In this document: positions 1 to 64,000 of the stretch, in pieces
Layout: each line of letters starts with the position of its first letter
How positions within the stretch are numbered: the stretch's first letter is position 1
DNA from: an uncultured Oscillospiraceae bacterium
Lineage (GTDB): Bacteria > Bacillota > Clostridia > Peptostreptococcales > Anaerovoracaceae
DNA: 64,000 nucleotides
Direction of reading: 5' to 3'
Assembly (NCBI GenBank): GCA_964370025.1
Contig: CAYJGJ010000004.1
Span: forward strand, 6,216 to 70,215
The notes under the pieces: generated by a model
Database searches by the model: none
The model's input: the letters and a program-made list of their open reading frames with translations, nothing else
What the model was told of the DNA's origin: nothing
Program-made: the position numbers and the translations under genes

Positions 1-213
1 GTGGTTTTCCAAATTGTTACTTTGCCCGTCGAATTTAATGCATCAAAACGTGCAGTTGATTTGATAGGTAGTGCAGGAATATTGAATCAAAATGAGTTGC
101 CAGGTACTAGGTCTGTGCTCAATGCCGCAGCTCTTACATATTTGGCGGCTGTTGCTGCGTCGCTGCTACAATTATTGCGACTTATCATTTTGGCCAGTGG
201 CAGAAGGAATTAG
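1..213 (+). CDS. C-terminal fragment of a membrane protein, possibly a YugP-type zinc metallopeptidase (5' end outside window)
   Basis: Frame open from the window edge, stop TAG 211-213. The hydrophobic C-terminal helix AALTYLAAVAASLLQLLRLIILASGRRN resembles the YugP family C-terminus as I remember it. No catalytic motif lies inside the fragment. Confidence 0.35.
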   Translation: MVFQIVTLPVEFNASKRAVDLIGSAGILNQNELPGTRSVLNAAALTYLAAVAASLLQLLRLIILASGRRN

Positions 214-265
214 TATGTGAGTAATAATAGTAATTATTTTCTGCCTTAATTTTCAAGTAAATTAT

Positions 266-323
266 AAGCCAGGTCATAACGCGCGTCATCTCCAATAAGC
301 GTAGTTAATATTCCTGGCTTTTT
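266..323 (+). terminator. Putative terminator hairpin downstream of the truncated first gene
   Basis: AAGCCAGG (266-273) pairs with CCTGGCTT (313-320) and is followed by TTT. The large interior has a nested TAACGC/GCGTAGTTA pairing. The loop is long, so this is tentative. Confidence 0.35.
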
Positions 324-641
324 GCTTCTAAGCTTTTTTTTGCAAGTCTTGAAGCCATTTTTCGTCTAATCGAAAAATTTTTCATAATAATCATCCTAAG
401 TCATAATTTGCGATCTCCTCAAACAGCGTAATCATTGTTTATTTATCATAACAGTATAAAGAATTATGTCAAAAAAGAATTTAAAATCTGACCATATTAT
501 TCAAGTGCATGTAAACATACGTAATAGGTAATATTATTTACAAAGTTCGACTAAAGTTGATTTTTTGGTTGCATCTTAAAATATCAAGATAGTATTATCT
601 ATTAGAGCTTGTTGGAAAATATTGGAGGGGAAGATTGAGTT

Positions 642-1424
642 ATGAATAGAGTGTTTTTAAAGGAAATAGAAGAGAAGAGTAGCTATAGTGCAATAGAAAA
701 AAATAAGATATGTATACTTGGATTGGGTAGAAATGTCGGAACGACCTTTGTTGCTACTCTTTTGGCTTATCATTATTCCAATCAAAAACAGTCTGTGGCA
801 TATCTTGAGTTGGAAAGTTCATATTGCGAAAAGCCGCTACTTTTTGATAGTGTTGACATGCAGCAGCGATTCAGTAAAAAAACATTTTACTCGTTTCACG
901 AAAGAGTGCATAAAGGTGAAAAAATTCGTGGTGTGAAAAATATAGAAGAAAATATTAATTGGGGAATTATTACTCCCGAATTTAGAAATCGAAACGAGCC
1001 GCTTAGTATTGAAGAAGAAATGCGTCTGCTAAGCAATATATCTGGAAATACAGTGATTGCTACATTGGATGAAGTGAAGTTTGCAAGCGATTTTGATTGT
1101 ATTATATGTGTAGTGGATCCTTTGCCATCCAAGTTGCTTGCAAGCAGTGATAATATGAGAATACTCAAGAAAATAGAATTGGAGTGCGATAATGTAGTGT
1201 GGGTTGTAAATAAGTTTAATAAAGGTGTTAATTCAAAGGACATAAGAAGTTTCTTGAAGACAAAGAATATATGCTATGTAGAAAAGGTAGACGAAGTGGA
1301 AATATATTCTGATGAGTATCAGTGTAGATTTCACTATAGGAATAAACATATTAAAGAAATAACGGAAAAAAGTATCGCAAAACTTGCAGGAATTGTTTCT
1401 AGTATCACTAAAAAAACACATTGA
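642..1424 (+). CDS. ParA/MinD-like P-loop NTPase homolog with degenerate Walker A (probably not an ATPase)
   Basis: 260-aa ORF with GGAGGGG about 11 nt upstream. ICILGLGRNVGTTFVATLLA aligns to the deviant Walker A KGGxGKTT, but both lysines are replaced. CIICVVDPLPS resembles the MinD Walker B region. Confidence 0.45.
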   Translation: MNRVFLKEIEEKSSYSAIEKNKICILGLGRNVGTTFVATLLAYHYSNQKQSVAYLELESSYCEKPLLFDSVDMQQRFSKKTFYSFHERVHKGEKIRGVKNIEENINWGIITPEFRNRNEPLSIEEEMRLLSNISGNTVIATLDEVKFASDFDCIICVVDPLPSKLLASSDNMRILKKIELECDNVVWVVNKFNKGVNSKDIRSFLKTKNICYVEKVDEVEIYSDEYQCRFHYRNKHIKEITEKSIAKLAGIVSSITKKTH

Positions 1425-1449
1425 GGAACAATAATTTCATGAAAAAGTA

Positions 1450-1478
1450 TTCAAATCCAAGTTGTTATAGTGTATAAT
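1450..1478 (+). promoter_or_regulatory. Candidate sigma-A promoter for ftsEX (TTCAAA-17 nt-TATAAT)
   Basis: TTCAAA at 1450-1455, 17-nt spacer, perfect TATAAT at 1473-1478, about 40 nt upstream of the ftsE ATG. This argues against the ORF-track start at 1470. Confidence 0.45.
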
Positions 1479-1517
1479 ATAAAGATATGTAGCTATTTGA
1501 TTATCTACGGAGGATGT

Positions 1518-2294
1518 ATGATAACTTTCGAAAATGTGACGAAAAAGTACAAAGACAATTATGGATTGCGCAATGTGGATATAAGTATAAAAGAGGGAGA
1601 TTTTGTTTTTCTCGTTGGCCCTAGTGGTGCCGGTAAATCTACATTTATCAAGTTGATTTTGAAAGAAATTAGCCCTGACAAGGGCAAAATTATTGTCGAT
1701 GGTCATGAGGTTAACAAATTAAAGCATCAAGATATTGCCTTTTTGAGAAGAAAATTGGGAATTATTTTTCAAGATTTCCGTTTGCTTCCAAAGAAGACAG
1801 TATTTGAAAATGTAGCCTTTGCTATGGAAATAACCCATAGGAGGAAAAAGAGAATCCAGCATCAAGTTCCTAAAGTTCTTGATATTATGGGAATAAAAAA
1901 CAAGGCTAACAAATATCCTGATGAATTATCAGCAGGAGAACAACAGCGTGTTGCAATCGCAAGAGCATTTATAAATAAACCTAAAATAATAATCGCCGAT
2001 GAGCCTACGGGAAATCTGGATCCTACAACTGCAATGGAAATTATGAGTTTGCTCGAAGAGATTAACGAAATGGGAACTACTATTATCATGGTCACACATG
2101 CTAAAGACATAGTAGACAAGATGAAAAAGCGAGTAATCGTTATAGAAAAGGGCAAAATCGTAAGGGATGATGTCGGGCAATATACATACAACAAGAACAA
2201 CTATGCATTCATGGACGAGAAAGAAGATACTGTAGAAGAAATATTGCCGGATATGGCTCAGACTATACAAAAGCATCTAAAAAAAGGAGAGTGA
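1518..2294 (+). CDS. ftsE: Cell-division ABC transporter ATP-binding protein FtsE
   Basis: MITFENVTKKY start typical of FtsE. Walker A GPSGAGKST, signature LSAGEQQRVAIARA, Walker B IIIADEPTGNLD. GGAGG lies 4 nt upstream of ATG 1518. Followed by ftsX. Confidence 0.9.
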   Translation: MITFENVTKKYKDNYGLRNVDISIKEGDFVFLVGPSGAGKSTFIKLILKEISPDKGKIIVDGHEVNKLKHQDIAFLRRKLGIIFQDFRLLPKKTVFENVAFAMEITHRRKKRIQHQVPKVLDIMGIKNKANKYPDELSAGEQQRVAIARAFINKPKIIIADEPTGNLDPTTAMEIMSLLEEINEMGTTIIMVTHAKDIVDKMKKRVIVIEKGKIVRDDVGQYTYNKNNYAFMDEKEDTVEEILPDMAQTIQKHLKKGE

Positions 2295-2298
2295 TTAA

Positions 2299-3189
2299 GT
2301 GATAGGAATGGGGAAAGCCATAAAGCAAGCATTTGTGCAAATATTTAGAAACAAAGGAATGAGCTTAACTACACTATTAGCAATATCATCAATGATGTTT
2401 ATAGTGGGTATATGCTTTGTTATAATTGTTAATCTCAATCTTTTTACAACAGTACTTGAAGATAGCTACGATACTATCGAAGTGTTTTTAGAAGATGATA
2501 TTAATGAGTATGAAGCATATGAAATAATTAATGAAGTGCGATTAAATGACGATGTAAAGTCCGTAATCTATCGTTCTAAGGACGATGCTATGGCGCTTCT
2601 AAAAGATAGATGGGGAGAAAATAGTTATCTATTAGATTCTCTGGAAGAAAATCCGTTGCCTAATTCTATTTTGATAGAGGTAAATGCTCCCGAGCTAGGA
2701 GGAGCAATAGTTGCAGAATATGCCAATGATGAGGGAATTGAAGATATAAACTATTATCAGGAAACTGTAGACACTATCACTAAAATTACTGATTTTTTGC
2801 AATTGGTATCAATAATAATAATAGTCTTTTTGTTATTAGTTTCTGTGATTGTAGTTGCCAATACAATCAAATTAACAGTGTTTAATCGTGCCAAAGAAAT
2901 AACGATAATGCAATATATAGGTGCTACATCATGGTATATCAGAGGTCCATTTTTATATGAGGGGATAATCTTGGGTTTTCTGGCAGCATTAATTGCAACT
3001 CTAATCACGACTTTATTATATGGACAAGTTGCAAGCCTCATAGAACGAGATGTTTTGGCTATTGTTTCTGTTTCTTTGATAAATGTATCGTTTATTTTCG
3101 AAAACTTAATGTGGATTTTCTCTGTAATGGGAATATCTATAGGTGTTTGGGGTAGTATGATATCTATGAGAAAATTCCTAGGAAAGTAA
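2299..3189 (+). CDS. ftsX: Cell-division permease-like protein FtsX
   Basis: GTG start 7 nt after AAAGGAGAG, 4 nt after the ftsE stop. N-terminal TM, extracellular loop domain, then three C-terminal TM helices (FtsX-like permease topology). Confidence 0.85.
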   Translation: MIGMGKAIKQAFVQIFRNKGMSLTTLLAISSMMFIVGICFVIIVNLNLFTTVLEDSYDTIEVFLEDDINEYEAYEIINEVRLNDDVKSVIYRSKDDAMALLKDRWGENSYLLDSLEENPLPNSILIEVNAPELGGAIVAEYANDEGIEDINYYQETVDTITKITDFLQLVSIIIIVFLLLVSVIVVANTIKLTVFNRAKEITIMQYIGATSWYIRGPFLYEGIILGFLAALIATLITTLLYGQVASLIERDVLAIVSVSLINVSFIFENLMWIFSVMGISIGVWGSMISMRKFLGK

Positions 3190-3200
3190 AAAGGTGAAAT

Positions 3201-4256
3201 ATGATATACAAAATCGCTAATAATAAAATATTTTTAATTTTAATTGTTTTTATTATGTTATTTTCGTCAATAATTGCAATAGATGTATCTGCTTCAAATT
3301 TAAATGACAAGGTAGATGAATTGGAAGATATTACGCAAGATGCAAATGCAACAAAGGGGCAGCTAGAAATTCTCGCAGATGAAATTGAAGTCTTGGAAAA
3401 TGAAATAATTGCTAAGCAAAATGACATAGACTTAAAGACTGAGGAGTATAATGCTTCAGTTGCTCGTCTTGAAGAAATCAAATTAGATATCGAAAGAAGC
3501 GAGGAAGCTCTCAATGGAAGATTGCGTACGATGTACAAAAATAGCTCCATTGGTTTTTTAGATGTGTTGTTGAGTTCGGCAAGCATTGAGGAATTTCTTT
3601 CTAATGTGGGGCTTGTTCAAGTGATACACGAAAACGATGTAGAAGTTTTAGAAAAGTTGGAAGAAAATCAAAGGCTTGTAGAGGAAGAGACTGCTAAAAT
3701 CGAAGAACAAAAGATAGCACTAGAATCCGCACAAGCAGAATTAGAATCGCAAGAAGCAGTTTTAATAGAACAACAAAGCATAGCTAATGCGGAACTAGCG
3801 GCATATGAGGTACAGGCGGAAGAACTCAAAGATGAGATCGCGGAATTACAAGATGCCGCGATGGAATATATCGATGGTGATTACGCATGGCCTACTATAG
3901 GGCAATATATTACCTCATATTATGGAGATAGATACATCTTTGGAGGATACAGTTTTCATGGTGGGATAGATATAGGGGAAGCCCATGGGAATCCGATATA
4001 TGCAGCGAAAAGTGGTAGAGTAATTCTTGCTAGTTATAATTATGGATCGTATGGTCATACCGTTATTATAGACCACGGTGGAGGGTATAGTACTTTGTAT
4101 GCTCACGCAAGTAGTCTCTTAGTGTCCGTGGGTGATTTTGTATCTCAAAAAGATATGATTGCAAGGATCGGCACAACGGGGCAATCGACGGGGCCGCATT
4201 TACATTTTGAGATCCGTGTAAATGGATATAGGCAAAACCCATTGAATTATTATTAG
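3201..4256 (+). CDS. Coiled-coil M23 family metallopeptidase (EnvC/PcsB-like murein hydrolase or activator partner of FtsEX)
   Basis: Signal/TM segment, long heptad-rich region (LEDITQ...ELQDAAME), C-terminal LytM/M23 motifs HGGIDIG, GHTVIIDHGGGYSTLYAH, GTTGQSTGPHLHFE. Lies directly after ftsEX. Confidence 0.85.
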   Translation: MIYKIANNKIFLILIVFIMLFSSIIAIDVSASNLNDKVDELEDITQDANATKGQLEILADEIEVLENEIIAKQNDIDLKTEEYNASVARLEEIKLDIERSEEALNGRLRTMYKNSSIGFLDVLLSSASIEEFLSNVGLVQVIHENDVEVLEKLEENQRLVEEETAKIEEQKIALESAQAELESQEAVLIEQQSIANAELAAYEVQAEELKDEIAELQDAAMEYIDGDYAWPTIGQYITSYYGDRYIFGGYSFHGGIDIGEAHGNPIYAAKSGRVILASYNYGSYGHTVIIDHGGGYSTLYAHASSLLVSVGDFVSQKDMIARIGTTGQSTGPHLHFEIRVNGYRQNPLNYY

Positions 4257-4285
4257 TGGGTTATTTGTACCAATAAGGAGATTTT

Positions 4286-5431
4286 ATGTGGTTTAAAGGG
4301 AAAAAATTAACCGTTGTATTCGTGATTGCAGCATTTGTTTGTGGGTATGGATCATCTTATTTATATACATTTGTCAGTGAATTGCTGGGCGATGAACCAG
4401 TATCTATTACACAGGAACAAAGAAAATTTAAGGAAATATATGATACGATAAACAATAAGTTTTTGTGGGATTTTGATCAAAATGAACTTGTAGATTCCGC
4501 TTACTCCGCGATGGTCGGAGTACTTGGAGATACGTATTCAGATTATATGACAAGAGAAGAGCATGAGGAATTTGTAGCTTCTTTGAGTGGTGAATTGACG
4601 GGAATTGGCGTTTTGTTTGAACAAAGTATAGATGGACAATTCAGAGTACTCAATGTTTTTCAAGATAGCCCCGCGGATAGCGTTGGAATGTTGCCAGGGG
4701 ACATAATAACTGAGGTGGACGGTGTTGCGTATGACAATTCAGATGAGGTTGTTGCAAAAATACGGGGAGAGGAAGGTTCGACAGTGAGTATTACATGTGA
4801 GAGAGAGTCTAAAGAACTTACTTTTGAAATTACTAGACAAAAAATTGAAGTGCCCTCGGTATACAGCAGTGTAGATGCAGACAATGTTGGATATATTCAA
4901 ATTACATCTTTTGATTTGAACACTTCACAACAATTCCAAGAGGAATTAGATGCAATGGAACAGCTTCAAGTCGAAGATGTTATTATAGACGTTAGAAACA
5001 ATTCTGGTGGATATTTTGACCAAGCGGTTATTATTGCTGATATTCTATTAGATTCGTGTACTATTACTCATACGGAGGATAGTCATGGAAATAGAGAAAC
5101 CTATAATTCTGAAGAGGGTAAAACGAATTTAAACTTTGTCTTGCTCATTAATGAGTATAGCGCAAGTGCCTCAGAAGTTCTTGCTGCAGCAATAAAAGAA
5201 AATGCTTCTGGACGCACAGTTGGTACTACAACGTTCGGAAAAGGTATTGTTCAAGAATTGATAACATTGGAAGATGGTTCGCTTTTAAAACTTACGACAT
5301 CGCAATTTTTAACGCCTAATGGAGAACAAATTCATGAAATTGGGGTTACTCCGGATTTTGTAATCGAAGCAGATATAGAATCTGACATTGACGTACAACT
5401 CCAAAAAGCAAAAGAAATTCTTTCTTATTAG
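4286..5431 (+). CDS. ctpA: S41 family carboxy-terminal processing peptidase (PDZ domain)
   Basis: N-terminal TM, PDZ-like GIGVLFEQ...SPADSVGMLPGDIITEVDG, S41 catalytic motif NEYSASASEVLAAA and downstream TFGKG. Confidence 0.85.
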   Translation: MWFKGKKLTVVFVIAAFVCGYGSSYLYTFVSELLGDEPVSITQEQRKFKEIYDTINNKFLWDFDQNELVDSAYSAMVGVLGDTYSDYMTREEHEEFVASLSGELTGIGVLFEQSIDGQFRVLNVFQDSPADSVGMLPGDIITEVDGVAYDNSDEVVAKIRGEEGSTVSITCERESKELTFEITRQKIEVPSVYSSVDADNVGYIQITSFDLNTSQQFQEELDAMEQLQVEDVIIDVRNNSGGYFDQAVIIADILLDSCTITHTEDSHGNRETYNSEEGKTNLNFVLLINEYSASASEVLAAAIKENASGRTVGTTTFGKGIVQELITLEDGSLLKLTTSQFLTPNGEQIHEIGVTPDFVIEADIESDIDVQLQKAKEILSY

Positions 5432-5485
5432 AATAAAATCGTAAATGATGCAAATAATATATTAAGAGATAGGAAATAGTTTATT

Positions 5486-5944
5486 ATGAGATGTCCATTT
5501 TGTGATTATTCGGATACAAATGTCATTGACTCAAGATTGACCTCAGAGTGGAATGGCGTAAGAAGAAGGCGAAAATGTGGTAAATGCGAAAAGAAATTTA
5601 CCACATATGAGCGAGTAGAGCCAAAAAACACTTTAATAATAAAAAAAGACGGGAGAAGACAAAAGTTTGATCGAAACAAGATTATTTCGGGTATGATAAA
5701 GGCTTGCGAAAAAAGACCTGTCCCATATAGTACGATTGAAAATGCTGTAGATAGAATTGAAGACAATGTCGAAAATTATCCATATAAGGAGATTAAAGCT
5801 TCTGCAATCGGAGAGATGGTTATGGAGGAATTAAAACAAATCGATGATGTTGCATATGTTAGATTTTCTTCCGTATATAGACAGTTTACAGATACTGAGA
5901 CATTTATTAAAGAAATAAATGAGTTAAAGAAAAGCAAAGAATAA
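5486..5944 (+). CDS. nrdR: Transcriptional repressor NrdR
   Basis: MRCPFCDYSDTNVIDSR...CGKCEKKFTTYERVE zinc ribbon followed by an ATP-cone. Length 152 aa. Confidence 0.92.
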   Translation: MRCPFCDYSDTNVIDSRLTSEWNGVRRRRKCGKCEKKFTTYERVEPKNTLIIKKDGRRQKFDRNKIISGMIKACEKRPVPYSTIENAVDRIEDNVENYPYKEIKASAIGEMVMEELKQIDDVAYVRFSSVYRQFTDTETFIKEINELKKSKE

Positions 5945-5951
5945 TAAGATA

Positions 5952-6617
5952 ATGAATGAACTTGAGCAAAACATAAATGTAATCGCGATAGATGGTCCGA
6001 GTGGGGCAGGCAAAAGCACAATAGCAAAAAAAGTAGCAAAGATATTAAATTTCGAGTATATTGACACGGGTGCTATGTATCGATGTGTCGCGTATAAATG
6101 TATAAAAGATGGGATTACTCACGATAATATTAATGAAATAAAAAGAGTGCTTGATGAAATGCATTTTGATATCATAAGTGATCAAATATATCTTGATGGA
6201 ATAATTATGCGTGATGAAATTAGGAGTGAGGAAATTAGCAAAGGGGCCTCTGATTTTTCAAAGTTAGCTGTAGTGCGAGAGAAAATGGTTGCGTTACAGC
6301 GACAGATAGGTGAATCTAAGTCCGTAGTTATGGATGGTAGAGACATTGGAACTAATGTTTTCCCTAGTGCGAAATACAAATTTTATATCGATGCATCGAG
6401 TGAAGAGCGTGCAAGAAGAAGATATCGGGAATTGTCTCAAAAAGGTGAAAATGTTAATTACGAGGATGTCCTGAATCAAATTTTGAATAGAGATTACAAA
6501 GATAGTACTCGGGAAATGAATCCTTTGAAAAAAGCAGATGATGCCATCGAAATAGACACTACGAATCTTACTATAGAGCAAGTTTGCGACATGATAATTT
6601 TAGAAGTAAAAAAATAA
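5952..6617 (+). CDS. cmk: Cytidylate kinase
   Basis: IAIDGPSGAGKSTIAK P-loop, YIDTGAMYR motif. Length 221 aa. Confidence 0.92.
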   Translation: MNELEQNINVIAIDGPSGAGKSTIAKKVAKILNFEYIDTGAMYRCVAYKCIKDGITHDNINEIKRVLDEMHFDIISDQIYLDGIIMRDEIRSEEISKGASDFSKLAVVREKMVALQRQIGESKSVVMDGRDIGTNVFPSAKYKFYIDASSEERARRRYRELSQKGENVNYEDVLNQILNRDYKDSTREMNPLKKADDAIEIDTTNLTIEQVCDMIILEVKK

Positions 6618-6650
6618 TGTGTAAAGGAATCGTTTTTTTTGCGGAGGTAA

Positions 6651-7331
6651 ATGATGCAAATAAAAATGATGCCTAAAGATGAAAGGCCCATGGAAAAAAC
6701 TCTGAGTAAAGGAATTGGGGCTTTGTCAAACTCCGAACTTATTGCTCTTGTAATCAAGTCGGGGACTCAAAAGAAATCTGCGATTTCGTTGTCCCAAGAA
6801 ATACTAACAATAGAAGGCAAAGGACTTTCATTTCTAGCTGAGTGCGAGCTTCACGATTTGATAAAAATTGATGGGATAGGAGAATCAAAGGCATGTAGTA
6901 TCTTGGCTTGTGTAGAATTAGGGAAAAGAATTTCTTCACATAAAAGGATACATGATGCAACCGTAGACAGCGCAAAAACCGCCGCTAGTCTTTTTATGGA
7001 AACTCTCAGATATGAAAAAAAAGAGCATTTCAATGCCGTACTCCTTAATAGTAAAGGTAAAGTTATTTCCACTGAGAATATTTCTATAGGGGAGCTTTCG
7101 TCTACGATAGTTCATCCAAGAGAAGTCTTTATTCCTGCAATTAAAAAAAGTGCATCTGCAATTATATTTGTACATAACCATCCAAGTGGTGATAGCACTC
7201 CTAGTAGCGAGGATGTAGATACGACGGCGAGACTTATTGAATGTGGGGAGTTACTAGGAATCAAAGTGCTAGATCATATAGTAATAGGTGATGGTGAATA
7301 TTCAAGTCTCAAGATGTTGGATTTGATATGA
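6651..7331 (+). CDS. radC: RadC/JAB-domain protein
   Basis: N-terminal ERPMEKT...LSNSELIALVIKSG and HhH-like GIGESKA, C-terminal JAMM-like HNHPSGDSTPSSEDVDTT. Alternative in-frame ATGs at 6654, 6666 and 6669. Confidence 0.85.
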   Translation: MMQIKMMPKDERPMEKTLSKGIGALSNSELIALVIKSGTQKKSAISLSQEILTIEGKGLSFLAECELHDLIKIDGIGESKACSILACVELGKRISSHKRIHDATVDSAKTAASLFMETLRYEKKEHFNAVLLNSKGKVISTENISIGELSSTIVHPREVFIPAIKKSASAIIFVHNHPSGDSTPSSEDVDTTARLIECGELLGIKVLDHIVIGDGEYSSLKMLDLI

Positions 7332-7403
7332 AGAGTCATCTTAATATCAGTTATTATTGTTGTTTGTAAATTGTTTTAATATCGTAATCTAGGAGACATA
7401 AAG

Positions 7404-8126
7404 ATGGCTAAAGTAATTATGGTATCATCGGGCAAAGGTGGTGCTGGAAAAACTATGTTCGCAACCAACATTGGAATTACACTTGCAGATAATGGCAATA
7501 AAACACTGCTAGTAGATATGGTTATGGGGTTTAGGAATTCCGATATTTATTTAGGACTAGAAAATAATATAGTTTACGATTTGTATGATGTCATGACTGG
7601 CGTTTGTGAAAAGTCACGAGCTTTGATTCAAGATAAGAGAGTCGACAACTTCCATTTTATTGCAGCTTCACCCGCACATGTTCAGCCATATATTACAAAA
7701 AAACAGATCAGTGATTTTTTAATAAGTGTAAGCGATGAATATGAGTATGTCATAATAGATGCACCATCTGGAGTTGGTAATTTAACGACAATTCTTTCCC
7801 AGATTTGTGATGAAGTTATTATTTTGTCGACACCTGACTATGCGTCATTACGAGACACTGATGCTTTGCATAATAATATTAAGAGCTTAGGAAAGAGTAA
7901 TTGTAAAATAGTAATAAATAAAACAGTGCTAAAAATGATGGATGCTGGACATATGGTCTCGATAGATAAAATAATTAATTATTTTAAATCTGAAATAATC
8001 GGACTTATCCAAGAAGATGATAATATTAGAATTTCTACTAATATAGGAGAGCCGATAGCTTTATTAAAAGAAAATTATATTCGAGAAAATTTTAACAGAA
8101 TTGCTAAGCACATTGCATTAGCCTAG
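7404..8126 (+). CDS. MinD/ParA family ATPase (MinD-like)
   Basis: Deviant Walker A SSGKGGAGKT, MinD-like LVDMVMGFRNSDIYLGLE, Walker B VIIDAPSG. 240 aa, with no minC or minE adjacent. Confidence 0.75.
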   Translation: MAKVIMVSSGKGGAGKTMFATNIGITLADNGNKTLLVDMVMGFRNSDIYLGLENNIVYDLYDVMTGVCEKSRALIQDKRVDNFHFIAASPAHVQPYITKKQISDFLISVSDEYEYVIIDAPSGVGNLTTILSQICDEVIILSTPDYASLRDTDALHNNIKSLGKSNCKIVINKTVLKMMDAGHMVSIDKIINYFKSEIIGLIQEDDNIRISTNIGEPIALLKENYIRENFNRIAKHIALA

Positions 8127-8190
8127 CATGTTGTAATAATCATTAGTAATAATTTGATATAATAAAAATCATGACATGGGAATTTACTTG

Positions 8191-9303
8191 TTATGATTTT
8201 TTGCTTTTAGCATTTATTCTTAATTGTCCACAAGCGGCATCTATGTCATCACCTAATTTGCGCCGAATCGTAGCAGCTATACCATTTTGTTCTAATACAT
8301 TTTTGAATCGTATTGAGTTGTCTCGAGACGATGAAGTAAGTAGGGTTTCACTTACAGCGTTTAGAGGTATCAAATTCACATGTGCATTCATTCCTTTTAA
8401 TAATCTAGAAAGTGCTTCAGCTTCTATTTTACTATCGTTTTTATTTTCAATTAATGCGTATTCATAAGTGATGCGTCGATTTGTAATGGCAGAGTATTTT
8501 TTGCACGTTTCAATCAGATCTAAAATATTATAGCGATTGTTTATAGGCATTATCTCACTACGTTTAATGTCATTGGAGGAATGGAGCGATATGGCAAGGT
8601 TTACTTGTGGGAAGTCGTTTGCGAATTGGATTATTTTCGGAGCAAGTCCGCAAGTTGAAACAGTGATATTACGCATTCCGATATTTAATCCCTCTTTGGA
8701 ATTTATAAGATGAATAAACTTTGTAAGATTATCATAATTATCAAATGGTTCTCCTATTCCCATTACCACGATATGATTAATCCCTGAAGTATTCTCTTGA
8801 ATAGTAGGGGAATTGTTTGAATTTTTTTTCATAATGGAGTGCGAAGCATTAACAGTGGATTTTTCTGATACGATATTATTGTGTATATCTAGTATTTGAG
8901 ACAGCATTTCCCCAGCAGTGAGGTCTCTGACGAACCCGCCTAATGTGGAGGCACAAAAAACACATCCCATCTTACATCCGACTTGCGACGAAATGCAGAC
9001 AGAGTTTCCATACTTATAAGTCATATAGACACTTTCGATAAAATTCCCATCGTTTAGCTGGAAAAGATATTTGCGAGTGGAATCCTTTTTTGAAATTTGT
9101 AACTGCTCTATTTCGAGCGGCAAAATTGCATAGTTTTCTATTAATTTTTGACGAAGAGAAAAGGGCAAGTTAGACATTTCTCTAATATCCGTCTCGCCCT
9201 TATGTATTCGCTCAAAAACCTGTTTCCCTCTGAATTTTTGTTCATCAAGTTTAATCATCAGATTTTGAATCTGAGATAAGTCCAGTTCTCTAAGATTTAT
9301 CAT
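8191..9303 (-). CDS. rlmN: 23S rRNA/tRNA adenine-C2 methyltransferase RlmN (radical SAM)
   Basis: CISSQVGCKMGCVFCAST radical-SAM cluster motif, MGIGEPFDNY, C-terminal DIDAACGQL. Length 370 aa. Confidence 0.9.
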   Translation of the reverse strand: MINLRELDLSQIQNLMIKLDEQKFRGKQVFERIHKGETDIREMSNLPFSLRQKLIENYAILPLEIEQLQISKKDSTRKYLFQLNDGNFIESVYMTYKYGNSVCISSQVGCKMGCVFCASTLGGFVRDLTAGEMLSQILDIHNNIVSEKSTVNASHSIMKKNSNNSPTIQENTSGINHIVVMGIGEPFDNYDNLTKFIHLINSKEGLNIGMRNITVSTCGLAPKIIQFANDFPQVNLAISLHSSNDIKRSEIMPINNRYNILDLIETCKKYSAITNRRITYEYALIENKNDSKIEAEALSRLLKGMNAHVNLIPLNAVSETLLTSSSRDNSIRFKNVLEQNGIAATIRRKLGDDIDAACGQLRINAKSKKS

Positions 9304-9317
9304 TTTTCTCCTGTTTA

Positions 9318-12300
9318 TTATGAGACGATTTTTCGTATGCCTAATTTCGTTTTGTGACCGTTAATATCATAGGTGTCAAGTTCATCGTCTTGATCTGAAT
9401 CAGAAGTTTTTTCTATTGCAAGTGCCAAAGTTTCCTTCATAATATACTCGCTGTGTTCATTAATCGCTGTAGCAACATCGCTGTTTGGCGATATTGTTAT
9501 TTCGATATTATCAAGCATCTCTAATCCAATGCTTTTTCTCATTTGTTGCACTTTTGATATAATTTCTCTTGCTATTCCTTCATCAATTAATGTTGGTGTT
9601 AGAGTTGTATCTAATATTGTAAATATATTATTTTCCATAGCGACTGCTAGACCTTCTTTTGTGCTGATTCTTACATCCACATAGTCTTTTTCTACGTCGA
9701 AGTCCATACCGCCTAGAGAAATCTTAAGGGTTCCTTTTTCTAAGCTGTTGATGAAGTTAATAGCATCTACTTTTTCTAATTCAATAGCAAAATCTTTTAT
9801 ATGCCCACCGAAAACTTTTCCTGCCACTTTGAAATTAGGTTTTAGAGAAAAATTCATATATTTTTCCAAATCCTCATCAAATACTACGCGCTTAACATTT
9901 AATTCCTCGACTATTAGTGGAGATAAATCTTCGATGAGTTCTTTGAATTTTCCGTCGACAAGCACCTCGGATAGAGGTTGCCTAACCTTAATCTTTTCTT
10001 TTTCTCTAGTACCCCTTCCGAGTGTAACGAGAGTTCGTACGAGATCCATTCTCTCTTCTACTTTTTCGTCAATTAAGCCTAGGTTCTCCTTAGGGAAGTT
10101 TGCTAAATGTACAGTCTCCTCGCCAGTCAGATTTACATAGATTTCGTCCATGATAAATGGCGCGACAGGCGCTGCTAATTTGCATATTCCTACGAGAACT
10201 TCATATGTTGTAGCATAGACACTTTGTTTGTCTATATTCATTGACTCTCCGTAGAATCGTCTTCTTGCTCTTCGTATATACCAATTAGAGAAATCTTCAG
10301 AAACAAATTCCATTATTTCTCTTACTGTCTTCATATGATCATAATTGTCCATGTGTTGTGTGACATTTTTTATTAATTTGTTGTACTTTGAAATTATCCA
10401 TCTATCGAGTTCAGGTCTATCATCATACGGGATTTGAGAGAATAAATTATCAGATGAATTGGTCTTCTTGAAAGAAGATATGTCCAAATTATCCATGTTG
10501 GAGTACAGCGCAAAGAAATTATATACATTTCTCAAAGTACCAAAAAATTTGCTTGCCACATCTTTTAGTCCTTCTTTATCAAACTTGGTTGGCGACCATG
10601 CAGGAGAAACGCTAAGTAAATACCATCTCGTAGCATCTGCCCCGAACTCGTCGAAAAGTTCAAAAGGTGAAATCGTATTGCCCTTTGATTTTGACATTTT
10701 CTTGCCTTCTTTGTCCAAAATCAAGTCATTAACAAGTACATTGCGATAAGGAGCACTTCCTTTTATAAATGTGGATATTGCCATGAGCGAGTAAAACCAA
10801 CCGCGAGTTTGATCGATCCCTTCGCATATAAAGTCAGCAGGGAAAAATTTGCTATCAAAAATTTCTTTGTTTTCAAATGGATAATGTCTTTGTGCAAAAG
10901 GCATTGCACCAGAGTCGAACCAACAGTCCATAACTTCAGGGATTCGATTCATGGTAGAGGAACATTTTTCGCATTTTATGTGTACATCATCTACATATGG
11001 GCGGTGAAGCTCAAGCGTATCATCTATTTTTTCTATCGATTTACTAGCAAGCTCCTCTATACTTCCTATACATTCTAAATGTCCACATTCACACTTCCAT
11101 ATAGGGATAGGTGTCCCCCAATATCTAGATCTTGAAATAGCCCAGTCTTTGACTTCCGAAAGCCAATTTCCAAATCTCTTCTCTCCAATAAAATCAGGAT
11201 ACCAATTAACTTTACTATTGTTAGCGACTAGTTGTTCTTTTAGCTTGCTCATTTCAATATACCAGCTAGGATTTGCGTAGTAGATTAGAGGAGTTCCACA
11301 TCTCCAACAGTGTGGATAATTATGGAGTACCTTTTCTTTTGCAAATAGTTTGCCTTCTTTAGCAAGATATTTGATTATTTCTACATCTAGGCCTTCTTCC
11401 ATTACGAAAGAACCTTTCCATGGAGTGTCTGTATATTTGCCTTCGTCGTTTACAGGTTTTAAGACAGGTAAGTCGTATTTTCTTCCTGTTTGGTAGTCGT
11501 CTTCACCGAAGGCGGTTGCCGTATGTACTATTCCAGTTCCATCCTCTGTCGTTACATATGTATTACAAGTAACAAAGAAGGCTTTTTTGTCAGGCACAAC
11601 GAATGGCATAAGTTGTTCATATTCTATATATTCTAAGTCTGCACCTTTTACAGTTTCTACTACTTCATACTCTAAGCCAGCAAGTATCTTGTCAGCAAGT
11701 ACTTTTGCTAGAATCAAAATGTTTCCTTTTTCATCTCCGCTTAAAATCTTCGCTTTGATATAATCTACATCGGGGTGAACTGTTACTGCAACATTTGCAG
11801 CAAGCGTCCAAGGAGTAGTCGTCCAAGCTAGGAAGAAAGTATCCGGATTGCATGGGGCTGCATCAGATTTGACTTTGAATTTTGCAATCACCGTCATGTT
11901 CTTCACTTCTTTATACCCTTGTGCTACTTCGTGCGAAGCTAATCCTGTGCCGCATCTAGGGCAATAAGGAAGAATTTTATGTCCTTCATATATTAGGTTG
12001 CTTTTGAAAAATTCGTTAATTATCCACCAACAACTTTCGATATAGTCATTTTCTAATGTAATATATGGATCGTCCAAGTCTACGAGATATCCCATTCGCT
12101 CGGTCATCTCTTTCCACATCGCGGTGTATGTAAAAACAGAATCTTTGCATTTTTCATTGAACTGTTTTATTCCATATTTTTCGATGTCTTGCTTTCCACT
12201 CATTCCAAGTGTCTTTTCGACTTCTATTTCGACAGGGAGTCCATGAGTATCCCAGCCGGCTTTTCTATTTACTTGATAACCTTGCATAGTCTTATATCGG

Positions 12301-12503
12301 CAGATTGAGTCTTTTAGCGCTCTAGCCATTACGTGATGTATTCCTGGCTTTCCGTTTGCAGTAGGAGGTCCTTCATAAAACACAAAAGGCGTATTTCCAT
12401 CTCTTGTGCTTACACATTTTTTTAGCAAGTCGTCATTTTTCCATTTTTCGGCTTGCTCGTTTTGTACTTGAGCTATAGGTAATTCATTTAAATTTTTGAA
12501 CAT
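9318..12503 (-). CDS. ileS: Isoleucine--tRNA ligase (long, type-2-like form)
   Basis: HIGH-type PPTANGKPGIHHVMAR, KMSKSKGN, CP1 editing region. Length 1061 aa. Confidence 0.95.
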   Translation of the reverse strand: MFKNLNELPIAQVQNEQAEKWKNDDLLKKCVSTRDGNTPFVFYEGPPTANGKPGIHHVMARALKDSICRYKTMQGYQVNRKAGWDTHGLPVEIEVEKTLGMSGKQDIEKYGIKQFNEKCKDSVFTYTAMWKEMTERMGYLVDLDDPYITLENDYIESCWWIINEFFKSNLIYEGHKILPYCPRCGTGLASHEVAQGYKEVKNMTVIAKFKVKSDAAPCNPDTFFLAWTTTPWTLAANVAVTVHPDVDYIKAKILSGDEKGNILILAKVLADKILAGLEYEVVETVKGADLEYIEYEQLMPFVVPDKKAFFVTCNTYVTTEDGTGIVHTATAFGEDDYQTGRKYDLPVLKPVNDEGKYTDTPWKGSFVMEEGLDVEIIKYLAKEGKLFAKEKVLHNYPHCWRCGTPLIYYANPSWYIEMSKLKEQLVANNSKVNWYPDFIGEKRFGNWLSEVKDWAISRSRYWGTPIPIWKCECGHLECIGSIEELASKSIEKIDDTLELHRPYVDDVHIKCEKCSSTMNRIPEVMDCWFDSGAMPFAQRHYPFENKEIFDSKFFPADFICEGIDQTRGWFYSLMAISTFIKGSAPYRNVLVNDLILDKEGKKMSKSKGNTISPFELFDEFGADATRWYLLSVSPAWSPTKFDKEGLKDVASKFFGTLRNVYNFFALYSNMDNLDISSFKKTNSSDNLFSQIPYDDRPELDRWIISKYNKLIKNVTQHMDNYDHMKTVREIMEFVSEDFSNWYIRRARRRFYGESMNIDKQSVYATTYEVLVGICKLAAPVAPFIMDEIYVNLTGEETVHLANFPKENLGLIDEKVEERMDLVRTLVTLGRGTREKEKIKVRQPLSEVLVDGKFKELIEDLSPLIVEELNVKRVVFDEDLEKYMNFSLKPNFKVAGKVFGGHIKDFAIELEKVDAINFINSLEKGTLKISLGGMDFDVEKDYVDVRISTKEGLAVAMENNIFTILDTTLTPTLIDEGIAREIISKVQQMRKSIGLEMLDNIEITISPNSDVATAINEHSEYIMKETLALAIEKTSDSDQDDELDTYDINGHKTKLGIRKIVS

Positions 12504-12579
12504 AGTGTTTCCTTCTTTTGTTTTTAGGTGATTATTTATAATTTAATTCTGAAATAGCTTCAGCTAGGATAGCAACAGT

Positions 12580-12879
12580 TTAAAACTTGCTGGTTTCTAC
12601 TTTTAGGTAACGTTTTTTAGTTCTGTTTTCTATTCTTTTATTGCGAATCCATAAGCATGCATCGATAATTACCATCAGCATGTTCAAAATGTATAAATAC
12701 AGTAATATATCTTGATTATATAGAATTTTATGAGTAATACCGCAAAGGTAACCGAGAATAGTAATTATCAAGAAAACTATGCTTTTTCCTTTCGTAGAGC
12801 GGGCCTTATATGAATTATAAATAGATACGGGCCATGCTATACCAAAGCAAATTAACATCATTCCTTCAAAAATACTCAT
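12580..12879 (-). CDS. Small 3-TM membrane protein, possibly PQ-loop/SemiSWEET-like
   Basis: 99 aa with three hydrophobic helices. WPVSIYNSYKARSTKGKS resembles a PQ-loop motif. Family assignment is from memory only. Confidence 0.45.
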   Translation of the reverse strand: MSIFEGMMLICFGIAWPVSIYNSYKARSTKGKSIVFLIITILGYLCGITHKILYNQDILLYLYILNMLMVIIDACLWIRNKRIENRTKKRYLKVETSKF

Positions 12880-13354
12880 AATTCTATCTCCTTATTTTAT
12901 AATATATATTTTACACAAAAATGACATAAAAAGGAAGAGTTTTATTAAAATATATATTACATATGAATAAAATTGGAAAATAGAAAGCATTTGCACCAAC
13001 ATGAAAATATGACCCTTTTGAGGAATTAAGTGCCAGATGAATAATAAAATTATCGCCTCTTTTTATATAATGGATATTTCTGCATAATGTATAATGTGTG
13101 TTTATTGTGAAGAAATATGTATCTTTGTTGTATTGCTTGAAAATGCTTATAATCAGTGCTAAAATTGAGTGTAATGAAATAATTCTTAACGCACGAAAAG
13201 CACTACTTATGATTTTATATAGGAATGATAAACATCTGATCAAAAAGCTATTGGTGCTTTAGCTTTTTGATTTTTTATACTGTAGATATATTGGTAGCAA
13301 ATCGGCATCGTGCAACTGATTTTTGTAGTCGATATATGTGAAAGGAAATACAAT

Positions 13355-15157
13355 ATGAGCATAGATTATGCAAAAACAAAAGAAATGGAAATATCTAGAG
13401 CGCAAGACTGGATAAACGCCGTAGAAAACAGCAAAGATCCAACTCTGAAATACAAGAATATACGTCTTATCACCGACGTGAGACACATGTTTTCTGAAAG
13501 TGCTAAGCTTTATGCAGATAAAATCGCATTTATGCAAAAATTTGATCCAAGCGGAGAATACGAAAAAGTAACGTACAAGGAAATGTACGGTGATGTAAGA
13601 GGCTTAGGGACAGAACTTATAGCTTTAGGAAAAAAGGGCGAGAAAGTTGGAATTATTGGGGAAACTCGTTCGCAGTGGGAAATCACGTATCTTGCGGCGA
13701 TTTCATCGATCGGTGTGGTTGTTCCACTAGATAAGGAACTAAACGAGGAACAACTTGAATTTTTAGTTAAAGATTCTGGCATGTCAGTGGTGGCTTTTGA
13801 TAAGAAATTCGAAAAATTCTTTGCAGAATTAAAGGAAAAAGGCGAAACAAACCTTGATGTATTAATATGTCTTGATGAGTCAAAGTCAACGGACGTTAAA
13901 AACTTCCGTGAATTGATTGAAGCAGGAAAGAAAAAAGTAGAATCAGGAGACACTAATTTTGAAGATTCTGAAATAATTGCGGACGATTTAGCTGTTATTC
14001 TTTATACTTCAGGCACTACGGGAGTGTCAAAAGGTGTAATGCTTTCAAATACTAATATCGCCTATGACCTAATGTTGAGTCCTACTACGATGAGAGTATA
14101 TCCTGACGACGTATTTTTCTCGGTTTTACCTGTCCATCACTCATATGAAGCGACAGCTGGATTCTTGATGCCATTGTACTTAGGTTGTACTATTGCGTAT
14201 TGTGAAGGACTAAAGCATATAGTAAAAAATCTTGAAGAAGTTAAACCAACAATTTTGCTAGGAGTTCCTGCGCTAATTGAGACTCTTTACAAGAAGATAT
14301 GGAAAAATATTAGAAAACAAGGCAAAGAAAGTTTGATCAACGGAATGCTTAAAGCTGGAAGAGCAACTAAAAAAGTAGGATTTAATGTAAGTAAGCCATT
14401 TTTAAAGAAAATTACTGATTTGTTTGGCGGTAATATGAGATTAATAATCTCGGGTGGAGCTGCATGCGATCCAGTCATAATACAATTCTTAAATGATTTA
14501 GGTATGCTTTGTGTTCAAGGATACGGACTTACAGAATCGTCACCAATAGCCGCGCTAGTTCCAGACCATCCTAAGTATTACAAAAGTGATTCGGCAGGAA
14601 AACTATTGTTTGGAATGGAAGTAAAGATTATCAATGAAGATGAAAATGGAATAGGCGAAATATGTCTCAAAGGGCCAAACATCATGATGGGTTACTTTAA
14701 TAATGAGACGGCTACAGACGAAGTTCTTCAAGATGGTTGGTTCGCTACAGGAGATCTAGGATACATAGATGAAAATCAATTTATTTTCATAACTGGACGA
14801 CAAAAAAATGTAATTGTTACTAAAAATGGTAAAAATGTATTCCCAGAAGAAATCGAACACTATTTAAACAAGAGTCTATTTGTCGATGAAAGCTTCGTGT
14901 GGAGTGCAGATGTCGAGGGAGCAAATGATCTTAACATCTCGGCTACTATTATTGTTGACACAGAGGAAGTTTCTGCAAAGCTAGGAGAAGGCGCTGCTGA
15001 TGAAGCCGTAGAAAAGCTCATTTGGGAAGAAGTTGATAAAGTAAATGAGACTAACCCTGTGTATAAGCAAGTAACGAAAATGTATATTAGAAAAGAGCCT
15101 TTTATAAAGACTACTTCGAAGAAAATAAAGAGATTCGAAAAGGACAACAGGAAGTAG
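13355..15157 (+). CDS. AMP-dependent long-chain acyl-CoA synthetase/ligase
   Basis: AMP-binding motif LYTSGTTGVSKGVMLS, GYGLTESSP, TGDLGYIDENQFIFITGRQKNVI. ATG 13355 preceded by AAAGGAAA. The ORF-track start 13310 was judged too early. Confidence 0.85.
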   Translation: MSIDYAKTKEMEISRAQDWINAVENSKDPTLKYKNIRLITDVRHMFSESAKLYADKIAFMQKFDPSGEYEKVTYKEMYGDVRGLGTELIALGKKGEKVGIIGETRSQWEITYLAAISSIGVVVPLDKELNEEQLEFLVKDSGMSVVAFDKKFEKFFAELKEKGETNLDVLICLDESKSTDVKNFRELIEAGKKKVESGDTNFEDSEIIADDLAVILYTSGTTGVSKGVMLSNTNIAYDLMLSPTTMRVYPDDVFFSVLPVHHSYEATAGFLMPLYLGCTIAYCEGLKHIVKNLEEVKPTILLGVPALIETLYKKIWKNIRKQGKESLINGMLKAGRATKKVGFNVSKPFLKKITDLFGGNMRLIISGGAACDPVIIQFLNDLGMLCVQGYGLTESSPIAALVPDHPKYYKSDSAGKLLFGMEVKIINEDENGIGEICLKGPNIMMGYFNNETATDEVLQDGWFATGDLGYIDENQFIFITGRQKNVIVTKNGKNVFPEEIEHYLNKSLFVDESFVWSADVEGANDLNISATIIVDTEEVSAKLGEGAADEAVEKLIWEEVDKVNETNPVYKQVTKMYIRKEPFIKTTSKKIKRFEKDNRK

Positions 15158-15185
15158 TTTTAAATAGTTTAAGGAGAATGTAAGT

Positions 15186-16268
15186 ATGAGTTATCCAAAA
15201 ATTGAAATAAACTTAAACAGTTTAAGGCATAATATTAATCACATTCTGAAAATGACAGGGGAACTGGGTATCGATGTTGCTGGTGTAATCAAGGGCGTAA
15301 ATGGTATTCCCGAGTGTAGTCTAGCATATCAAGAATGTGGGGCAAAATACATATCTTCATCTCGTTTAGAGCATATAGAAGCAGCAAGAGAGGCAGGGGT
15401 AACTCTGCCTGCTTTGCTTGTTAGGATCCCTATGCTCAGTGAAGTAGAGAGAGTAATCGATCAAATAGACATGAGTCTGAATAGCGAGCTCATTGTCTTA
15501 AAAGAACTAGCAAAAGTAGCGTCTGAGAAAAAAAAGAAACATTCAGTAATATTGATGGCTGACCTGGGAGATCTGAGAGAAGGTTTTTTTGATTTAGAAG
15601 AAATAATTGCTACTGCGGAGTATGTAGAAAACGAATGTGAATATTTATATCTTGCGGGAATAGGAACAAACCTAGGCTGTTACGGTGCTATTGATGCAAC
15701 TCCAGAAAAAATGAATGAGTTAATAGCTATTGCAGAAAAAATTGAAGAAAAAATAGGAAGAAGGCTTGACTACATTTCGGGGGGCGGAACTACATCACTT
15801 CCAATGGTACGAAATAAAACTATGCCTAGTAGAATTAATCATCTAAGAGTAGGAGAAGGAATACTCGTCGCAGTGGATCTACCTAAGTATTGGGGTGTTG
15901 ATATGGGTGATATGAAAACAGATGTGTGTCGCCTGCACGCCGAGGTAGTAGAATTAAAAGTAAAACCCTCTCATCCCATAGGGAATATAGTGGTAGATGC
16001 TTTTGGTAATACCCCCACATATATCGATAGAGGAACGAGGGCAAGGGCTATCGTGGCAGTGGGTAAGGTCGATTATGGAAGTCCATCGGAAATATTCCCT
16101 ACTGAAGAGGGAATAGAAGTGATAGGAGCATCGAGTGATCATACGATACTAGATGTGGAAGATTTCAATGGAAAATTAAAAATCGGAGACATAATAACTT
16201 TTGATATCGATTATGCTTCCATAGTATATGTTACTAATTGCCCGGGTATCGCAATTTCGTTTGTATAG
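15186..16268 (+). CDS. Alanine/ornithine racemase family PLP-dependent enzyme
   Basis: N-terminal TIM-barrel pattern (EINLNSLRHNINHI...VAGVIKGVNG with the candidate PLP lysine) and C-terminal beta domain. The ornithine-racemase-like call is from memory. Confidence 0.65.
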   Translation: MSYPKIEINLNSLRHNINHILKMTGELGIDVAGVIKGVNGIPECSLAYQECGAKYISSSRLEHIEAAREAGVTLPALLVRIPMLSEVERVIDQIDMSLNSELIVLKELAKVASEKKKKHSVILMADLGDLREGFFDLEEIIATAEYVENECEYLYLAGIGTNLGCYGAIDATPEKMNELIAIAEKIEEKIGRRLDYISGGGTTSLPMVRNKTMPSRINHLRVGEGILVAVDLPKYWGVDMGDMKTDVCRLHAEVVELKVKPSHPIGNIVVDAFGNTPTYIDRGTRARAIVAVGKVDYGSPSEIFPTEEGIEVIGASSDHTILDVEDFNGKLKIGDIITFDIDYASIVYVTNCPGIAISFV

Positions 16269-16345
16269 GATACCTTGCGCAATAAGTGAATAACATCAAC
16301 CAATTAAATTAAACTAGATAAAATAGAATAAGGAGTAGACAAAAA

Positions 16346-17587
16346 ATGAGCCATTCAACTGAATTAGTCGACATGTATGTAGATTTGAATTTAGGGATTT
16401 ATAATTCAGCTAAATTTCATAAAGATATGCCGGAAATTGGGTTTAACAAATTGTGCATGACATCCGTGTTAAATGCAGATCTTTCTATATCTGCATACGG
16501 CGAAGAAGTATATTATGCTGGGTGCAAGGATGTATTGGAAAATGTCAAAAAAGGATTAGAACAGTTAGGGTTGTCAGAAAAAATACATCTTTATAGTTAT
16601 AATTACAGCAATTTTATATTAGCTGCTGGAGATAATATATCAAAAGAAGATTTCCTAGAGCTTATGAAGAGTTTCTATTTGCAGTTCGAATCTGCAGCAT
16701 CTGTGTCAGTTGACGTAAGTGCTGTGTCTCGATTTGCAGTCGTTTTGCAAGAAGATAGGTTAATTGAGCGTGCACTGCATACACTTTTAAATGCAAAAGA
16801 TACGCAAGAAAATTTCATTTTGACTCCAGAAATACTAGATGTAGCCGACTCTATAAAAAAAGATGCTAATATACTAGATTTGATTAATTTTGCAATGGAT
16901 GGAGATAGGGTGATTCCATACTATCAAGGAATTCGTAATAATAAAAGCGGAAAAATAGACAAATATGAAGCTCTCATGCGCTTGGTAGATAGCAGTGGGA
17001 AAATGTATTCTCCTGCGTCATTTTTGAATGTTGCAAAAAAATATAAGATTTATAATCGCTTGAGTCAGATTATGATAAAACGCGCAATAAGTGAATTTGC
17101 TGACAGGCAAGAGCAGCTATCTATCAATATCTCCGCATTTGACATTTCTAACGAATCTTTCAAAAAATGGTTTTGTCAGCTTCTTGAAAAATGTCCATAT
17201 TCTGATCGCATTGTTATTGAATTTGTGGAGACAGAAAACTACCAAAACGAAGAAATTTTATTTGAATTTATCGAAATAGTTAGAGGTTACGGTTGTCAAA
17301 TATCGGTGGATGATTTTGGTTCAGGATATGCGACGTACACAAGTATAATTTCATTGTCACCCACATTCATTAAAATCGACGGCACGATTATAAAAGATTG
17401 CGCAACGTCTGAAAATAATGTCATTATTTTAAGGTCAATCTGTTTTATGGCAGAATTAATCGGTGCAAAGACTATCGCGGAGTTTGTTGAAAATGAAGAA
17501 ATTCAAAAGGTGTTAGATACATATAATGTAGACTATTCTCAAGGATACCTTTATAGCTTGCCACGCGATATTAGTTCGCTTGAGTGA
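16346..17587 (+). CDS. EAL-domain c-di-GMP phosphodiesterase with N-terminal domain of unknown function
   Basis: EALMRL, IEFVETE, SVDDFGSGYA, IKIDG, AEFVENEE and QGY motifs in the C-terminal 230 aa. Confidence 0.85.
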   Translation: MSHSTELVDMYVDLNLGIYNSAKFHKDMPEIGFNKLCMTSVLNADLSISAYGEEVYYAGCKDVLENVKKGLEQLGLSEKIHLYSYNYSNFILAAGDNISKEDFLELMKSFYLQFESAASVSVDVSAVSRFAVVLQEDRLIERALHTLLNAKDTQENFILTPEILDVADSIKKDANILDLINFAMDGDRVIPYYQGIRNNKSGKIDKYEALMRLVDSSGKMYSPASFLNVAKKYKIYNRLSQIMIKRAISEFADRQEQLSINISAFDISNESFKKWFCQLLEKCPYSDRIVIEFVETENYQNEEILFEFIEIVRGYGCQISVDDFGSGYATYTSIISLSPTFIKIDGTIIKDCATSENNVIILRSICFMAELIGAKTIAEFVENEEIQKVLDTYNVDYSQGYLYSLPRDISSLE

Positions 17588-17651
17588 TTGAAGCAACTGT
17601 GTCTACTTAACATACATTAAAAAAGTGGAGTCTTATATTTTAGGAGAATAT

Positions 17652-19079
17652 ATGGATATTAGTTTAGGTGAATTTTATATAAAAATGGTTGAAAAATTAA
17701 GCGTGCTTAATGATGAAGGGGTATCGAAAGACAATTTCTTAAGTGACATATGTACGTATTTTGATATTTCCCATGCTTTTATTTATGAATCAAATTATAA
17801 AGGGGAATTCGAGAAAAAGGAATATTTTGAAACTACTAAAGACAACCATCTGCAAGATAATATTGATATTAAACTTCAACTGGGATTAGAAATATTTAGC
17901 GAACTATGTTCGAGGAAAGTAGTTATCAATTCTTGTGATTCAATATGGAATGAATTAGACGAAAAAATATCGGGAGTATTTAACTTTAATACTCTTGTGC
18001 TGATCCCAATATTGAATCAACACTTTGAATTGGCGGCTTTTGTTGGTGTCGGTGACCGTAGAAAGAAGGCTAGACATGCTTCGGCAGAGATTAATAATGT
18101 ATGTTCATTACTAAATTTATTGGCAAACAATGTTAAGCTCGAGATGTTTAAAAAAGGAATGGCAAATACTGAGGCTGCACTTTCTAATGTTCTTGACCAT
18201 ATTGGAATAGATATATATGTGAATGATTACTATACGCATGATATATTATATACTAACAAATCAATGGCGGCCCCATATGGGGGCATCGAAAATATGATAG
18301 GAAAAAAATGTTGGCAGGCGATTTTCGATGACAAAACTGAACCATGTGAGTTTTGCCCACAACCCAGATTACTTGATGAAAACGGAAACCTCAGTAAGAC
18401 ATATGAATGGGACTATGAGAGACCTTTTGATAAATCTTGGTTTAGAGTTTTGAGTTCATCTTTTCCATGGACCGATGGAAGAATTGCCCATTTAGTCGCA
18501 AGTATAGATATAACAGAGAGCAAGCGAAATCAACTGTTAATAGAAAAACTCGCACAATTTGACTACCTTACTGGACTTCCGAATAGAAGGAGTCTTCACG
18601 ATGATATACAGATGTTTAGTACAGATCATACCAAGTTTGCTGAGAGTTGGTATGTATTGTTTTGCGATCTTGATGGATTTAAATCTGTAAATGATACGCT
18701 GGGACACGATGCAGGTGATGTCCTTCTAAAAGGAATAGCGTCGGAACTTCAAAAAATGTCAAATGATGAATTAAAAGCATATAGGCAAGGTGGCGACGAG
18801 TTTGTTATTATATTAAAAGATCAGAATTCCGTGGAATACTTAAAAAATGTAATTGATGACTTGTTCAAGGTTTTTAGAAAAAAATACATATATAAGGGAA
18901 ATAAAATGGGTTGTGATTGCAGTATTGGAGTAGCAAATTTTCCGTTCGACGCGGATGATTCAAAAAAAATATTGATTCTAGCAGACATGGCAATGTATAG
19001 AGTGAAAAAAGAAGGACGAGGAACGGTCCGATTTTATAAGAATGATAAGTTTATTACTATGGAAGAATATTTCGAGTAG
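17652..19079 (+). CDS. GAF-PAS-GGDEF diguanylate cyclase
   Basis: AGGAGA RBS before ATG 17652. GAF-like N-terminus, PAS with C-x11-C-x2-C (KKCWQAIFDDKTEPCEFCP), LTGLPNRR and RQGGDEF active-site motif. Confidence 0.85.
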   Translation: MDISLGEFYIKMVEKLSVLNDEGVSKDNFLSDICTYFDISHAFIYESNYKGEFEKKEYFETTKDNHLQDNIDIKLQLGLEIFSELCSRKVVINSCDSIWNELDEKISGVFNFNTLVLIPILNQHFELAAFVGVGDRRKKARHASAEINNVCSLLNLLANNVKLEMFKKGMANTEAALSNVLDHIGIDIYVNDYYTHDILYTNKSMAAPYGGIENMIGKKCWQAIFDDKTEPCEFCPQPRLLDENGNLSKTYEWDYERPFDKSWFRVLSSSFPWTDGRIAHLVASIDITESKRNQLLIEKLAQFDYLTGLPNRRSLHDDIQMFSTDHTKFAESWYVLFCDLDGFKSVNDTLGHDAGDVLLKGIASELQKMSNDELKAYRQGGDEFVIILKDQNSVEYLKNVIDDLFKVFRKKYIYKGNKMGCDCSIGVANFPFDADDSKKILILADMAMYRVKKEGRGTVRFYKNDKFITMEEYFE

Positions 19080-19119
19080 AAAAAATTTATATAAACAAGT
19101 GGAATCTACATTTATTTTA

Positions 19120-19149
19120 TTGCTCAAACCTCGAATATCGTGATATAAT
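19120..19149 (+). promoter_or_regulatory. Candidate promoter (TTGCTC-18 nt-TATAAT with upstream TG) for the sensor GGDEF-EAL gene
   Basis: TTGCTC 19120-19125. TGATATAAT 19141-19149 is an extended -10, about 35 nt upstream of ATG 19183. Confidence 0.4.
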
Positions 19150-19182
19150 AAATTATAATTTATTATGGGGGAATAAACGGAG

Positions 19183-21384
19183 ATGAAAAATAAAAAAACG
19201 AGTAATTATATACTTATCATTTTTCTGATAGCAATAGTGGGTGCTAATGTACTTGCTATTATTTGGTTTAATAATACCGTTTTTTCTCAATTAGAAAGTA
19301 GTGCAAAAGAATCACTAAAAGATATGGCGACTGAAGAACAACGAATAGTTTCTCTTTTGCTTAACAATAAGGAAACAGGGGTAATCAGCATAGTTGATTC
19401 TATAGTTCAAATTGGCAATTCGACGGAACAACTCATGTACTATATGCCGATGTGGGAAGAGAGATTTCAAATCGACAATCTCATACTGTCTGATATGGAA
19501 GGCATAGGGATAACTTCAGATGGAAAAGTAGTCGACATTTCTTCTGGTTCTTTTATAGAACTTGCAAAAACAGGGGAGCGAGCAATTACTAACCTTTATA
19601 TATCCGAAGTATCAGGAGAAACAGTACTAGCACTGTCTGCTCCAGTATATTATGAAGGTACAGTCCAAGCTATCGTTGTTGCTGAGTATACTGTCGGTAG
19701 TTTAACAAATTTATTGATTACATCTACAGATAGCAGGGGCTATTCGATGATTCTTAATAGAAACTCGGAAATCCTAGTTCACACTTATCCTTTTGACATT
19801 TCGTTTGAGAATTTTGTGGGGGCGGAATTTGAAGATTCCGTAACTTATCAGACAATTTTAGATGATTTTGCTAATTTAGAAAGTGGAAGTGCAACTTTTT
19901 CCATAGATGGAGATAGGAAGTTTTCAGAATATATACCGCTAGGAGTAGGTGAGCTTATGCTATTTTTTGAAAGTTCCGAAAGTGAATTGAGCGGAGCTGC
20001 AAGCGGCATTACAGGTGCAATGATAAGTGTAAGTATTAGTTTAGGGGTTGTGTTTTTACTGTTAATTGGATATATCTTGTGGAGCAGGCGCGATTCTATA
20101 AGAAAAATTGAGGAAGTAGCATATTTCGATGAACTAACAGGGTTGCCTAATCAAGTAAAATTTAAATTAGATGTTACTAAGATGTTACAGCAAAGTGATA
20201 TCGATGCAAGTAAATATGTGTTGATAAAATGTGACATATCTAATTTTAAAGCGATTAACGAAGTCTACGGATTCGATATAGGCAATGGTGTTATTACATC
20301 TATGGCTAATACAATACGATCTTTAAGCTCAAACAAAACTAAGGTTGCAAGAGTAGGCACAGATGAGTTTTTGCTTTTTGGAGAAAATCAAAGAATTGAA
20401 GAGAAACTGATAGTTGAAAATGCGATTCAACACGGCTTGATTGAAGATGTTCCAGAAATAAAAAAACATATGTTTAGTTTTAGATATGGAAGATATTATG
20501 TAGAACTTGGCGAAAATAGTATAGATGATATGATAAGCAAAGTGAGCATGGCACATAGTTATTCAAAATCTGAACGAGGTATGGCGATATGGAATTACGA
20601 TGAAATATTTAAAAAGCATTTAATACATCTTACTGAGATGACAAATAAAATGCGAGAAGCACTTAATAATCATGAATTCAAGTTATTCTTGCAGCCCAAA
20701 TATAGGGTATCAGATGAAAAAATAATCGGAGCAGAGGCTTTGGTCCGTTGGATTGAACTTGATGGTAAAATGAATTTTCCTGGTGAGTTTTTGCCTTTAT
20801 TTGAAAAGAATGGTTTTATATTGCTACTTGATAAATATATGTTTGAGCGTGCTTGTGCATTTATTAAAAAAAGGATTGACGAAAATAAGACGTATGTTCC
20901 AATTTCTGTTAATTTTTCAAGAAAGCACTTTGAAAACCCTAATTTTGTGGATGAACTATTGGAAATAGTAAATAAGTATCAAGTTCCTATCGATATGCTA
21001 GAAATAGAATTGACTGAAACAACTATTATAGAAAATGAATCCAATGTGAAACACAAGCTTCAAGAGCTCAGAAGCGTTGGTTTCTGTGTATCTGTCGATG
21101 ATTTTGGATCTGGCTATTCATCATTGGGCATGCTAAAAGATTATAAAGTGGATGTGATTAAACTCGATAGAAGCTTTTTCGTACAAGATGATGAAGATGA
21201 ACAGGGAAACACAGTAGTTGAGGGAATAGTTTCTCTTATAAATAATTTAGGTCCCAAAATTATCGCAGAGGGCATTGAAACAGCTGAACAAGTAGAGTTT
21301 CTTAAAACTGTAAACTGTTATGCAATCCAGGGATATTATTATGCTAAACCTATGATTTGCGATGAATTTGAGGGATATATTTAA
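19183..21384 (+). CDS. Membrane sensor (Cache-like periplasmic domain) with degenerate GGDEF and EAL domain
   Basis: N-terminal TM, about 270-aa extracytoplasmic domain, second TM. LTGLPNQ...RVGTDEF (GGDEF degenerated to GTDEF). EALVRW, ELTET, DDFGSGYSS, KLDRSF, EGIET, QGYYY. Confidence 0.85.
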   Translation: MKNKKTSNYILIIFLIAIVGANVLAIIWFNNTVFSQLESSAKESLKDMATEEQRIVSLLLNNKETGVISIVDSIVQIGNSTEQLMYYMPMWEERFQIDNLILSDMEGIGITSDGKVVDISSGSFIELAKTGERAITNLYISEVSGETVLALSAPVYYEGTVQAIVVAEYTVGSLTNLLITSTDSRGYSMILNRNSEILVHTYPFDISFENFVGAEFEDSVTYQTILDDFANLESGSATFSIDGDRKFSEYIPLGVGELMLFFESSESELSGAASGITGAMISVSISLGVVFLLLIGYILWSRRDSIRKIEEVAYFDELTGLPNQVKFKLDVTKMLQQSDIDASKYVLIKCDISNFKAINEVYGFDIGNGVITSMANTIRSLSSNKTKVARVGTDEFLLFGENQRIEEKLIVENAIQHGLIEDVPEIKKHMFSFRYGRYYVELGENSIDDMISKVSMAHSYSKSERGMAIWNYDEIFKKHLIHLTEMTNKMREALNNHEFKLFLQPKYRVSDEKIIGAEALVRWIELDGKMNFPGEFLPLFEKNGFILLLDKYMFERACAFIKKRIDENKTYVPISVNFSRKHFENPNFVDELLEIVNKYQVPIDMLEIELTETTIIENESNVKHKLQELRSVGFCVSVDDFGSGYSSLGMLKDYKVDVIKLDRSFFVQDDEDEQGNTVVEGIVSLINNLGPKIIAEGIETAEQVEFLKTVNCYAIQGYYYAKPMICDEFEGYI

Positions 21385-21403
21385 GAAAATATTGTATGTA
21401 AAT

Positions 21404-21446
21404 AAAGAAAAAGAATTATTAAGTCGCTTAATAATTCTTTTTCTTT
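21404..21446. terminator. Bidirectional intrinsic terminator between convergent genes
   Basis: Perfect 20-bp inverted repeat AAAGAAAAAGAATTATTAAG / CTTAATAATTCTTTTTCTTT with a 3-nt loop. A/T runs on both sides. Confidence 0.7.
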
Positions 21447-22184
21447 TTATATTGATGCGAGTAAAAATGTATTGAGTATTTTTTTTCGCTCTTTCCAATC
21501 AGGCATCAAAATAGACAGCATATCATAGAAGTTCTTAGAGTGATTGGGGTGCGTAAAGTGGACAAATTCGTGTAAAATAACATATTCTATGCATTTCAAT
21601 GGCGCCTCTATTAATTTTTTATTTAGAGTGATTTGCTTTTTTGAAACCATGCAAGATCCCCATCTAGATTTCATTGCCCTTATTTTTATAGTAGGATATG
21701 GGAAATTGTGCATGTGGCATGCTTTATATGTCTCGAGAGCAATTTCTTCAAAAGAATCAATACATTTTTTGTCAAAGAATTTTTTTACTAGTTTCTCTTT
21801 TCGCTTAACATCATCTGGATTCTTTATAATTAAGAGTAGATTATTGCCCTCTATAGATACATGTTCTTTGTTGTCTTTTAATACAAGAAGCGTTAGTCGT
21901 CTTCCAAGATACCAATACGATTCCCCACTAGTGTATTTTTTATATAAAGGTATATCATTCCTTTTCTTTGAAAATGTGTCTAAATGCTTAAAAATAAAGT
22001 CAGCTTTTTCTATTAAAAATCTTTCGACGCGTTTGATTCCAACTTTCTTGTGTGCGGAAACCAATACCTCTCCTGTAGATTTAATTCTAAGATTGATGTT
22101 TTTAACATCTTTTTCAGTGTAAATGTATTCTATTGTTTTATTTCCGGCTAACACTTTTCGTTTTGTCGAAGTAGTAGGCTTCAT
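21447..22184 (-). CDS. YgjP-like (DUF45/M48-like) metal-dependent hydrolase
   Basis: SRWGSC...ITLN and HEFVHFTHPNHSKNF (HExxH) motifs characteristic of DUF45. Confidence 0.8.
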   Translation of the reverse strand: MKPTTSTKRKVLAGNKTIEYIYTEKDVKNINLRIKSTGEVLVSAHKKVGIKRVERFLIEKADFIFKHLDTFSKKRNDIPLYKKYTSGESYWYLGRRLTLLVLKDNKEHVSIEGNNLLLIIKNPDDVKRKEKLVKKFFDKKCIDSFEEIALETYKACHMHNFPYPTIKIRAMKSRWGSCMVSKKQITLNKKLIEAPLKCIEYVILHEFVHFTHPNHSKNFYDMLSILMPDWKERKKILNTFLLASI

Positions 22185-22574
22185 ATAGGTTCTCCTAAGT
22201 ATTTTACAACTTTATATCATAGTGTAGTTAATAGAATTAACGAGTAGTGTATAGAATGAAGTCGCTGAATTTTTTTACTAGTTCCTGCCTCCAATTTTAA
22301 CTGTGGAATACAAGTTGCTAATTTCCTATATGTATAGTATATCCCAAAAATAAGAATTAAACAAGTTGGTTATCCATTCAGGAATGTAACTAGTTTATTA
22401 TGTGTGTTTAAAAATAATAATTTATAATGTATAATATTGTATATTAATAATTCATAGACTGTTTTCCATAATTTTATTTGATTTAATACAGTAAAATTCG
22501 CTCCTAGCGTGAATATTTGATTAAAATGGAATACGGGATAGTACTAATTTATTATGTTGCTAGTGGGAGTTTAG

Positions 22575-23510
22575 ATGAAAAAGATAAAAGTATCAATATT
22601 GTTTTTTGTTTTCGTGTTTTGCTTGAATTCTTGTTCACAAGTGCCGGTTAATAATGTGGCAGTAACTTACGATGAATTGGTTACTTACGAGGGAATCGTA
22701 TATAAAACAGTAGAGGATAAAGAACTTAAATTGGACATTCTTATGCCAACCGTACAGAAGTTTGAAAAAATTCCCGTTATTGTTTATATTCATGGGGGCA
22801 GTTTTGTAAGTGGAAGTAGTAGGTCATTATTGAGTGATACACGTGAGCATACAGTACCACAAATTTTAGAACTTGGTTATGCTATTATTGCCGTAGAGTA
22901 CACGCTTTGTGATGGGCAAAATGTGTTTCCACAAAATATTATCGATGTAAAAGACTCTGTAAGGTGGGTATACAAGAATGCTGATGCATATAGTTTTGAT
23001 ATAAATAACATAGGAGCATTTGGATCATCCGCTGGAGGATTACTAGCATTAATGATTGCATACACAAACAATAATGAATTCGTTGGGAAGGACCCTCTAA
23101 AAATATACCCGTCCGCGGTAAATTATGTAATTAACATCAATGGAGTTACTGATGTTTATGATCTGATTCTGCAATATTCAAATCCTATTCAAAAGAAATA
23201 TGAACTTCTTGGCAGTAGTTACTCTGTAGAGCACTTTTCGCCCGATCAAATGGAACAGGTTGAAAATTATTCTCCTTTAGCACATGTAAATAAAAATAGC
23301 GTGCCAACACTAATTTTTCATGGTACAGAGGATAACACTGTCAATATTGAGCAATCTGAATTGCTATTTAAGAAGTTAGTCTTGCATGGAAGCGATGTCA
23401 ATTTTATAAAGATTCAAGGGGCAGAGCATGGTCTGACCCCTATATCGGACGATGACTTGCAGATGGTTACAGAAACGACAATTTCCTTTATATTAGAAAA
23501 TTATAAATAA
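22575..23510 (+). CDS. Alpha/beta-hydrolase esterase/lipase, probable lipoprotein
   Basis: Signal peptide with lipobox-like LNSC. Oxyanion HGGSF, nucleophile elbow GSSAGG, C-terminal HG...EH. Confidence 0.75.
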   Translation: MKKIKVSILFFVFVFCLNSCSQVPVNNVAVTYDELVTYEGIVYKTVEDKELKLDILMPTVQKFEKIPVIVYIHGGSFVSGSSRSLLSDTREHTVPQILELGYAIIAVEYTLCDGQNVFPQNIIDVKDSVRWVYKNADAYSFDINNIGAFGSSAGGLLALMIAYTNNNEFVGKDPLKIYPSAVNYVININGVTDVYDLILQYSNPIQKKYELLGSSYSVEHFSPDQMEQVENYSPLAHVNKNSVPTLIFHGTEDNTVNIEQSELLFKKLVLHGSDVNFIKIQGAEHGLTPISDDDLQMVTETTISFILENYK

Positions 23511-24205
23511 TTAAACTGCTCGCTCTTATTTTTTGGTTCACATCTGTATGAAATAGCTTTTACAGGGCAATACATGTAGCAATCTCCACATTCATCGCAT
23601 CTGAATTTATCTATGCTATAGACACCATCGTCTTCGTTTACTGCGAGGAAAGAGCACATAACTTTGCATGCTCCACAAGCTATGCATTTTTCTTTGTCAA
23701 TAGTCAGTCCTTTGTACTTTTCTTTCGCGCCGCCGAATGCAAAATATTCTCTTTGGAGCTTATTCTCACGGTTAATTTTTTCAAAATCGTAGTCAAAGAC
23801 GTCACCGTAAGCATCCGTAATGCAAATCACTACCATCGCTTTATATTTTTCCTGATCTTTTATGCAAAAGTCAAATGATGGATTTTTCTTTGCTTTTATT
23901 TCTTCTATGGAAACTTCTTTGACGGTACCCGACATTCGGACTGCATAGCCCCCCTCAAAAATTGGAAATCCACTTTCGTCATGATCGACCTGTGTCTTTG
24001 CGTTTAAACCGCAAATAGAGATTTTTCCAGATTGTTTCATGTTGGCATAAAAATCTTTCGTAAACATAGTCATAAAGTAAATGCCATCATCGTCGTAGGC
24101 CCTAAGGTGTGCTATTCTCGATTCAGGGATCCCACTTTCATCAACCGATGTAAAAGATAGGCAACCTACCTTGTCGAATTTTTCATATATTTCTTTTATT
24201 GTCAT
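23501..24205 (-). CDS. PNPOx-like FMN-binding domain fused to a 2x[4Fe-4S] ferredoxin domain
   Basis: C-terminal CIACGACKVMC and CDECGDCYMYCP ferredoxin motifs. The N-terminus resembles the pyridoxamine-phosphate-oxidase split barrel. The 3' end overlaps the convergent esterase gene by 10 nt. Confidence 0.6.
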   Translation of the reverse strand: MTIKEIYEKFDKVGCLSFTSVDESGIPESRIAHLRAYDDDGIYFMTMFTKDFYANMKQSGKISICGLNAKTQVDHDESGFPIFEGGYAVRMSGTVKEVSIEEIKAKKNPSFDFCIKDQEKYKAMVVICITDAYGDVFDYDFEKINRENKLQREYFAFGGAKEKYKGLTIDKEKCIACGACKVMCSFLAVNEDDGVYSIDKFRCDECGDCYMYCPVKAISYRCEPKNKSEQFNYL

Positions 24206-24250
24206 GCTGTAACCTCCTTATTACAGAATAAAATAATTATACGTTTTAAA

Positions 24251-24575
24251 TTATATATTTAGAAAATCGTACAATTCTCGGGTCTTCGGACTTTGAAGGC
24301 ACGAAACATCGCCATGCTCACATATTTTTGCGTCTTTAAAGAAAACAATATAATCTGCGAAATCTTTAAGGAAGGATATCTCATGCGTTACAAAAATAAA
24401 ATTTCTTCCTTCGCTTTTTAGTTCCTTGACTGCCTTGAGGACTTCACTTGTAAGTATTGGGTCTAAAGATGCTGTCGGTTCATCGAGAAAAATAAGCTCT
24501 GGTTCAGTTGCAAGTTCCCTGCCATATCGATACGGGTCTGAAAAATCAGCTTTTTCCATCCCATCTGGTTTTGTA
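24251..24575 (-). pseudogene. Remnant of an amino-acid-type ABC transporter ATP-binding gene (C-terminal half only)
   Basis: Walker B/D-loop ELIFLDEPTASLDP and H-loop FVTHE are present. Walker A, the Q-loop and the LSGGQ signature are absent. The upstream part of the ORF has no ABC similarity and overlaps the divergent HxlR gene start. Confidence 0.6.
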
Positions 24576-24704
24576 CTCATGTCGCTTATGATAACATCTA
24601 TGTCTTGCATATTGTATTTATCAGTGATATTATAATGCCATATAAACAAAAAAACAAGTACGTTCTTTTTTGATACCGCGTAGTTAATATTAAGGAGTTC
24701 AGTT

Positions 24705-25043
24705 ATGCCAAAGCCCATTGTAGATTTGTTTGGAATATGCCCATATGTCACAATTCAAAAGTTACTATCAGGTAAGTGGAGTATATATATTTTATTTCTT
24801 TTGTCAGATAAACCTGTGCGATTCAATGAGCTCTTACGACTAATGCCAGAGGAACTAACTCATACTACACTTTCGCGGCAATTAAAAAAATTAGAAAATG
24901 ATGGAATTATTCTTAGGAATATCCCGCCAAGAGTTGAGTACGAACTAAGTGTAATTGGAAAAAAATTTTTGCCAGTTTTAATGGCGCTCAAAGAGTGGGG
25001 AATTGAATATATTGATTATACTAAGGATTATTTTAGAGAATAA
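24705..25043 (+). CDS. HxlR family (MarR-like) transcriptional regulator
   Basis: CPYVTIQKLLSGKWSIYILFLL...RFNEL...LTHTTLSRQLKKLENDGII...EYELS is the typical HxlR winged helix. Length 112 aa. Confidence 0.85.
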   Translation: MPKPIVDLFGICPYVTIQKLLSGKWSIYILFLLSDKPVRFNELLRLMPEELTHTTLSRQLKKLENDGIILRNIPPRVEYELSVIGKKFLPVLMALKEWGIEYIDYTKDYFRE

Positions 25044-25279
25044 CGTAAATAATATAGAGTATATTAACTTTTAAATCACAGTATGTCTCATGGATGATAA
25101 TGCAAATATTAGAGACTCGCTTATCGCTTAGAGAGTATTGTAAAGTTAAGAATTCATAAGAATAAGTAGCAAATGTACAACTAAAGAGTTGAGAAATTAC
25201 ACCAAGAAGTCGATTTGACTATTCGGCAATAATGTGCTAGAATAATTTTGCATTTTGCATAAATATTGGGTGGAATAAA

Positions 25280-27202
25280 ATGAGAAAATACATAGTAATA
25301 AGACTTGTCTTGTTAGTACTTGTAATTGGTGGACTAATCATATCTGTTGGTGCATATATTATGTATCAAGAGGCGCAGTCAGGATTTGAGCAAGAAGCTG
25401 TTGAGCAAATATCACAGATTGAAGATATTTTGCAAGAAAATGAAGAATCGGTAGCAGAGTTACAAGAAGATTTGAAAGATGACTTCTTAATTCGAGCTCA
25501 TGCTGCAGCTTATATTGTGCAAAATAACAAAGATGTTATATTTGATATTCAGCAATTAGATTATATAGTTTCGCTTCTTCAAGTAGACGAAATCCATTTT
25601 TTTAATCACGATGGCATAATTTACAGTGGCAATATTCCTGAATATCATGGAATATCAGTTTATTCTGGCGGACAAATTGCGTTTTTTGCACCTATGTTGA
25701 ATGATTACGATTTAGAGCTTGCACAGGATGTTACCCCAAATACAGCAGAAAAAAAAGATATGCAGTATGTAGCGGTGTGGAGTGAAGATAGACAACACAT
25801 AGTTCAGATAGGTATTGAACCAGTACGACTACTAGATGAAATGATGACTACGGATCTTTCTTTTATATTTTCTCGTCTTACACCTTCTATGAATACAATG
25901 TCATTTGCCGTCGACTGTACGAGTGGCGAAATAATTAGCAGTACAAACATGACAGTTTTCGGTGAAACACTGTCAGATATTGGAATGTCAAATTTTAATA
26001 GTTCAGATGTCGGAAAACTTCAAAATGCAGTTATCGATGGAGAACAAGGATATGTTTATTTTAAGCAACATTCAGAAGATATATATATCGGATTTTATAG
26101 AAATGAAACATCGATATATGATTCGACGATGGAAGCTCTTTCCAATATGGCACATATAGCTTTGCTTATTTCTTCTGTTATTATTGTCTTGGTATATTTC
26201 CTATTAAATCAAACAGTTCTCCGGGGTCTTTCTAAAATAGAAGACGGCATGAAGACGATTTCTGAAGGAAATTTAGAATACAAAATGGATGTTAGTGGGC
26301 TGCCTGAGTTTAAGTCTTTGAGTAGTAATATTAACTTTATGGTAAATCGTGTGCTTGAAACGTCAGGAAAGTTTTCCATTATTTTTGAATATGTTAATAT
26401 GCCTATTGCTATGTATGAATGTAATGAACAGGCGGTGGTTGTAACAGGTAAGATGTCAGAGATATTTGAAATTTCCGAAGAACGTTTTTCACAAGAACTA
26501 AAATCGCCTAGCGATTTCATGAAGTTTATTGAAGAAATAATGGCACGACGCCATCCAAGTGAAAATGATTTGTATATTTATCCAGCTGATTCTGGTGATC
26601 GATTCTTAAAAATACTGCGGCATCAAGACGGAAGCAGTGATTGGGGATTAATCATAGATTCCACAGAAGAAATAGTCGAAAAATATACCATCAAGCAAGA
26701 GCGCGATTTTGATTTTCTTACAGGTCTTTACAATAAAAGATCTTTCTTTGAACAAGTGGAGGCCCTTTCTCTAAAAGAGGACGAAGTAAAGAAAGCTATA
26801 ATAGTAGTTTATGATTTAGATAATTTGAAGTACGTCAATGACACATGGGGACACGATACAGGTGACGCATTTATTAGTGCAGCGGCTAGTGTTTTAAAAG
26901 AATGCACGTATGAACATAAGATGTGTTCTAGACTTAGCGGTGATGAATTCGCAATGGTTCTTTATGCTTCTGATGATTATCTTCAATTGGAGCAACAGCT
27001 AGAAAAAATTAAGGAAGATTTCAAAGCTTCATATATAGATACGCCAGACGGAAAAGGTCATAGAGTTAGCGCATCTATAGGATATTCTCTTTACCCTGAA
27101 CATGCAAGTGATTTCAGAACTTGCATTACCTATGCAGATAAAGCATTATATGTTGCAAAAAGTAAGGCAAAGGGGAGTATTCAAAAATACATTCCGAAGT
27201 AA
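25280..27202 (+). CDS. Membrane sensor diguanylate cyclase (extracytoplasmic domain-HAMP-PAS-like-GGDEF)
   Basis: Two TM segments flank a roughly 260-aa domain, followed by a HAMP-like segment. LTGLYNKR, NDTWGHDTGD and RLSGDEF (SGDEF variant), then a C-terminal KGS motif. Confidence 0.85.
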   Translation: MRKYIVIRLVLLVLVIGGLIISVGAYIMYQEAQSGFEQEAVEQISQIEDILQENEESVAELQEDLKDDFLIRAHAAAYIVQNNKDVIFDIQQLDYIVSLLQVDEIHFFNHDGIIYSGNIPEYHGISVYSGGQIAFFAPMLNDYDLELAQDVTPNTAEKKDMQYVAVWSEDRQHIVQIGIEPVRLLDEMMTTDLSFIFSRLTPSMNTMSFAVDCTSGEIISSTNMTVFGETLSDIGMSNFNSSDVGKLQNAVIDGEQGYVYFKQHSEDIYIGFYRNETSIYDSTMEALSNMAHIALLISSVIIVLVYFLLNQTVLRGLSKIEDGMKTISEGNLEYKMDVSGLPEFKSLSSNINFMVNRVLETSGKFSIIFEYVNMPIAMYECNEQAVVVTGKMSEIFEISEERFSQELKSPSDFMKFIEEIMARRHPSENDLYIYPADSGDRFLKILRHQDGSSDWGLIIDSTEEIVEKYTIKQERDFDFLTGLYNKRSFFEQVEALSLKEDEVKKAIIVVYDLDNLKYVNDTWGHDTGDAFISAAASVLKECTYEHKMCSRLSGDEFAMVLYASDDYLQLEQQLEKIKEDFKASYIDTPDGKGHRVSASIGYSLYPEHASDFRTCITYADKALYVAKSKAKGSIQKYIPK

Positions 27203-27356
27203 TATAAATAACCTACGGCTATTTATCGTTCTACTTGCCCTTGCTACGCAAGATGGCAGATTTATATTAGCAAAGCTAATATAAATAACCTACGGATATT
27301 TATCGTTCTGCCGGCCCTTGCGCTTTCACTTTACATGCGCACATGGCACGTTTATA
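27201..27356 (+). repeat. Tandem direct repeat, two units, 77-bp period, 5' 32 nt nearly identical
   Basis: AATATAAATAACCTACGGCTATTTATCGTTCT at 27201-27232 and AATATAAATAACCTACGGATATTTATCGTTCT at 27278-27309 (31/32 identical). Both are followed by a ..CCCTTGC.. segment and end in (A/G)TTTATA. Each unit has an ATAAATA/TATTTAT hairpin. Confidence 0.75.
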
Positions 27357-27518
27357 AGTAGTGTGTCTTCTGAAAAACAAAAAACGCAACAATTTTGAGG
27401 GATGCTCCTCGTACTAGACCTAAGATTCTAATATGAGAGGCATGAAATAATATTTCCTCTAATTCGTTGCATTTTTTTAAATTTCAAATAGCTACAAAGC
27501 GAAATTCTCATTGTAGTT

Positions 27519-28736
27519 TTAAGATTGTTTGTATGTTGACAAAAAATCTCGTATGTGTCCAGTTGCCTCTTTGATTAAAGTAACATCAGGAAGATATACA
27601 ATTCTAAAGTGATCGGGTTCGCTGTGATGGAATCCTCCGCCACGAACTAAGAGTACTTTTTTCTCTTTGAGGAGATCGAATACAAATTTTTCATCACTTG
27701 TAATATTGAATTTTTTAATGTCAAGTTTGGGGAATATGTAAAATGCCCCTTTAGGTTTGACGGCAGATAGTCCTGGAATATCGTTCATTTCCTTATATAT
27801 TAATTCGCGTTGTTCATATACTCTTCCACCAGGAAGTAAGTCAGGATTTTTGACATCTGAATCTTTAAGCGCATACTCTACGAGCCGTTGCGCTGGAACA
27901 TTTGAACAAAGACGCATAGAAGATAACATGTTTATTCCATCAATGTATCCAGAAATTTTTTCTAACGCCCCGGAGAACATCATCCAACCTATTCTATATC
28001 CACAAACATAATGAGATTTGGAAAGTCCTCCAAATGTCACGCAAGGGAACTTATCCCCTAACGATGCTATCGGATAATGTACGTTGTCATCAAACAAAAG
28101 CCGGTCGTATATTTCATCAGAAAAAACTATAAGTTCTTTTTCTTCTGCAAGTTTAACTACTTCGAGTAGGAATTCCTTAGGGTATACCGCACCTGTTGGA
28201 TTGTTCGGATTTATTAAAATAATCCCTTTAGTTTTGTCGTTTATTTTGCTCTTGATATCATTTATATCGGGCACCCAATCGCTTTGTTCGTCACATATAT
28301 AGTGAACTGCTTTTGCACCTGTTAGTGTAACCGACGCTGTCCATAAGGGATAATTTGGTGAAGGTAGTAGCATTTCATCCCCGGGATTTAAAAGGGCTTG
28401 CATTGAAAGCTGTATTAACTCGGAAACGCCATTTCCTGTATATATATTATTAGGAGAAGCATTCGATATACCGTTTCTTGTGTAGTAATTGCAGATAGCT
28501 TCTCTTGTATCTAGGAGTCCTTTTGATTCAGAATATCCGTCAGAAGACCTTAACCCATTAATCATTTCTTCTACCAAATCGGATGGTGCATTAAGTCCAA
28601 AGGGTGCGGGATTACCTAGGTTTAGCTTGACAATTTTATCTCCAAGCTTTTCCATACGCATAGCTTCATCCAGTATTGGTCCTCTAATGTCATAAAATAC
28701 ATTATCTAGGCTAGTTGATTTTTTGAATTCTCTCAT
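27519..28736 (-). CDS. Class I/II PLP-dependent aminotransferase (AlaA/AlaC-like)
   Basis: N-terminal YDIRGPILDEA...KLNLGNPAPFGL typical of alanine aminotransferase-type enzymes. NPNNPTG, and SKS..VCGYRIGW carrying the PLP lysine. Confidence 0.8.
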   Translation of the reverse strand: MREFKKSTSLDNVFYDIRGPILDEAMRMEKLGDKIVKLNLGNPAPFGLNAPSDLVEEMINGLRSSDGYSESKGLLDTREAICNYYTRNGISNASPNNIYTGNGVSELIQLSMQALLNPGDEMLLPSPNYPLWTASVTLTGAKAVHYICDEQSDWVPDINDIKSKINDKTKGIILINPNNPTGAVYPKEFLLEVVKLAEEKELIVFSDEIYDRLLFDDNVHYPIASLGDKFPCVTFGGLSKSHYVCGYRIGWMMFSGALEKISGYIDGINMLSSMRLCSNVPAQRLVEYALKDSDVKNPDLLPGGRVYEQRELIYKEMNDIPGLSAVKPKGAFYIFPKLDIKKFNITSDEKFVFDLLKEKKVLLVRGGGFHHSEPDHFRIVYLPDVTLIKEATGHIRDFLSTYKQS

Positions 28737-28894
28737 TTATTCCTCCTTAATTCACGTTTTAAAACTGATTTTATTATATAAAAAAAATTAAAATAATTCA
28801 AATTAATTTATTTTTCTATGCTCCAAATAATTCAACAATCTCAAATATATAAATTATAAATCACAATAGTAGTGTGCCATAAATAGAGATCTTA

Positions 28895-29464
28895 TTAGCT
28901 CTCATAGGTTTTTAGAATTCTTTCTGCAATTTCTAGCCGAGAAACTCGAGCATTCATTGACTTTTTTTCTATATACTTATGTGCTTCTTTTTCGTTCATA
29001 CTTAGATGAGAAATTAAGAGACATTTTGCTCTATCTATGGTTTTAATGTGTTCTATTTTCTGAGCTAATTTTACATTTTGCTTTTGTATTTTATTCAGTC
29101 TCGCAAAGGTAGCTTTTGCAAGTTTTAATGTTGTCCATATTACTTCCTTGTTAAGTGGTTTAGAAATGGTAAGAACTCCCAAGTCTTCAACCAAAGATGA
29201 CATATATTCATAAACATCACTTTTTACTACATAAATCACTTGGCAAGCATCGTAAGAAATGAGCTCTTTAACAAGGCTTTCTCCTGAATCTGTATATACA
29301 GGGCTATTGATTATGTATACGTCAAAGTTGTATTCGCTCGCCATTCTTCTTGCCTCTCCACAAGTTTTCGCTGTTTCAATTTTGCTGCAAGATATCTTTC
29401 GCAATAGTTTCATAATGCTTTCTAGATTTTGAGTCGAATATGATACTATTAAAGCACTTTCCAA
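28895..29464 (-). CDS. ANTAR-domain RNA-binding antiterminator with receiver-like N-terminal domain
   Basis: C-terminal IEHIKTIDRAKCLLISHLSMNEKEAHKYIEKKSMNARVSRLEIAERIL is the ANTAR three-helix signature. TTG start 8 nt after AAAGGTG. Lies immediately downstream of glnA. Confidence 0.8.
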   Translation of the reverse strand: MESALIVSYSTQNLESIMKLLRKISCSKIETAKTCGEARRMASEYNFDVYIINSPVYTDSGESLVKELISYDACQVIYVVKSDVYEYMSSLVEDLGVLTISKPLNKEVIWTTLKLAKATFARLNKIQKQNVKLAQKIEHIKTIDRAKCLLISHLSMNEKEAHKYIEKKSMNARVSRLEIAERILKTYES

Positions 29465-29540
29465 GAGATTCGCACCTTTCTACTATAGATTTTAGAAGTA
29501 ATTTTTTGAATTAATATAATTTCATTTTGGAGATGTTACT

Positions 29541-30809
29541 TTAGATTTTTGGACTTTCAAATATTTCTTTTTCTTTAATTTTAATATATTTCTCTATAAA
29601 CTCACTTCCTAGATGTTCACTTACAAAACTACTTTTTCGTGCAAGTTCAATAGCTTCATTTAAATTTTTAGGTAGTGAATTTAATTTTTTTTCAATAATT
29701 TCATCTGAAGATAATGATTTAATATTGATAGGATTTTCGAGCTCCAAATTGTTTTGAATTCCATGTAATCCCGCATGTAAAATTAGTGAAAAAGCAATGT
29801 ATGGGTTTAATGTTGGATCTGGAGACCTCAGTTCCATTCGTTCTCTTCCGTTAGTAGCAATTGGAATTCTTACAATTCCTGAGCGGTCTTTATCTGACCA
29901 TGTAATATATGTTGGGGCCTCAAAAGAGCCGAAGCGTTCATACGAGTTGTTGATTGGGTTCAAAAAAAGAGTGATTTCCGCAATTTTATCAATAATGCCA
30001 GCTATGAACATCTTTGCATATTTATAATTTTCACTAGTAGCATCAGAGAAAACATTTTGTCCATCTTTGTGAAGAGAAATATTTAGATGTAACCCGCTCC
30101 CACTTTTATCTTCAAGCGGCTTTGGTAGAAAGGATGCATACAATCCATTTCTAGAGGCAAAAGAATTGACAATGGTTTTAAATGTTAAAAAGTTATCGGC
30201 GGCAGAAAGTGGGTCACTAAATTTAAAATCTATTTCGTTTTGTCCGGGACCACGCTCATGGTATGAATTTTCAGGGTTTAGCCCCATTTCTTCAAGGCAT
30301 AAGCATATTTCTCGTCTAATGTTTTCTCCCTTATCGAGAGGTGATATGTCGAGGTATGTGCCATTATCTAATGGTTTATCTGTAGGCTCATCAATTTCAT
30401 CATTTTTAAAGAGATAAAATTCACATTTGGTTCCGATTTTACAGCTATATCCGAAACTACTCAAGTGTTTTATAGCTTTTTTAAGCATACTTCTGCCATC
30501 TCCTGCAAAAGAAGTGTTATCTGGATTCTTTATATCGCAGTAGAAGCGAAGCACAGCGTTTGTCTGTGGTCGCCATGGAAGCAAACTTAGACTTTCTATG
30601 TCTGGAAAAAGTAATAGATCAGAGTTGCTCATTTCTGAAAAGACGTTTATTGCGGATGAATCAATGGATCTTCCATCGGAAAAAGCATATTCCAATTCGG
30701 TTGCCATAACCGATATATTTTTAGAAATCCCAAATGGATCACAAAATCCAAGACGAATAAATTTGACATCATTTTCTTCGATGAATTCCGAAATTTCTTT
30801 ATTAATCAC
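29541..30809 (-). CDS. glnA: Glutamine synthetase, type I-like (short, 422 aa)
   Basis: N-terminal beta-grasp VKFIRLGFCDPFGISKN. NEIDFKF, GSGLHLNISL, MELRSPDPTLNPYIAFSLILHAGLHGI. GTG start 9 nt after GGAGGTG. Confidence 0.85.
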   Translation of the reverse strand: MINKEISEFIEENDVKFIRLGFCDPFGISKNISVMATELEYAFSDGRSIDSSAINVFSEMSNSDLLLFPDIESLSLLPWRPQTNAVLRFYCDIKNPDNTSFAGDGRSMLKKAIKHLSSFGYSCKIGTKCEFYLFKNDEIDEPTDKPLDNGTYLDISPLDKGENIRREICLCLEEMGLNPENSYHERGPGQNEIDFKFSDPLSAADNFLTFKTIVNSFASRNGLYASFLPKPLEDKSGSGLHLNISLHKDGQNVFSDATSENYKYAKMFIAGIIDKIAEITLFLNPINNSYERFGSFEAPTYITWSDKDRSGIVRIPIATNGRERMELRSPDPTLNPYIAFSLILHAGLHGIQNNLELENPINIKSLSSDEIIEKKLNSLPKNLNEAIELARKSSFVSEHLGSEFIEKYIKIKEKEIFESPKI

Positions 30810-30830
30810 TTTAAAAGCACCTCCAATACT

Positions 30831-30908
30831 AAAAAAGCGTTCATCAAACTAATAACATTCCCGCGAAGTCGGGACTGCTATTGAAGCAATTGATGAACGC
30901 CATTGTCC
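30831..30908 (-). promoter_or_regulatory. glnA 5' leader: hexaloop hairpin competing with an intrinsic terminator (ANTAR-type attenuator candidate)
   Basis: On the minus strand, GGAC-AATGGC-GTTC (30908-30895) overlaps the 5' arm of the stem GCGTTCATCAA/TTGATGAACGC (30900-30890 with 30847-30837). Apical CCCG-ACTTCG-CGGG hairpin, then U6 (30836-30831), then the RBS. Confidence 0.6.
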
Positions 30909-30914
30909 ATATTA

Positions 30915-30944
30915 TTTATACCAAAAAAATATGTGCTTTGTCAA
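30915..30944 (-). promoter_or_regulatory. Candidate sigma-A promoter for glnA (TTGACA-18 nt-TATAAA)
   Basis: On the minus strand, TTGACA at 30944-30939 and TATAAA at 30920-30915. The leader hairpin starts about 7 nt downstream. Confidence 0.5.
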
Positions 30945-30994
30945 TCGCTAATTAATTATTTTTGAAAAATATGATAAATTATTTTAAAAAAGTA

Positions 30995-31023
30995 TTGACA
31001 ATCAAAAAATAATATGACATATT
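30995..31023 (+). promoter_or_regulatory. Candidate promoter for the asnA array (TTGACA-17 nt-CATATT)
   Basis: Perfect -35 TTGACA at 30995-31000 and weak -10 CATATT at 31018-31023. Divergent to the glnA promoter. Confidence 0.4.
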
Positions 31024-31034
31024 TGCATGATAAA

Positions 31035-31079
31035 CAACAAAGGCGTTGTGGACCTGACGGTTCGCGACGCCTTTTTTTT
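31035..31079 (+). promoter_or_regulatory. asnA 5' leader: hexaloop hairpin competing with an intrinsic terminator (ANTAR-type attenuator candidate)
   Basis: CAAC-AAAGGC-GTTG (31035-31048) overlaps the 5' arm of the 13-bp stem GGCGTTGTGGACC-TGAC-GGTTCGCGACGCC (31042-31071). T8 follows at 31072-31079, 28 nt before the asnA ATG. Confidence 0.6.
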
Positions 31080-31107
31080 ATTAATTCATAAGATAGGAGT
31101 GAAATTT

Positions 31108-32112
31108 ATGAGTAAAATGATGAAAATATGTCGAAATGAAAAAACATTATCTACATATCAAACACAAATGGCAATAGGCAGAGTAAAGAGAGTATTCGAG
31201 GATAATTTAAGCCAAAATTTAAATTTAAAAAGAGTTTCAGCTCCGCTGTTTTTAACTGCATCCACGGGTCTAAACGATGATCTTAATGGGATAGAACGTC
31301 CAGTTTCATTCGATATTGCAGAAACAAAAACAGATGCAGTTGTTGTACACTCACTCGCAAAATGGAAACGATATGCTCTTTTTAAATATAATTTTCCTGT
31401 TGGAGAAGGTTTGTATACAGATATGAATGCCATACGACGGGATGAAGAGATGGATAATTTGCATTCTATTTATGTTGACCAATGGGATTGGGAAAAGGTA
31501 ATAGATGAAAAAACTAGAAATAATGAAACTCTAAAAGAGACAGTTAATCAGATTGTATCTGCAATTTGTGATACGCATGACATTATCAACAAGGAATACG
31601 GTCTACCTCCAAGGATTTCAAGAGAAGTGAGTTTCATAACTACTTATGAACTTGAGGAAATGTATCCGGAACTTTCTCCTAAAGAGCGTGAAAATGAATA
31701 TTTAAAGGAGCATAGGACAGCTTTCATTATGCAAATAGGTGATTTTTTAAAGTCGGGACAGAAACATGATGGAAGAGCGCCGGATTACGATGATTGGGCT
31801 CTGAATGGGGATATTCTATTCTGGAGTGATATTTTAGATCGTGCATTTGAAGTTTCATCTATGGGTATTAGAGTGAGTCCTAAATCTTTAGACGAACAAT
31901 TAACTAAAGCAGGCGCAGACGAGCGAAGAACATTAGATTTTCACAAAATGCTGCTCGAAGGGAAATTACCCCTTACTATAGGTGGAGGTATTGGACAGTC
32001 TAGACTTTGTATGTTGCTTCTGGGAAAGGCTCACATAGGAGAAGTTCAAGTTTCTATATGGGATCAAGAAACGATAGATAAGTGTGCGGAATTAGGTCTA
32101 GAATTGTTATAA
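31108..32112 (+). CDS. asnA: Aspartate--ammonia ligase (asparagine synthetase A)
   Basis: Collinear with E. coli AsnA: VVHSLAKWKR, HSIYVDQWDWEKV, RAPDYDDW, LNGDILFW, ELSSMGIRV, IGGGIGQSRLCMLLL. ATG 31108 follows TAGGAG. The ORF-track start 31027 would translate the leader terminator. Confidence 0.9.
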   Translation: MSKMMKICRNEKTLSTYQTQMAIGRVKRVFEDNLSQNLNLKRVSAPLFLTASTGLNDDLNGIERPVSFDIAETKTDAVVVHSLAKWKRYALFKYNFPVGEGLYTDMNAIRRDEEMDNLHSIYVDQWDWEKVIDEKTRNNETLKETVNQIVSAICDTHDIINKEYGLPPRISREVSFITTYELEEMYPELSPKERENEYLKEHRTAFIMQIGDFLKSGQKHDGRAPDYDDWALNGDILFWSDILDRAFEVSSMGIRVSPKSLDEQLTKAGADERRTLDFHKMLLEGKLPLTIGGGIGQSRLCMLLLGKAHIGEVQVSIWDQETIDKCAELGLELL

Positions 32113-32124
32113 GGAGGAGAGAAA

Positions 32125-34212
32125 ATGAGCTATGTTCCAAAATTGTTCGCAAGCAAAGTATTCAATGATGAGGTGATGCGTGACAGATTGCCTAAAGATA
32201 TATATAAAGCTCTGAAGGAAACGATCGAATTAGGGTTGTATTTGCAGCTCGATGTCGCAAATGTAGTTGCTACAGCTATGAAGGATTGGGCCGTGGAAAA
32301 AGGCGTAACGCACTTTACTCACTGGTTCCAACCTATGACGGGGATTACAGCGGAAAAGCATGACAGTTTTATTTCCCCTATTGCGGGTGGAAATATAATA
32401 ATGGAATTTTCCGGAAAAGAGCTTGTAAGGGGGGAGCCGGATGCGTCTTCTTTTCCAAGTGGTGGGATAAGAAGTACCTTTGAAGCTAGAGGATATACCG
32501 TATGGGATACAACCTCATATGCGTTTATAAAAGATGATGTGTTGTGTATACCGACAGCTTTTTGTTCGTATTCTGGCGAAGCACTCGACAAAAAAACACC
32601 TCTCTTACGCTCAATGGAGGCACTGAGCAAACAATCATTGCGAATTTTAAAATTGTTTGATAACACGACGGCAAAACGCGTGAATTCTACGGTTGGACCG
32701 GAACAAGAGTATTTTTTAGTAGATAAGAGTGTTTTTTTGAAACGTCCAGATCTTATGTACTGTGGAAGAACTTTGTTCGGGGCAAAACCTCCCAAAGGAC
32801 AAGAGCTGGAAGATCATTATTTCGGTGCAATCAAGCCTCGTGTTTCGGCTTTTATGAAAGAGTTAGATGAAAAATTATGGGAACTTGGAATCATGGCGAA
32901 GACGAAACATAACGAAGTTGCGCCTGCACAACACGAGTTAGCACCAATTTTCGAAACAACTAATATTGCTACAGATCATAATCAACTCACTATGGAATTA
33001 ATGAAAAGCATAGCTGATAAACATGATCTCGCATGCTTGCTTCATGAAAAGCCATTCGCGGGGGTAAATGGTTCTGGAAAACACAATAATTGGTCCTTAT
33101 CTACAGATACAGGTATAAACTTATTAGAACCAGGTGAAACTCCTTATGATAATGCACAATTTGTATTGTTTTTGGTAGCTGTTATTAAAGCGGTTGATAA
33201 ATATCAAGATCTTTTACGAGTATCTGTTGCAAACTCAGGAAATGATCATCGATTAGGTGGGAATGAGGCTCCACCGGCAATTGTTTCAATGTTTTTGGGA
33301 GACGAGTTAACACAAATCTTGCAGTCACTTGAAAACAATGAAGAGTACAAAGGTGTAAATAAGTCTAAAATGAAATTAGGTGCAGTAGTACTTCCTAATT
33401 TTCCCAAAGACACTACAGATAGAAATCGCACATCTCCTTTTGCTTTCACAGGCAATAAATTTGAGTTTCGCATGCTAGGATCCACTTTTTCAATTTCTGG
33501 TCCAAACATCGTATTAAACACGATAGTTGCGGAAGTTTTGAGTGAATTTGCCGATATATTAGAGAGTGCGGATGATTTCAAAGTATCTCTAGGGGAACTT
33601 GTTAGAAATACAATAAAGAATCACAAGAGAATTATCTTTAATGGAAACAATTATTCTGAGGAATGGGTTGACGAAGCTAATAAAAGGGGACTATTAAACT
33701 TAAAAACAACTGTCGATGCACTTCCGGAATTTGTGAATAAAAAAAATATTGAACTTTTTGTTAAGCATAATGTATTTACAGCAAATGAAGTTCATTCTCG
33801 ATACGAAATAATGATGGAAAATTACCATAAAACAGTTCATATAGAGGCCCTGACTTTCATAGAAATTGTAAAAAAACATTTTACACAGTCGACGATGAGT
33901 TTCCAAAAGGAATTGCTTGACGTTGCTATCAATAAAAAGATGTTCGAGATTGATTCAAGTTTAGAGGAGAGAATAATACAAAAATGCACATATCTAATTA
34001 AGGAAACATATAGAAATGTCGAAACATTAGAGAATAGATTAATAGCAACAAAAGAGATAAACGATACTCTAGAACTTGGAATTTATTATAGGGACAGCAT
34101 TTACTCATTAATGATTGAAACAAGAGTAATGATCGATGAATTGGAAACAATTATTCCTTCTGAATACCAAACGTTACCAAGTTATAGTGAGATACTTTAT
34201 AGCGCAAACTAA
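32125..34212 (+). CDS. glnN: Glutamine synthetase type III
   Basis: 695 aa with the GS-III N-terminal domain ([23 protein letters not shown]). Catalytic region [31 protein letters not shown]. Confidence 0.9.
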
Positions 34213-34276
34213 AAATATATTGTATTATATGTATATGATTTATTAAAAGATAGTGCTTTTTAAAGGAGTATTGAGA

Positions 34277-35686
34277 ATGAACGACAAGTTAAATGAAGAA
34301 TGCGCAATTTTTTCCGTTAGTGTAGATGAAAAAGAAGCTGTAGGTATTACTTACAATGCATTACTTGCTTTACAGCACCGAGGTCAAGAGGGCGCAGGAA
34401 TAGCTGCGATAGATGGTAACAAAATAATTTGTCATAAAAACGTGGGGCTAGTCTCGGAAGTATTTTCTGCGGATATGCTTTCGGGTATGCCCAAAAGTTA
34501 CGTTGCTGTTGGGCATAATCGTTATTCCACAACAGGCACGAATGTTAAAGAAAATGTAGGTCCTTTTGTTACAGAATTCCTTACAGGGCGTATTGCAACA
34601 GCTCATAATGGTAATATCATTAATGCCAAAGAAATTAAGGAAGAATTAATCAATCATGGACTTAATTTTCATGCCACAAGTGATAGCGAAGTCATTTCTT
34701 CTTTAATTGGATATCACATCATGAAGTGTGGAGATGCTTTTGAAGGGATTTCTGAGGCAACAAAGAAGCTAAAAGGTGCATTTTCACTAATAGTTTTAAA
34801 TAGTAAGAATGTAATTACAGCAGTACGTGATGCTAACGGATATAGACCACTTTGCATTGGTAAAAATGAGCATGGAATGGCGGTCGCCTCTGAAAGCTGC
34901 GGGCTTGAAGCTTGCGGTTTTCAGTTCGTTAGAGATGTGAAACCAGGTGAAATTGTTGTAATCGAAAAAGGCAAAATTATTCATGAGGAAATTGTGTTGA
35001 CACAAAGGAGTGAGCATTGCGGTCTATGTATTTTCGAATACGTGTATTTTGCTCGTCCAGATTCAACTATCGATAATCTTAATGTATATGAAGCAAGGGT
35101 AAACATGGGGAAAATTCTTGCGGAAGAATACCCTGTTAATGCGGATATCGTATGTGGTGTTCCCGATAGCGGCTTAGAGGCTGCTATCGGATATAGTGAG
35201 CATAGTGGGTTGGAATTAAAGCAGGGATTTGTCAAGAATAGATATATTGGCAGAAGTTTTATATACCCTACGCAAAGCCAGCGAGAAAATGCTGTAAGGC
35301 TTAAGCTTAATCCACTGGTAGCAAATCTCAAAGGAAAACGTGTAGTACTCGTCGATGATTCAATTGTACGTGGAACAACTAGCGCAAAGATAATTAAGGC
35401 ATTAAAAATGGCAGGAGCCAAAGAAGTCCACATGAGAATTTCTTCGCCTCCTTTTCTCTACACTTGTCACTTCGGTACCGACATTGATAGCGAAGAAAAT
35501 CTAATTGCCAACAAAATGAGTTTAGATGAAATAAGAAAAAAAATAGATGCTGATAGTTTGGGATATATAAGTGTAAAAGGACTTAAAACAGCATGCAATA
35601 AATCAGGAATGAAATTCTGTACAAATTGTTTTACAGGTGATGGAATGGAATCTCAAATATCTAAGTTTGACTTGGAAGCAAAATAA
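34277..35686 (+). CDS. purF: Amidophosphoribosyltransferase
   Basis: Ntn nucleophile context NEECAIFSV, LQHRGQEGAGIA, PRTase loop VVLVDDSIVRGTTS, C-terminal Cys ligands. AAAGGAG lies before ATG 34277. Confidence 0.92.
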   Translation: MNDKLNEECAIFSVSVDEKEAVGITYNALLALQHRGQEGAGIAAIDGNKIICHKNVGLVSEVFSADMLSGMPKSYVAVGHNRYSTTGTNVKENVGPFVTEFLTGRIATAHNGNIINAKEIKEELINHGLNFHATSDSEVISSLIGYHIMKCGDAFEGISEATKKLKGAFSLIVLNSKNVITAVRDANGYRPLCIGKNEHGMAVASESCGLEACGFQFVRDVKPGEIVVIEKGKIIHEEIVLTQRSEHCGLCIFEYVYFARPDSTIDNLNVYEARVNMGKILAEEYPVNADIVCGVPDSGLEAAIGYSEHSGLELKQGFVKNRYIGRSFIYPTQSQRENAVRLKLNPLVANLKGKRVVLVDDSIVRGTTSAKIIKALKMAGAKEVHMRISSPPFLYTCHFGTDIDSEENLIANKMSLDEIRKKIDADSLGYISVKGLKTACNKSGMKFCTNCFTGDGMESQISKFDLEAK

Positions 35687-35731
35687 ATATAACTGGCAAT
35701 AATTCATACTTAAGTATAAAGGAGTAATAGT

Positions 35732-37333
35732 ATGAAAAAATATATTTTCGTAACAGGAGGTGTTATCTCTGGGCTGGGGAAGGGAATCACTGCAGCTTCA
35801 CTAGGCAGATTGCTAAAGCAAAGGGGATTACGAGTAACAGCGCAAAAACTTGATCCATATATCAATATAGATCCTGGGACAATGAACCCACTCCAACATG
35901 GTGAGGTTTTTGTGACTGATGATGGTGCCGAAACAGATCTTGACTTGGGACATTACGAAAGATTTATCGACGAAAACTTGACAAAACTCTCTAATTTAAC
36001 ATCTGGTAGGGTATATTGGAACGTATTAAACCGTGAGCGCGAAGGGCATTATCTCGGACAGACAGTCCAAGTAATTCCACATATTACTGGAGAAATCAAG
36101 GATTTTATTTACGCTGGAGCTCGCAACAGCGACTGCGACATACTTATATCAGAAATTGGTGGAACTACAGGAGATATAGAAAGTGGTCCGTTTATAGAAG
36201 CTATACGTCAAATTTCACTTGAGGTAGGGAGCGAAAACTGTATTTTTATCCATGTTACTCTAGTTCCATATCTTAAAGGATCCAAAGAACACAAATCTAA
36301 GCCGACACAGCATTCAGTTAAGGAATTGCGGTCGATGGGAATATCGCCGAATATTATCGTAGCAAGGGCGGATGAACACTTAAGCGAGGATATCCTTAAG
36401 AAAATTTCACTATTTTGCAATGTAAAAGAAGATTGCGTCATAGAAAACACAACTCTAAATGGTTTATATGAAGCACCTATAATGTTGCATGAAAACGGGT
36501 TAGATGAAGTAGTTTGCCGCGAACTAGGACTTAAATTGCCCGAGGCTGACTTGATAGAATGGCGCGAAATGACAAAAAAAATAAATAATAGAAATAGTGA
36601 AAAGAAAATAGGCATAGTTGGGAAATATGTAGATCTTCACGATGCCTATCTGTCTATTATAGAAAGCCTTAATCATGCCGGATACGAGACGGGAGTAAAT
36701 GTTAATATTAAGTGGATCGATAGTGAAACTGTCAATGAAGATAGCGAAAATGAGCTATTCAGTGACTTAGATGGAATGATAATTCCAGGCGGTTTTGGCG
36801 ATAGAGGTATTGAGGGAAAAGTTACTGCTTGCAAATATGCGAGAGAAAATAATCTTCCATTTCTCGGAATTTGTTTAGGAATGCAAATTGCCGCGATTGA
36901 GTTTGCGAGGAATATTTGTGGCATTAAAGATGCAAATTCAGAAGAATTCGATTCGAATTCAAAACATAAAGTCATTGATTATATTCCTGAACAATTGAAA
37001 ATAACACAAAAAGGGGGAACGATGCGATTGGGGGCATATCCTTGTTTCGTAAAAAAAGGTAGCTTGTTAAATAATTTATATAATAGTGATAAAATTACCG
37101 AAAGACACCGTCACCGATTTGAATTTAATAATGAGTACAGAGAAATGATGTTAGAAAACGGTCTTGTTTTTTCTGGCGTATCCCCTGATGGAACACTAGT
37201 AGAAGCAATAGAAATTCCAGAGAATAAATTCTTTGTAGGAGTCCAATTTCATCCTGAATTTAAAAGTCGGCCTAACAAGCCGCATCCATTGTTTGTAGGG
37301 TTACTAAACTCAACGATAAATCAAGAAAGGTAG
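35732..37333 (+). CDS. pyrG: CTP synthase
   Basis: [32 protein letters not shown], GATase GICLGMQ and HPEF. Confidence 0.95.
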
Positions 37334-37341
37334 CGTATAAT

Positions 37342-38055
37342 ATGGAAAAAAGAGAGATAATGTACGAGGGAAAAGCTAAAAAGGTTTTTTCTACAGATGA
37401 ATCTGAATATTGCATTGTATCGTATAAAGACGATGCTACAGCATTTAATGGCGAAAAAAAGGGGACAATTGTAGGGAAAGGCGAAGTAAATAATAGGATG
37501 TCAAATTTTATGTTTGCGAAGCTCGAAAAAAAGGGAATAAAAACACATTTTGTGAAGGAGCTTGATGCAAGAAATACCGTTGTTAAAAAAGTCGATATTA
37601 TTCCTTTGGAGGTAATCGTAAGGAATATAGCGGCAGGAAGTCTAGCTACTAGGCTTGGTATTCCAGAAGGTACAATTATGAAGGAAACGGTTTTAGAGTT
37701 TTGCTATAAAAATGACGAATTGGGGGACCCTATGGTCAACGAGTATCATATTTTAGCTTCGGAGTTCGCAACAAAAGAAGAAATTGATATTATCTCTGAT
37801 ATGAGCATGAAAGCAAATGACATAATGCTTAAATACTTTAAGACTGTCAATATAGATTTAATAGATTTTAAACTCGAATTTGGGAAGACGAGCAAAGGAG
37901 ATGTGATTTTAGCCGATGAAATATCCCCAGATACATGTAGATTTTGGGATAGTGATACAGGAGAAAAACTTGATAAGGATAGATTTAGACGTGATATGGG
38001 TGGAGTTGAGGAAGCATATGCCGAAATGATGAAAAGACTTGGAATCGATAAGTAA
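37342..38055 (+). CDS. purC: Phosphoribosylaminoimidazole-succinocarboxamide (SAICAR) synthase
   Basis: [35 protein letters not shown]. Length 237 aa. Confidence 0.93.
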
Positions 38056-38065
38056 GGAGTATAAT

Positions 38066-39499
38066 ATGCAAAGAGACACGTATGAATCGCCTTTATGCTC
38101 GAGATATGCGGAGAAAGAAATGAAGTACTTGTTTTCTCCGGACATGAAATTCAAAACTTGGCGAAAACTATGGATTGCACTTGCAGAAGCTGAAAAAGAG
38201 CTTGGGTTGAATATTACAGATGAGCAAATTAGAGAACTTATGATCAATGCAGAGAATATAAATTATGAGATCGCAGAGAAACAGGAGAAAATCGTTCGCC
38301 ACGACGTAATGAGTCATGTCTATGCTTATGGACAACAGTGTCCTAATGCGATGCCAATAATACATCTTGGTGCCACGTCGTGTTATGTAGGTGATAATAC
38401 GGATATTATTGTAATGACTGAAGCAATGAAAATCGTAAAGCGAAAGATAATTACTTTAATTGAAGCATTGTCAGATTTCGCAATGAAATATAAGGACATG
38501 CCAACGCTTGGATTTACACATTTTCAAGCAGCGCAGCCTACTACTGTAGGAAAAAGGGCCGCCTTGTGGATTGCCGATCTAGTAAGTGATCTTGAGGATA
38601 TCGATTATTTATTATCGGGAATTAAGCTTTTGGGGTCAAAAGGTACAACAGGCACGCAAGCAAGTTTTCTGGAACTTTTTGAAGGCGACCATGATAAAGT
38701 AAAATTGCTCGATAAAAAGATTGCCGAGAAAATGGGATACAGCGATTGTTATTCTGTAAGTGGTCAAACGTATTCAAGAAAAATTGATTATAGAATTCTT
38801 TCTACTTTAAGCAGTATTGCTCAAAGTGCAACAAAGTTCTCAAACGATATCCGGCTATTAGCACACCTAAAGGAGATTGAAGAACCTTTCGAAAAAGATC
38901 AAATCGGCTCGTCTGCAATGGCATATAAAAGAAATCCTATGAGAAGTGAGCGAATAGCCTCACTCGCAAGATATATTATTATTGATGCACTAAACCCAGC
39001 GATAACATCCGCCACACAGTGGTTTGAAAGAACTCTTGACGATTCTGCAAACAAGAGAATCAGTATTCCAGAGGCGTTTTTGGCTACTGATGCCATTTTA
39101 AATTTATACATAAATGTAGCTGATGGATTAGTTGTTTATCCGAAAGTTATAACCCAAAGACTTATGAATGAACTTCCATTCATGGCTACTGAAAATATTA
39201 TGATGAATGTAGTTAAAAAAGGCGGGGATAGACAAGAGCTTCATGAGAGAATAAGAATACATTCTCTAGCTGCGGCAAAAAAAATTAAAGAAGAGGGTGC
39301 CGAAAATGATCTATTAGAGAGAATTGCAGCAGATCCATTGTTTGCAGTGACGAAGGAAGACCTTAACGATATTCTAAACCCATCTAAATATGTAGGTAGA
39401 GCTCCGGAACAAACAGAAGAATTTATTAATGAAGTAGTAAATTCGATTTTGGAAACTCACAAGGAAGAATTCAAAGAAAAAATCGAAATTTATATTTGA
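38066..39499 (+). CDS. purB: Adenylosuccinate lyase
   Basis: YESPLCSRYA start typical of PurB. GSSAMAYKRNPMRSE fumarate-lyase signature. AAGGAG lies before ATG 38066. Confidence 0.93.
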   Translation: MQRDTYESPLCSRYAEKEMKYLFSPDMKFKTWRKLWIALAEAEKELGLNITDEQIRELMINAENINYEIAEKQEKIVRHDVMSHVYAYGQQCPNAMPIIHLGATSCYVGDNTDIIVMTEAMKIVKRKIITLIEALSDFAMKYKDMPTLGFTHFQAAQPTTVGKRAALWIADLVSDLEDIDYLLSGIKLLGSKGTTGTQASFLELFEGDHDKVKLLDKKIAEKMGYSDCYSVSGQTYSRKIDYRILSTLSSIAQSATKFSNDIRLLAHLKEIEEPFEKDQIGSSAMAYKRNPMRSERIASLARYIIIDALNPAITSATQWFERTLDDSANKRISIPEAFLATDAILNLYINVADGLVVYPKVITQRLMNELPFMATENIMMNVVKKGGDRQELHERIRIHSLAAAKKIKEEGAENDLLERIAADPLFAVTKEDLNDILNPSKYVGRAPEQTEEFINEVVNSILETHKEEFKEKIEIYI

Positions 39500-39644
39500 T
39501 AAAGTAATAAATTCACTTTGGATTGTCACTGATAAGAGTCTATAGTAAAACGAAAGTAATATTCAATAAAACTCTATATCAAGTTTGAACAATCCTCAGG
39601 GAGAACTCGAAGAAAACTACACAAAAGAGCGAAAGGGAAATATA

Positions 39645-40934
39645 ATGGTAAAAGCAATAGTGGGCGCATGTTGGGGTGACGAGGGCAAAGGGAAAATAAC
39701 AGATGTTTTCGCCGAGAGTTCCGACATTGTTGTGAGATTTCAAGGTGGCAGCAATGCGGGACATACAATCATAAACAATTATGGTAAATTTGCACTTCAT
39801 CAACTTCCTTCAGGAGTATTCAGAGAAAATACGATTAACATAATTGGAAATGGTGTCGCACTTTCTGTGGAAAATTTTGTAGAGGAAATAGAGGAACTAA
39901 AGTCAAGGGGTGTGCCAAAGCCTAAAATTATAATTTCGGATAGATGCCAAATCGTTATGCCGTATCACAAGGAACTTGATAGTATGGAAGAAGCGAGGCT
40001 GTCAACGAAATCTTTTGGGTCGACAAAATCGGGAATAGCACCGTTTTACTCTGATAAATATGCAAAAATTGGCTTCCAAGTAAGCGAACTTTTTGATGCA
40101 AAAGAATACTTGCTCGAAAAAATTGAGGCAGTTTGTGAAATAAAAAATTTACTGTACACTAAATTGTATAACGCTACCTCACTTGATCCATCAGAAATAT
40201 ACGATACACTTATGAAGTATAAAGAACAGATAACTCCGTATGTAGCAGATACTTTCACTATTTTGAGAGATTCAGTTAAAAATGATAAAACAATATTACT
40301 TGAAGGACAACTTGGCTCATTAAAGGATCCAGATTTAGGAGTTTATCCCATGGTTACATCATCTTCTCCAATAGCAGGTTTTGGAGCTGTAGGCGCAGGA
40401 GGAATACCACCTTATGCGATTAAGGAAATTATTTCGGTTGTAAAGGCATATTCAAGTTCAGTAGGTGCAGGGGAATTCGTCAGTGAAATCTTTGGCACCG
40501 AAGCAGATGAACTTCGAAAAAATGGAGGAGACGGAGGAGAATATGGCGCAACAACGGGAAGACCTAGAAGAATGGGCTGGCTTGATTTAGTAGCTGCTAG
40601 ATACGGATCCCAGCTTCAGGGTGCGACATCTGTAGCGTTTACGGTTATAGATGCATTGGGATATTTAGATGAAATTCCTGTATGCGTTGCCTATGAGCTA
40701 GCTGGTAAAAGAATTGATCATTTCCCAACTACGACTGAACTAAAAAAGTGCACCCCAATATTAGAAGTTTTGCCTGGATGGAAGTGCGACATAACTGGAA
40801 TTACATCGTATGAGGAACTTCCGCGAAATGCAAAAAAATATATTGAATTCGCGGAAAGACATTTGGGGATTCCGATCTCATTGATTTCGAATGGTCCCAA
40901 AAGAGAACATATTATATATAGAAAGATAAATTAA
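39645..40934 (+). CDS. purA: Adenylosuccinate synthetase
   Basis: VGACWGDEGKGKITD P-loop, GGSNAGHT, GTTGRPRR. Start ATG 39645 was chosen by homology of the N-terminus. Confidence 0.93.
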   Translation: MVKAIVGACWGDEGKGKITDVFAESSDIVVRFQGGSNAGHTIINNYGKFALHQLPSGVFRENTINIIGNGVALSVENFVEEIEELKSRGVPKPKIIISDRCQIVMPYHKELDSMEEARLSTKSFGSTKSGIAPFYSDKYAKIGFQVSELFDAKEYLLEKIEAVCEIKNLLYTKLYNATSLDPSEIYDTLMKYKEQITPYVADTFTILRDSVKNDKTILLEGQLGSLKDPDLGVYPMVTSSSPIAGFGAVGAGGIPPYAIKEIISVVKAYSSSVGAGEFVSEIFGTEADELRKNGGDGGEYGATTGRPRRMGWLDLVAARYGSQLQGATSVAFTVIDALGYLDEIPVCVAYELAGKRIDHFPTTTELKKCTPILEVLPGWKCDITGITSYEELPRNAKKYIEFAERHLGIPISLISNGPKREHIIYRKIN

Positions 40935-40948
40935 TTAGAGGTAATTAC

Positions 40949-42772
40949 ATGTGTGGAATAATTGGATACATAGGATATGAGCAGGCTACTCCATTTTTGT
41001 TAAATGGGTTAAAAAAACTTGAATATAGAGGTTATGATTCTGCAGGTGTTGCTGTTTGGAATGGGAAAGGAATCGAGATAGCAAAATCAAAAGGAAGACT
41101 TAATAATCTAGTCGATTTAATCGATGGTGGGAAAAAAATACAAGGTAGTGTGGGGATTGGTCATACGCGATGGGCGACGCACGGGGCTCCATCAGATTTG
41201 AATTCTCATCCACACCCCAGTTCGGGTGGAAAATTTGCGGTTGTTCACAACGGCATAATTGAAAATTATCTAGTGGTAAAAAACAAACTTACAAGCAAAG
41301 GGGTGAATTTCGCATCGGAAACGGACACAGAAGTAATCGCACAAATGCTGGAATACTATTATGATGGTGATGTCATGTCTACAATCAACAAAGTTGTGTC
41401 GAAAGTAGAGGGGAGTTACGCTCTTGCAATTATTTGCAAAGATACCCCAGATATACTTTATGCAGTAAAAAAAGATAATCCATTAATAGTTGGATTAGGC
41501 ACAAGCGAAAACTACATCGCATCGGATATTCCAGCTATTTTGGCAAAAACAAGGGATATATACAGACTTTCTGACGGTGAAGTTGCAATACTTACTACTG
41601 ATAATGTTTCCGTGTACAATAGCGACAATGAAAAAGTTGAAAAAGAAGTAGAAAAAATCACGTGGGATATAGAATCAGCCGAAAAAGGTGGTTATGAGCA
41701 TTTCATGATGAAAGAAATTATGGAGCAGCCTGATGCAATTAACAAAACTATACTTCCACGAATTAAAGATGGCAATATTATACTAGAGGAGCTAACACTA
41801 TCTAAGGAATATTTAGAAAATATATCTAAGATGTTCATAGTCGGATGTGGTACAGCGTACAACGTAGGCGTTGCTGCAAAATATATGTTTGAAGAACTGC
41901 TTAGAATATCTGTAGAAGTTGAAACAGCTTCTGAATTCAGATACCGAAACCCCGTAGTTGATGATAAAACTTTAGTGATAATTATAAGCCAATCTGGAGA
42001 AACCGCAGATTCTCTAGCCGCGTTGAGGCACGCAAAAAGCCAAGGTGCCAAAACAATTGGAGTTGTAAATGTCATGGGGTCTACTATCGCAAATGAAAGC
42101 GACGACGTTATATATACATGGGCAGGAATTGAAATTTCTGTAGCTTCCACTAAGGCATATAGTACGCAGCTAGCAGTAATGTATTTGATAGGAATATATA
42201 TGTCTGACAAACTCGGAAAGCTTGAAAAAAAGACAAAAGAAAAGTATATCTCTGAATTGCTCTCCATTCCAGAAAAAATAAAGAAGCTTCTCGACAATAA
42301 GGTGGAAATACAAAAAATTGCAGGGCATCATTTTAATGCAAACGATATGTATTTTATTGGACGCAATGTAGACTATGCTACGTCGCTAGAAGGTTGTTTA
42401 AAGCTTAAAGAGATTTCGTATATCCACTCGGAAGCCTATGTCGCAGGTGAGCTTAAGCATGGTCCAATCTCATTAATTGAAGATGGTACGATAGTAATTT
42501 CGATTGCTGCGTATAGGAGGTTGTTTGATAAGACGATTTCGAACATTAGGGAGGTAAAAGCAAGAGGTGCTGTGTGTTGGACTATAACTACGGATGGACA
42601 AGAGGTGCCAGAAGATATCGAATATGTTTCGCATATGCCAGAAATTACAGATTTCATGTTGCCTTCGCTTACAATTATAGAATTGCAGTTGTTTTCATAC
42701 TATGTGGCAGCGATGCGCGGTTGTGACATTGATAAGCCGCGTAACCTTGCGAAATCAGTAACTGTAGAGTAG
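40949..42772 (+). CDS. glmS: Glutamine--fructose-6-phosphate aminotransferase
   Basis: MCGIIGYIG Ntn start, two SIS domains (SQSGETADS), C-terminal KPRNLAKSVTVE. Confidence 0.95.
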   Translation: MCGIIGYIGYEQATPFLLNGLKKLEYRGYDSAGVAVWNGKGIEIAKSKGRLNNLVDLIDGGKKIQGSVGIGHTRWATHGAPSDLNSHPHPSSGGKFAVVHNGIIENYLVVKNKLTSKGVNFASETDTEVIAQMLEYYYDGDVMSTINKVVSKVEGSYALAIICKDTPDILYAVKKDNPLIVGLGTSENYIASDIPAILAKTRDIYRLSDGEVAILTTDNVSVYNSDNEKVEKEVEKITWDIESAEKGGYEHFMMKEIMEQPDAINKTILPRIKDGNIILEELTLSKEYLENISKMFIVGCGTAYNVGVAAKYMFEELLRISVEVETASEFRYRNPVVDDKTLVIIISQSGETADSLAALRHAKSQGAKTIGVVNVMGSTIANESDDVIYTWAGIEISVASTKAYSTQLAVMYLIGIYMSDKLGKLEKKTKEKYISELLSIPEKIKKLLDNKVEIQKIAGHHFNANDMYFIGRNVDYATSLEGCLKLKEISYIHSEAYVAGELKHGPISLIEDGTIVISIAAYRRLFDKTISNIREVKARGAVCWTITTDGQEVPEDIEYVSHMPEITDFMLPSLTIIELQLFSYYVAAMRGCDIDKPRNLAKSVTVE

Positions 42773-42799
42773 TTGTAACTAGATTATGTAGGAGAAAAA

Positions 42800-44332
42800 A
42801 TGCCGGAAGTTTCATATAAGGAGAAAATAGTAGTACTTGATTTTGGAGGGCAATATGCACAGTTAATTGCACGAAGAGTTCGCGATTTGAAAATTTACTG
42901 TGAAATAAAATCATATAAAACAGACCCTGAACAGTTGAAGGAATACAAGGGTATAATTTTCACAGGTGGACCTAATTCTGTTTATCTCGATGAGTCACCA
43001 AAGTGCTCGAAACAAATCTTTGAAATGGGAGTTCCTATATTAGGAATTTGTTATGGTGCGCAATTAATGGCGCACATGCTCGGTGGCGAGGTTAAATCTG
43101 CAATAAATAGGGAATATGGAAATTGTGAAGTCGTTTTTGAAAATAATTCTAAGGTGACATTTGGAAAAAGTGTTACCTGGATGAGTCATACGGATTATAT
43201 CTATAGTTTACCTGAAGGATTTAGGATTACGGGTATGAGCGAAGGATGTTCTTGCGCATCGATGGAAAATGAAGAAAAAAAACTGTATGGTATGCAATTC
43301 CACCCCGAGGTAGAGCATAGCGAAAGTGGTAATGAATTTATAAAGAACTTCCTATATGATATATGCGGTTGTCAGGGTGATTGGCAGATGAAATCATTTG
43401 CAAATACAACCATAGAAAATATTCGAAATCGAGTAGGTGATAAAAAAGTTCTCTGTGGACTTTCGGGAGGCGTAGATTCTACGGTTGCGGCAATGCTAGT
43501 CCATAGAGCAATAGGTCAGAAGTTGACTTGTATTTTTGTCGATCACGGAATGTTGCGAAAAAATGAAGGTGATATGGTAGAGCGAGTTTTTAAAAATGAG
43601 TTCGAAATGAATATTATTAGAGTAAATGCACAGGAAAGATTTCTACAAAGACTTGAAGGGATAATCGATCCTGAGACTAAGAGAAAAATTATCGGAGAAG
43701 AATTTGTTCGTGTGTTTGAAGAGGAAGCTAATAAACTTGGTGAATTGGATTTTTTATGCCAAGGAACAATATATCCTGATGTTGTAGAAAGTGGAGAAGG
43801 TGAGGCAGCAGTAATAAAAAGTCATCACAATGTAGGCGGACTTCCAGAAGAGATTGGATTTGGGGGAATCCTTGAACCATTGAGAGATTTATTCAAAGAT
43901 GAGGTAAGAAAAGTCGGGATAGAGCTTGGTATTCCCGAAAACTTAGTTTGGAGACAGCCATTTCCAGGTCCTGGATTGGCAGTGCGAATCATAGGAAATA
44001 TTACACAGGAGAAAATAGCTCTTTTGCAGGATGCAGACGAAATATTTAGGAAAGAGATAGCAAATTTTGGTCTCGAAAGGAAAATCAATCAATATTTTGC
44101 TGTCCTTTCTGGAATGAAGACAGTAGGAGTAATGGGGGACGGTGGCATATACGCAGAAACGATTGTATTAAGAGCTGTAACTACAAGTGATTTTATGACA
44201 GCTGACTGGGCAAAGCTGCCATATGACTTAATGGAAAGAGCCTCTAATCGAATTACCAATGAAGTAAAAGGGGTCAGTAGAGTTCTTTATGACATAACAT
44301 CTAAACCTCCATCTACCATCGAATTCGAATAG
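42800..44332 (+). CDS. guaA: GMP synthase (glutamine-hydrolysing), full length
   Basis: GATase GICYGAQLM and HPEV, ATP-PPase SGGVDS, C-terminal PPSTIEFE. Length 510 aa. Confidence 0.95.
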
Positions 44333-44358
44333 AGAATGATGTATCAGAACAGTATATA

Positions 44359-44991
44359 TTATGAATTATTTTTTGTAGGAGTTTCGTTTTTGCTATGTGG
44401 GATGTATAATCCCATTTTTTTGTAGTAAGAAAAAAGTCTCATTGCGACGATGATACCGATGCTACTGTAAACAGAAAGGTCAAGTCCTATTATCGGGTAT
44501 GCAAACCACAGGAATATACTTCCAATGATTGCGCAAAGTGCATATACTTCTTCTCTCAATATTACCGGTACACGCTGGCATAGCAAATCACGGATTACAC
44601 CACCTCCTACAGCAGTTATTGTCGACACGAAAATAAATTGCGGAAAATTGTAGTCCAATTCAATAGCTTTAATCCCCGCATTGACCGCAAAAGCTGCAAG
44701 ACCGATGGCATCACACACCTGCATGAATATTAAAAACTTCTTATTGTTCCATTTGATTGCAAAAGATAAAGTAGTTACAATCATTACAATTGCAATGGTG
44801 GAGTAATTACTAAAAAATACAGGAACGCCTTCATCCATGATTGCATCTCGTAATATCCCCCCACCACAAGCCGTGGTAAATGCGATTACATAAATTCCCA
44901 ACATGTCAAGATGGTGTTTAATTGCAACATAGGCACCAGAAACGGCAAAAGCTGCTACTCCGATATATTCAAAATAATCATTTACGTTCAT
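44359..44991 (-). CDS. UPF0126/TRIC-like trimeric cation channel family membrane protein
   Basis: Two repeats each with a glycine motif (GGGILRD, GGGVIRD). ATG 44991 follows AGGGGG. The ORF-track start 45051 was judged too early. Confidence 0.75.
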   Translation of the reverse strand: MNVNDYFEYIGVAAFAVSGAYVAIKHHLDMLGIYVIAFTTACGGGILRDAIMDEGVPVFFSNYSTIAIVMIVTTLSFAIKWNNKKFLIFMQVCDAIGLAAFAVNAGIKAIELDYNFPQFIFVSTITAVGGGVIRDLLCQRVPVILREEVYALCAIIGSIFLWFAYPIIGLDLSVYSSIGIIVAMRLFSYYKKMGLYIPHSKNETPTKNNS

Positions 44992-45177
44992 ATTATGCCC
45001 CCTAGCAGAACTATGTATTTCAAGAAAGCGCCCTTGATGTGATTTCTTCACTGTTACATATTAATTATATCACATACGCCCATAGTAGTTGTAGTATTTT
45101 ATTTTTGTTGTTAAAGGCTTCCAATGTATTAATTAAAATGGCTGCGTTTTCAAAGGCTATTGAGAGGAGTGCAATCC

Positions 45178-45546
45178 CTACACTATTCGGGCACCAAAAG
45201 GCATAAATGCAAGTTGCGCAAATTTCATGCTTTGAATTCCAAATGGAATGCCAATCAATGTAATGCAGTAAACTATTCCTATTATTATTGAAGTTAGTGC
45301 AAGTTCCCAACCAAAGAACACTATCCAAAATAAGTTCACCAAAAAATTCACTCCGCTAGTGTTGTACATTATTTTTTTGCCGAAAGGCCAGAGGACAAAG
45401 CTTGCAAATTTGAAACATTGCAGGCCGAGAGGTATTCCGATAATTGTAATACAACAAACTATACCGGACAAAGTCCATCCGATTGCTAATATGATACCGC
45501 CAAATAGTAACCATAGAATATTTCCAATTAATTTCATAATTTGCAC
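45178..45546 (-). CDS. YccF family (DUF307) inner membrane protein
   Basis: Duplicated IGIPLG/IGIPFG motif and GNILWLLFGG N-terminus typical of YccF. Length 122 aa. Confidence 0.75.
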   Translation of the reverse strand: MQIMKLIGNILWLLFGGIILAIGWTLSGIVCCITIIGIPLGLQCFKFASFVLWPFGKKIMYNTSGVNFLVNLFWIVFFGWELALTSIIIGIVYCITLIGIPFGIQSMKFAQLAFMPFGARIV

Positions 45547-45565
45547 TCTCTTTCAAAAATATAGT

Positions 45566-45940
45566 TTATTGTTTATTTTGAGGTAGCACTTCCAACCAGT
45601 ATCCATCTGGATCAGATATGAAATAGATTCCCATTTCTTCATTTTCAAAGCAAACACAATCCATTTCTTTATGCTTTTTAAGAGCTTCCGCGTAATTGTC
45701 TACTTCGAAGGCAAGATGAAATTCATTATCTCCTAAGTTATAGGGTTCTTTTTTGTCTTTAAGCCATGTAAGCTCAAGGCGATGCGTGGAATTGTCATTG
45801 CCCAGGTATACGATAATAAAACTTTCATCATCGGAGGTAATTCTACTTACTTCTTTCAGCCCAAGCGCTTCCTCGTAAAACTCCATTGACTTTTTCAGAT
45901 CAATAACATTAAAGTTGTTGTGTACTATTGTAAATCTCAT
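45566..45940 (-). CDS. VOC/glyoxalase I family protein
   Basis: HNNFNVIDLKKSMEFYEEALGL...HLAFEV...DPDGYWLEV. ATG 45940 was chosen (MRFTIVH). Confidence 0.75.
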   Translation of the reverse strand: MRFTIVHNNFNVIDLKKSMEFYEEALGLKEVSRITSDDESFIIVYLGNDNSTHRLELTWLKDKKEPYNLGDNEFHLAFEVDNYAEALKKHKEMDCVCFENEEMGIYFISDPDGYWLEVLPQNKQ

Positions 45941-46005
45941 AACTTTTCCCTTTATATAAACAAAACGACCGTAGCGATTTATTAGCAATAATGATAAAAT
46001 TGATC

Positions 46006-46050
46006 ATAATTCTATATATGATAATTTAATACTATCATATATAGAATTAT
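46006..46050. promoter_or_regulatory. Perfect 18-bp inverted repeat with 9-bp spacer between divergent VOC and SDR genes (candidate operator)
   Basis: ATAATTCTATATATGATA (46006-46023), ATTTAATAC spacer, TATCATATATAGAATTAT (46033-46050). Confidence 0.6.
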
Positions 46051-46153
46051 AAAGCACGAATAATTTGCAATCAGCCAAAATATGAATGATACTATCAAAA
46101 ACTTGCAAAGGTTGAGTAGATTATTATATAATGTAAAAAAGAGAGGGAATGCT

Positions 46154-46852
46154 ATGAAGATTTGTGTTATAACCGGTGGTGCTAATGGTCTTGGTTTTGA
46201 TATGGCGGAGCAATTTGCTAATAGAGGTTATAAAGTTGTTGTCCTGGATATTGTGGAGAACAAAGAGGCTTATGTCGATTATATGAATACAGATCTAGCA
46301 GACCCAAGTTCTATAGATAGTTCCTTCGAACTGATAAAAGAAAAGTATGGTAAAGCGCACATATTAATCAATAATGGCGCAGTCGCAATGTTTGTGAAAA
46401 ACATTGTTGATGTATCACTCGAAGATTATAACAAGATATTAGATACTAATTTGCGAGGAGCATTTCTTTGTTCGAAGAAATTCATTGAATTAAACAATGG
46501 AGAAAACTATGGAAGAATAATCAATATCTCTTCGACAAGGTGGTATCAAAACATGGATGATTGGGAACTTTACGGAATGAGTAAAGGTGGTATTGTTTCA
46601 CTTACAAATTCATTGTGCGTTTCTCTAAGAGGTACACCGATTACCGTCAATGCGATCAGTCCGGGATTTATTCATGTGGGATATTGGAAAGAACTTGAAG
46701 AAAGAGACCACGAAATACATCCATCAAATAGAGTAGGAAAACCTCGGGATATTACGAATGCTTGTTTATTTTTGACAGATGAGCAAAATGACTTTGTCAA
46801 TGGTGCAAATATTGTTATCGATGGTGGAATGACTAAAAGAATGATATACTAA
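46154..46852 (+). CDS. Short-chain dehydrogenase/reductase
   Basis: TGGANGLG cofactor motif, NNGA, and YGMSK (YxxxK) after a serine. Confidence 0.8.
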   Translation: MKICVITGGANGLGFDMAEQFANRGYKVVVLDIVENKEAYVDYMNTDLADPSSIDSSFELIKEKYGKAHILINNGAVAMFVKNIVDVSLEDYNKILDTNLRGAFLCSKKFIELNNGENYGRIINISSTRWYQNMDDWELYGMSKGGIVSLTNSLCVSLRGTPITVNAISPGFIHVGYWKELEERDHEIHPSNRVGKPRDITNACLFLTDEQNDFVNGANIVIDGGMTKRMIY

Positions 46853-47035
46853 CTGTTAGATTAGGACAATGAGCATACTCATATATGACAAAGGTTTGAT
46901 TTAACCGTGCATAGTTTTAGTCTTATTCATAGTTTGACTTTCGCAGTGTCAATATGTTATATTTTTACTAAAATAATTGAAAACTACAAATGATATTCCT
47001 ATAGTTGCAAGTAATTTAACAGAAAGGGAGACACA

Positions 47036-49042
47036 ATGAAATCAATAAAAATGAAAATATTAATTTCCATACTGCCCACGGTTATTGTTGTGATGGCATT
47101 GGTTAGCGCCTTATTTATATATGGAATGAATAAGAGTACGGTTTCTGCTTTGGAGGAATCAATGAATTCCAGTGCTACAATTGCTTCTCTTGCGATTCAA
47201 AAACAACTTGAAGCATATAAGGATTTATCATTGCAATTTTCTTATGATCGAATTCTGACCCAAGCAATTCCCGATGAAAACTCATATAATTACGATGATG
47301 TGAAAAATGAAGTACTTGCTTACTGCGAAGAATTAAGAGCTGCTCATGATTTTGGGTTTTTGCAGGTGATGGATAAAAACGGTATTGAGCTTGGAAGCGG
47401 AATGGACTTTGCTTATGAGCCGTATTTTCATCATGTACGCGATGAAGGAACTCCTTATATTACCGACTATATAACCAGCCGAATCACCGGAAATTTACTT
47501 ATTATGGTAGCTGCTCCTATAGAGCGAAACGGACAGTTTGATGGCTGCGTACTGTATGCGGTAAGCCCGACTTCTTTTTCGGAAATTATTACGCAGGTTG
47601 AAATAGGTGAGGGTGGCATTGCCGAAATGGTAGACAGTACCGGTACTGTCATAGCTAGTCCCGATACCGAGTCGGTAACAAATCAATATAATATTGTTGA
47701 CGATGTGAAAAACAATCCCGGTATGGAAGATTTTGCGTCGATAATTCAAGACTTGATTTCTGGCAATTCAGATTTTGTGGATTATACTAAAGACGGTATC
47801 AATAAATTTGCGGCATATACTCCTGTTCCTGGCACAAATGGCTGGGGCATTTATATTACTGCCGATGAAGATGTGTTTTTCGAACAGATGAACACATCTA
47901 TGTATATCAATATTATTGTTGCACTTATTGCAATTCTGATACTTATATTTGTGATTTTTTGGGTAGCAAACAATATATCAAAACCGGTTGAATTATGTGC
48001 GGACAGATTAGCTAAACTTGCGAATGGTGATTTAAAATCAGCGGTGCCTAATATTAAAACCAAAGATGAGACGAAAATACTTGCCAATTCTACTAAAACC
48101 ATTGTTGATAATTTATCTATAATTATTGAGGATGTTGGTAAAGGTCTTGATGAAATGTCAAAAGGAAATTTCGCTATTAAGAGTAATGCTCAGGAGTATT
48201 TTGTAAATGATTTTCAACCTCTTGTAGAAGCAATGCACAATCTTATTGCTAAAATGACGGAAGCTCTTGCGCAAGTGAATATATCTTCTAAGCAAGTAAA
48301 TTTAGGTGCGGAACAGGTTGCGTCAAGTGCTAAAGCCCTGGCTCAGGGCGCGACTATGCAAACATCATCTATTCAGGAATTATCCGAGACGATTGAAGAA
48401 ATAACGCGGAAAATCAATGAGAATTCCGCAAATGCTCAAAATGCAAATGATGCCAATCATAAGGCAGTAGTTGCATTTACATCATTTACCGAGCAAATAC
48501 AAAAAATGACGACTGCAATGTCTCAGATAAATATTAAATCCCAAGAAATCAGCAAAATCATAAAAACAATAGATGATATTGCGTTTCAAACAAATATTCT
48601 TTCGCTTAATGCTGCAGTTGAAGCAGCAAGAGCGGGAGCTGCTGGCAAAGGTTTTGCCGTTGTTGCGGATGAAGTACGAAATCTCGCCATAAAATCGGCA
48701 CAATCGGCAAAAGATACCGCTATTTTAATCGAAGATACTCTTTCTGTAGTTGAAAATGGAAATAAGTTAACAACCTCAACTTCAAAATCCGTTGATGGAA
48801 TACTTGAAAATGCCAAAGAATTGGGAGCATTAGTTGAAATCATCGCTACGACTTCAGCGGAAGAAGCCAGTGCTGTAAGTCAAATAAATATAGGTGTAGA
48901 GCAAATTGCATCAGTTGTTCAAACAAATACGGCTAGGGCGGAAGAGAGTGCGGAGGCAAGCGACCAACTTTCTGAGCAATCACGTAAGTTAAAAGAAATC
49001 ACCTCCCGATTTACACTGAATGACACTTCTGCTATAGAGTAA
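47036..49042 (+). CDS. Methyl-accepting chemotaxis protein (dCache-like sensor, HAMP, MCP signalling domain)
   Basis: Two TM segments flank a roughly 270-aa domain, followed by HAMP. Highly conserved hairpin IDDIAFQTNILSLNAAVEAARAGAAGKGFAVVADEVRNLA. Confidence 0.9.
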   Translation: MKSIKMKILISILPTVIVVMALVSALFIYGMNKSTVSALEESMNSSATIASLAIQKQLEAYKDLSLQFSYDRILTQAIPDENSYNYDDVKNEVLAYCEELRAAHDFGFLQVMDKNGIELGSGMDFAYEPYFHHVRDEGTPYITDYITSRITGNLLIMVAAPIERNGQFDGCVLYAVSPTSFSEIITQVEIGEGGIAEMVDSTGTVIASPDTESVTNQYNIVDDVKNNPGMEDFASIIQDLISGNSDFVDYTKDGINKFAAYTPVPGTNGWGIYITADEDVFFEQMNTSMYINIIVALIAILILIFVIFWVANNISKPVELCADRLAKLANGDLKSAVPNIKTKDETKILANSTKTIVDNLSIIIEDVGKGLDEMSKGNFAIKSNAQEYFVNDFQPLVEAMHNLIAKMTEALAQVNISSKQVNLGAEQVASSAKALAQGATMQTSSIQELSETIEEITRKINENSANAQNANDANHKAVVAFTSFTEQIQKMTTAMSQINIKSQEISKIIKTIDDIAFQTNILSLNAAVEAARAGAAGKGFAVVADEVRNLAIKSAQSAKDTAILIEDTLSVVENGNKLTTSTSKSVDGILENAKELGALVEIIATTSAEEASAVSQINIGVEQIASVVQTNTARAEESAEASDQLSEQSRKLKEITSRFTLNDTSAIE

Positions 49043-49166
49043 TTTCTTTAAATACAAAATATATGATGTTTGGTACTGTGTAAATTAAACGACGAAAATA
49101 ACTAACCTTAGGGAGCGCATATTGTCTTTTTTTTGCACCACTATATACTAAGACGTTTTCCGAAGT

Positions 49167-49215
49167 GCAAAAAAACAGGCAACCGATTTTCAAAAAATCA
49201 GTTGCCTGTTTTTTA
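49167..49215. terminator. Bidirectional intrinsic terminator between convergent MCP and guaA-paralog genes
   Basis: ACAGGCAAC (49175-49183) pairs with GTTGCCTGT (49201-49209), plus a GAT/ATC extension. An A-run lies upstream and a T-run downstream. Confidence 0.75.
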
Positions 49216-49370
49216 TAATTTTTGTTGCCATTCTGTTGCACGAGAGTAATTTCTCATTTTAACATTGTATTATTGTCAGTAAAATCACTAAAATCCACAA
49301 TATTTATAGCTAAAACAGCCTTTTAATGCAGTTATTTTAAGTGATTGTACGACTCGTAAGCCGTAGACTC

Positions 49371-50669
49371 TTATTCCCACTCAATCGTGCCTGGTGGCTT
49401 AGGTGTAATGTCATATACAACTCTATTCACTCCGTTTACTTCCTCTACTATGCGGCAAGCAAGTTTATTTAGGAGCGGATAAGGAAGCTCAGCGATTTGT
49501 GCAGTCATTGCATCGCTTGAATGTACTGCGCGAATTGCTATTGCTTGTCCGTACGTTCGAGCGTCATCACTTACTCCTACAGATAGGCATCCTGGGCATA
49601 ATGCAAAAAATTGCCATATCGCTCTTTCCAGCCCCGCCTTAGATATTTCATCGCGCAGAATATAATCTGCTTCTCTTACCATTTCTAATTTTTCACGTGT
49701 AATTGCTCCTACAACACGCACGCCGAGCCCTGGGCCGGGAAATGGTTGTCTCCATACTTGTTCGGAAGGCAATCCTAACGTTTCGCCTACTTTACGTACT
49801 TCGTCTTTAAATAGCCATTTTACTGGTTCAAGAAGTTCGAAGTCTATATCCTCTGGCAATCCACCTACATTGTGATGTGATTTCACTACACCTTTTTTTG
49901 ATTCGCTTTCAATAATATCTGGGTAAATCGTTCCTTGTACAAGGAAATCCATTTTTCCAAGTTTCTTTGATTCTTCTTCAAATACTCTTATGAATTCTTC
50001 TCCGATTATTTTTCTCTTTGTTTCGGGATTATCTACTCCCTCCAATTTATTTAAGAATCTATCTACAGCATCTATGCTGATCAGTGGAATTCCAAATTGT
50101 TTCGCAAATATTTCATTAACTAATTCCGGTTCACCTTTTCTCATGAGGCCATGATTTACGAACATACAAGTAAGTTGATTTCCTATTGCTTTGTGTACAA
50201 GTGCTGCACAAACTGCACTATCAACCCCTCCGGAGAGTGCGCATAAAACTTTTTTATCTCCTACTGTCTGTTTGATGTTATTGACTGTGTCTTCGACGAA
50301 TGCTTCTATAGTCCAGTTGCAGGAAAATGCATTGGAATCGATAAATTCTCTAATATCTTTTTCACTTTGTGTGTTTCCGAGTCTAAGCAAAGAAGATTGT
50401 GAAAATCCGAGTGTAGCCAATGATGCGACGAAGTTATCTACGTCGGATTGGGGAATGGAGGAGAAATTACTCGATGTGTTATCCGCAACGTCTGTTAATT
50501 CGTCATCGCCTATTAAAACGATTGCCCTCGGGCTCAGTACTTTGATTTTTTTAAGGCATCCTTCGATCGGTGTAACTTCACAGTAAACGTTGCTTTCTCT
50601 TACGATTTTCGCAACTTTTTGGTTGTTATGTGCACCAAAATCTACTATTAGTAATAACTCTTTTTGCAT
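49371..50669 (-). CDS. GMP synthase paralog: intact ATP-pyrophosphatase and dimerisation domains, vestigial GATase domain
   Basis: SGGVDS P-loop, [21 protein letters not shown]-terminal PPGTIEWE. The roughly 125-aa N-terminus keeps [20 protein letters not shown] but lacks the GICYG cysteine and the HPE histidine/glutamate. Confidence 0.8.
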
Positions 50670-50712
50670 AGTATTTCCTTTCTTTTTATTTAGTAATAGT
50701 TATATTTATTAA

Positions 50713-50997
50713 TCACGTATAGTAAGTTTCGGTTATTTCTTTAATAACCTCGTCAAACTGAGAGTTATCGTAAACAATATGAGTAGTCCTAGTTCCAACA
50801 AGTCCGCTGTAGTCGGGGCATGCTGCGGGGCAACCACAAAGAACTATTAAATGATCTGCTTCTTGTGATTTTCCACTCGAAGCAATAATATATTCAAAAT
50901 TTGAAAGCTTCATTTTTACATTGTCTAAAAATGCTACTCTGTCGTATCTTGGATTGCACCCTCCACAGTACTTAATAAGTATAGATTTTGCACTCAT
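50713..50997 (-). CDS. Small cysteine-rich protein of unknown function
   Basis: 94 aa with YCGGCNPRYDR and LCGCPAACP motifs (five Cys in two clusters). Lies 43 nt upstream of the guaA paralog on the same strand. No family confidently recognised. Confidence 0.45.
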   Translation of the reverse strand: MSAKSILIKYCGGCNPRYDRVAFLDNVKMKLSNFEYIIASSGKSQEADHLIVLCGCPAACPDYSGLVGTRTTHIVYDNSQFDEVIKEITETYYT

Positions 50998-51115
50998 CGT
51001 TGATTCTCTCCAACTAAAAATTATCTGACCAAAATTCAGTTAATACTTCAGTATTATAAGTTGCGATTCGCCCCACAAAATAGTCAGGCGTTATCCTATG
51101 AAAAATACTTGCCGA

Positions 51116-51982
51116 TTATTTATTTTTCATTGTTACGAATAAAATCTCGGGATTGTTAAATACTCTGATAGGAATAATGCTATTCCCAAGTCCCCTACTT
51201 ACAACCATGCTTGTGTTTTCTTCCGTATACATGCCTTCTGTGTAGTCAGGGAAGAATCCTTGGTTAGGTGCATACAGGGGACCTATTATAGGTAGTATTG
51301 CCTGTCCGCCATGAGCATGTCCTGAAAAAACCATATCTATATTATTTTCAACATAAATATCGAATAGCTCGGGGCGATGTGATAGCAAAATTTTAAAATT
51401 ATCACTTTCTGACCATTCTTCAAGGAGGGTTTCTATATCTACTGTACTATATTCGTCACTGTTTTCCTCCGTTGTAAACCCAGGGTCTGATAATCCTAAA
51501 ATATCTATGTAATCATCAATTCCAGTTGAAATAGTTATGGATTCATTATCAAGTACGACTACGCTTGCTTCTGTAAGTGTCTTTTTAATTTCATCGTATT
51601 TCCCAGACCAAGCTTCATGATTTCCAGAAACGTAAAAGATAGGAGCAATTCTAATTGCACTATTAATGAATTCCATTGAGGTATCCAAGTCATAGTTTCG
51701 ACGGTCTATCAAGTCACCAGTGATTACGATTATGTCGGGCGAACCAGCATACACTGCATCAAGCAATTCCTGCTGTTCGGCACCAAATTCCGCATTGTGC
51801 AAGTCAGAAATATGACAAACAACAAGCTCGTCGAATCGTTCTGGGAAGTTTTCATTTATATATTCTATTTCTGTTATTTGTAAAACAGTGTTTTGTTGCA
51901 TAATATAAAAAGCAAGGCCTGCGATAAGGATTAAAGGCACAGCAATAAATATAATTATTTTGTATTTTAGTAATTTTTTCAT
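51116..51982 (-). CDS. Membrane-anchored calcineurin-like metallophosphoesterase (YkuE/YaeI-like)
   Basis: N-terminal TM. HISDLHN, TGDLID, GNHE, SGHAHGGQ motifs. Confidence 0.8.
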   Translation of the reverse strand: MKKLLKYKIIIFIAVPLILIAGLAFYIMQQNTVLQITEIEYINENFPERFDELVVCHISDLHNAEFGAEQQELLDAVYAGSPDIIVITGDLIDRRNYDLDTSMEFINSAIRIAPIFYVSGNHEAWSGKYDEIKKTLTEASVVVLDNESITISTGIDDYIDILGLSDPGFTTEENSDEYSTVDIETLLEEWSESDNFKILLSHRPELFDIYVENNIDMVFSGHAHGGQAILPIIGPLYAPNQGFFPDYTEGMYTEENTSMVVSRGLGNSIIPIRVFNNPEILFVTMKNK

Positions 51983-52270
51983 ATTGATCGGTCATCTTTT
52001 CTCTTTTTACGCATATAAAACAGGATGGAAGGGATGTTAACTGAGTCATCCTTTCCGTATAAAACATACGGAGCCATTTAGTGTAAATCACCAGATGAGT
52101 TTATTAGCGCATTTGCTATAATATAATTATTTATGTCTTTAATATCAAGTAATCTTGGTAGATTATAACATATTAGCTATTATAAGTAAATTGCTTAAAT
52201 ATGGATTTATTTTATTTTTTGAAAAGATGAGAAATAAAATAAAAATTAGATTTATAAGAAATCGTATAAA

Positions 52271-52296
52271 GTCGAATACTGTCGAAATTTGTCGAA
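52271..52296 (+). promoter_or_regulatory. Three tandem Spo0A-box-like heptamers at 10-bp phasing
   Basis: aGTCGAAtacTGTCGAAattTGTCGAA: GTCGAA at 52271, 52281 and 52291. Two copies are perfect TGTCGAA (0A-box consensus TGNCGAA). A -10-like TAGAAT lies at 52333-52338 with a poor -35. Confidence 0.6.
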
Positions 52297-52390
52297 CGAT
52301 TTTTATGGACTATTTGTTGAAATGGTGTATATTAGAATCATCAGATGGGGCTTAATGCATCAACTATGTTGGGAAATGAGGTGTAAAATT

Positions 52391-52735
52391 ATGAACGGGA
52401 AAATAGCAATTATAAGTCGGACTTCCAGTACAGTCGTAGATCCAAACGATGTGCTTTTTATAGAAAGTTATTCGCGGAAGGTTAATGTTGTTACAGTAAA
52501 TGGGACATATACGCAATATGGTCAACTCGGTAATATTCGCGAGGTGCTTGATGAAAAATTTTGTTGGGTCCTAAAAAACAAAACAATCAATTTGGACATG
52601 GTAAAGGAGGTGAAAAATGGTGTAATCATATTCAAAAATGACGAAAAGATGATACTGGCCGATTTGGCGTTCAGGAAAGCAAAACAAGGATACAATAAGT
52701 ACTTGAGAGAAACACCTAGTAATTACTTTATATGA
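52391..52735 (+). CDS. Stand-alone LytTR DNA-binding domain protein (no receiver domain)
   Basis: 114 aa. VLFIESYSRKVNVVTVNGTYTQYGQLGNIREVL...FCWVLKNKTINLDMV matches the LytTR fold pattern. GAGGTG lies before ATG 52391. Confidence 0.7.
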   Translation: MNGKIAIISRTSSTVVDPNDVLFIESYSRKVNVVTVNGTYTQYGQLGNIREVLDEKFCWVLKNKTINLDMVKEVKNGVIIFKNDEKMILADLAFRKAKQGYNKYLRETPSNYFI

Positions 52736-52771
52736 ATTGGATATATTCTATATAGAAAGGAAGGAATTCTC

Positions 52772-53350
52772 ATGCACAAGATAAATAAGGGAATTAATAT
52801 TAATCTTCCATATGAACAAGTGGCTTCAATGGGTAAATTATTCTCGGAGTGGAAGAAGAATAATAATGATGAAATTAACTTAATTATCGTGCTAAATCCT
52901 GACGAAATAATCAGAGAGAGATTTAAATTTTTTAGCAATATTATATTTATTACTTTTGATTACAGCGAAAATGATATAGAATTACTTGTAGAGGACTATA
53001 GTAAAAACATAATTGACTATGAAATTCAGCGTATAGGTATTGCGTCTAATTCCAAAGGGTATAAATATTTAAAGGAAGCAGTCAAGCTTGTTTTAAAAGA
53101 TCCGGAGCTTATTTCGGCAATGACCAAGGAGTTGTATCCGACTATTGCCAAAATGCACAGTGTTTCTTCCAATAGTGTGGAAAAGGCAATTAGAACGTCA
53201 ATAAATGTGGCATGGGGGAAAGGTTCAACATTTGAAAATTCACTGGTAAGCGAGGAGTTATTTTATTTTGTTGTAAAACCGAAAAACTCTGAATTGATTT
53301 CTGTAATAGCTGAGAGAATTCGTTGTAACTACGCTAGCAGTAAAGGATAA
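52772..53350 (+). CDS. Spo0A C-terminal (effector/DNA-binding) domain protein lacking a recognisable receiver domain
   Basis: IASNSKGYKYLKEAVKLVLKDPELISAMTKELYPTIAKMHSVSSNSVEKAIRTSINVAWGKG is collinear with the Spo0A effector domain (HIKGY.YLR.AI...ITK.LYP.IAK....SRVERAIRHAIEVAW). The roughly 85-aa N-terminus is too short for a receiver. Confidence 0.7.
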   Translation: MHKINKGININLPYEQVASMGKLFSEWKKNNNDEINLIIVLNPDEIIRERFKFFSNIIFITFDYSENDIELLVEDYSKNIIDYEIQRIGIASNSKGYKYLKEAVKLVLKDPELISAMTKELYPTIAKMHSVSSNSVEKAIRTSINVAWGKGSTFENSLVSEELFYFVVKPKNSELISVIAERIRCNYASSKG

Positions 53351-53454
53351 TTATTGATAAAATTAACTTGTAATGTTGTTGCTCTCAATCAGCAAATTGC
53401 ATGTGAAGAAAGGAGTGTATTTGGGGATATCTACGCCTTAAATACGTTGAAAGA

Positions 53455-54201
53455 ATGGAAAAATTAATTTCGTGGGGAATTTTTGAAAATGAAATTAGTG
53501 CATATTCGAGCACTAGAGTAATTGGGAATCTATCGCTAATGAGCGATCCAAGTGAAACCACTGTAAAAAACATCAAAGCAATGTCAAAACTTGCAAATAT
53601 TCCTACTTCAAACTTAGTTGGATGTAATCAAACTCATTCTACTAACTTTCACAAGGTCACGAAGACGGATATTGAAAATGGCGGATATATAAATGGATGT
53701 GCCGTTGAAAACTGCGATGCATTGTATACGGATATTGCTAATGTGGGTTTGATGTCTTTTCATGCAGATTGCACCCCAGTTTTATTATATGCACGAGACA
53801 AAAAAATCATTGGTTCTATACATGCTGGTTGGAGAGGAACTGTTGATTGTATCACAACTAAAATGGTTAAGCACTTGATCGATGTGGAAATATGTAATCC
53901 CGACGAAATTTATGCTTATATTGGTCCTGCAATATCGAAAGAAGCTTTAGAAGTGAAAGATGATGTCATTGATTTAGTAAAAAAGATGCCTTTTGATACA
54001 ACTCCATATTATCAAAAAAATGCTGATGAATCATATTTTCTTGATTGCAAGGGGTTGAACATACTGCAATTATTGTGTTGTAATATTCCTAAGCCCAATA
54101 TACTATTAAGTCAGTATTGTACATTCTTCGATAATGAATATTTCTACAGCCATAGGCGCGGAGAATCTGAAAGATGTGCTTCCTTTATAGCTCTGAAATA
54201 G
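53455..54201 (+). CDS. pgeF: YfiH/PgeF (DUF152) purine-nucleoside phosphorylase / peptidoglycan editing factor family
   Basis: NQTHS, ADCTPVLLY, HAGWRGT, and C-terminal CT..D..FYSHRR motifs. Confidence 0.85.
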   Translation: MEKLISWGIFENEISAYSSTRVIGNLSLMSDPSETTVKNIKAMSKLANIPTSNLVGCNQTHSTNFHKVTKTDIENGGYINGCAVENCDALYTDIANVGLMSFHADCTPVLLYARDKKIIGSIHAGWRGTVDCITTKMVKHLIDVEICNPDEIYAYIGPAISKEALEVKDDVIDLVKKMPFDTTPYYQKNADESYFLDCKGLNILQLLCCNIPKPNILLSQYCTFFDNEYFYSHRRGESERCASFIALK

Positions 54202-54251
54202 TAAACTATATCATTTGAAAAATAATAATTCAAAATAATTAAGAAAATTCT

Positions 54252-54292
54252 AAAGGTATTATTGCAACTTGAAAAGGCAATGATACCTTTTT
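54252..54292 (+). terminator. Intrinsic terminator after pgeF
   Basis: AAAGGTATTATTGC (54252-54265) pairs with GCAATGATACCTTT (54277-54290) with one G-U pair. T-run follows. Confidence 0.7.
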
Positions 54293-54550
54293 AAGTTGTA
54301 AATTATAAAGGTGAGATACGAAATAGTCTTACTTACTAATTTTAGTGCCTATTATAATAGATATATTTTTGAATATATGGTATAATCAGAAATAATCAAA
54401 ATAATCAACAGAAAGTAACAAGAAACTTCATTCTGCTTTGAATTAAAGTGAAGGTTGTAATAAAGATAAAAAATGCGAAGCTCAGCCGATAATGTATAAC
54501 ATATTGAGCTTTAGTCGAGATTTTTTATTGCATAAGTGAGAGGTGAACAA

Positions 54551-57500
54551 ATGAGTGAGAACTATACTAAGGAAAAAGGATTTAGCCATAAGTTCAAATC
54601 TATTATCGATGCGACTCCGCTTTGTCTCAATCTATGGAATTATGAGTTAAAAAATGTACTATGCAATAGACAGGTAATGGCCTTGTTTGATTTGAAGAGT
54701 GAACAGCAGTATATTGATGAATTTTTTAATTTGTCTCCCGAATATCAACCTAATGGAAAATTAAGTAGTACGCTGGCACAAGAGCAGATAAAAAAAGCAT
54801 TTTCGGAAGGCTATAACAAATTTAAATGGTTGCATTGCAAATTGAATGGGGAAGAAATACCTTGCGAGATTACATTGCGAAGAATTAAAATCTCTGATGA
54901 TGAAGATTATATAGCTGGATTTACCCGAGATTTACGAGATGAACTTATGGGAAGTTCCTATGTCGAAGAATACGAAAACTATTTTTTGAATAGAATTTCA
55001 GAAAGAACTTTGTTTAATAAAATTTCTGAAATATCAAAGGAGTGGTATTTTTCTTACGATATTCGTACATCTTTAATTAGATTTTATGGTAGTTACGAAA
55101 GAACTTCCAACAGAGATTATTTCCCACTTAATGAACCTCTTAAAAAGGGGAAAGTCCACGAGGAAGATGCAAACTTATATTTAGAACTCATGGAAAATAT
55201 GAAAAAAGGTGTGTATGAACCCCTTGACATCAGGTATTTGCAACCTAATGGGGCGTATAGATATTATAGATTCGTATATCAAACTGTAAACGATCCAAAT
55301 GGTGATCCAGTATTTGTTGTCGGAAAAGGTGCCGACGTCCATGAACAAAAAACCTTAGAAAGGCGCTCTAGGATCGATTTGCTCACTGAGTGTTACAACA
55401 AGAACGCTGCGGAATACATAATTGCTGAAAAAATGATTGAGATGAAAAACGATGAATTTGCATTGTTTTTTATAGATATAGATAATTTTAAGACAATAAA
55501 TCACAATGTGAGCCATCATTTTGGCGATGAAGTATTAAAGAATATTTCAAAAAGCATTAAATCTATATTTAGAAGTGATGATATAATTGCGAGAATCGGT
55601 GGCGATGAGTTTATCGTTTTTACGACTAACCCAGGTAACAAGAAAGTGTTGGAGAAAAAAGCAAAAAGCATTGTCGATATGCTTAACACATCTTACAAAT
55701 ATGATGATATAGAATGTCCACTTTCGGCAAGTGTTGGAATTGCAAGGCATTCGGCTGGGAATTCGTACGATGACTTATATAACGCGGCTGACCAAGCTTT
55801 GTATAATGCTAAAAAAGCTGGCAAAAATAGATATTCGTTTTACGATAGCTCCATGGAAGAGGGCACAATCGGAGAGTTGACTAAATTGGATAATTCCAAT
55901 AGAGTGACGGGCGCAATACTCGACTATGAGTTAGTTACAGAAGTTTTTGATATTTTATATGATGAACGTTACAATCTCACTGATGCTGTCAATCTTTCGT
56001 TACAATACATAGCGGATAGATTTAATGCCGATCGAAGTTATATCTTCGAAACGTTCGATAATGGAAAGACATATGACAATACATATGAATTTTGCAAAGA
56101 AGGAGTTACTGCGGAGATAGGTAACCTTAAAGGAATTGATAGAGAAGTTCTCCAAGAGTTTTTTATAGAAAACAAGAATGGTATTCTATACTCTAATGAT
56201 CTAGCGGCTACTTTCAAACAAGAAAATGCCTACAAGTTGATGGCGGATCAGGGGATTCGTTCTTTTGCCCATGCGCAAATTAGAAAAGATGGATATGTAA
56301 CAATCTTTTTGGGGCTTGATGACTGTACAAAAGCTAGGATATGGAGTGATCGCGAAATAAATAGTTTGCAATATATAGTAAAAATAATGTCTATATTGCT
56401 TAAAAGTGCGCATATGCAAAACTCGCTGAGTGAACTCGGAGAATATAATAGAACTACCATGCATATTTCTGCTATGTCCGAAGAGTTATCATACGTCTCG
56501 GATGTCGACACCTATGAATTGTTGTATATAAATAGGGCAATGCTCAATGTGTTAGGCAATCCACCTGAGAGCGTATGGAAAGGTGGAAAATGTTATGAAC
56601 TTCTTCAAGGAAAAACTGAACCTTGTGATTTCTGTACAAACCACTTACTAAATGAACACACCTCGTATGAGTGGTCAATTCATAATGAACTGTTTAATAA
56701 AACTTATCTTTTGAAGGATAAGCTCATACCTATTGGCGGAAGACTTGCAAGACTTGAAACCGCTACTGATATTACGAAACTTAGCGAGCTTGAGAACACG
56801 TTAGTTGAAAAACTGGAGGAAGAAAGGCTTCTTACAACTTGTATAGCAGAGCTTCACTCGGATGAAACTCCCAAAATATCAATCAGTAATATACTAGGAC
56901 ATATATCGAAATATTTTTCTTCCGATAGAACAGTGTTGTTCCAAATATCAAAAAATGGAGAACATTTAAATAACACTTACGATTGGTGTTCTGAGGGATT
57001 CCACTCTCGTATAGATGAGTTGCAAACGATATCTATAGAAAATACGCGAAAACTATTAGACAAAATAAAAGAATTCAATCAATTCTATGAGCCTTCCGTG
57101 GAAGACGCTTACTCGAGCAACGATGCTGAATATAAATGGTTAAAATCGCTAGGAGTTGAACATTTCATTGCATCATCAATCAAGGATATCGATGGAAATG
57201 TAACAGGCTTTATTGGTATAGAACACCCAAAAGCTAGCACTGATAAAATTTGGATTTTGGAGTCTATATCTAAGTTTGTAGAAAATTTCCTAAATAAAAA
57301 TGAGCTGATATCGTCGTTGCATAGACTTAGTTATTATAGTAGTTTAACGGGGATTTACAACCGCCAAAGTTATATCGATGCAATATCCGAAGTAGGAATT
57401 CAATCTTCAACATCTTTGGGGGTTGCTCATATAAATATAAATAAGATGAGAATAATAAATATTACTCATGGTTTAGATTTTGGTGACGCAGTGATCAAAA

Positions 57501-58528
57501 AAGTTGCGGAACTGTTAACATCGCTGTTTGGAAAGAATGTCTATCATACTGCTGGCGATGAGTTTGTTGTAGTATTGAAGAATGAAGATGAATTAGAATT
57601 TGACAACAAGATAAATAAGGCAAAAAACCTCTTTGCTGACCAAAAGGACTTTACGGTCTCTATTGGGTATGCTTGGAATAAGAATACTGTTACTAGAAGA
57701 GAAGAAAATATTTCAAAATCAGACAACACCTTAGAATTAACAACTCAAGGATATACAACAATATTGTCTGAAAACTTAAAGAGAGAAATAATTGAAGGTA
57801 AATTTGTAGTCTTTTTGCAACCGCAGATAGAAATGGCTACAGGACAATTTACTAGTGCAGAAGCTTTAATAAGAAGAAAAGATGCAAAAGGAAATATACA
57901 ACCACCTGTTACGTTTATTCCTTTTTATGAAAAAGAAGGAGCTATTGCGCAAATTGATATGTTTGTACTTGAAACTATTTGTAAGTTGTTTTATGAATGG
58001 GAGCAAAAAGATATTAATAAGCAAATGCAGGTGTCTGTTAATTTCTCGCGACATACGATAGCAAACAAAGGAATTGTCGATTTGATTTGTTCTGTATGTG
58101 ATAAATACAATACTGATAAGACACGCTTGGTTATTGAAATTACAGAAACAGTAAACAGCGTAGATGATGCGTCGTTGTCCGAAATCGTTTCGAAATTTAC
58201 CGGTGCAGGATTTAAAGTATCGTTAGATGATTTTGGTAGCGGACATTCTAATCTATCGTCTCTCAGGTTGTCTCATTTCGACGAGATTAAAATCGACATG
58301 GGCATAGTATGTGAATTGCCACAAAGTCAACGATCAATGATTCTTACAGAAAATGCTCTAAATCTCTGCAGCATGTTAGAAGATGTAGTATCGGTTGCCG
58401 AGGGAATTGAAACTGTTGAACAGTACAATGTGCTTAAAGAATTAGGATGCAATAAAGGGCAAGGTTACTATTTCGATAAACCAATGCCTATAAAACGATT
58501 TGAAGAAAAATATATTAAACAAAAATAA
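54551..58528 (+). CDS. Giant cytoplasmic c-di-GMP protein: PAS-PAS-GGDEF(active, I-site)-GAF-PAS(Cys motif)-GAF-GGDEF(degenerate)-EAL
   Basis: RSDD-x5-GGDEF at the first cyclase domain, GAF-like blocks, PAS with GKCYELLQGKTEPCDFC, second GGDEF degenerated to TAGDEF. EAL motifs EALIRR, EITET, DDFGSGHS, KIDMG, EGIET, QGYYF. GAGAGGTG lies before ATG 54551. Confidence 0.85.
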   Translation: MSENYTKEKGFSHKFKSIIDATPLCLNLWNYELKNVLCNRQVMALFDLKSEQQYIDEFFNLSPEYQPNGKLSSTLAQEQIKKAFSEGYNKFKWLHCKLNGEEIPCEITLRRIKISDDEDYIAGFTRDLRDELMGSSYVEEYENYFLNRISERTLFNKISEISKEWYFSYDIRTSLIRFYGSYERTSNRDYFPLNEPLKKGKVHEEDANLYLELMENMKKGVYEPLDIRYLQPNGAYRYYRFVYQTVNDPNGDPVFVVGKGADVHEQKTLERRSRIDLLTECYNKNAAEYIIAEKMIEMKNDEFALFFIDIDNFKTINHNVSHHFGDEVLKNISKSIKSIFRSDDIIARIGGDEFIVFTTNPGNKKVLEKKAKSIVDMLNTSYKYDDIECPLSASVGIARHSAGNSYDDLYNAADQALYNAKKAGKNRYSFYDSSMEEGTIGELTKLDNSNRVTGAILDYELVTEVFDILYDERYNLTDAVNLSLQYIADRFNADRSYIFETFDNGKTYDNTYEFCKEGVTAEIGNLKGIDREVLQEFFIENKNGILYSNDLAATFKQENAYKLMADQGIRSFAHAQIRKDGYVTIFLGLDDCTKARIWSDREINSLQYIVKIMSILLKSAHMQNSLSELGEYNRTTMHISAMSEELSYVSDVDTYELLYINRAMLNVLGNPPESVWKGGKCYELLQGKTEPCDFCTNHLLNEHTSYEWSIHNELFNKTYLLKDKLIPIGGRLARLETATDITKLSELENTLVEKLEEERLLTTCIAELHSDETPKISISNILGHISKYFSSDRTVLFQISKNGEHLNNTYDWCSEGFHSRIDELQTISIENTRKLLDKIKEFNQFYEPSVEDAYSSNDAEYKWLKSLGVEHFIASSIKDIDGNVTGFIGIEHPKASTDKIWILESISKFVENFLNKNELISSLHRLSYYSSLTGIYNRQSYIDAISEVGIQSSTSLGVAHININKMRIINITHGLDFGDAVIKKVAELLTSLFGKNVYHTAGDEFVVVLKNEDELEFDNKINKAKNLFADQKDFTVSIGYAWNKNTVTRREENISKSDNTLELTTQGYTTILSENLKREIIEGKFVVFLQPQIEMATGQFTSAEALIRRKDAKGNIQPPVTFIPFYEKEGAIAQIDMFVLETICKLFYEWEQKDINKQMQVSVNFSRHTIANKGIVDLICSVCDKYNTDKTRLVIEITETVNSVDDASLSEIVSKFTGAGFKVSLDDFGSGHSNLSSLRLSHFDEIKIDMGIVCELPQSQRSMILTENALNLCSMLEDVVSVAEGIETVEQYNVLKELGCNKGQGYYFDKPMPIKRFEEKYIKQK

Positions 58529-58589
58529 ATTACAGCAAGCCGTTATCATTACATCTGGTGCAAGTACGCAAATAGTCCCCGAAGGAGGT

Positions 58590-60536
58590 ATGTGGATGGG
58601 TTATAAAAATGATGGAGAACAATCCCAAAATCAAACGGAGGAATCCAAACAAATAAAACATGAGAAAGAATTCAATGATGCATTTAAAGCTATTATAGAT
58701 GCTAATCCACTTTGCTTGAATTTGTGGAATAGGAAAATGGAAAATCTTCTTTGCAATAAGCAAGCGGTATTGCTTTTTGATCTCGAAAGCGAAGACCAAT
58801 ACTTGAAGGAATTTTTCAACTTGTCACCAGAGTATCAACCTAATGGTGTGCGTAGTAGTGAACTTGCTGCGCAGCACGTCGAAAAGGCATTTTCGGATGG
58901 GTATACCAAATTTCGATGGCTACACCAAAACTTAAGAGGAGTAGAAATACCGACTGAAATTATTTTATCCAAGATTCTTGTAGCAGATAACGAGGAGCTT
59001 GTAGTTGGATTTACAAGAGATTTGCGTTCGGAGATATTCGGCAGTGATTCAAATAACGAATACGAAAATTATTTCCTTAACAAAATATCTGATAGAACAC
59101 TGATAGAATGCTTGACAGAGTTGACGGATGAGTGGTTTTTTGCATTGGATACACGTACTTCTATTATCCAATATTACGGGAAGCAAGTTAAAGAATATAG
59201 TGAAAATAACAGTTATTCTATGACATTTGGATCTTTGATTGAACTTGGAATAGTACATGAAGATGACAAAGTGCAGTATGACAAGCTTGTTCAAAATATC
59301 AAGAGGGGGTACTATGAACCAATTGATATTAGATACAAGCAAAAGAATGGAAATTTTAAATATTATCGTTACATGTACCAATCGGTCAAGGATAGCGAAG
59401 GTAATTTAGTATTTGTTGTAGGAAAATCAGTTGATGTACACGAACAAAAAATGCTAGAAGAGCGTTCTAAAGTAGATTGGTTGACAGGATGTTATAACAA
59501 AATGGTATCAGAACACATCGTAGCGGAGATTCTTTTAAAAGAAAGCAACAAACAACATGCCCTGTTTATCGTAGATATCGATAATTTCAAGGCTATCAAT
59601 GATAACCTCGGGCACTACTTCGGTGACGAAGTTTTAAAAGAAATATCGCTAAATTTGAGGCAATCTTTTAGAAATCAAGATATTGTCGCTAGAATTGGTG
59701 GAGATGAATTTACTGTATTTATGTCTAACATTTCTTCGCGTGAAATTTTAGAAGAAAAAGCAGCAAAAATAATGGAGGCATTTAGCAGAACTTATTCAGG
59801 AGAGTACAAAAATTATTCGATTTCTGGCAGTGTAGGTGTGGCAATTTTCCCTGAGGCCGGGAATAATTATGTGGATCTTTACAAGTCTGCAGATAAAGCA
59901 CTTTACGAAGCAAAGATGTTAGGCAAAAACAGATATGTTTTTTACGATGAGTCTTTGATAGATGGTACTATGAAAAACATTACAAAGATTGAAAACGCTG
60001 ACAGGATGGCTGCAGCATATTTCGATTATGATTTAATAAACGCAGCATTTGAAACCCTTTACGATGCTCAAAAGGATCAAAACACAGCAATTGACAATAT
60101 ACTTCAATATGTGTGTAAAAAATACAATATTGACAGATGTTATATTTTTGAAACGAACGATGAGGGAGGGACATATAACAATACTTTTGAACAATGTCTT
60201 CCTAATATAAGCAAAGAAATCGATTCTCTTCAGGGTCTCCCAGGGGAAATGTTTGAGGATTTATTCAGTGAAGCGTTGCATAATGGCATAGTGTATACAA
60301 ATAACTTAGAAGCAATGTTTAAGGCCGAAGGCTCTTATGAAACTATGGCAAATCAGGGCATAAAATCATTTGCTCACGCTCAAGTAAGAAAAGGGGACTA
60401 CGTGTCATTCTTTTTGGGTGTAGATGACTGTACAAAAGCGAGAGTTTGGAGTGAAAAAGAGATTAATACTTTGCAATACCTTTCTAAATTTATCGCACTC
60501 TACCTGCATGGAAACACTTCTCAAGAAAAAAAATAA
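58590..60536 (+). CDS. PAS-PAS-GGDEF-GAF diguanylate cyclase, tandem paralog of the N-terminal half of the preceding gene
   Basis: Collinear, visibly similar sequence (for example FKAIIDANPLCLNLWN...FNLSPEYQPNG, RNQD-x5-GGDEF, GIKSFAHAQVRKGDYVSFFLGVDDCTKARVWSEKEINTLQY). GGAGG lies before ATG 58590. The ORF-track start 58500 overlaps the upstream gene. Confidence 0.85.
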   Translation: MWMGYKNDGEQSQNQTEESKQIKHEKEFNDAFKAIIDANPLCLNLWNRKMENLLCNKQAVLLFDLESEDQYLKEFFNLSPEYQPNGVRSSELAAQHVEKAFSDGYTKFRWLHQNLRGVEIPTEIILSKILVADNEELVVGFTRDLRSEIFGSDSNNEYENYFLNKISDRTLIECLTELTDEWFFALDTRTSIIQYYGKQVKEYSENNSYSMTFGSLIELGIVHEDDKVQYDKLVQNIKRGYYEPIDIRYKQKNGNFKYYRYMYQSVKDSEGNLVFVVGKSVDVHEQKMLEERSKVDWLTGCYNKMVSEHIVAEILLKESNKQHALFIVDIDNFKAINDNLGHYFGDEVLKEISLNLRQSFRNQDIVARIGGDEFTVFMSNISSREILEEKAAKIMEAFSRTYSGEYKNYSISGSVGVAIFPEAGNNYVDLYKSADKALYEAKMLGKNRYVFYDESLIDGTMKNITKIENADRMAAAYFDYDLINAAFETLYDAQKDQNTAIDNILQYVCKKYNIDRCYIFETNDEGGTYNNTFEQCLPNISKEIDSLQGLPGEMFEDLFSEALHNGIVYTNNLEAMFKAEGSYETMANQGIKSFAHAQVRKGDYVSFFLGVDDCTKARVWSEKEINTLQYLSKFIALYLHGNTSQEKK

Positions 60537-60611
60537 AAGGATGAACTAATCATTGGTTTCCTATTGGTACTCTATTGATAAGTATTATAGAAAGAATTTT
60601 TAGGTGATAAA

Positions 60612-62045
60612 ATGAAAAAAACAAAAATAATTTGCACTATAGGGCCTGCATCAGACAATAGAGAAACAATCACGCAAATGCTCAATGGTGGCATGAATGT
60701 AGCAAGATTGAATTTTTCACACGGAACATATGAAAATCATAAGAAAACAATAGAGTTAGTGAAATCTATTAGATTGACCGAGAAAAAACCACTTGCAATC
60801 ATGTTAGACACAAAAGGACCTGAAATAAGGGTTGAAAAGGTAATGAATGGCAAAATTACGCTAAACGAAGGTCAAAATTTTACCTTGACTAATAAACAAA
60901 TGGTAGGGACTGAGAACTGTGTTTCAATAACATATGATTTATTACACGAGGAAGTTACAAACGGCGATACTATCATGCTAGATGATGGCAAAATGGTGTT
61001 GGAAGTTGTTGGAATTAGTAACAGCGATATTCTTTGCGTGGTAAAGGTTGGTGGGGAATTAAAAGATCACAAAGGAGTAAACGTCCCAAATATTAAATTA
61101 AACATGACATACATGAGTGAGATTGATAAAAAGGATGTATTATTTGGTATTGAAAACGATGTGGATTATATCGCGGCATCTTTTGCTAGAAGAAAAAGTG
61201 ACATGGTAAGTTTAAGAGATTTTTTAAACGCAAATGGGGGTAAACACATCAAAATTATCGCAAAAATCGAAAATATGGAGGGTGTTGACAATTTTGACGA
61301 TATTCTGCAACTTTCAGATGGAATAATGGTAGCAAGAGGTGATATGGGAGTAGAAATTGAATATGAAAAACTCCCAGGAATCCAAAAAAAGCTAATAAAA
61401 AAGGCAAACGAAGTTGGGAAAATATGCATAACAGCTACCCAGATGTTAGAGTCTATGATTACAAATCATATTCCGACTAGAGCAGAGATTACGGACGTAG
61501 CGAATGCTGTATACGATGGCACATCTGCGGTGATGTTATCCGGAGAATCTGCAATGGGAGAATATCCTGTAGAAGCTGTTAAGGCGATGAATAATATTGC
61601 AATTCAAGCGGAAAATGATAAAGATTCTATGACACCATTATACAGGAGAAGAACATCTCCAAGAGAAAATGTCTTAGATGAAGATATAACTAACTCTGTC
61701 GGAAATGCCGCATGTACACTCGCAAACGACATAGCTGCTACCGCAATAATAGCAATCACCAAAAGTGGATATACTGCAAGCATGATGGCAAAGTTTAGAC
61801 CGAATATGACGATCATAGCTGTAACTCCATATGTAAAAGTGTATCATCAACTCGCCTTAGTTTGGGGGGCAATTCCAGTAATAACTAAAACGAAGGAAGA
61901 ATTAGGAGAACTCCTTAACGAGAGCATAAATGCATGTGTAAATGAGAACTTGCTGAAGATAGGTGATAGAATTGTTTTGAGTGCTGGACTCCCATTGAAT
62001 GTTTCAGGAACAACTAACATGATTAGAGTGAAGACTGTGGAGTGA
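60612..62045 (+). CDS. pyk: Pyruvate kinase
   Basis: KIICTIGPAS, ARLNFSHG, MLDTKGPEIR, MVARGDMGVEI, ATQMLESM. Confidence 0.93.
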   Translation: MKKTKIICTIGPASDNRETITQMLNGGMNVARLNFSHGTYENHKKTIELVKSIRLTEKKPLAIMLDTKGPEIRVEKVMNGKITLNEGQNFTLTNKQMVGTENCVSITYDLLHEEVTNGDTIMLDDGKMVLEVVGISNSDILCVVKVGGELKDHKGVNVPNIKLNMTYMSEIDKKDVLFGIENDVDYIAASFARRKSDMVSLRDFLNANGGKHIKIIAKIENMEGVDNFDDILQLSDGIMVARGDMGVEIEYEKLPGIQKKLIKKANEVGKICITATQMLESMITNHIPTRAEITDVANAVYDGTSAVMLSGESAMGEYPVEAVKAMNNIAIQAENDKDSMTPLYRRRTSPRENVLDEDITNSVGNAACTLANDIAATAIIAITKSGYTASMMAKFRPNMTIIAVTPYVKVYHQLALVWGAIPVITKTKEELGELLNESINACVNENLLKIGDRIVLSAGLPLNVSGTTNMIRVKTVE

Positions 62046-62090
62046 TTTTTGCGAGTAAAAAATATTGCGTAGTTTATTATATGAGAGGTT

Positions 62091-62831
62091 GTGTTTTTGA
62101 GCGTAAAGAAAAAGAATGTTTTAGTAGTTGGTGGAAGCAAAGGGATAGGCGCGAATATCGTAAAAAAATATATGTGTGCAGATTGTTCGGTTGCATTTTT
62201 ATATAATAACTCTCATGAGGAGGCAAAGCAGCTTGAATTAGACTCCGGTGCTATTGCCGTTTGCTGTGATGTTTCCAACTCTCTTGCAGTATCCGAATCT
62301 ATCGACCTAATACTGAACAGATCAAAAATAGAAGGATTTGACATAGTAATATATAATGCAGGAATAAGTGAAGTCGACTATTTTGATAATATGGATACTG
62401 AAACTTGGAATCGCATAATTGACATAAATCTAAATGGTGCATTCTATGTTTTAAAAAACACTACGCCACATATGATAAGAGAAAAAAAGGGGAAGATAGT
62501 TGTCATTTCCTCTATGTGGGGACAGGTGGGGGCGGCCATGGAAGTCGCGTATTCAACATCTAAGGCTGGATTAATTGGACTAACCAAATCACTTGCAAAA
62601 GAATTGGGCCCCTCTGGAATTAATGTTAATTGTGTGGCTCCAGGCCTAATTGAAACAGATATGAATAAAGAAATTAGAAGTGAGGATATTACTGCTATGA
62701 TAGAAGAGACACCGATACAAAGGATTGGTTCTTTGCATGATATAACTGAATGCGTATACTACTTGACGAGTGATGCAGCTAGCTTCATCACGGGACAAAT
62801 CATAGGAATAAATGGCGGTTTAGTAATGTGA
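62091..62831 (+). CDS. SDR family oxidoreductase, 3-oxoacyl-ACP reductase (FabG)-like
   Basis: VGGSKGIG, NAGI, S...YSTSK catalytic tetrad, IGINGG C-terminus. The start could be GTG 62091 or TTG 62097 (8 nt after GAGAGG). Confidence 0.8.
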   Translation: MFLSVKKKNVLVVGGSKGIGANIVKKYMCADCSVAFLYNNSHEEAKQLELDSGAIAVCCDVSNSLAVSESIDLILNRSKIEGFDIVIYNAGISEVDYFDNMDTETWNRIIDINLNGAFYVLKNTTPHMIREKKGKIVVISSMWGQVGAAMEVAYSTSKAGLIGLTKSLAKELGPSGINVNCVAPGLIETDMNKEIRSEDITAMIEETPIQRIGSLHDITECVYYLTSDAASFITGQIIGINGGLVM

Positions 62832-62925
62832 GAAATGCAATTTTTTTATTAAATACCTGATACTAAACAATAATATTAAATTAGCATTTAATTGTGTCCA
62901 TACGATATGAAATAATATAAAAATG

Positions 62926-62954
62926 TTGACACACAAAAAGCATAGTTGTACAAT
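62926..62954 (+). promoter_or_regulatory. Candidate sigma-A promoter for the suf operon (TTGACA-17 nt-TACAAT)
   Basis: TTGACA 62926-62931, 17-nt spacer, TACAAT 62949-62954, about 70 nt upstream of sufC. Confidence 0.5.
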
Positions 62955-63027
62955 ATTGTGGGATAATTCTATTTTCTTGATAAAAAAAGACAATAGGATA
63001 AAAACATAACGCAAAAAGGAGACGCGA

Positions 63028-63768
63028 ATGGCAATTTTAGAGATAAAAGATCTTCATGTTAAGATAGATGATAAAAATATATTAAACGGTGTTGATTTTA
63101 CGTTCAAAAGTGGAGAAATTCATGCAATCATGGGACCTAATGGGAATGGAAAATCAACGTTATTGCAGACAATTATGGGGCACCCTAAGTATGAGATCTT
63201 AAGTGGAGATATGATTTTAGATGGTCAAAGCATACTAAAATTGTCCGCTGATGAGAGAAGTAAATTAGGATTGTTTTTGGGTATGCAACATCCGATGGAG
63301 ATACCAGGTATCACAAATTTTGATTTTTTGCATGCGTGTTCAAAAGCACATGGAAAAGGAGATAGTATAATTCAGTTTTCAAGAGAAATTGAAGAATCTA
63401 TGGATAAACTCAAAATGCCCGCATCTATAACTCATAGATATTTAAATGATGGATTTTCAGGTGGTGAAAAAAAACGAAATGAAATACTTCAAATGATTAC
63501 ATTAAATCCTCAAATTGCAATGCTAGATGAAATAGACTCAGGATTAGATGTGGATGCAATGAAAATAGTAGCGGATGTTATTAAAGATGCTCTTAAAACG
63601 AGTGGAATGGGACTTCTAGTTGTCTCTCACTACCAGCGTTTTTATGAATATATTAAACCTGATTATGTCCACGTTGTAGTAAATGGTAAAGTAGTGGAAA
63701 GAGGCGACGTAGAATTGTCGCGGAAAATTGATAAAAAGGGCTACCATTATTCAATGGAAACAATATGA
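63028..63768 (+). CDS. sufC: Fe-S cluster assembly ATPase SufC
   Basis: LEIKDLHV, GPNGNGKSTL, GHPKYE, FSGGEKKRNEILQM, LDEIDSGLD. Confidence 0.92.
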   Translation: MAILEIKDLHVKIDDKNILNGVDFTFKSGEIHAIMGPNGNGKSTLLQTIMGHPKYEILSGDMILDGQSILKLSADERSKLGLFLGMQHPMEIPGITNFDFLHACSKAHGKGDSIIQFSREIEESMDKLKMPASITHRYLNDGFSGGEKKRNEILQMITLNPQIAMLDEIDSGLDVDAMKIVADVIKDALKTSGMGLLVVSHYQRFYEYIKPDYVHVVVNGKVVERGDVELSRKIDKKGYHYSMETI

Positions 63769-63783
63769 GGAGGCAATCAGAAT

Positions 63784-64000
63784 ATGAATAGGCAGATTGC
63801 TTTATCAAAAGGATTAAACCTAATAAATTTTGATCCGGAAGAAATTAAACTTATCGTTCGAGACATAGACTGTGATATTTTTTTGATTATCAAAAATGGT
63901 GGGAAAAAGAGGTTAATGCTTGATTTTTATAATACCTCTAGTAGGGTTTTTTTGTGGAATGAGTGCGAAGATGAGATTGTATTGGAAGAAGACTATTCTT
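63784..64000 (+). CDS. 5' part of the next suf gene (SufB/SufD family presumed), runs off the window
   Basis: ATG 63784 follows GGAGG by about 10 nt. The frame is open to position 64000 (not in the ORF track because no stop is reached). The call rests on position after sufC, not on sequence motifs. Confidence 0.45.
   Translation, partial: MNRQIALSKGLNLINFDPEEIKLIVRDIDCDIFLIIKNGGKKRLMLDFYNTSSRVFLWNECEDEIVLEEDYS

Follow-up and report, generated by a model that had tools for sequence, protein, structure and literature searches.

A single hexaloop hairpin overlapping the terminators of divergent glnA and asnA leaders, with a neighbouring NitR-type ANTAR protein as its probable partner

How can two divergent transcription units for nitrogen assimilation be expressed when each of them starts with a strong terminator between its promoter and its first gene? 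This question is raised by the glnA and asnA leaders in the window, the stretch of 64,000 nucleotides from an uncultured Oscillospiraceae bacterium that was analyzed here. A first-pass annotation, made from the sequence, had proposed that a small hairpin with a loop of six nucleotides competes with each terminator, and that one nitrogen-responsive antiterminator, an ANTAR-domain protein encoded next to glnA, gates both units.

On the minus strand, the predicted glnA promoter (30915-30944) was read as a −35 box TTGACA at 30944-30939, an 18-nt spacer, and a TGn-extended −10 box TATAAA at 30920-30915. It is followed by the candidate antiterminator hairpin H1, GGAC-AAUGGC-GUUC, at 30895-30908, which can be extended to AUGGAC/GUUCAU (30910-30893), and by a terminator at 30831-30901. 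The latter consists of a 12-bp basal stem, GGCGUUCAUCAA/UUGAUGAACGCU (30901-30890 with 30847-30836), internal helices, the apical hairpin CCCG-ACUUCG-CGGG, and a U6 tract at 30836-30831. The leader folds with a minimum free energy (MFE) of −35.5 kcal/mol (z = −4.3), and 0 of 200 shuffled sequences were as stable. The ribosome-binding site GGAGGUG (30827-30821) and glnA complete this side (29541-30827 together); the gene itself runs from a GTG at 30809 to 29541 and encodes 422 amino acids of a type I glutamine synthetase (GS) with the Pfam domains Gln-synt_N and Gln-synt_C. The gene for the ANTAR regulator lies downstream on the same strand (28895-29464).

On the plus strand, the predicted asnA promoter at 30995-31023 (10 of 12 consensus matches) combines a −35 box TTGACA, a 17-nt spacer, and a TG-extended −10 box CATATT, a layout also present in 30 class B leaders of relatives. 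The corresponding H1, CAAC-AAAGGC-GUUG, was predicted at 31035-31048, with a fifth pair between A31034 and U31049. The terminator (31039-31079) contains the core GGCGUUGUGGACC-UGAC-GGUUCGCGACGCC; its stem at 31039-31074 comprises 16 pairs by scan, of which 13 form the G/C-rich core, and is followed by U8, and the leader has an MFE of −30.1 kcal/mol with z = −5.7. Both leaders thus carry, on the transcribed strand and between promoter and gene, a G+C-rich stem-loop with a U-tract, as predicted for an intrinsic terminator. The first-pass annotation had described both structures, the asnA stem with just the 13 core pairs. Downstream of the asnA leader, asnA (31108-32112) is followed by glnN (coding for GSIII), purF, pyrG, purC, purB, purA, and glmS, identified by Pfam and extending to 42772. 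The gaps between these genes are short, with zero terminator-like sites on the plus strand in 32000-44000, and we infer a single operon from asnA to glmS. A CodY-like palindrome between the two promoters, TATTTTTGAAAAATA (30957-30971), was dropped as a candidate site, being not kept in the closest relatives.

The 5' arm of each terminator can instead close the hexaloop AAWGGC in the alternative hairpin of 4 to 5 bp, as had been annotated, and the shared motif ACAAWGGCGTT has exactly two matches in the 64 kb, both of them exact, even with one mismatch tolerated. Folding with and without the hairpin as a constraint, a check suggested in the first-pass annotation, indicated that the two structures exclude each other. 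The glnA terminator decreased in stability from −32.9 to −20.3 kcal/mol when H1 was enforced and the asnA terminator from −26.0 to −9.7 kcal/mol, and in both cases the leftover terminator helix no longer adjoined the U-tract. In a growing RNA chain, H1, extended to 5 to 6 bp, remained the MFE structure as long as the terminator lacked its 3' arm. The bases shared by hairpin and terminator occupy columns 16 to 20 of alignment A4, composed of 30 leaders. ANTAR substrates are defined by an A at loop position 1 and a G at loop position 4 (Ramesh 2012, PMC3369931; Walshe 2022, PMC8934654), the two positions named in the first-pass annotation, and both window loops, AAUGGC and AAAGGC, contain them.

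The question of whether this element is more than a coincidence was addressed with a comparison set of 79 related loci plus the window, in which a strict version of the terminator filter was used for candidate sites; a laxer version yielded 1497 candidates. At least 65 leaders in relatives possess the element with a closing C-G pair, a loop A-A-N-G-R-Y, and an overlap with the terminator. In alignment A2, which comprises 65 leaders including the glnA H1 of the window, the closing C-G pair and the loop positions A1, A2, and G4 are invariant. The stems are as variable as expected for an ANTAR target, which needs at least 3 bp of structure rather than of sequence except for the closing pairs: GAAC/GTTC occurred 23 times, CAGC/GCTG 23 times, CAAC/GTTG 4 times, and ACAC/GTGT 3 times, besides others, so that three of the four stem pairs are altered on both sides while the closing C-G is fixed. 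A fifth pair, which played no part in site selection, is formed in 55 of 64 sequences (86%), as U-A in 29 and as A-U in 23. Both competing structures covary, as the proposed alignment of related leaders had been meant to find out. Among the 30 compact leaders, H1 is 98% and the terminator 97.8% paired, with compensatory changes on both sides at 9 of 12 terminator pairs, and columns 8, 17, and 45 of alignment A4 display a three-way covariation. G-U pairs are present in H1 and frequent in the terminator, whose stems they render strand-specific. The two relatives L080 and L081, with regulators 71% and 67% identical, have kept both leaders with compensatory changes. Leaders of this kind also occur in cultivable relatives, among them Christensenella sp. 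MSJ-20, Clostridium cuniculi, Sedimentibacter saalensis, and Defluviitalea phaphyphila (loci L012, L031, L044, and L050). In a non-circular test on the 79 loci plus the window, all three outer stem pairs were found in 67 of the 76 C-AANGNN-G stretches that overlap a terminator compared to 155 of 2283 without one (Fisher p = 5e-63). This confirms a hairpin/terminator element beyond chance. A strict site is missing from 18 of 52 long NitR loci, which counts against the mechanism proposed below.

Rfam 15 gave no match at gathering thresholds in the whole window, and with permissive thresholds in 30750-31150 only chance-level matches (E ≥ 1.3). A covariance model, R1, assigned 26.5 bits (E = 3.7e-4) to the glnA H1 and 30.5 bits (E = 3.6e-5) to the asnA H1 and found no third site in the window; since both window sites are among the training sequences, the R1 scan is informative only with respect to the absence of a third site.

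Which protein could hold such a hairpin? The 189-aa product of the gene after glnA contains an ANTAR domain (PF03861, 54 bits with a cut-off of 27.3), in agreement with the first-pass annotation, and a weak Response_reg domain, which at 23.8 bits misses its cut-off of 30.2. Residues K149, E160, Y164, and M172, which contact the RNA in EutV, align to K147, E158, H162, and M170, and these four as well as N53 are invariant in 34 homologues; in the alignment to Rv1626, EutV, and AmiR, a His occupies the position of EutV Tyr164 also in AmiR. The C-terminal domain accordingly possesses the RNA-contact residues of an ANTAR response regulator. Its N-terminal half is different from a phosphorylatable receiver: opposite the Asp of the Rv1626 motif VIMDVKMP, which we take to be the phospho-acceptor, stands Asn53, and β-1 ends with S-x-S instead of D-D, so that neither the acidic pocket nor the acceptor Asp is present. 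An Asn at this position means that the domain is a pseudo-receiver, and by its sequence the regulator is a NitR-type ANTAR protein with a pseudo-receiver, as in AmiR. No evident partner gene is located beside it.

The genes behind the element in relatives are those of nitrogen metabolism: glnA-nitR, split GOGAT, asnA, GSIII, amt-PII, asnB/purF, carAB, PurC/B, and PyrG genes. Dozens of genomes have it at the head of such a transcription unit. In 71 of the 79 loci, glnA is positioned directly before the ANTAR gene. Metagenome loci retrieved by the 18-nt motif alone have GSIII (29 loci), AsnA (12), Amt (7), or a part of GOGAT (1) on the 3' side. Of the 45 motif-only loci that extend for 2 kb or more in the divergent direction, just 8 had an ANTAR gene within the retrieved DNA; co-localization with the element is therefore not general, and the link to the regulator rests on the chemistry of the motif and on the NitR-selected loci. 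The regulator of the motif-only loci may be encoded elsewhere.

Covariation, nitrogen-gene context, the frequent glnA-ANTAR gene pair, and the conserved EutV contacts support the steps of the original proposal that are testable on sequences. Both divergent units are probably controlled by nitrogen-responsive antitermination, with the neighbouring NitR-type regulator acting on H1. This would be a protein-dependent transcription attenuation. Transcription would start a few nucleotides before the 4 to 5 bp of H1, which would be the first structure available to the nascent RNA, and the 3' half of H1 together with loop positions 4 to 6 would double as the base of the terminator 5' arm. When no regulator is bound, the far more stable terminator would displace H1, and RNA polymerase should halt after about 80 nt on the glnA side or about 50 nt on the asnA side. 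An active dimer of the regulator may clamp the hexaloop; then only the upper terminator helix could form, separated by 7 to 13 unpaired nucleotides from the U-tract, and with this helix detached from the U-tract the polymerase would read through. Read-through into glnA-nitR would generate a self-reinforcing circuit, and on the other strand it would lead to expression of asnA-glnN and probably also of the pur, pyr, and glmS genes, whose products consume glutamine or aspartate. Nitrogen limitation is the most likely signal, and because Asn replaces the phospho-acceptor Asp, it probably reaches the regulator through a partner protein or a ligand, as in AmiR/AmiC and NasT/NasS, instead of through phosphorylation.

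Several known systems resemble parts of this arrangement. The eut system of Enterococcus faecalis with its regulator EutV (Ramesh 2012; Walshe 2022) has the same A1/G4 hexaloop, the same A-U and C-G closing pairs, which matter in eutP, and a hairpin that overlaps an intrinsic terminator at its 5' arm. Both regulators combine a receiver-type domain, a coiled coil, and an ANTAR domain, with the contacting Lys, Glu, aromatic/His, and Met residues kept in the window protein. EutV differs in being activated by phosphorylation of Asp54, where the window protein has Asn, and the invariance of A at loop position 2 is an additional feature of the leaders studied here. Another is NitR, formerly GlnR, of Clostridium saccharobutylicum NCP262 with its glnA-nitR/gltAB cluster (Stutz et al. 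2007, as cited in PMC6316151 and PMC4676874). NitR is reported to induce GS/GOGAT genes upon nitrogen limitation by antitermination, and its gene likewise directly follows glnA, which agrees with the arrangement in solventogenic clostridia cited in the first-pass annotation. The window system is probably orthologous. The regulon predicted here additionally comprises asnA, GSIII, amt-PII, and pur/pyr genes, with an RNA element derived from 65 leaders. AmiR/AmiC of Pseudomonas aeruginosa and NasT/NasS are likewise ANTAR systems with a non-phosphorylated receiver-like N-terminus, and AmiR shares the His at the EutV Tyr164 position. They are controlled by their partners and act on amidase or nitrate genes, whereas no evident partner gene adjoins the window regulator and its targets belong to nitrogen assimilation. 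The principle as such is not confined to ANTAR proteins. In BglG, SacY, and LicT, a dimeric protein stabilizes a weak hairpin, the RAT, located near the transcription start and overlapping a terminator at its 5' arm; the CAT-domain fold of these proteins is unrelated, the RAT of about 29 nt has internal loops, and they are under PTS control.

The switch could be real but operated by another holder of H1, such as a moonlighting GS, a PII-type protein, a small RNA, or a metabolite. The low number of ANTAR genes near motif-only loci would agree with this, as would the dual-hairpin nature of the canonical ANTAR substrate. The loop nevertheless possesses the ANTAR signature with eut-like closing pairs, a glnA-ANTAR pair lies behind the element in many genomes, no Rfam family matched, and a hairpin of 14 to 16 nt is too small for the aptamer that a metabolite would require. 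A holder other than the ANTAR protein is thus unlikely.

If the ANTAR protein is the holder, the number of hairpins has to be considered. The ANTAR substrate according to Ramesh 2012 (PMC3369931) is composed of two hexaloop hairpins, P1 and P2, in tandem. Antitermination in eut requires both with a linker of 5 to 12 nt, and the structural work of 2022 concluded that two are necessary although the ANTAR dimer grips one hexaloop at once, the single hexaloop being its minimal bound unit. The leaders studied here contain one, as the 5'-most structure of the RNA, and not two tandem hairpins with a short linker; the caveat of the first-pass annotation that each leader has a single convincing hexaloop was right and extends to the whole family. 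A canonical substrate might still be hidden if transcription started further upstream and P1 were located in what appears to be promoter DNA, or if a degenerate P2 resided inside the terminator. Two Spirochaete-labelled loci indeed possess two hexaloop hairpins, about 100 nt apart. [quoted passage not shown] In the present set, however, a second A..G.. hexaloop hairpin with a stem of 3 bp or more was found upstream of H1 in 11 cases versus 7.0 expected, most of them being the −35 box TTGACA itself, and inside the terminator in 6 versus 6.6. Upstream of 52 of 67 sites lies a sequence that matches the sigma-70 consensus at 10 or more of 12 positions, with the −10 box ending 6 to 13 nt before the hairpin, and in the compact leaders H1 and the terminator together span just 33 to 44 nt. 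A hidden dual hairpin is therefore improbable. With H1 at the extreme 5' end, the predicted transcript has no room for a recruitment hairpin P1.

Besides the lack of a second hairpin, the time available for binding counts against the proposed mechanism. In the compact leaders, RNA polymerase adds about 15 to 20 nt from the moment H1 emerges until the terminator is complete, which leaves scant time for binding in the absence of a recruitment hairpin.

The leaders might also not be regulated at all and represent constitutive attenuators or mRNA-stabilizing 5' stem-loops, with the shared 11-mer resulting from the descent of duplicated leaders. The conservation of the terminator arm sequences within each leader class (A2, A4) would fit common descent. 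Essential assimilation genes that are separated from a strong promoter by a strong terminator require a means of overriding the latter, though, and the alternative hairpin has been retained by covariation across classes and phyla, so that an unregulated leader is very improbable. A sub-variant, translation of a leader peptide from a 10-codon open reading frame at 30910 on the minus strand (AUG GAC AAU ...), was rejected because start codons are missing from class B leaders and the stem changes ignore codons and amino acids. Least credible, and likewise rejected, is a DNA operator at +1 that is bound by a dimeric repressor or activator and overlaps the terminator incidentally. N4-N6-N4 inverted repeats at transcription starts are typical of operators, and the window copies flank divergent promoters. 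The half-sites, however, covary (GAAC, CAGC, ACAC, AAGC, and others) around an invariant and asymmetric A-A-N-G-R-Y loop, the G-U pairs make the structure strand-specific, and the three columns of A4 covary with each other. The element is also oriented to the downstream gene in every case, with bases in common with a terminator arm.

Antitermination by the NitR-type protein at a single H1 is the preferred reading, and its novelty should be delimited. Nitrogen-responsive ANTAR antitermination is already known, from NitR and from the Ramesh 2012 matches before glnA, asn, and amt genes, whereas a family-wide single hexaloop hairpin at the 5' end of the transcript has not been described so far. 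ANTAR regulators are widespread, but the grammar of their RNA targets rests on a few dual-hairpin examples, and a large natural family of one-hairpin antiterminators is a direct test of the two-hairpin model. If true, sufficiency of the single hairpin would contradict the need for a recruiting P1 while the polymerase moves, and the search for ANTAR targets would have to be altered, since models with two hairpins miss or mis-align sites of this type. A further question is how a receiver domain that is incapable of phosphorylation is controlled.

For the organisms themselves, the wider proposition is that a single 5'-terminal hexaloop hairpin suffices for ANTAR antitermination in vivo and is used by the phosphorylation-independent (Asn53) NitR family as a master switch for nitrogen in many Clostridia. 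To this we assign an even chance. Such a switch would act on GS, GSIII, GOGAT, Amt-PII, AsnA/AsnB, CarAB, and the purine and pyrimidine amidotransferases, receive its signal via a partner such as GS or PII, and correspond in function to TnrA/GlnR or NtrC. Clostridia of this kind from gut, rumen, termite, and digester habitats have, to our knowledge, no Bacillus-type or enteric nitrogen regulators, and the element provides a concrete, searchable RNA feature for the prediction of their nitrogen regulons.

The 300-bp spacer of the divergent gene pair glnA and asnA contains two promoter-leader units, each with an intrinsic terminator and a small A..G.. hexaloop hairpin, H1, that overlaps the 5' arm of this terminator. 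On the minus strand, H1 (GGAC-AAUGGC-GUUC, 30908-30895) starts 6 nt after the −10 box of a predicted promoter (TTGACA, 18-nt spacer, TGn-TATAAA; 30944-30915). The terminator folds as a long composite stem-loop with a 12-bp base, GGCGUUCAUCAA (30901-30890) paired with 30847-30836, and is followed by U6, the RBS GGAGGUG, and the GTG of glnA, encoding a type I glutamine synthetase (GS; 29541-30809, Pfam). On the plus strand, the predicted promoter (TTGACA, 17-nt spacer, CATATT; 30995-31023) is followed after 11 nt by H1 (CAAC-AAAGGC-GUUG, 31035-31048) and a compact terminator with U8 (31039-31074, folding), and asnA starts at 31108. Both leaders folded much more stably than shuffled controls (z = −4.3 for glnA and −5.7 for asnA). 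All coordinates and pairings listed in the first-pass annotation were correct, and its description of both leaders as intrinsic terminators with a competing hexaloop hairpin agreed with folds computed with and without H1 enforced. The 11-mer ACAAWGGCGTT, common to both leaders, occurred at only these two sites in the 64-kb window. Midway between the divergent −35 boxes is a 15-nt perfect palindrome, TATTTTTGAAAAATA (30957-30971), with a weak likeness to a CodY box (10/15), which is not kept in the two closest relatives, L080 and L081.

H1 alone is weak (−1.1 to −1.3 kcal/mol, about −4.2 when extended), and the terminators reach −32.9 (glnA) and −26.0 kcal/mol (asnA). With H1 enforced, the upper terminator helix still formed but was detached from the U-tract, at a cost of 12.6 (glnA) or 16.3 kcal/mol (asnA). 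Up to the synthesis of the terminator's 3' arm, computed folding of the nascent RNA gave H1 as the best fold. Taken together, these modeled energetics are the signature of a protein-dependent antiterminator. Termination would be the default state, and a bound protein would hold H1 closed. In PRD-type antiterminators of the RAT/BglG kind, a dimeric protein acts on one weak hairpin that overlaps a terminator; with protein binding predicted, the architecture here can be likened to theirs.

The regulator gene (28895-29464, minus strand) is located immediately downstream of glnA, as annotated before, and encodes a protein of 189 aa in which Pfam gives an ANTAR domain (54 bits) and a receiver match below threshold. 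It has 556 homologues at E ≤ 1e-5, nearly all of 189 aa. Starting from a 34-homologue alignment, we retrieved 79 genome loci, most of them in MAGs of Oscillospiraceae and other Clostridia and a few in isolates. The ANTAR gene was directly preceded by glnA in 71 of the 79, a divergent asnA and/or GSIII gene was within reach in about 28, and an H1-type hairpin was seen in many of the glnA upstream regions. In a systematic scan, four flanking pairs were present in 2.3% of 123,823 A..G.. hexamer windows and in 11.9% of the 708 windows with a 3' half pairing to a downstream arm plus T-run. When windows were selected by loop and closing pair only (C-AANGNN-G), with no condition on the three outer pairs, these pairs all formed in 67 of 76 terminator-linked windows versus 155 of 2,283 others (Fisher p = 5e-63).

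The 65 aligned leader sites did not vary in the C-G pair closing the loop or in loop bases A1, A2, and G4; position 5 was a purine, and position 6 was mostly a pyrimidine. The stems varied (GAAC/GTTC, 23; CAGC/GCTG, 23; CAAC/GTTG, 4; GGAC/GTTC, 4; ACAC/GTGT, 3; and others), with two-sided changes in three of the four selected pairs, and a fifth pair outside the selection criteria was formed in 55 of 64 sequences (U-A, 29; A-U, 23). The alignment of 30 compact leaders, including the asnA leader of the window, was 98% paired in the hairpin and 97.8% in the terminator, where 9 of 12 pairs had changed on both sides and many were G-U. Its columns 16 to 20 belong to both structures, and column 17 covaries with both partners. 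Therefore, both of these mutually exclusive structures are under selection. L080 and L081, with regulators 71% and 67% identical and an unchanged gene order, keep the shared element. Both of their leaders are retained and show compensatory changes, for example at loop position 5 and the terminator base that pairs with it. The terminator arms of a given leader class are also conserved in sequence, beyond pairing, across very distant genomes, as GGCGTTCATCA...TGATGArCGCC (window 30887-30913, minus strand) and GGCGCTGTGGAC...GTCCGCrGCGCC (31030-31077, plus strand), which could reflect common descent or additional protein contacts 3' of the hairpin.

Upstream of 52 of 67 sites, a sigma-70 promoter sequence matched at 10/12 positions or more, and in 51 of the 58 sites with 9/12 or better, 6 to 13 nt separated the end of the −10 box from the hairpin. 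Because of this distance, the predicted place of H1 in the transcript is about +1 to +6, leaving no space for P1, the upstream hairpin of the canonical tandem. Further A..G.. hexaloop hairpins were at chance level upstream of H1 (11 versus 7.0 expected, most arising from TTGACA boxes counted as loops) and inside the terminator (6 versus 6.6), in line with the earlier count of one convincing hexaloop per leader; the dual-hairpin feature that defines ANTAR targets is absent. The leaders form three classes: class A before glnA or GOGAT operons, with long terminators (49 to 142 nt from hairpin start to 3'-arm end, median 64.5); the compact class B before asnA or GSIII (33 to 44 nt, median 37); and class C before amt-PII (42 to 54 nt). 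In two loci labelled Spirochaete, the plus strand has a pair of hexaloop hairpins (GAAC/GGAC-AATGTC and GGAC-AAAGGC) spaced by about 100 nt (L045, 58-71 and 166-179; L057, 244-257 and 350-363). No sigma-70-like promoter was found before the second hairpin of either, and the pairs could represent a dual arrangement with a long linker or an intermediate in evolution.

In an alignment to solved ANTAR proteins, Asn53 of the regulator is opposite the Asp of the Rv1626 VIMDVKMP motif, which we take to be the phospho-acceptor. N53 is invariant in the 34-homologue alignment, and S-x-S replaces the acidic pair that usually follows strand 1, so that the receiver is, as judged from these residues, a pseudo-receiver, like that of AmiR. 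The EutV RNA contacts K149, E160, Y164, and M172 align to K147, E158, H162, and M170, all four invariant in the family; in AmiR, too, His takes the place of the EutV Tyr. The loop chemistry, these contact residues, and the genomic setting make the ANTAR regulator the best candidate, and a probable one, for the protein acting on H1. The signal would probably be nitrogen limitation, as reported for NitR (PMC6316151), and might be relayed to the non-phosphorylatable receiver by a partner (GS or PII, at a guess). The regulator gene is flanked by genes for a membrane GGDEF (diguanylate cyclase) sensor (25280-27202, plus strand) and a class I/II aminotransferase (27519-28736, minus strand), an order also present in L081. 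PMC10783516 reports c-di-GMP as ligand of another ANTAR protein, NasT. A promoter-like site (TTTAGA, 18-nt spacer, TATAAT; 29491-29520, plus strand) in the glnA/regulator spacer is directed antisense into glnA. It is reminiscent of the antisense RNA that is reported for glnA of C. saccharobutylicum (PMC6316151).

Downstream of the sites were GS I and then the regulator; split glutamate synthase genes (GATase_2, Glu_synthase, ferredoxin, oxidoreductase, GXGXG) and then glnA plus regulator, a cluster already described for C. thermocellum (PMC4676874); AsnA and GSIII; Amt-PII fusions; AsnB/PurF-type amidotransferases; and CarAB, PurC, PurB, and PyrG. The Amt-PII fusions, about 560 aa with Ammonium_transp and P-II in one protein, each have their own leader with a third stem variant, [AG]CAC-AAnGrs-GTGT, and a compact terminator (hairpins at L003:962-975, L017:799-812, L020:2225-2238, L021:3002-3015, and L029:2169-2182, minus strand). 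As an independent check, a metagenome scan with the 18-nt class B motif alone gave at least 120 matching stretches, of which 80 loci were analyzed. Among the matches listed, 69 of the 80 had a correctly placed T-run; the first downstream gene was GSIII in 29, AsnA in 12, Amt in 7, and a GOGAT part in 1, the remainder being mostly contig ends or dubious ORFs; and only 8 of 45 loci with at least 2 kb of divergent side contained an ANTAR gene inside the fetched DNA. Judged by these neighbors, the element is tied to nitrogen genes everywhere but does not always adjoin the regulator gene. In the window, asnA, glnN (GSIII), purF, pyrG, purC, purB, purA, and glmS follow head to tail (31108-42772, plus strand, Pfam). 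Since the gaps are short (9 to 85 nt), no terminator-like site was found on the plus strand between 32000 and 44000, and each of the eight encoded enzymes uses up nitrogen from the glutamine amide or from aspartate, this run may be a single 11.7-kb operon gated by nitrogen.

PMC6316151 and PMC4676874 cite NitR of C. saccharobutylicum, whose gene follows glnA, as an antiterminator of GS/GOGAT genes, which bears out the glnA-ANTAR arrangement given for solventogenic clostridia at first pass. In Clostridia, Ramesh 2012 (PMC3369931) found covariance-model matches before glnA-ANTAR operons and upstream of asparagine synthase, amt, and glt genes. The control of nitrogen genes by ANTAR proteins is established, and the system of the window belongs to that kind; nitrogen-responsive antitermination of both divergent units, as proposed at first pass, is supported as far as sequence analysis allows. 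The difference is in the RNA, which has one hexaloop and not a tandem pair. Walshe 2022 (PMC8934654) showed binding of one hexaloop, termed the minimal binding motif, by an ANTAR dimer, but considered two to be necessary for antitermination. At least 65 predicted single-hexaloop sites, all overlapping terminators, do not fit the two-hairpin expectation for antitermination. Single-hexaloop leaders of this type were not found among the papers searched that mention both ANTAR and hexaloops; the 2007 NitR paper may already describe the RNA site. Nitrogen control by NitR-type ANTAR proteins is the expected biology; the single-hairpin, 5'-terminal, pseudo-receiver version would be a clean, widespread, and directly testable exception to the current ANTAR model.

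Follow-up and report, generated by a model that had tools for sequence, protein, structure and literature searches.

The targets of ANTAR proteins cluster on nitrogen genes (PMC3369931). Those reported by Ramesh et al. 2012 are PII, amtB, glutamine synthetase (GS), GOGAT and asparagine synthase genes, and several of the corresponding leaders may be found in one genome (PMC3369931). PMC6316151, citing Stutz 2007, presents NitR as an ANTAR antiterminator, which induces the GS and GOGAT genes on nitrogen limitation. Here, we describe a locus in which such a control may reach further. In a window of 64 kb (i.e., the whole stretch of DNA that was analysed), nine genes preceded by a terminator leader adjoin a divergent glnA-ANTAR unit. 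Our best reading, which we judge rather probable, is that of an ANTAR-controlled nitrogen regulon extended to nitrogen-distributing enzymes, with a nine-gene operon behind the terminator leader.

The ORF list, NCBIfam, Pfam and the inspection of start codons and ribosome-binding sites concur on nine intact + strand genes at 31108-44332, in the order asnA-glnN-purF-pyrG-purC-purB-purA-glmS-guaA (Table 1). An NCBIfam equivalog model exists for eight of the nine, all of which exceed the curated cut-off, and each gene is preceded by a GGAG-like ribosome-binding site. From asnA to guaA, the genes are separated by 12, 64, 45, 8, 10, 145, 14, and 27 nt. Three start codons were assigned by inspection: the ORFs of purF and purB are open from 34253 and 38039, with the ATGs at 34277 and 38066 as likely starts, and the mechanically called asnA start at 31027 was rejected, this stretch being leader and the ATG at 31108 the real start. 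A guaA paralogue devoid of the GATase domain is found 5 kb from the array. When E. coli proteins were used as tblastn queries, no match to PurM, N, D, H, K, E, or L was obtained at E <= 1e-5, either in the window or in 80 related Clostridia loci (1.38 Mb); the array thus does not contain the consecutive steps (purD/N/L/M/E/K/H) of a pur operon. The gene names given by the initial annotation hold against the profile matches, its gap sizes were recovered exactly, and the absence from the window of purD, N, M, E, K, H, and purL, which it had pointed out, is real at this threshold.

Table 1. Features of the array and of the adjoining divergent unit (positions in the window).
Feature	Position	Strand	Support
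Class I/II aminotransferase, third gene of the divergent unit	27519-28736	-	best match alanine aminotransferase model, below cut-off
ANTAR-domain protein, NitR-like, 189 aa	28895-29464	-	PF03861, 54 bits
glnA, type I-like glutamine synthetase, 422 aa	29541-30809	-	TIGR00653, 377.5 bits, below cut-off 429
Leader of the glnA unit, same family as the array leader	30825-30912	-	-32.9 kcal/mol; 13.9 bits with short-form model
Promoter-like site, TTGACA, 17 nt, (TG)CATATT	30995-31023	+	consensus match, 10/12, TG ahead of second hexamer
Array leader attenuator	31031-31082	+	-30.1 kcal/mol, z = -6.7
asnA, aspartate--ammonia ligase, 334 aa	31108-32112	+	TIGR00669, 329.5 bits, cut-off 292.8
glnN, type III glutamine synthetase, 695 aa	32125-34212	+	GSIII_N 265 bits, Gln-synt_C, Gln-synt_C-ter
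purF, amidophosphoribosyltransferase	34277-35686	+	TIGR01134, 483.9 bits
pyrG, CTP synthase (glutamine-hydrolysing)	35732-37333	+	NF003792, 833 bits
purC, SAICAR synthase	37342-38055	+	TIGR00081, 239.5 bits
purB, adenylosuccinate lyase	38066-39499	+	TIGR00928, 389 bits
Spacer ahead of purA, 145 nt	39500-39644	+	no terminator, no significant structure (z = 0.07), no suitably placed promoter
purA, adenylosuccinate synthase	39645-40934	+	NF002223, 476.5 bits
glmS, glutamine--fructose-6-phosphate transaminase	40949-42772	+	NF001484, 797 bits
guaA, glutamine-hydrolysing GMP synthase, full length including GATase domain	42800-44332	+	NF000848, 770.5 bits
First + strand terminator-like site past the array, 7-bp stem and T-run	44397-44415	+	weak consensus match

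The sole strong + strand pair of promoter and terminator in the array region stands at its 5' end, the promoter predicting a transcript start at about 31029-31031. Between 31075 and 44396, no + strand terminator-like site was found, and the first one past the array sits within the tail of a convergent - strand ORF. In the sister locus (L085), the + strand terminator-like matches are weak, lie within coding sequence, and do not exceed the chance level. No usefully placed promoter-like site was detected in the gaps of the array: the single gap match, at 39618-39646, extends into the start codon of purA, and the scan as a whole gave no more matches than chance (53 seen vs 58 expected). Five of the eight gaps measure just 8-27 nt, and in the sister genome the purB-purA spacer, the longest one here, spans only 19 nt. 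With one strand, short gaps, and no internal intrinsic terminator, the array looks like a single long operon, and its layout suggests that the nine genes would be co-transcribed from a single promoter.

The leader RNA, defined in the present analysis, is compact and highly conserved, carries a single hexaloop, and matches no Rfam family; its family is widespread in Clostridia. In the array leader, the P1 hairpin (ACAAC-AAAGGC-GUUGU, 31034-31049) overlaps a 16-bp terminator (31039-31074), which U8 follows: the loop and 3' arm of P1 double as the 5' half of this terminator. Folded alone, P1 reaches -4.1 kcal/mol, against -26.0 kcal/mol for the terminator construct. Our covariance model, R1, scores the array leader at 59.3 bits, a value to be read with the presence of this leader in the R1 seed; in each of three non-seed loci, asnA is preceded by a single strong R1 match (E = 7e-10, 3e-9, and 5e-7), and within the nine-gene array R1 finds no further copy. 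About 76 full motifs were counted in the 1.38 Mb of related loci, vs 6 once the sequence was reversed and 1-3 after local shuffling. The loop AANGGC and its closing C-G pair are invariant in all 36 aligned leaders (36/36), and both pairings covary, i.e., 94% of cells paired with 110 double changes for the terminator and 93% with 24 double changes for P1. The second hairpin of the leader is the variable top of the terminator, with loops of 3-8 nt and no conserved A1/G4, and upstream of P1 there is no room for another hairpin. Thus the leader presents one conserved hexaloop and not the dual tandem hexaloop hairpins described for ANTAR substrates (PMC3369931).

In other genomes, the leaders of this family precede above all nitrogen-assimilation genes (glnN 48, glnA 16, amtB-glnK 15, GOGAT 14, and asnA 11), asnA-glnN alone being the commonest unit, and they are also found before nucleotide and amino-sugar genes (pyrG 7, purA 7, purF 5, carA 3, purB 3, purC 2, and glmS 2). 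The leader is even located immediately upstream of purB (L054), purF (L068), or carA (L076), and upstream of purC-purB-purA-purF in L047. Next to the array, the leader of the divergent unit consists of a P1 hairpin (AUGGAC-AAUGGC-GUUCAU), a 45-nt insert, and UUGAUGAACGC-U6, which closes the terminator. The ANTAR protein of this unit is homologous to Rv1626, EutV, and AmiR, and its receiver-like N-terminal domain carries an Asn in place of the phospho-acceptor Asp. An ANTAR gene is present in 32 of the 80 related loci, nearly always directly past glnA (3' of glnA in 32/39 loci), which makes it the second commonest neighbour after glnA itself.

The sister genome carries asnA-glnN-gltB-gltD-purF-pyrG-purC-purB-purA-glmS-guaA, i.e., the order of the window with an insertion of gltBD. 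In L093, the arrangement is glnA-ANTAR-dapF-aminotransferase (dapL)-carA-carB-purC-purF-purB-purA-glmS-guaA. In at least six other Clostridia, the same functions are joined, in differing orders, to either glnA-ANTAR or asnA-glnN, and rearranged sets are found in L054, L030, L008, L059, and L071; glmS, asnA, asnB, carAB, gatAB, dapL, and GOGAT recur in these arrays. Since this gene set recurs among the relatives in differing orders, the grouping looks selected and not accidental. Two more points of the initial annotation are settled by these comparisons: the nitrogen-type attenuator that it placed ahead of the array corresponds to the leader at 31031-31082, and the array is no peculiarity of one strain, its gene set being retained in the sister genome and in the at least six other Clostridia.

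The nitrogen-donor logic of the grouping is incomplete: purL joins nowhere, and many amidotransferases, i.e., nadE, hisH, and trpG, were not seen. Neither carAB, asnB, nor gatAB is present in the window. The controls by end-products are absent as well. We found no purine riboswitch (no Rfam family at gathering score in the 64 kb, nothing relevant at E <= 5 in 30700-44600), no PyrR site in the array region by the same searches, and no Rfam match to the glmS ribozyme (RF00234) ahead of glmS, which begins 14 nt past purA.

We propose that transcription would meet a strong intrinsic terminator in the leader of about 50 nt, before the nine genes. P1 would compete with this terminator because its loop and 3' arm are the terminator 5' arm; and since P1 is far weaker (-4 vs -26 kcal/mol), a protein would be needed to hold it. 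The likely candidate is the ANTAR protein of the adjoining divergent unit, whose own leader belongs to the same family. By analogy with NitR of Clostridium saccharobutylicum, antitermination by this protein would take place at low nitrogen. AsnA, GSIII, and GSI, which assimilate ammonia, would then be raised together with the users of the glutamine amide and of the aspartate amino group, which serve purines, CTP, GMP, and glucosamine-6-phosphate. In this way, nucleotide and cell-wall flux might be kept up as the donor pools drop. AsnA has a modest affinity for ammonia and is a less obvious fit to a nitrogen-limitation regulon.

It is also conceivable, and in our view unlikely, that the nine genes are a co-directional cluster only, the leader governing mainly asnA-glnN, with the seven downstream housekeeping genes relying mostly on internal promoters of a roughly constitutive kind and nitrogen control of the nucleotide and amino-sugar enzymes weak or absent. 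pyrG, glmS, purA, and guaA are normally indispensable in bacteria, which favors an expression independent of nitrogen; if the array copies were the sole ones, nitrogen-replete cells would not survive a tight 16-bp/U8 terminator, so that the terminator must be leaky, internal promoters must have escaped detection, or second copies must exist. The frequency of asnA-glnN as a unit by itself points in the same direction, as do the purB-purA-glmS-guaA or purC-purB-purA-guaA modules that stand with their own promoter and without nitrogen leader in L092, L091, and L086, and there would be space for promoters in the 64-, 45-, and 145-nt gaps. However, the promoter search in these gaps, the tightness of five of them, and the 19-nt version of the longest one in the sister genome speak against such a cluster, and the leader placed directly before purB, purF, carA, or purC elsewhere indicates that nitrogen control of those genes has been selected there. 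A quite improbable alternative concerns the grouping itself, which would reflect end-steps and branch points of nucleotide synthesis (the first purine step, IMP-to-AMP, IMP-to-GMP, and UTP-to-CTP), i.e., usually solitary and freely moving genes in Firmicutes, accreted beside a nitrogen operon either through drift or on grounds linked to growth rate. purA, purB, guaA, pyrG, and glmS are indeed usually found outside the Firmicutes pur operon, in L092 and L091 the purB-purA-(glmS)-guaA module is unaccompanied by nitrogen genes, and purL, although a glutamine user, never joins. Yet the glmS, asnA, asnB, carAB, gatAB, dapL, and GOGAT genes that recur in such arrays are no nucleotide end-steps; purF and purC, normally pur-operon genes, have moved out, never with purM/N/D/H/E; and the set became attached to glnA-ANTAR or asnA-glnN in several different gene orders. 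Moreover, among the arrays covered for this point, i.e., that of the window and those of relatives annotated with Pfam, none showed guaB, which is the partner of guaA and needs no nitrogen donor.

On the other hand, the leader might not be an ANTAR target, nitrogen being sensed through metabolite binding, another RNA-binding protein, or ribosome-mediated attenuation in an in-frame ORF (MINNKG..., with two Asn codons). Its single conserved hexaloop, where the ANTAR substrate has two (PMC3369931), and the leader-bearing loci with no ANTAR gene within 10 kb would agree with this, and an ORF that opens at ATG 31027 does run through the leader. We consider it very improbable: this ATG precedes the predicted start of the transcript and lacks a ribosome-binding site, conservation tracks base pairing and not codons, and the conserved hairpin of about 16 nt, unmatched in Rfam, is too small for a metabolite pocket. 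The loop A1 and G4 on a conserved closing pair are features read by ANTAR proteins (PMC3369931), and the rank of the ANTAR gene among the neighbours also argues for an ANTAR target. Coming back to the ANTAR-controlled regulon, we give about even chances to its extension to many Clostridia, in which a non-phosphorylatable ANTAR protein would read a single AANGGC hairpin and set both assimilation (GSI, GSIII, AsnA, GOGAT, and AmtB-GlnK) and the donor enzymes for purines, pyrimidines, amino sugars, and diaminopimelate, the consumers being gathered here in one 13-kb operon.

Operons are usually read as pathways, and this array is organised by type of nitrogen donor, the same set having been assembled repeatedly, in varied orders, beside the glnA-ANTAR pair. 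If the control is real, ANTAR/NitR regulation would cover, beyond ammonia assimilation, the consumers of the assimilated nitrogen as well, and the missing glmS ribozyme and purine riboswitch on these Clostridia genes would be accounted for. The synthesis of nucleotide and cell-wall precursors would be wired to nitrogen status and not to their own end-products, a principle which, to our knowledge, is undescribed for any bacterial nitrogen regulon. This would offer a simple model for the way in which Clostridia of gut, rumen, and digesters adjust the synthesis of nucleotides and cell wall to the available ammonia, for which cultured relatives such as Caproiciproducens galactitolivorans, Pygmaiobacter massiliensis, and Herbinix hemicellulosilytica are suited.

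The TnrA/GlnR regulons of Bacillus and the NtrC/Nac regulons of enterobacteria act at transcription initiation; they resemble the proposed regulon by the coordinated induction of GS, GOGAT, and ammonium transport at low nitrogen, which is predicted here, and we know of no purF, pyrG, purA/B/C, guaA, or glmS among their members. In Bacillus subtilis, the pur operon (purEKBCSQLFMNHD), the pyrG attenuator, and the glmS ribozyme respond to pathway or end-products (purines, CTP, and GlcN6P). The enzymes are the same as ours, also in Firmicutes and with a predicted leader-RNA control after initiation, but in our locus the pathway partners, purine riboswitch, PyrR site, and glmS ribozyme are missing, and the common signal appears to be nitrogen status. 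AmiR of Pseudomonas aeruginosa regulates the amidase operon and is sequestered by the amide sensor AmiC. Our ANTAR protein matches it (PDB 1QO0), including the non-phosphorylatable receiver-like N-terminal domain, but no AmiC-like gene is present here. In the ANTAR regulons that Ramesh et al. 2012 (PMC3369931) identified with a covariance search, e.g., those of Desulfotomaculum acetoxidans and D. reducens, hairpins with an A1/G4 hexaloop overlap intrinsic terminators before nitrogen genes, as in the window; their motif is made of two tandem hexaloop hairpins, of which P2 overlaps the terminator, whereas here P1 alone is conserved and itself overlaps it, and their target lists do not include purF, pyrG, purA/B/C, guaA, or carAB (PMC3369931). 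Finally, the arrangement recalls that of C. saccharobutylicum NitR (glnA-nitR and gltAB), as outlined in PMC6316151, with a small ANTAR gene right past glnA and terminator leaders before nitrogen-assimilation genes, a likeness of gene layout, leader motifs aside; whereas the regulon given there comprises GS and GOGAT, a leader of this kind here stands before an array that also holds purF, pyrG, purC, purB, purA, glmS, and guaA, to which relatives add carAB or dapL.

The nine genes of the array (31108-44332) are all intact and lie on the plus strand in the ORF list, and the identities first proposed for them were borne out by NCBIfam for eight genes and by Pfam for glnN (see the table). With start codons chosen as those having a ribosome-binding site, the intergenic gaps measure, in order, 12, 64, 45, 8, 10, 145, 14, and 27 nt, in agreement with the initial annotation (8-64 nt, with one gap of 145 nt before purA), and the nitrogen-donor chemistry that it gave for each enzyme is textbook knowledge. 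It had also reported purM, N, D, H, E, K, and L to be missing; indeed, tblastn with the E. coli proteins found no homologue of these genes in the window.

Coordinates of the features (eq., NCBIfam equivalog model, above curated cut-off)
Feature	Position	Strand	Remark
asnA	31108-32112	+	eq.
glnN	32125-34212	+	Pfam: three domains of type III glutamine synthetase
purF	34277-35686	+	eq.
pyrG	35732-37333	+	eq.
purC	37342-38055	+	eq.
purB	38066-39499	+	eq.
purA	39645-40934	+	eq.
glmS	40949-42772	+	eq.
guaA	42800-44332	+	eq.
Leader, short form	31031-31082	+	ahead of asnA
Leader, long-insert form	30825-30912	-	ahead of glnA
Type I-like glutamine synthetase (glnA)	29541-30809	-	
ANTAR-domain protein, 189 aa	28895-29464	-	
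Aminotransferase	27519-28736	-	
GGDEF protein, 640 aa	25280-27202	+	
PAS-GGDEF-EAL protein, 1330 aa	54536-58528	+	
GGDEF protein, 678 aa	58500-60536	+	
Second GMP synthase, 432 aa	49371-50669	-	
Spo0A-domain ORF, 192 aa	52772-53350	+	
Glutamate dehydrogenase	L086/L091 7370-8751	-	directly adjoins module
Glutamate dehydrogenase	L092 6930-8273	-	gpsA between it and module

The best promoter-like site of the plus strand, TTGACA-17-(TG)CATATT (30995-31023), is directly followed by a 16-bp hairpin with U8 (31039-31074; -30.1 kcal/mol, z = -6.7). Between the leader terminator and the end of guaA, the terminator scan found no terminator-like site on this strand, the first one past guaA being located at 44397-44415. 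Within the array, the number of promoter-like matches does not exceed chance (53 vs 58 expected), and in the sequence scan none is usefully placed in any gap, including 39500-39644, which had been singled out as the place to look for an internal promoter. A regulatory element in this 145-nt purB-purA spacer was also considered and rejected: the spacer has no significant structure (z = 0.07) and no leader copy, and its length is not kept (19 nt in the sister genome). Leader-peptide attenuation via an in-frame ORF from 31027 (MINNKG...) was rejected as well, the ATG being upstream of the predicted transcript start, the ribosome-binding site missing, and the conservation tracking base pairs and not codons. 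Rfam detects no family at gathering score anywhere in the 64 kb, hence no glmS ribozyme, purine riboswitch, PyrR site, or T-box; lower-scoring matches in the array (gltS RNA at 35597, psbA 3' UTR, and others) were dismissed, as they lie in coding sequence or far below threshold. A glmS ribozyme upstream of glmS is usual in Firmicutes; the purA-glmS gap of the window (40935-40948) carries none.

The leader itself belongs to an RNA family. Starting from a small hairpin that precedes asnA as well as glnA in the window, we searched 80 loci around GlnN homologues (L001-L080; one genome per species, all Clostridia-like, 1.38 Mb) for a full motif, i.e., an AANGGC hexaloop hairpin (P1) whose loop and 3' arm have a pairing partner within the next 130 nt, with a U-run after it. 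There are 76 such motifs, vs 6 in reversed sequence and 1-3 after local shuffling, which places the nitrogen-type attenuator previously proposed ahead of the array within a family that is absent from Rfam and conserves a single hexaloop. All 36 aligned short-form leaders share the loop (A, A, N, G, G, C) and its closing C-G pair; the terminator pairing is kept in 94% of cells and the P1 pairing in 93%, both partners having changed in 110 and 24 cells, respectively. Both alternative pairings thus covary, far above slid controls, and since the sequences were chosen for pairing, covariation and enrichment are the informative parts. The covariance model R1 has a single strong copy in the window, ahead of asnA, whose score holds by construction, since the model was seeded with this sequence too; the long-insert glnA leader is picked up weakly, and no copy turns up within the array. 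In three non-seed loci, R1 finds exactly one copy each, directly before asnA (E = 7e-10, 3e-9, and 5e-7), two of them showing an AAAGAC loop with a compensating GUCUUU in the terminator arm. In relatives, the short form (ACAGC-AAAGGC-GCUGU) is found before glnN, asnA, and amtB, and the long-insert form (AUGAAC-AAAGGC-GUUCAU) before glnA and GOGAT. A second ANTAR hexaloop was sought in the leader and not found, the second hairpin being variable. By predicted folding, P1 alone reaches -4.1 kcal/mol vs -26.0 for the terminator construct, so that termination should be the default and a factor would be needed to hold P1.

The candidate for this factor is encoded in the divergent unit. The window ANTAR protein can be aligned with Rv1626, EutV, and AmiR, all of the receiver-ANTAR type, and its receiver-like domain carries an Asn for the phospho-acceptor Asp (motif I-N-x-P) and no acidic pair; both features are shared by every row covered, i.e., 13 of 34 (the window protein and the 12 displayed of 33 aligned homologues). 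The Asn and the missing acidic pocket argue for a pseudo-receiver, as in AmiR, which probably responds to a protein partner or ligand and not to phosphorylation. The short type I glutamine synthetase could be this partner; the ANTAR gene lies almost always right behind its gene.

To describe the genes that accompany these leaders, all ORFs of the 80 loci were clustered de novo and recurrent clusters checked with Pfam. The most frequent neighbours of glnN are glnA (39 loci), the ANTAR gene (32), split GOGAT (21), amtB fused to PII (19), pyrG (13), purF (12), asnA (11), carA (11), carB (10), asnB (8), purA (7), gltB (6), dapL (5), purB (4), and gatA/gatB (3-4). One or more genes for nitrogen transfer to nucleotides or hexosamines occur in 30 of the 80 loci, and in 24 of the 50 loci with a length of 15 kb or more. 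Walking downstream from the leaders, the units that they head include pyrG and purA (7 each), purF (5), carA and purB (3 each), and purC and glmS (2 each); the leader stands directly before purB in L054, purF in L068, and carA in L076, and in L047 it directly heads a purC-purB-purA-purF operon. PurM, N, D, H, K, E, and L (E. coli queries) had no homologue in the 1.38 Mb by tblastn, and relaxing to E <= 0.1 gave trivial domain-level matches only. Many of these Clostridia (e.g., L007, L014, L021, L036) carry a split archaeal-style GOGAT in one leader-headed operon, with a 371-aa putative GATase subunit, FMN and GXGXG subunits, a ferredoxin, and an oxidoreductase, often continuing into glnA-ANTAR; the name of the first subunit rests on context and sequence reading, because this cluster (neighbour cluster 3) has no Pfam match at 1e-10.

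The order of the array is conserved in part. Its closer relatives were found by a protein-identity look-up of the closest PurB and AsnA homologues, and the sister genome GCA_964367585.1 (AsnA 84%, PurB 81% identical) has the same array with gltB-gltD inserted, asnA-glnN-gltB-gltD-purF-pyrG-purC-purB-purA-glmS-guaA, behind one leader before asnA, and the same flank, i.e., a GGDEF gene, then aminotransferase, ANTAR, and glnA on the minus strand. The exact nine-gene order, however, is absent among the 80 best GlnN loci (one genome per species), where the sets are rearranged: purB-purA-glmS-glnA-ANTAR-dapF-pyrG-dapL-glnN (L054), asnA-glnN-purC-purB-purA and, separately, glnA-ANTAR-pyrG (L030, Pygmaiobacter massiliensis), glnA-ANTAR-purF-carA-carB-pyrG-asnA-glnN-amtB (L008), glnA-ANTAR-pyrG-purF (L059), and GOGAT-glnA-ANTAR-purF-carA (L071). 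A further relative (L093), whose PurB is identical to a protein listed by NCBI under Caproiciproducens galactitolivorans, carries glnA-ANTAR-dapF-aminotransferase-carA-carB-purC-purF-purB-purA-glmS-guaA on one strand. The same functional set in varied orders argues, at the level of gene order, for repeated assembly under selection and not for an inherited accident. There are counter-examples: purB-purA-glmS-guaA (L092) and purC-purB-purA-guaA (L086, L091) stand alone near gdh, each behind a promoter region of its own and without a leader of the nitrogen type. Shortly upstream of these stand-alone modules lies a glutamate dehydrogenase gene in divergent orientation, a neighbourhood that is another link of pur/gua modules to nitrogen assimilation.

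Other genes of the window deserve mention. The second GMP synthase shares 58% identity with the array GuaA over its ATP-pyrophosphatase and dimerisation parts and lacks most of the glutamine amidotransferase domain, where matches are confined to the first ~55 of 188 profile positions. The sister genome has a 427-aa counterpart at the same relative place downstream of the array (L085, from 20989, minus strand), so this paralogue is conserved and not a recent wreck; a possible role is that of an ammonia-dependent GMP synthase serving as a backup to the nitrogen-controlled, glutamine-dependent GuaA. Three c-di-GMP turnover proteins are also encoded, and the 640-aa GGDEF gene lies beside the nitrogen locus in the sister genome too (L088, 4480-6402). 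The Spo0A-domain ORF contains a Spo0A C-terminal domain (residues 84-183) after a part too short for a full receiver domain; its start may be miscalled, or it may encode a short Spo0A-like protein.

The best-supported reading of these sequence data is that the array is a single operon dependent on read-through of a NitR/ANTAR-type attenuator. A search of public runs for RNA evidence found none that contains the window sequence. The main difficulty for it is that essential genes stand behind a terminator: pyrG, glmS, purA, and guaA are normally essential, which implies a leaky terminator, internal promoters, or other gene copies. On the single-operon reading, nitrogen status would govern ammonia assimilation jointly with the chief consumers of glutamine and aspartate nitrogen, so that both go up or down in step; the window ANTAR protein would presumably bind P1, and the array would be induced on nitrogen limitation, more enzyme being made when the nitrogen donor is scarce. 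The initial interpretation, a grouping by nitrogen-donor chemistry behind such a leader, is hence supported by sequence and comparative genomics, its regulatory consequence being what we infer.

When nitrogen is limiting, NitR of Clostridium saccharobutylicum reportedly acts as an antiterminator and induces GS/GOGAT (PMC6316151, citing Stutz 2007), and ANTAR targets are located ahead of nitrogen genes in many bacteria (PMC3369931). An antiterminator acting on leaders of nitrogen genes is thus already known, and regulator and principle are the same here. A literature search, with the 2007 NitR paper outside its scope, found no link of ANTAR/NitR to purF, pyrG, purA, guaA, or glmS. The differences from known ANTAR regulons concern regulon content and RNA shape, in a comparison that did not include the 2007 NitR leader. 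Indeed, the published target lists comprise PII, amtB, GS, GOGAT, and asparagine synthase (PMC3369931), without purF, pyrG, purA/B/C, guaA, or carAB, whereas leaders of this family stand ahead of such genes in the window and its relatives; and the published substrate is a dual hexaloop, whereas here a single conserved hexaloop hairpin itself overlaps the terminator.

Follow-up and report, generated by a model that had tools for sequence, protein, structure and literature searches.

We identified a regularly phased array of three Spo0A-type boxes (0A boxes) upstream of a weak predicted promoter and a two-gene operon encoding a LytTR-only regulator and a receiver-less Spo0A paralog, within the 64-kb stretch of DNA analyzed here (hereafter, the window). 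We put the probability at roughly 60% that the site is a Spo0A-type operator at which Spo0A~P would activate the operon and whose boxes the paralog can probably occupy as well; the most economical reading is that both operon genes belong to the Spo0A regulon. We infer from the DNA and protein sequences which protein binds, whether it activates or represses, and the feedback described below.

In the proposed mechanism, the three same-orientation boxes, set one helical turn apart, would let the bound proteins follow one another head-to-tail along a single face of the helix. Once Spo0A~P builds up as growth ends, it would most likely fill the three boxes cooperatively and help RNA polymerase to start at the weak TGGACT-16-TATATT/TAGAAT promoter, which would switch on both the LytTR-only regulator and the receiver-less paralog; the paralog, occupying the same boxes without phosphorylation, could then feed back on its own operon. 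The 0A box itself, promoters carrying several such boxes, and Spo0A domains without a receiver are already known. Three aspects are new: the location of the site at a rare, lineage-specific operon that combines a LytTR gene with a truncated spo0A and was found in two genomes; how unusually regular the triple site is; and the finding that phased triple arrays mark Spo0A-family or Spo0A-linked genes across uncultured Firmicutes.

Sequence and Spacing of the Array

The plus strand at positions 52270–52299 consists of three consecutive 10-bp units (aGTCGAAtac, tGTCGAAatt, and tGTCGAAcga), with GTCGAA cores starting at 52271, 52281, and 52291 and, hence, a period of exactly 10 bp, twice over. The first-pass annotation of this DNA had described three GTCGAA copies exactly 10 bp apart, two within a perfect TGTCGAA and one within AGTCGAA, and both descriptions hold; its start coordinate of 52271 is correct for the cores but not for the heptamers, which start one base earlier (Table 1). 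The pattern GTCGAA-N4-GTCGAA-N4-GTCGAA had a single exact match in the window and none in 100 dinucleotide-preserving shuffles, in line with the earlier view that the triple array is not a chance occurrence. By contrast, the heptamer TGTCGAA alone is present at chance level (12 copies in the window versus 7.8 ± 2.7 expected), and each of the ten copies outside the array lies within a long ORF, as had also been claimed. Tandem pairs of the form TGNCGAA-N3-TGNCGAA were found, across the 64 kb, solely within the array at 52270–52296. Tandem Repeats Finder gave no match in the intergenic region, as the array falls below its score threshold through its shortness. A possible further box located upstream (aATCGTA at 52260; two mismatches and a 10-bp shift) was dropped because it is not conserved at the orthologous locus L001, described below.

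Table 1. Coordinates of the 0A boxes, predicted promoter elements, and operon genes in the window.
Feature	Position	Strand	Description
σ70-type promoter TTTACT-17-TGtTATAAT	52162..52190	-	Strong, in a conserved island; points at the metallophosphoesterase gene
0A box 1	52270..52276	+	AGTCGAA, position 1 off consensus; L001 counterpart TGTCGAA, core identical
0A box 2	52280..52286	+	Perfect TGTCGAA; L001 counterpart GGTCGAA, core identical
0A box 3	52290..52296	+	Perfect TGTCGAA, promoter-proximal; L001 counterpart AGTCGAA, core identical
Spacer cgattttta, box 3 to -35	52297..52305	+	9 bp, conserved
Weak -35-like TGGACT	52306..52311	+	From promoter scan; TAGATT in L001
Degenerate fourth 0A-like box TGTTGAA	52315..52321	+	Within the promoter spacer; L001 counterpart TGTCAAA
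-10 region TATATTAGAAT	52328..52338	+	Overlapping TATATT (52328–52333) and TAGAAT (52333–52338); identical in L001
LytTR-only gene, first of the operon	52391..52735	+	114 aa; Pfam PF04397 alone, E = 2e-10
Receiver-less Spo0A paralog gene	52772..53350	+	192 aa; Spo0A_C PF08769, E = 7.6e-28, residues 84–183

Promoter and Intergenic Surroundings

The array is located in a 408-bp intergenic region; its left neighbor is a leftward gene encoding a metallophosphoesterase (51116–51982), and to its right lie the two rightward genes, encoding the LytTR-only protein and then the Spo0A_C protein. A promoter scan paired the hexamers as TGGACT-16-TATATT, with TATATT overlapping TAGAAT. The earlier reading had proposed TAGAAT at 52333–52338 as the -10 element, preceded by a poor -35 (TATTTG at 52311–52316); both hexamers are found at these positions, and TAGAAT is conserved, but the overlapping TATATT is equally conserved and is the one picked by the scan. 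With either hexamer as the -10 element, the -35 element is poor, and TAGAAT is found at the equivalent place at another array-bearing locus (L025). The 9-bp gap between the last box and the -35 element was also found in two unrelated array-bearing promoters with good hexamers, L033 (TTTACA-17-TATAAT) and L125 (TTGCAA), a recurrence that supports the promoter assignment in the window. The "cgatt" flank that opens this gap likewise follows such arrays elsewhere, including arrays at genuine spo0A genes.

With TATATT as the -10 element, the three boxes cover roughly -71 to -45, on one helix face and directly upstream of polymerase; a box placement just upstream of polymerase is an activator-type layout, and the activator-dependent architecture suggested previously fits a weak -35 element located 9 bp beyond the last box. 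The autoregulatory boxes of B. subtilis spo0A are named 0A1–0A4, and we speculate that the degenerate TGTTGAA inside the promoter spacer might act, at high occupancy, as a weak repressing site like box 0A4 at spo0A.

No plus-strand intrinsic terminator was predicted between the two operon genes or beyond, and an Rfam search of positions 51800–53500 at a permissive threshold gave one chance-level match inside the LytTR gene and no known RNA element. A σH-dependent promoter, suggested by the GAAT in TAGAAT, was rejected because no AGGA-type -35 element is present at the right distance. A strong divergent promoter on the minus strand (Table 1), at a distance of about 80 bp, belongs to the surroundings of the array and not to the array itself.

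The position of the repeats also brings to mind LytTR-only regulators, which autoactivate through direct repeats located 4–11 bp upstream of the -35 element of their own operon (PMC6193735). In this alternative, which the first-pass annotation had not raised, the LytTR-only protein would itself bind the repeats and activate its own operon, and the second gene product would be a modulator taking the place of a membrane inhibitor. The repeats here end 9 bp before the -35 element of an operon that starts with the LytTR gene, which is within the range reported, and the 20 bp from box 1 to box 3 fall inside the 20–22 bp period reported for the repeat pairs (PMC6193735). LytTR regulatory systems, such as HdrRM and BrsRM of Streptococcus mutans and relatives (PMC6193735), share with the operon described here two genes of which the first encodes a LytTR-only regulator, direct repeats that closely precede a weak -35 element, and a layout that predicts positive feedback. 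However, their repeats consist of two 9-bp copies separated by about 12 bp (range, 11–13 bp; period of 20–22 bp), whereas the array contains three copies (10–11 at L025) with a 10-bp period and a different sequence; the motif is unlike reported repeats such as ACCnCTTAn and identical to the 0A box, and the perfectly conserved core of the middle box has no place in a pair-of-repeats scheme. In addition, the second gene of LytTR regulatory systems encodes a membrane inhibitor, whereas the partner here is a soluble Spo0A_C protein; neither the LytTR protein nor the paralog contains a hydrophobic or membrane segment (maximum 19-residue hydropathy of 0.73, in the paralog). LytTR autoregulation deserves serious attention as a rival, though we consider it quite improbable; two further observations that bear on it, one in favor and one against, come from arrays in other genomes and are described below.

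The Operon Products: A LytTR-Only Protein and a Spo0A Paralog without a Receiver

Pfam matches for both proteins (Table 1) agree with the first-pass annotation of the operon as encoding a LytTR-only protein and a protein of the Spo0A_C type. No Pfam domain, and specifically no Response_reg, was matched by the first 83 residues of the 192-aa paralog, while its DNA-binding domain aligned end to end with the structures 1FC3 and 1LQ1 in PDB (E = 2e-20; residues 84–189). An AlphaFold2 model was confident for the DNA-binding domain alone, with pLDDT values of 78–96 over residues 80–150 and below 50 over the N-terminal 78 residues. In an alignment of the paralog with full-length Spo0A proteins, only its first ~25 residues correspond to receiver sequence, namely the final strand and helix (KGINxNLPYEQ versus GAxYYxxKPFD), so that it resembles a Spo0A from which most of the receiver is missing. 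The 83-aa N-terminal part is common only to the paralog and its ortholog, P0002.

The recognition helix of the paralog (NSVEKAIRTSINVAW) diverges from the canonical Spo0A helix (SRVERAIRHAIEVAW), with V136-E137-K138-A-I-R141-T-S-I-N-V-A-W148 in place of V212-E213-R214-A-I-R217-H-A-I-E-V-A-W224; nine of 15 residues are identical, and the differences include R214K, R211S, and H218T. In Spo0A, E213, R214, and R217 reportedly contact bases, according to a crystal-structure paper from 2002. We take E137 and R141 of the paralog to be the equivalents of E213 and R217, and K138 to be a conservative replacement of R214; with two of these three base-reading residues kept and the third conservatively exchanged, the paralog can probably occupy the same boxes as Spo0A. 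The stretch through which Spo0A activates σA-containing polymerase (SLFGYTV) is not conserved in the paralog (SLVSEEL), and this divergence makes competition or damping by the paralog likelier than self-activation.

Annotation of the 64-kb window shows housekeeping, nitrogen, purine, chemotaxis, and c-di-GMP genes and no sporulation gene, and spo0A was found neither in the window nor in the 12.6 kb of the contig carrying the ortholog. Since spo0A is present in most Clostridia, non-spore-formers included (bioRxiv 10.1101/2022.02.25.481979), we infer that the host carries it. With regard to binding at such boxes, the Spo0A domain of C. difficile has been shown to bind upstream of spo0A, and the isolated Spo0A DNA-binding domain binds its targets without phosphorylation (PMC3485338); in B. 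subtilis, autoregulation of spo0A via several 0A boxes is established (PMC12090719).

These features of the paralog also allow an explanation that we regard as unlikely, in which the receiver-less paralog, and not the Spo0A of the host, would read the boxes and regulate its own operon without input from the sporulation phosphorelay. A receiver-less domain needs no phosphorylation (PMC3485338), an argument that has also been made for phage-borne copies (PMC10294663); a Spo0A_C gene follows the array in both genomes in which the operon was found, and a helix that retains nine of 15 canonical residues with the three replacements given above would be compatible with such binding. On the other hand, a phosphorylation-independent self-activator would lock itself on unless otherwise restrained, and the arrays in other genomes, presented below, also bear on this explanation.

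Conservation of the Array at the Orthologous Locus

Among 5.8 billion proteins, each of the two operon products had one close relative, with 64% identity for the paralog (P0002) and 76% identity for the LytTR protein (P0009); the corresponding genes adjoin on one contig of GCA_964367585.1 (locus L001), in the same gene neighborhood as in the window. As the protein searches gave one ortholog each, conservation of the boxes could be tested in one other genome; a scan of metagenomes with the LytTR alignment yielded no confirmed relative.

At L001, the intergenic region carries an array in the same place, with the units tGTCGAAaat, gGTCGAAatt, and aGTCGAAcga. The first-pass annotation had named absence of the boxes from orthologous loci as evidence that would speak against it; L001 carries the three cores with no shift in register, and the two loci agree at each of the 18 core bases, while position 1 of the heptamer differs in every box. 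Positions G2, C4, and G5, which have been reported to be read base-specifically by Spo0A in C. difficile (PMC3485338), are invariant in six of six boxes, consistent with the earlier identification of the repeats as the 0A box core (TGNCGAA). Between the window and L001, positions 52270–52343, which run from box 1 to slightly beyond the -10 region, are 82% identical, as compared to 56% identity at synonymous third positions of the LytTR gene and 24–42% identity in the intergenic flanks, which shows that purifying selection acts on the array and promoter.

Two further alternatives, an operator for another direct-repeat regulator (e.g., one similar to CtsR) and a short tandem duplication without function, can be weighed against these data, and together they seem very improbable. 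In low-GC Gram-positive bacteria, the CtsR operator is a tandem heptad, (A/G)GTCAAA, with a 3-bp spacer, that serves as a promoter-overlapping repressor site at clp and heat-shock genes. The array shares with this operator a tandem heptad direct repeat with a 10-bp period in a promoter region, and the CtsR operator sequence, GGTCAAA-nan-GGTCAAA, has the same architecture and differs by one base per core. However, the core is GTCGAA and not GTCAAA in six of six boxes, and the genes downstream encode a LytTR and a Spo0A_C protein and are neither heat-shock nor clp genes. As for a functionless duplication, many high-GC matches in the cross-genome scan described below are plainly unrelated tandem repeats (e.g., in Gemmatimonadales and actinobacteria), but the retention of 18 of 18 core bases at 56% synonymous-site identity, along with conservation of the promoter block, argues strongly against a neutral tandem duplication at this locus; the spacers between cores also differ (tac/att in the window versus aat/att in L001), indicating that the array is not a product of recent slippage.

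Phased Triple Arrays in Other Genomes

The pattern GTCGAA-N4-GTCGAA-N4-GTCGAA was scanned in one genome per bacterial or archaeal species, yielding at least 120 loci; about 39 intergenic arrays in low-GC Firmicutes were found among the matches listed. Position 1 of the heptamer, which had been left unspecified in the pattern, is T in 104 of the 117 boxes (89%) of these 39 listed Firmicutes arrays, indicating that the recurring unit is the full 0A box, TGTCGAA. A second scan, for the array plus the cgatt flank, identified 13 loci on metagenome contigs.

Several of these arrays precede spo0A itself. On four metagenome contigs (L124, L131, L132, and L134), the array is located 144 bp upstream of a genuine spo0A; at L012, it is directly upstream of a genuine spo0A (with receiver, Spo0A_C, and canonical helix), and at L107, a genuine spo0A is located one gene further on. 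The array at L102 precedes the gene for a Spo0A paralog of another kind, one with a degenerate receiver. Besides the window and its ortholog, a Spo0A_C gene was found behind the array at about seven of ~50 Firmicutes loci among the matches listed, which is far beyond chance, as genomes hold one or two such genes among thousands. Other genes found behind arrays include comK (in five gut Bacilli MAGs), membrane histidine kinases (at two loci), and the sporulation gene sipL, encoding SipL; ParA/ParB and UvrB genes were also found, by eye, to adjoin arrays. The occurrence of arrays upstream of spo0A, comK, orphan kinases, and sipL in other Firmicutes thus provides independent support for the original 0A-box reading of the site. 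A separate interpretation of the arrays in the gut Bacilli MAGs as small transcripts, each with a promoter, the array, and a terminator, was dropped because the adjacent gene on the opposite strand is comK.

These arrays inform the two explanations that assign the boxes to an operon product. Identical arrays with the cgatt flank occur at genuine spo0A genes and at many other genes with no receiver-less paralog nearby, so the motif requires no special reader, which speaks against control by the paralog alone. At L025, an array of 10–11 boxes is followed by a distant LytTR-only gene (26–27% identity) with no Spo0A paralog adjoining; this locus likewise speaks against exclusive control by the paralog and favors the LytTR protein as binder, but arrays at spo0A, comK, kinase, and sipL genes with no LytTR gene nearby count against the latter. 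Position 1, by comparison, is T in only three of six boxes in the window and L001 versus 89% elsewhere (p about 0.02), a relaxation that could reflect either weaker Spo0A sites or a different reader, and a slightly different specificity would fit binding by the paralog.

Comparison with Known Systems and Implications

Promoters of B. subtilis and C. difficile controlled by Spo0A have in common with the array the TGTCGAA core, the bases G2, C4, and G5, and the presence of several boxes. In the tandem boxes of abrB, bound by the Spo0A DNA-binding domain in PDB entry 1LQ1, neighboring boxes reportedly have the same orientation and a 3-bp spacer, with the proteins head-to-tail, and the boxes in the window are likewise same-orientation neighbors one helical turn apart. 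Whether Spo0A activates or represses is decided by box position, upstream of or overlapping the promoter (PMC3485338, PMC12090719, PMC4168254), and the array, located upstream of its promoter, is alike in this position-dependent layout. In the Spo0A promoters described for model organisms, a single good box is mostly accompanied by degenerate ones, whereas the array consists of three near-perfect boxes in an exact 10-bp register; it also differs in its relaxed position 1 and in its targets, as a LytTR-only regulator and a receiver-less paralog are not described Spo0A targets.

If the site is a Spo0A operator, it would be among the cleanest natural examples, having three near-perfect, helically phased boxes at a constant distance from its weak promoter, and may be handy for testing how Spo0A binds cooperatively and what geometry activation requires in Clostridia. 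It would also tie the master regulator to two poorly understood classes of proteins, LytTR-only regulators and receiver-less Spo0A domains, the latter so far discussed mainly for gut phages. A truncated Spo0A under the control of Spo0A would suggest a layer of feedback or competition on the sporulation or stationary-phase decision. In a further reading, which we consider rather improbable, the operon would form a side branch off the Spo0A switch that works without phosphorylation; it would be induced by Spo0A~P, and in it the paralog would act as a signal-blind competitor or memory element on 0A boxes (on its own boxes and perhaps also on those of the wider Spo0A regulon) and the LytTR protein would be its partner or antagonist; such a pair would be a soluble counterpart to the regulator/inhibitor pairs found in LytTR regulatory systems, built from a truncated master regulator. 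The pattern across genomes may be a more general result than the operon in the window; arrays at spo0A, comK, orphan kinase, and sipL genes would serve as an easily recognized sequence marker when Spo0A regulons are predicted in genomes available only through metagenomes.

Receiver-less spo0A homologs are also carried by human-gut phages (PMC10294663), and these copies share with the paralog an effector domain without a receiver, which implies activity without the phosphorylation signal of the host. The paralog described here differs from them in being chromosomal, in a syntenic housekeeping neighborhood, and paired with a LytTR gene, and in having a divergent recognition helix and its own 83-aa N-terminal part. 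Matches to the paralog in a phage database were considered as receiver-less relatives and set aside, as those opened were full-length Spo0A proteins on unverified virome contigs. A representative protein search identified 6296 clusters with similarity to Spo0A_C, many of them short or repeated.

Triple arrays next to comK and kinase genes

Among the matches listed from the genome and metagenome scans for three GTCGAA cores with a 10-bp period, five MAGs of low-GC gut Bacilli presented a comK-family gene whose start is located 9–59 bp from a triple TGTCGAA array with 10-bp phasing (see the table below). All five genes were assigned to the Pfam family ComK, with E-values between 1e-40 and 1e-46. 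The placement of these arrays next to comK suggests that comK is under direct Spo0A-type control in these uncultured Bacilli lineages. All five arrays are oriented opposite to the comK gene, and a terminator-like hairpin is found on their far side. At two other loci, genes encoding multi-pass membrane HisKA/HATPase kinases of approximately 410 aa start 24–35 bp from a triple array; these could possibly be orphan sporulation kinases subject to feedback by Spo0A. Box numbers far above three were also observed in some arrays.

Coordinates of the features described in this section (rc, reverse complement; L-numbers, loci from the scans)
Feature	Sequence	Position	Remark
Triple array at comK	L017	rc 4951-4976	
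Triple array at comK	L022	1197-1222	
Triple array at comK	L084	2504-2529	
Triple array at comK	L106	4944-4969	
Triple array at comK	L119	6008-6033	
Triple array at kinase gene	L005	rc 4964-4989	
Triple array at kinase gene	L046	6114-6139	
Long array, 10-11 boxes	L025	1304-1410	followed by LytTR-only gene
Long array, at least 8 boxes	L027	about 4600-4690	last box at start codon of UvrB-like gene (UvrB by eye only)
Long array, 5 boxes	L029	rc 344-389	ahead of ParA/ParB-like genes (by eye only)
Long array, >10 boxes	L089	rc 59-144	
Spo0A paralog gene	L102	473-1330	directly behind a triple array
Conserved island	window	52159-52195	37 bp
Leader direct repeats	window	51991-52066	
GMP_synt_C gene	window	49371-50669	minus strand
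GMP_synt_C gene	window	42800-44332	plus strand
GGDEF/EAL genes	window	16346-21384	
GGDEF/EAL genes	window	25280-27202	
GGDEF/EAL genes	window	54536-60536	

Unrelated GTCGAA repeats and box frequency

Two Gemmatimonadales MAGs contained many scattered copies of a GTCGAAG(A/G)nG tandem repeat with a 10-bp period, often with an inverted copy nearby (L009, L011, L014, L015, L018, L028, L041, L048, L050, L064, L075, and L094, among others); this repeat looks like a repetitive extragenic element with no relation to 0A boxes. In the whole window, TGNCGAA occurs 49 times, as compared to 27 ± 4.6 times in shuffled sequences (a nearly two-fold excess); almost all of these occurrences are intragenic, and the excess probably represents a codon or dipeptide effect. 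Lone degenerate 0A boxes are thus uninformative in this genome.

Other Spo0A_C proteins

The Spo0A paralog encoded at L102 is of a different kind; it presented a Spo0A_C match with E = 2e-18 and a weak receiver-domain match under the Pfam cut-off, and its recognition helix reads NWKNVEHAMRSCIHKAY. Many proteins in the representative library (among P0010–P0026, with Spo0A_C similarity) carry two to four tandem Spo0A_C domains with divergent recognition helices, and one protein of 2242 aa presented 19 matched stretches; to our knowledge, this tandem architecture has not been described. Phage-collection records matching the window paralog (L135–L138; GenBank MT835715, MT835781, MT835504, and MT835737) encode a full-length Spo0A with a receiver domain; these records are unverified virome scaffolds and probably represent bacterial DNA, rather than phage-borne truncated spo0A copies.

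Metallophosphoesterase upstream region and other genes of the window

The 37-bp island is near-identical in L001, the sole orthologous locus found; it contains a short palindrome (ATATTAGCTAT) and, on the minus strand, reads as a near-consensus extended -10 promoter (TTTACT-17-TGtTATAAT) directed toward the divergent metallophosphoesterase gene. In the leader of this gene, a segment of approximately 75 bp is absent from L001 and seems to represent a duplication or insertion specific to the window; it carries two short sequences in direct repeat (GTCATCTTTTC/GTCATCCTTTC and two copies of TATAAAACA), whose copies are spaced 44–54 bp apart.

Two genes of the window contain GMP_synt_C; one encodes a full GMP synthase (GATase and GMP_synt_C), and the other encodes a protein of 432 aa with the GMP_synt_C and ATP-pyrophosphatase parts and without a glutamine amidotransferase domain. 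The gene for this 432-aa protein is kept beside the operon in L001. Genes for c-di-GMP turnover are unusually dense, with no fewer than six in 64 kb encoding proteins with GGDEF domains, EAL domains, or both; two of these genes are located just downstream of the operon, where L001 also has a GGDEF/EAL gene.

Follow-up and report, generated by a model that had tools for sequence, protein, structure and literature searches.

A predicted two-gene operon pairs a LytTR-only protein with a receiver-less Spo0A-domain protein behind three 0A boxes

Two adjacent genes in the 64-kb stretch of DNA that we analyzed (the window) encode a LytTR-only protein (gene 1) and a Spo0A effector-domain protein without a receiver (gene 2), and three phased 0A boxes lie upstream of the pair. 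The parts are of known kinds and their combination is rare. Three features are unusual: the orphan N-terminal domain of the second protein, its LytTR-only partner, and the triple-box promoter. We propose that the pair is a small regulatory operon of the chromosome, probably either a branch of the circuit around the sporulation master regulator that needs no signal or a feedback loop within that circuit. In the best overall explanation, to which we give an even chance, the operon would be driven by its 0A boxes and, most economically, the gene 2 product would act on its own promoter and on other 0A-like sites.

Reading of the sequence places gene 1 at 52391–52735 on the + strand (114 amino acids, with an ATG at 52391 and a stop codon that ends at 52735) and gene 2 at 52772–53350 on the same strand (192 amino acids, with an ATG at 52772 and a stop codon that ends at 53350). 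Both the coordinates and the gene structure given in an earlier note on this DNA are confirmed. A gap of 36 nt separates the gene 1 stop from the gene 2 ATG. Each gene has a candidate ribosome binding site, GAGGTG at 52378–52383 (+) for gene 1 and AAGGAAGGA at 52757–52765 (+) for gene 2, the latter read in the sequence 6 nt 5′ of the ATG. No terminator-like sites were seen on the + strand between or just past the two genes, and a scan of the whole window against Rfam returned no match to an RNA family. We infer that the two genes share one mRNA. In the sister genome (L001), 141 nt lie between the same two genes versus 36 nt here, so co-transcription is not assured.

The product of gene 1 is predicted to be a soluble LytTR-only protein. 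Pfam finds LytTR (PF04397) at residues 14–91 (E = 2e-10; 41.2 bits, with a gathering score of 22.6) and no other domain, as expected from the earlier description of a bare LytTR protein. The protein weakly matches the structure of the ComE LytTR domain (4CBV) and is 76% identical to its orthologue (P0009). By hydropathy, no segment of the gene 1 or gene 2 product is hydrophobic enough to span a membrane.

Gene 2 ends in a predicted Spo0A effector domain of the helix-turn-helix type (residues 84–192 and the stop codon; 53021–53350, +). Residues 84–183 match Spo0A_C (PF08769) in Pfam with E = 7.6e-28, in agreement with the conserved Spo0A C-terminal domain recognized earlier. The effector sequence also matches the structures 1FC3 and 1LQ1 at E of about 2e-20. 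Its predicted structure (pLDDT 85–97) aligns in Foldseek with target TM-scores of 0.79–0.87, and 0.87 is the score to 1LQ1. Identity to the effector domain of canonical Spo0A is 36–45%. The score against the NCBIfam Spo0A equivalog TIGR02875 is 94.2 bits, below the cut-off of 200, and the alignment covers model positions 152–260 only.

Canonical proteins have 36 effector positions with a conservation of 90% or more; 24 of them are kept in gene 2 and 12 are changed. The recognition-helix region (SVSSNSVEKAIRTSINVAW, residues 131–148; 53162–53215, +) carries the substitutions T131V, S134N, R138K, H142T, and E145N at positions that are 94–96% conserved in canonical Spo0A. All five are common to both gene 2 orthologues, and with them the specificity of gene 2 may differ from TGTCGAA. 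The motifs V-E-x-A-I-R, KGYxYL, and KPxNSE are kept, and these residues are compatible with 0A-like DNA binding. In Bacillus subtilis, the canonical LFGYT stretch is the sigma-A-activating region. Its counterpart in gene 2 has diverged (F159V) and is modelled poorly, so Spo0A-style activation by gene 2 is uncertain. Spo0A DNA-binding domains on their own recognize genuine targets and need no phosphorylation to do so (PMC3485338). Because gene 2 has no inhibitory receiver, its product should bind DNA independently of phosphorylation.

By all tests run, gene 2 is without a receiver. Residues 1–83 (52772–53020, +) make up an orphan N-terminal domain with a predicted helix-strand-helix-strand pattern. 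This region of about 80 residues matches no Pfam or PHROG family, and it likewise matches none of the 156 Spo0A relatives that were compared. Pfam gives no Response_reg match in gene 2 even at E ≤ 1, and a hidden Markov model built from 51 full-length Spo0A proteins (filters off, Z = 1) matches only residues 75–189. Alignment of residues 1–83 with a receiver plus linker profile in hhalign has a probability of 0.4%. A receiver was also sought by its Asp phospho-acceptor pocket (D10, D11, D56, and K108 in Bacillus subtilis numbering); the acidic pocket is not conserved, and the sole strand-end Asp candidate, D63, is Lys in the orthologue. The earlier note had described gene 2 as receiver-less and lacking a DD...D...K phosphoacceptor pattern, and both statements hold: the Pfam, 51-sequence, and hhalign comparisons are all negative, and acidic residues at the expected places are not conserved. 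With the gene 2 model, Foldseek returned only the Spo0A effector structures 1LQ1 and 1FC3. A receiver fold was not among the matches, which is weak evidence given the low confidence of the N-terminal part of the model. As a structure, that part is not interpretable (pLDDT 25–35 from a two-sequence alignment and 37–65 from a 127-sequence alignment).

Two possible origins of the N-terminal region were considered and rejected. MAFFT put residues 4–27 on the canonical ...YYIVKPFD... stretch, as if they were the last strand and helix of a receiver. A receiver remnant is unsupported, as the profile search is negative, the hhalign probability is that given above, and Leu stands where the KP motif has its Lys. 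Kinship to the N-terminus of truncated Spo0A proteins of Lachnospiraceae was suggested by a BLASTP alignment that extended to 88% coverage; it was rejected at a profile E of 0.014–0.06 (Z = 1) and a probability of 0.7%.

Upstream of gene 1, the + strand carries an 0A-like box 1, AGTCGAA (52270–52276), and two consensus 0A boxes, box 2 (52280–52286) and box 3 (52290–52296), which both read TGTCGAA. Their counterparts in L001 are TGTCGAA, GGTCGAA, and AGTCGAA, respectively. The boxes form the exact array GTCGAA-N4-GTCGAA-N4-GTCGAA with a 10-bp period, and by chance none is expected in the window or in L001. Across the six boxes (three in each of the two genomes), positions 2–7 are invariant and position 1 alone varies. 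This invariance fits the base contacts reported for Spo0A, which are to G2, C4, and G5 of the 0A box (PMC3485338).

The end of box 3 is 9 bp 5′ of a weak −35-like hexamer, TGGACT (52306–52311, +). It is part of a putative core promoter (52306–52338, +; 9 of 12 matches in a consensus scan) with a −10-like TATATT (52328–52333, +) that overlaps TAGAAT (52333–52338). The two genomes do not differ in the −10 region, TGTATATTAGAAT. A weak, degenerate candidate for a fourth box, TGTTGAA (52315–52321, +; direct repeat D2), lies between the −35-like and −10-like elements; its L001 counterpart is TGTCAAA. Boxes of the form TGTtGAA were footprinted as Spo0A sites in phage Nf, and footprinted Spo0A sites include 0A boxes that are 3 bp apart and runs of four consecutive boxes (PMC2731898). 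As a phylogenetic footprint, the promoter block (52270–52345, +) is 80.5% identical to L001, against 36–42% for the remaining intergenic DNA. Besides the 0A boxes, the promoter contains no LytTR-type 9-bp repeats with a 21-bp period.

Because the three phased 0A boxes are conserved and not expected by chance, the operon is most likely driven via Spo0A-type binding, by the gene 2 product, by the Spo0A~P of the cell, or by both. From the sequence we infer the binder of the boxes and the sign of regulation. The link to 0A boxes that the earlier note had proposed for gene 2 gains strength from their presence, in phase, in the operon's own conserved promoter.

The gene pair and its neighborhood are conserved in the syntenic sister genome; the pairing is thus kept elsewhere, but in that genome only. 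No further copies were found in two metagenome scans, each with two narrow peptide patterns. A scan of species-representative genomes with a few peptide patterns returned canonical Spo0A proteins alone (32–36% identity), and among 1.84 billion representatives searched with HMMER, no further protein spanning the gene 2 N-terminus was found. Both genes, including the orphan N-terminal region, are under purifying selection. Gene 1 has pN = 0.112 and pS = 0.676 (pN/pS 0.17). For gene 2, pN/pS is 0.28, and residues 1–83 have pN = 0.263 and pS = 0.793; synonymous sites are saturated between the window and L001.

The setting is core-chromosomal and syntenic, amid purine and pyrimidine genes. Neighboring genes encode a Metallophos phosphoesterase (divergent), a small Cys-rich protein, a GuaA-like protein, a Cu-oxidase_4 (YfiH-type) protein, and GGDEF/EAL proteins. 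The pair has no kinase, phosphotransferase, or membrane protein next to it, as had been observed before. The ORFs scanned up to about 17 kb upstream and 10 kb downstream include no phage genes, and GC content at the locus is near that of the adjoining DNA. Gene 2 is not at a spoIVB-linked locus, and no canonical spo0A occurs within the 64-kb window or 16.5 kb of L001.

A receiver-less Spo0A domain is by itself not rare. We examined 156 relatives, made up of the 150 best cluster representatives and the hits of the first search, and 81 of them have no receiver. Lachnospiraceae hold a large chromosomal family of Spo0A_C-only proteins of 154–205 amino acids, which carry the NCBI name "Spo0A". Truncated, effector-domain-only spo0A homologues of gut phages were described by Schwartz et al. 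(2023, mBio), and signal-independent action was proposed for their products (PMC10294663). IMG/VR contigs carry comparable truncated spo0A genes (123–199 amino acids), and there are matches in 13 phage records as well. No other receiver-less Spo0A_C gene had a LytTR neighbor in loci L003–L010 (with a narrow gene-1 HMM) or L011–L018, a small sample in which the contexts are dominated by one family, and a LytTR fusion occurs in none of the 81 receiver-less representatives. The novelty claimed in the earlier note is thus partly retained: the LytTR pairing was unseen in the other inspected members, but Spo0A proteins without a receiver are abundant.

Gene 2 shares with canonical Spo0A the C-terminal effector domain, the motifs KGYxYL, TKxLYPxIA, VExAIR, and KPxNSE, and the predicted fold. 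The promoter of canonical spo0A reportedly carries 0A boxes (PMC3485338), as does that of the gene 2 operon. Where canonical Spo0A has a receiver and phospho-acceptor pocket, gene 2 has the orphan domain instead. Truncated phage spo0A also encodes an effector without a receiver. Unlike it, gene 2 is chromosomal and syntenic in two species with no phage genes nearby, and has a distinct conserved N-terminal domain, a LytTR operon partner, and three 0A boxes. The Lachnospiraceae Spo0A_C-only proteins resemble gene 2 in that they are chromosomal, receiver-less, and of similar length. Their genes adjoin a glgA-like gene and, unlike gene 2, have no LytTR neighbor; they keep the canonical recognition helix, whereas gene 2 is altered there. 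The N-terminus of the family is weakly like the first strand-helix-strand of a receiver, and that of gene 2 is unrelated to it (probability <1%). One member, in L015, has recN-like and spoIVB-like genes about 3 kb upstream; recN and spoIVB are the usual neighborhood of spo0A.

The operon also resembles the LytTR Regulatory Systems (LRS; HdrRM and BrsRM of Streptococcus mutans), in which the LytTR regulator is the first gene of the operon. The direct repeats of LRS are 11–13 bp apart and lie 4–11 bp upstream of the −35 in S. mutans operons; in other organisms this distance is strongly biased to 10 bp (PMC6193735). Common to both are the two genes, a small soluble LytTR-only regulator in first place, and direct repeats before a weak −35. 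The second LRS gene encodes a transmembrane inhibitor, whereas here it encodes a soluble Spo0A-type DNA binder (the highest 19-residue Kyte-Doolittle average of gene 2 is 0.73). LRS have 9-bp LytTR repeats 12 bp apart, whereas the array here is three 0A boxes with a 10-bp period. Boxes 1 and 3 could be taken for a pair of 9-bp repeats with an 11-bp gap; in all there are three repeats, with the sequence of the 0A box.

We propose that an activator-dependent promoter transcribes the operon, with the three helically phased 0A boxes as its upstream element, and that a Spo0A-type helix-turn-helix domain would bind the array head to tail. The gene 2 product may act as feedback on its own promoter and also on other 0A-like sites. 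The Spo0A~P of the cell, if the genome encodes one, could activate the operon through the same boxes. In oligomerization or partner binding, the role of the receiver has probably passed to the orphan N-terminal domain. The LytTR-only protein, presumably co-expressed, may partner gene 2 or may provide another DNA-binding output that needs no signal.

There is a smaller but appreciable chance that the operon is an ordinary member of the canonical Spo0A regulon, with the boxes read by Spo0A~P alone and the gene 2 product, its recognition helix altered, either binding sites of another kind or antagonizing Spo0A elsewhere by competition. The exact match of the boxes to the canonical core would suit this, as would the lineage-specific character of the five recognition-helix substitutions at conserved positions; upstream box arrays are typical of Spo0A-controlled genes (PMC3485338, PMC2731898). 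However, the 64 kb of the window and the 16.5 kb of L001 contain no canonical spo0A, and the residues that gene 2 keeps are compatible with binding 0A-like DNA. We think it improbable that the operon is under LRS-type positive feedback, in which boxes 1 and 3 would be the autoregulatory site of gene 1 and gene 2 would be a modulator in place of the membrane inhibitor. Gene order and repeat position fit the LRS layout, but the repeat is the 0A core and is unlike the LytTR-type repeat ACCNCTTAN (PMC6193735). Such feedback would also leave the equal conservation of the middle box unexplained; the gene 2 product is soluble and lacks transmembrane segments, and three exact 0A cores before a Spo0A-domain operon are an unlikely coincidence.

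It is very improbable that gene 2 is what is left of a spo0A that was duplicated or transferred (e.g., from a phage) and is now decaying, with no regulatory role and an incidental LytTR neighbor. Truncated spo0A is common on phage contigs and the subfamily is extremely restricted, but the frames are intact, the pN/pS values of 0.17 and 0.28 were obtained at saturated synonymous sites, and the promoter is conserved. The core-chromosomal, syntenic setting without phage genes and the GC content near that of the surroundings also argue against decay. Our preferred reading remains the 0A-box-driven operon with gene 2 acting on its own promoter. A more speculative and rather unlikely extension is a two-protein, phosphorylation-independent switch of a new type, in which the orphan domain would sense a ligand or bind the LytTR partner and positive or negative feedback would act on the triple 0A-box promoter. 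If true, the module would be like an LRS but with a Spo0A-type DNA binder in the place of the membrane inhibitor, and competition or cooperation with Spo0A~P at 0A boxes would rewire how this lineage enters sporulation or stationary phase.

The pair was found in two genomes only, so its general importance is probably small. Databases hold thousands of receiver-less Spo0A-domain proteins, and we found none that is experimentally characterized; the gene pair is a compact system for asking how such proteins are controlled. The partnership with a LytTR-only protein widens the range of LRS-like two-gene modules. Spo0A is the textbook example of a master regulator of development that phosphorylation controls. 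A paralogue on the chromosome that retains the DNA-binding domain, has an unrelated conserved domain in exchange for the receiver, and lies behind Spo0A boxes would be a natural example of signal-independent input to the 0A regulon, or of competition within it.

The two open reading frames lie exactly where the earlier note placed them, both on the forward strand. Gene 1 (52391-52735, 114 amino acids, GAGGTG upstream) encodes a LytTR domain (Pfam, residues 14-91, E = 2e-10) and no other, as had been proposed. Gene 2 (52772-53350, 192 amino acids) has an ATG 36 nt past the gene 1 stop with AAGGAAGGA in front, and encodes a Spo0A_C domain (Pfam, residues 84-183, E = 7.6e-28). It scores 94 bits against the NCBI Spo0A equivalog model (cut-off 200), aligning with model positions 152-260 only, and a sequence search of the PDB matched it only to 1FC3 and 1LQ1, both structures of the Spo0A effector domain. 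Both proteins lack membrane segments.

Tests for a receiver in gene 2 were all negative. There is no Pfam Response_reg match even with E <= 1, and an HMM of 51 full-length Spo0A proteins (every filter off, search space of one) matched the C-terminal domain alone in gene 2 and its orthologue. Residues 1-83 gave a probability of 0.4% against a receiver-plus-linker alignment in profile-profile comparison, and an HMM of these residues had zero matches among 156 Spo0A relatives. The region has no match in PHROGs, and in the HMMER search that found 7,701 Spo0A_C representatives it was covered by the query alone. A structure model (127-sequence alignment) has pLDDT values of 85-97 in the effector domain and 37-65 in the N-terminus; Foldseek against the PDB matched this model, with its low-confidence N-terminus, to 1LQ1 and 1FC3 only (target TM-score 0.79-0.87) and to no receiver fold. 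MAFFT placed residues 4-27 on the last strand and helix of a receiver, a placement that the profile tests did not support and in which the KP-motif Lys is Leu. Gene 2 and its orthologue share no conserved acidic pocket. The profile searches gave no complete, phosphorylatable receiver of the kind that would have told against the earlier note. Because the profile tests gave no receiver and no acidic pocket is conserved, the N-terminal region is an orphan domain (predicted helix-strand-helix-strand).

Among 5.8 billion clustered proteins, gene 2 and gene 1 have one close relative each (P0002, 64% identity, and P0009, 76%), encoded by adjoining genes on one contig of the sister genome GCA_964367585.1. 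In both genomes the upstream genes, which all run on the other strand, encode Metallophos, small Cys-rich and GuaA-like proteins, and a Cu-oxidase_4 gene followed by GGDEF/EAL genes lies downstream. Conservation of the pair is syntenic and, among the sequences searched, restricted to these two genomes. Synonymous sites are saturated between them (pS 0.68-0.79), and pN is 0.11 for gene 1 and 0.22 for the whole of gene 2 (0.26 in the N-terminal domain, 0.18 in the effector domain). Since pN is far below saturated pS, both proteins, with the orphan domain included, are under purifying selection, and the pair is no decaying fragment.

The surrounding DNA encodes CTP synthase, purC, purB, purA, glmS, guaA, a chemoreceptor, pyruvate kinase and GGDEF/EAL proteins; among the ORFs scanned from ~17 kb upstream to 10 kb downstream of the pair there are no phage genes, and, as noted earlier, there is no partner kinase. 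The locus is in the core chromosome, given the nucleotide and amino-sugar biosynthesis run at 35732-44332 (pyrG, purC, purB, purA, glmS, guaA, all on one strand). The window contains two GuaA-like genes. One (42800-44332, +) has complete GATase, ATP-pyrophosphatase and GMP_synt_C parts; the 432 amino acid paralogue beside the operon (49371-50669, -), kept in the sister genome, has only NAD_synthase-like and GMP_synt_C parts and a short N-terminal region with no GATase match. Between the latter and the Metallophos gene is a gene for a 94 amino acid Cys-rich protein (50713-50997, -; CGGCNPRY...CGCPAAC), whose sister-genome counterpart is recorded as Pfam AF_0334 and which has no Pfam match at 1e-5 in the window. 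Downstream of the operon, genes for a 1330 amino acid PAS-GGDEF-GGDEF-EAL protein (54536-58528, +) and a 678 amino acid GGDEF protein (58500-60536, +) overlap by 29 nt. Because these genes follow the operon and are conserved in the sister genome, a link between its regulators and c-di-GMP signalling is possible.

Upstream of gene 1 we read AGTCGAA-TAC-TGTCGAA-ATT-TGTCGAA, three phased 0A boxes (Spo0A consensus TGTCGAA) starting at 52270, 52280 and 52290. They form a clear cis element that the earlier note did not contain. The window and the 16.5-kb sister-genome stretch (L001) each have one copy of the pattern GTCGAA-N4-GTCGAA-N4-GTCGAA, with 0 expected in shuffled sequence, and neither has further double or triple GTCGAA arrays. 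The L001 boxes are, in order, TGTCGAA, GGTCGAA and AGTCGAA; across all six boxes position 1 alone varies, and the invariant positions 2-7 agree with the published base-specific Spo0A contacts G2, C4 and G5 (PMC3485338). Footprinted Spo0A sites include boxes 3 bp apart and runs of four consecutive boxes (PMC2731898). A weak -35-like hexamer, TGGACT (TAGATT in L001), starts 9 bp past the end of box 3 and is followed by a conserved -10 region, TGTATATTAGAAT. Over 52270-52345 the two genomes have 80.5% identity, and over the remaining intergenic DNA 36-42%. Between the two hexamers is a one-mismatch box, TGTTGAA in the window and TGTCAAA in L001; TGTtGAA is a documented functional variant (PMC2731898).

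A second conserved intergenic block (52160-52196, GATTATAACATAYTAGMTATWATAAGTAAATT, 72% identity to L001) coincides with a minus-strand promoter-like site (TTTACT-17-TATAAT with a TG extension), from which the divergent Metallophos gene is probably transcribed. The spacer between the paired genes is 36 nt in the window (52736-52771) and 141 nt in L001 (7860-8000), where it contains an imperfect inverted repeat (GTTTCCG...CGAAAC) with no T-run; given this longer spacer, co-transcription appears less certain in the sister genome.

Across 51 canonical effector domains, 36 positions show conservation of 90% or more, and gene 2 keeps 24 of them. Nine changes at such positions are common to gene 2 and its orthologue, five of them in the recognition-helix region (T131V, S134N, R138K, H142T and E145N), which reads SVSSNSVEKAIRTSINVAW versus canonical TTsSRVERAIRHAIEVAW. 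The Glu and second Arg of the VE-AIR motif are kept. The stretch equivalent to ...LFGYT..., which in Bacillus subtilis activates sigma-A, has diverged and is modelled poorly. Binding of 0A-like DNA is plausible from the sequence, but with these helix changes and the diverged stretch neither canonical specificity nor Spo0A-style activation is assured.

A receiver-less Spo0A domain as such is not unusual. Of 156 relatives examined (150 best representatives from the exhaustive HMMER search, plus first-search hits), 81 lack a receiver by our own HMM and Pfam, 49 with one Spo0A_C domain and 32 with at least two; in the HMMER search, single proteins have up to six matched stretches. Tandem receiver-less proteins include P0010 and P0011 (four copies each), P0012, P0013 and P0025, and we know of no description of such proteins. 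A profile search gave 6,572 hits, the best 120 of which (P0159-P0278) are all Spo0A_C-only proteins of 154-205 amino acids; those with a named source come from Lachnospiraceae MAGs and are called Spo0A by NCBI. The family is very abundant, and one member is present in 381 blocks of the sequence collection. The two members whose surroundings we inspected are on long chromosomal contigs, each beside a glgA-like gene; one (L015:5001-5522) is preceded, at ~3 kb, by recN-like and spoIVB-like genes, the usual spo0A neighbourhood. The family N-terminus (MEQL..TKDNE.MFKIL..KEFQIMITVP) has a weak likeness to the strand-helix-strand with which a receiver begins (hhalign probability 10%), and the family looks like spo0A orthologues that have lost most of the receiver. 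Gut phages with truncated, effector-domain-only spo0A genes were reported in 2023 (PMC10294663); we found such genes in 13 phage records and on IMG/VR contigs. No LytTR neighbour was seen in the inspected contexts of other receiver-less Spo0A_C proteins, and no LytTR fusion among the 81 representatives. Unusual here are the orphan N-terminal domain, the LytTR-only partner and the triple-box promoter.

In the LytTR Regulatory Systems, a soluble LytTR-only regulator gene is followed by one for a transmembrane inhibitor, and direct repeats just upstream of the -35 mediate positive feedback (PMC6193735). Our operon likewise begins with a soluble LytTR-only regulator and has repeats just upstream of a -35-like hexamer, and the LytTR protein might autoregulate in this style through boxes 1 and 3. 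We consider this unlikely: the repeats have the 0A-box sequence and recur every 10 bp, unlike the 9-bp LytTR repeats 12 bp apart, and the second gene encodes a soluble Spo0A-type protein instead of a transmembrane inhibitor. A better candidate, though still a tentative one, is that canonical Spo0A alone controls the operon through its boxes, with gene 2 acting elsewhere or competing. That the pair is a non-functional remnant is contradicted by the selection data and is very improbable.

The observations of the earlier note hold, and its interpretation is supported in part. The operon is made of known kinds of parts in a new combination, restricted to two genomes. We give about an even chance to a mechanism in which a Spo0A-type domain, occupying the three phased boxes in head-to-tail order, would turn on an activator-dependent promoter; the box binder may be the gene 2 product, the Spo0A~P of the cell, or both. 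With no inhibitory receiver, the gene 2 product would be constitutively competent. Its orphan domain would serve in oligomerisation or partner contact, and the output of the operon would be two signal-independent DNA-binding proteins.
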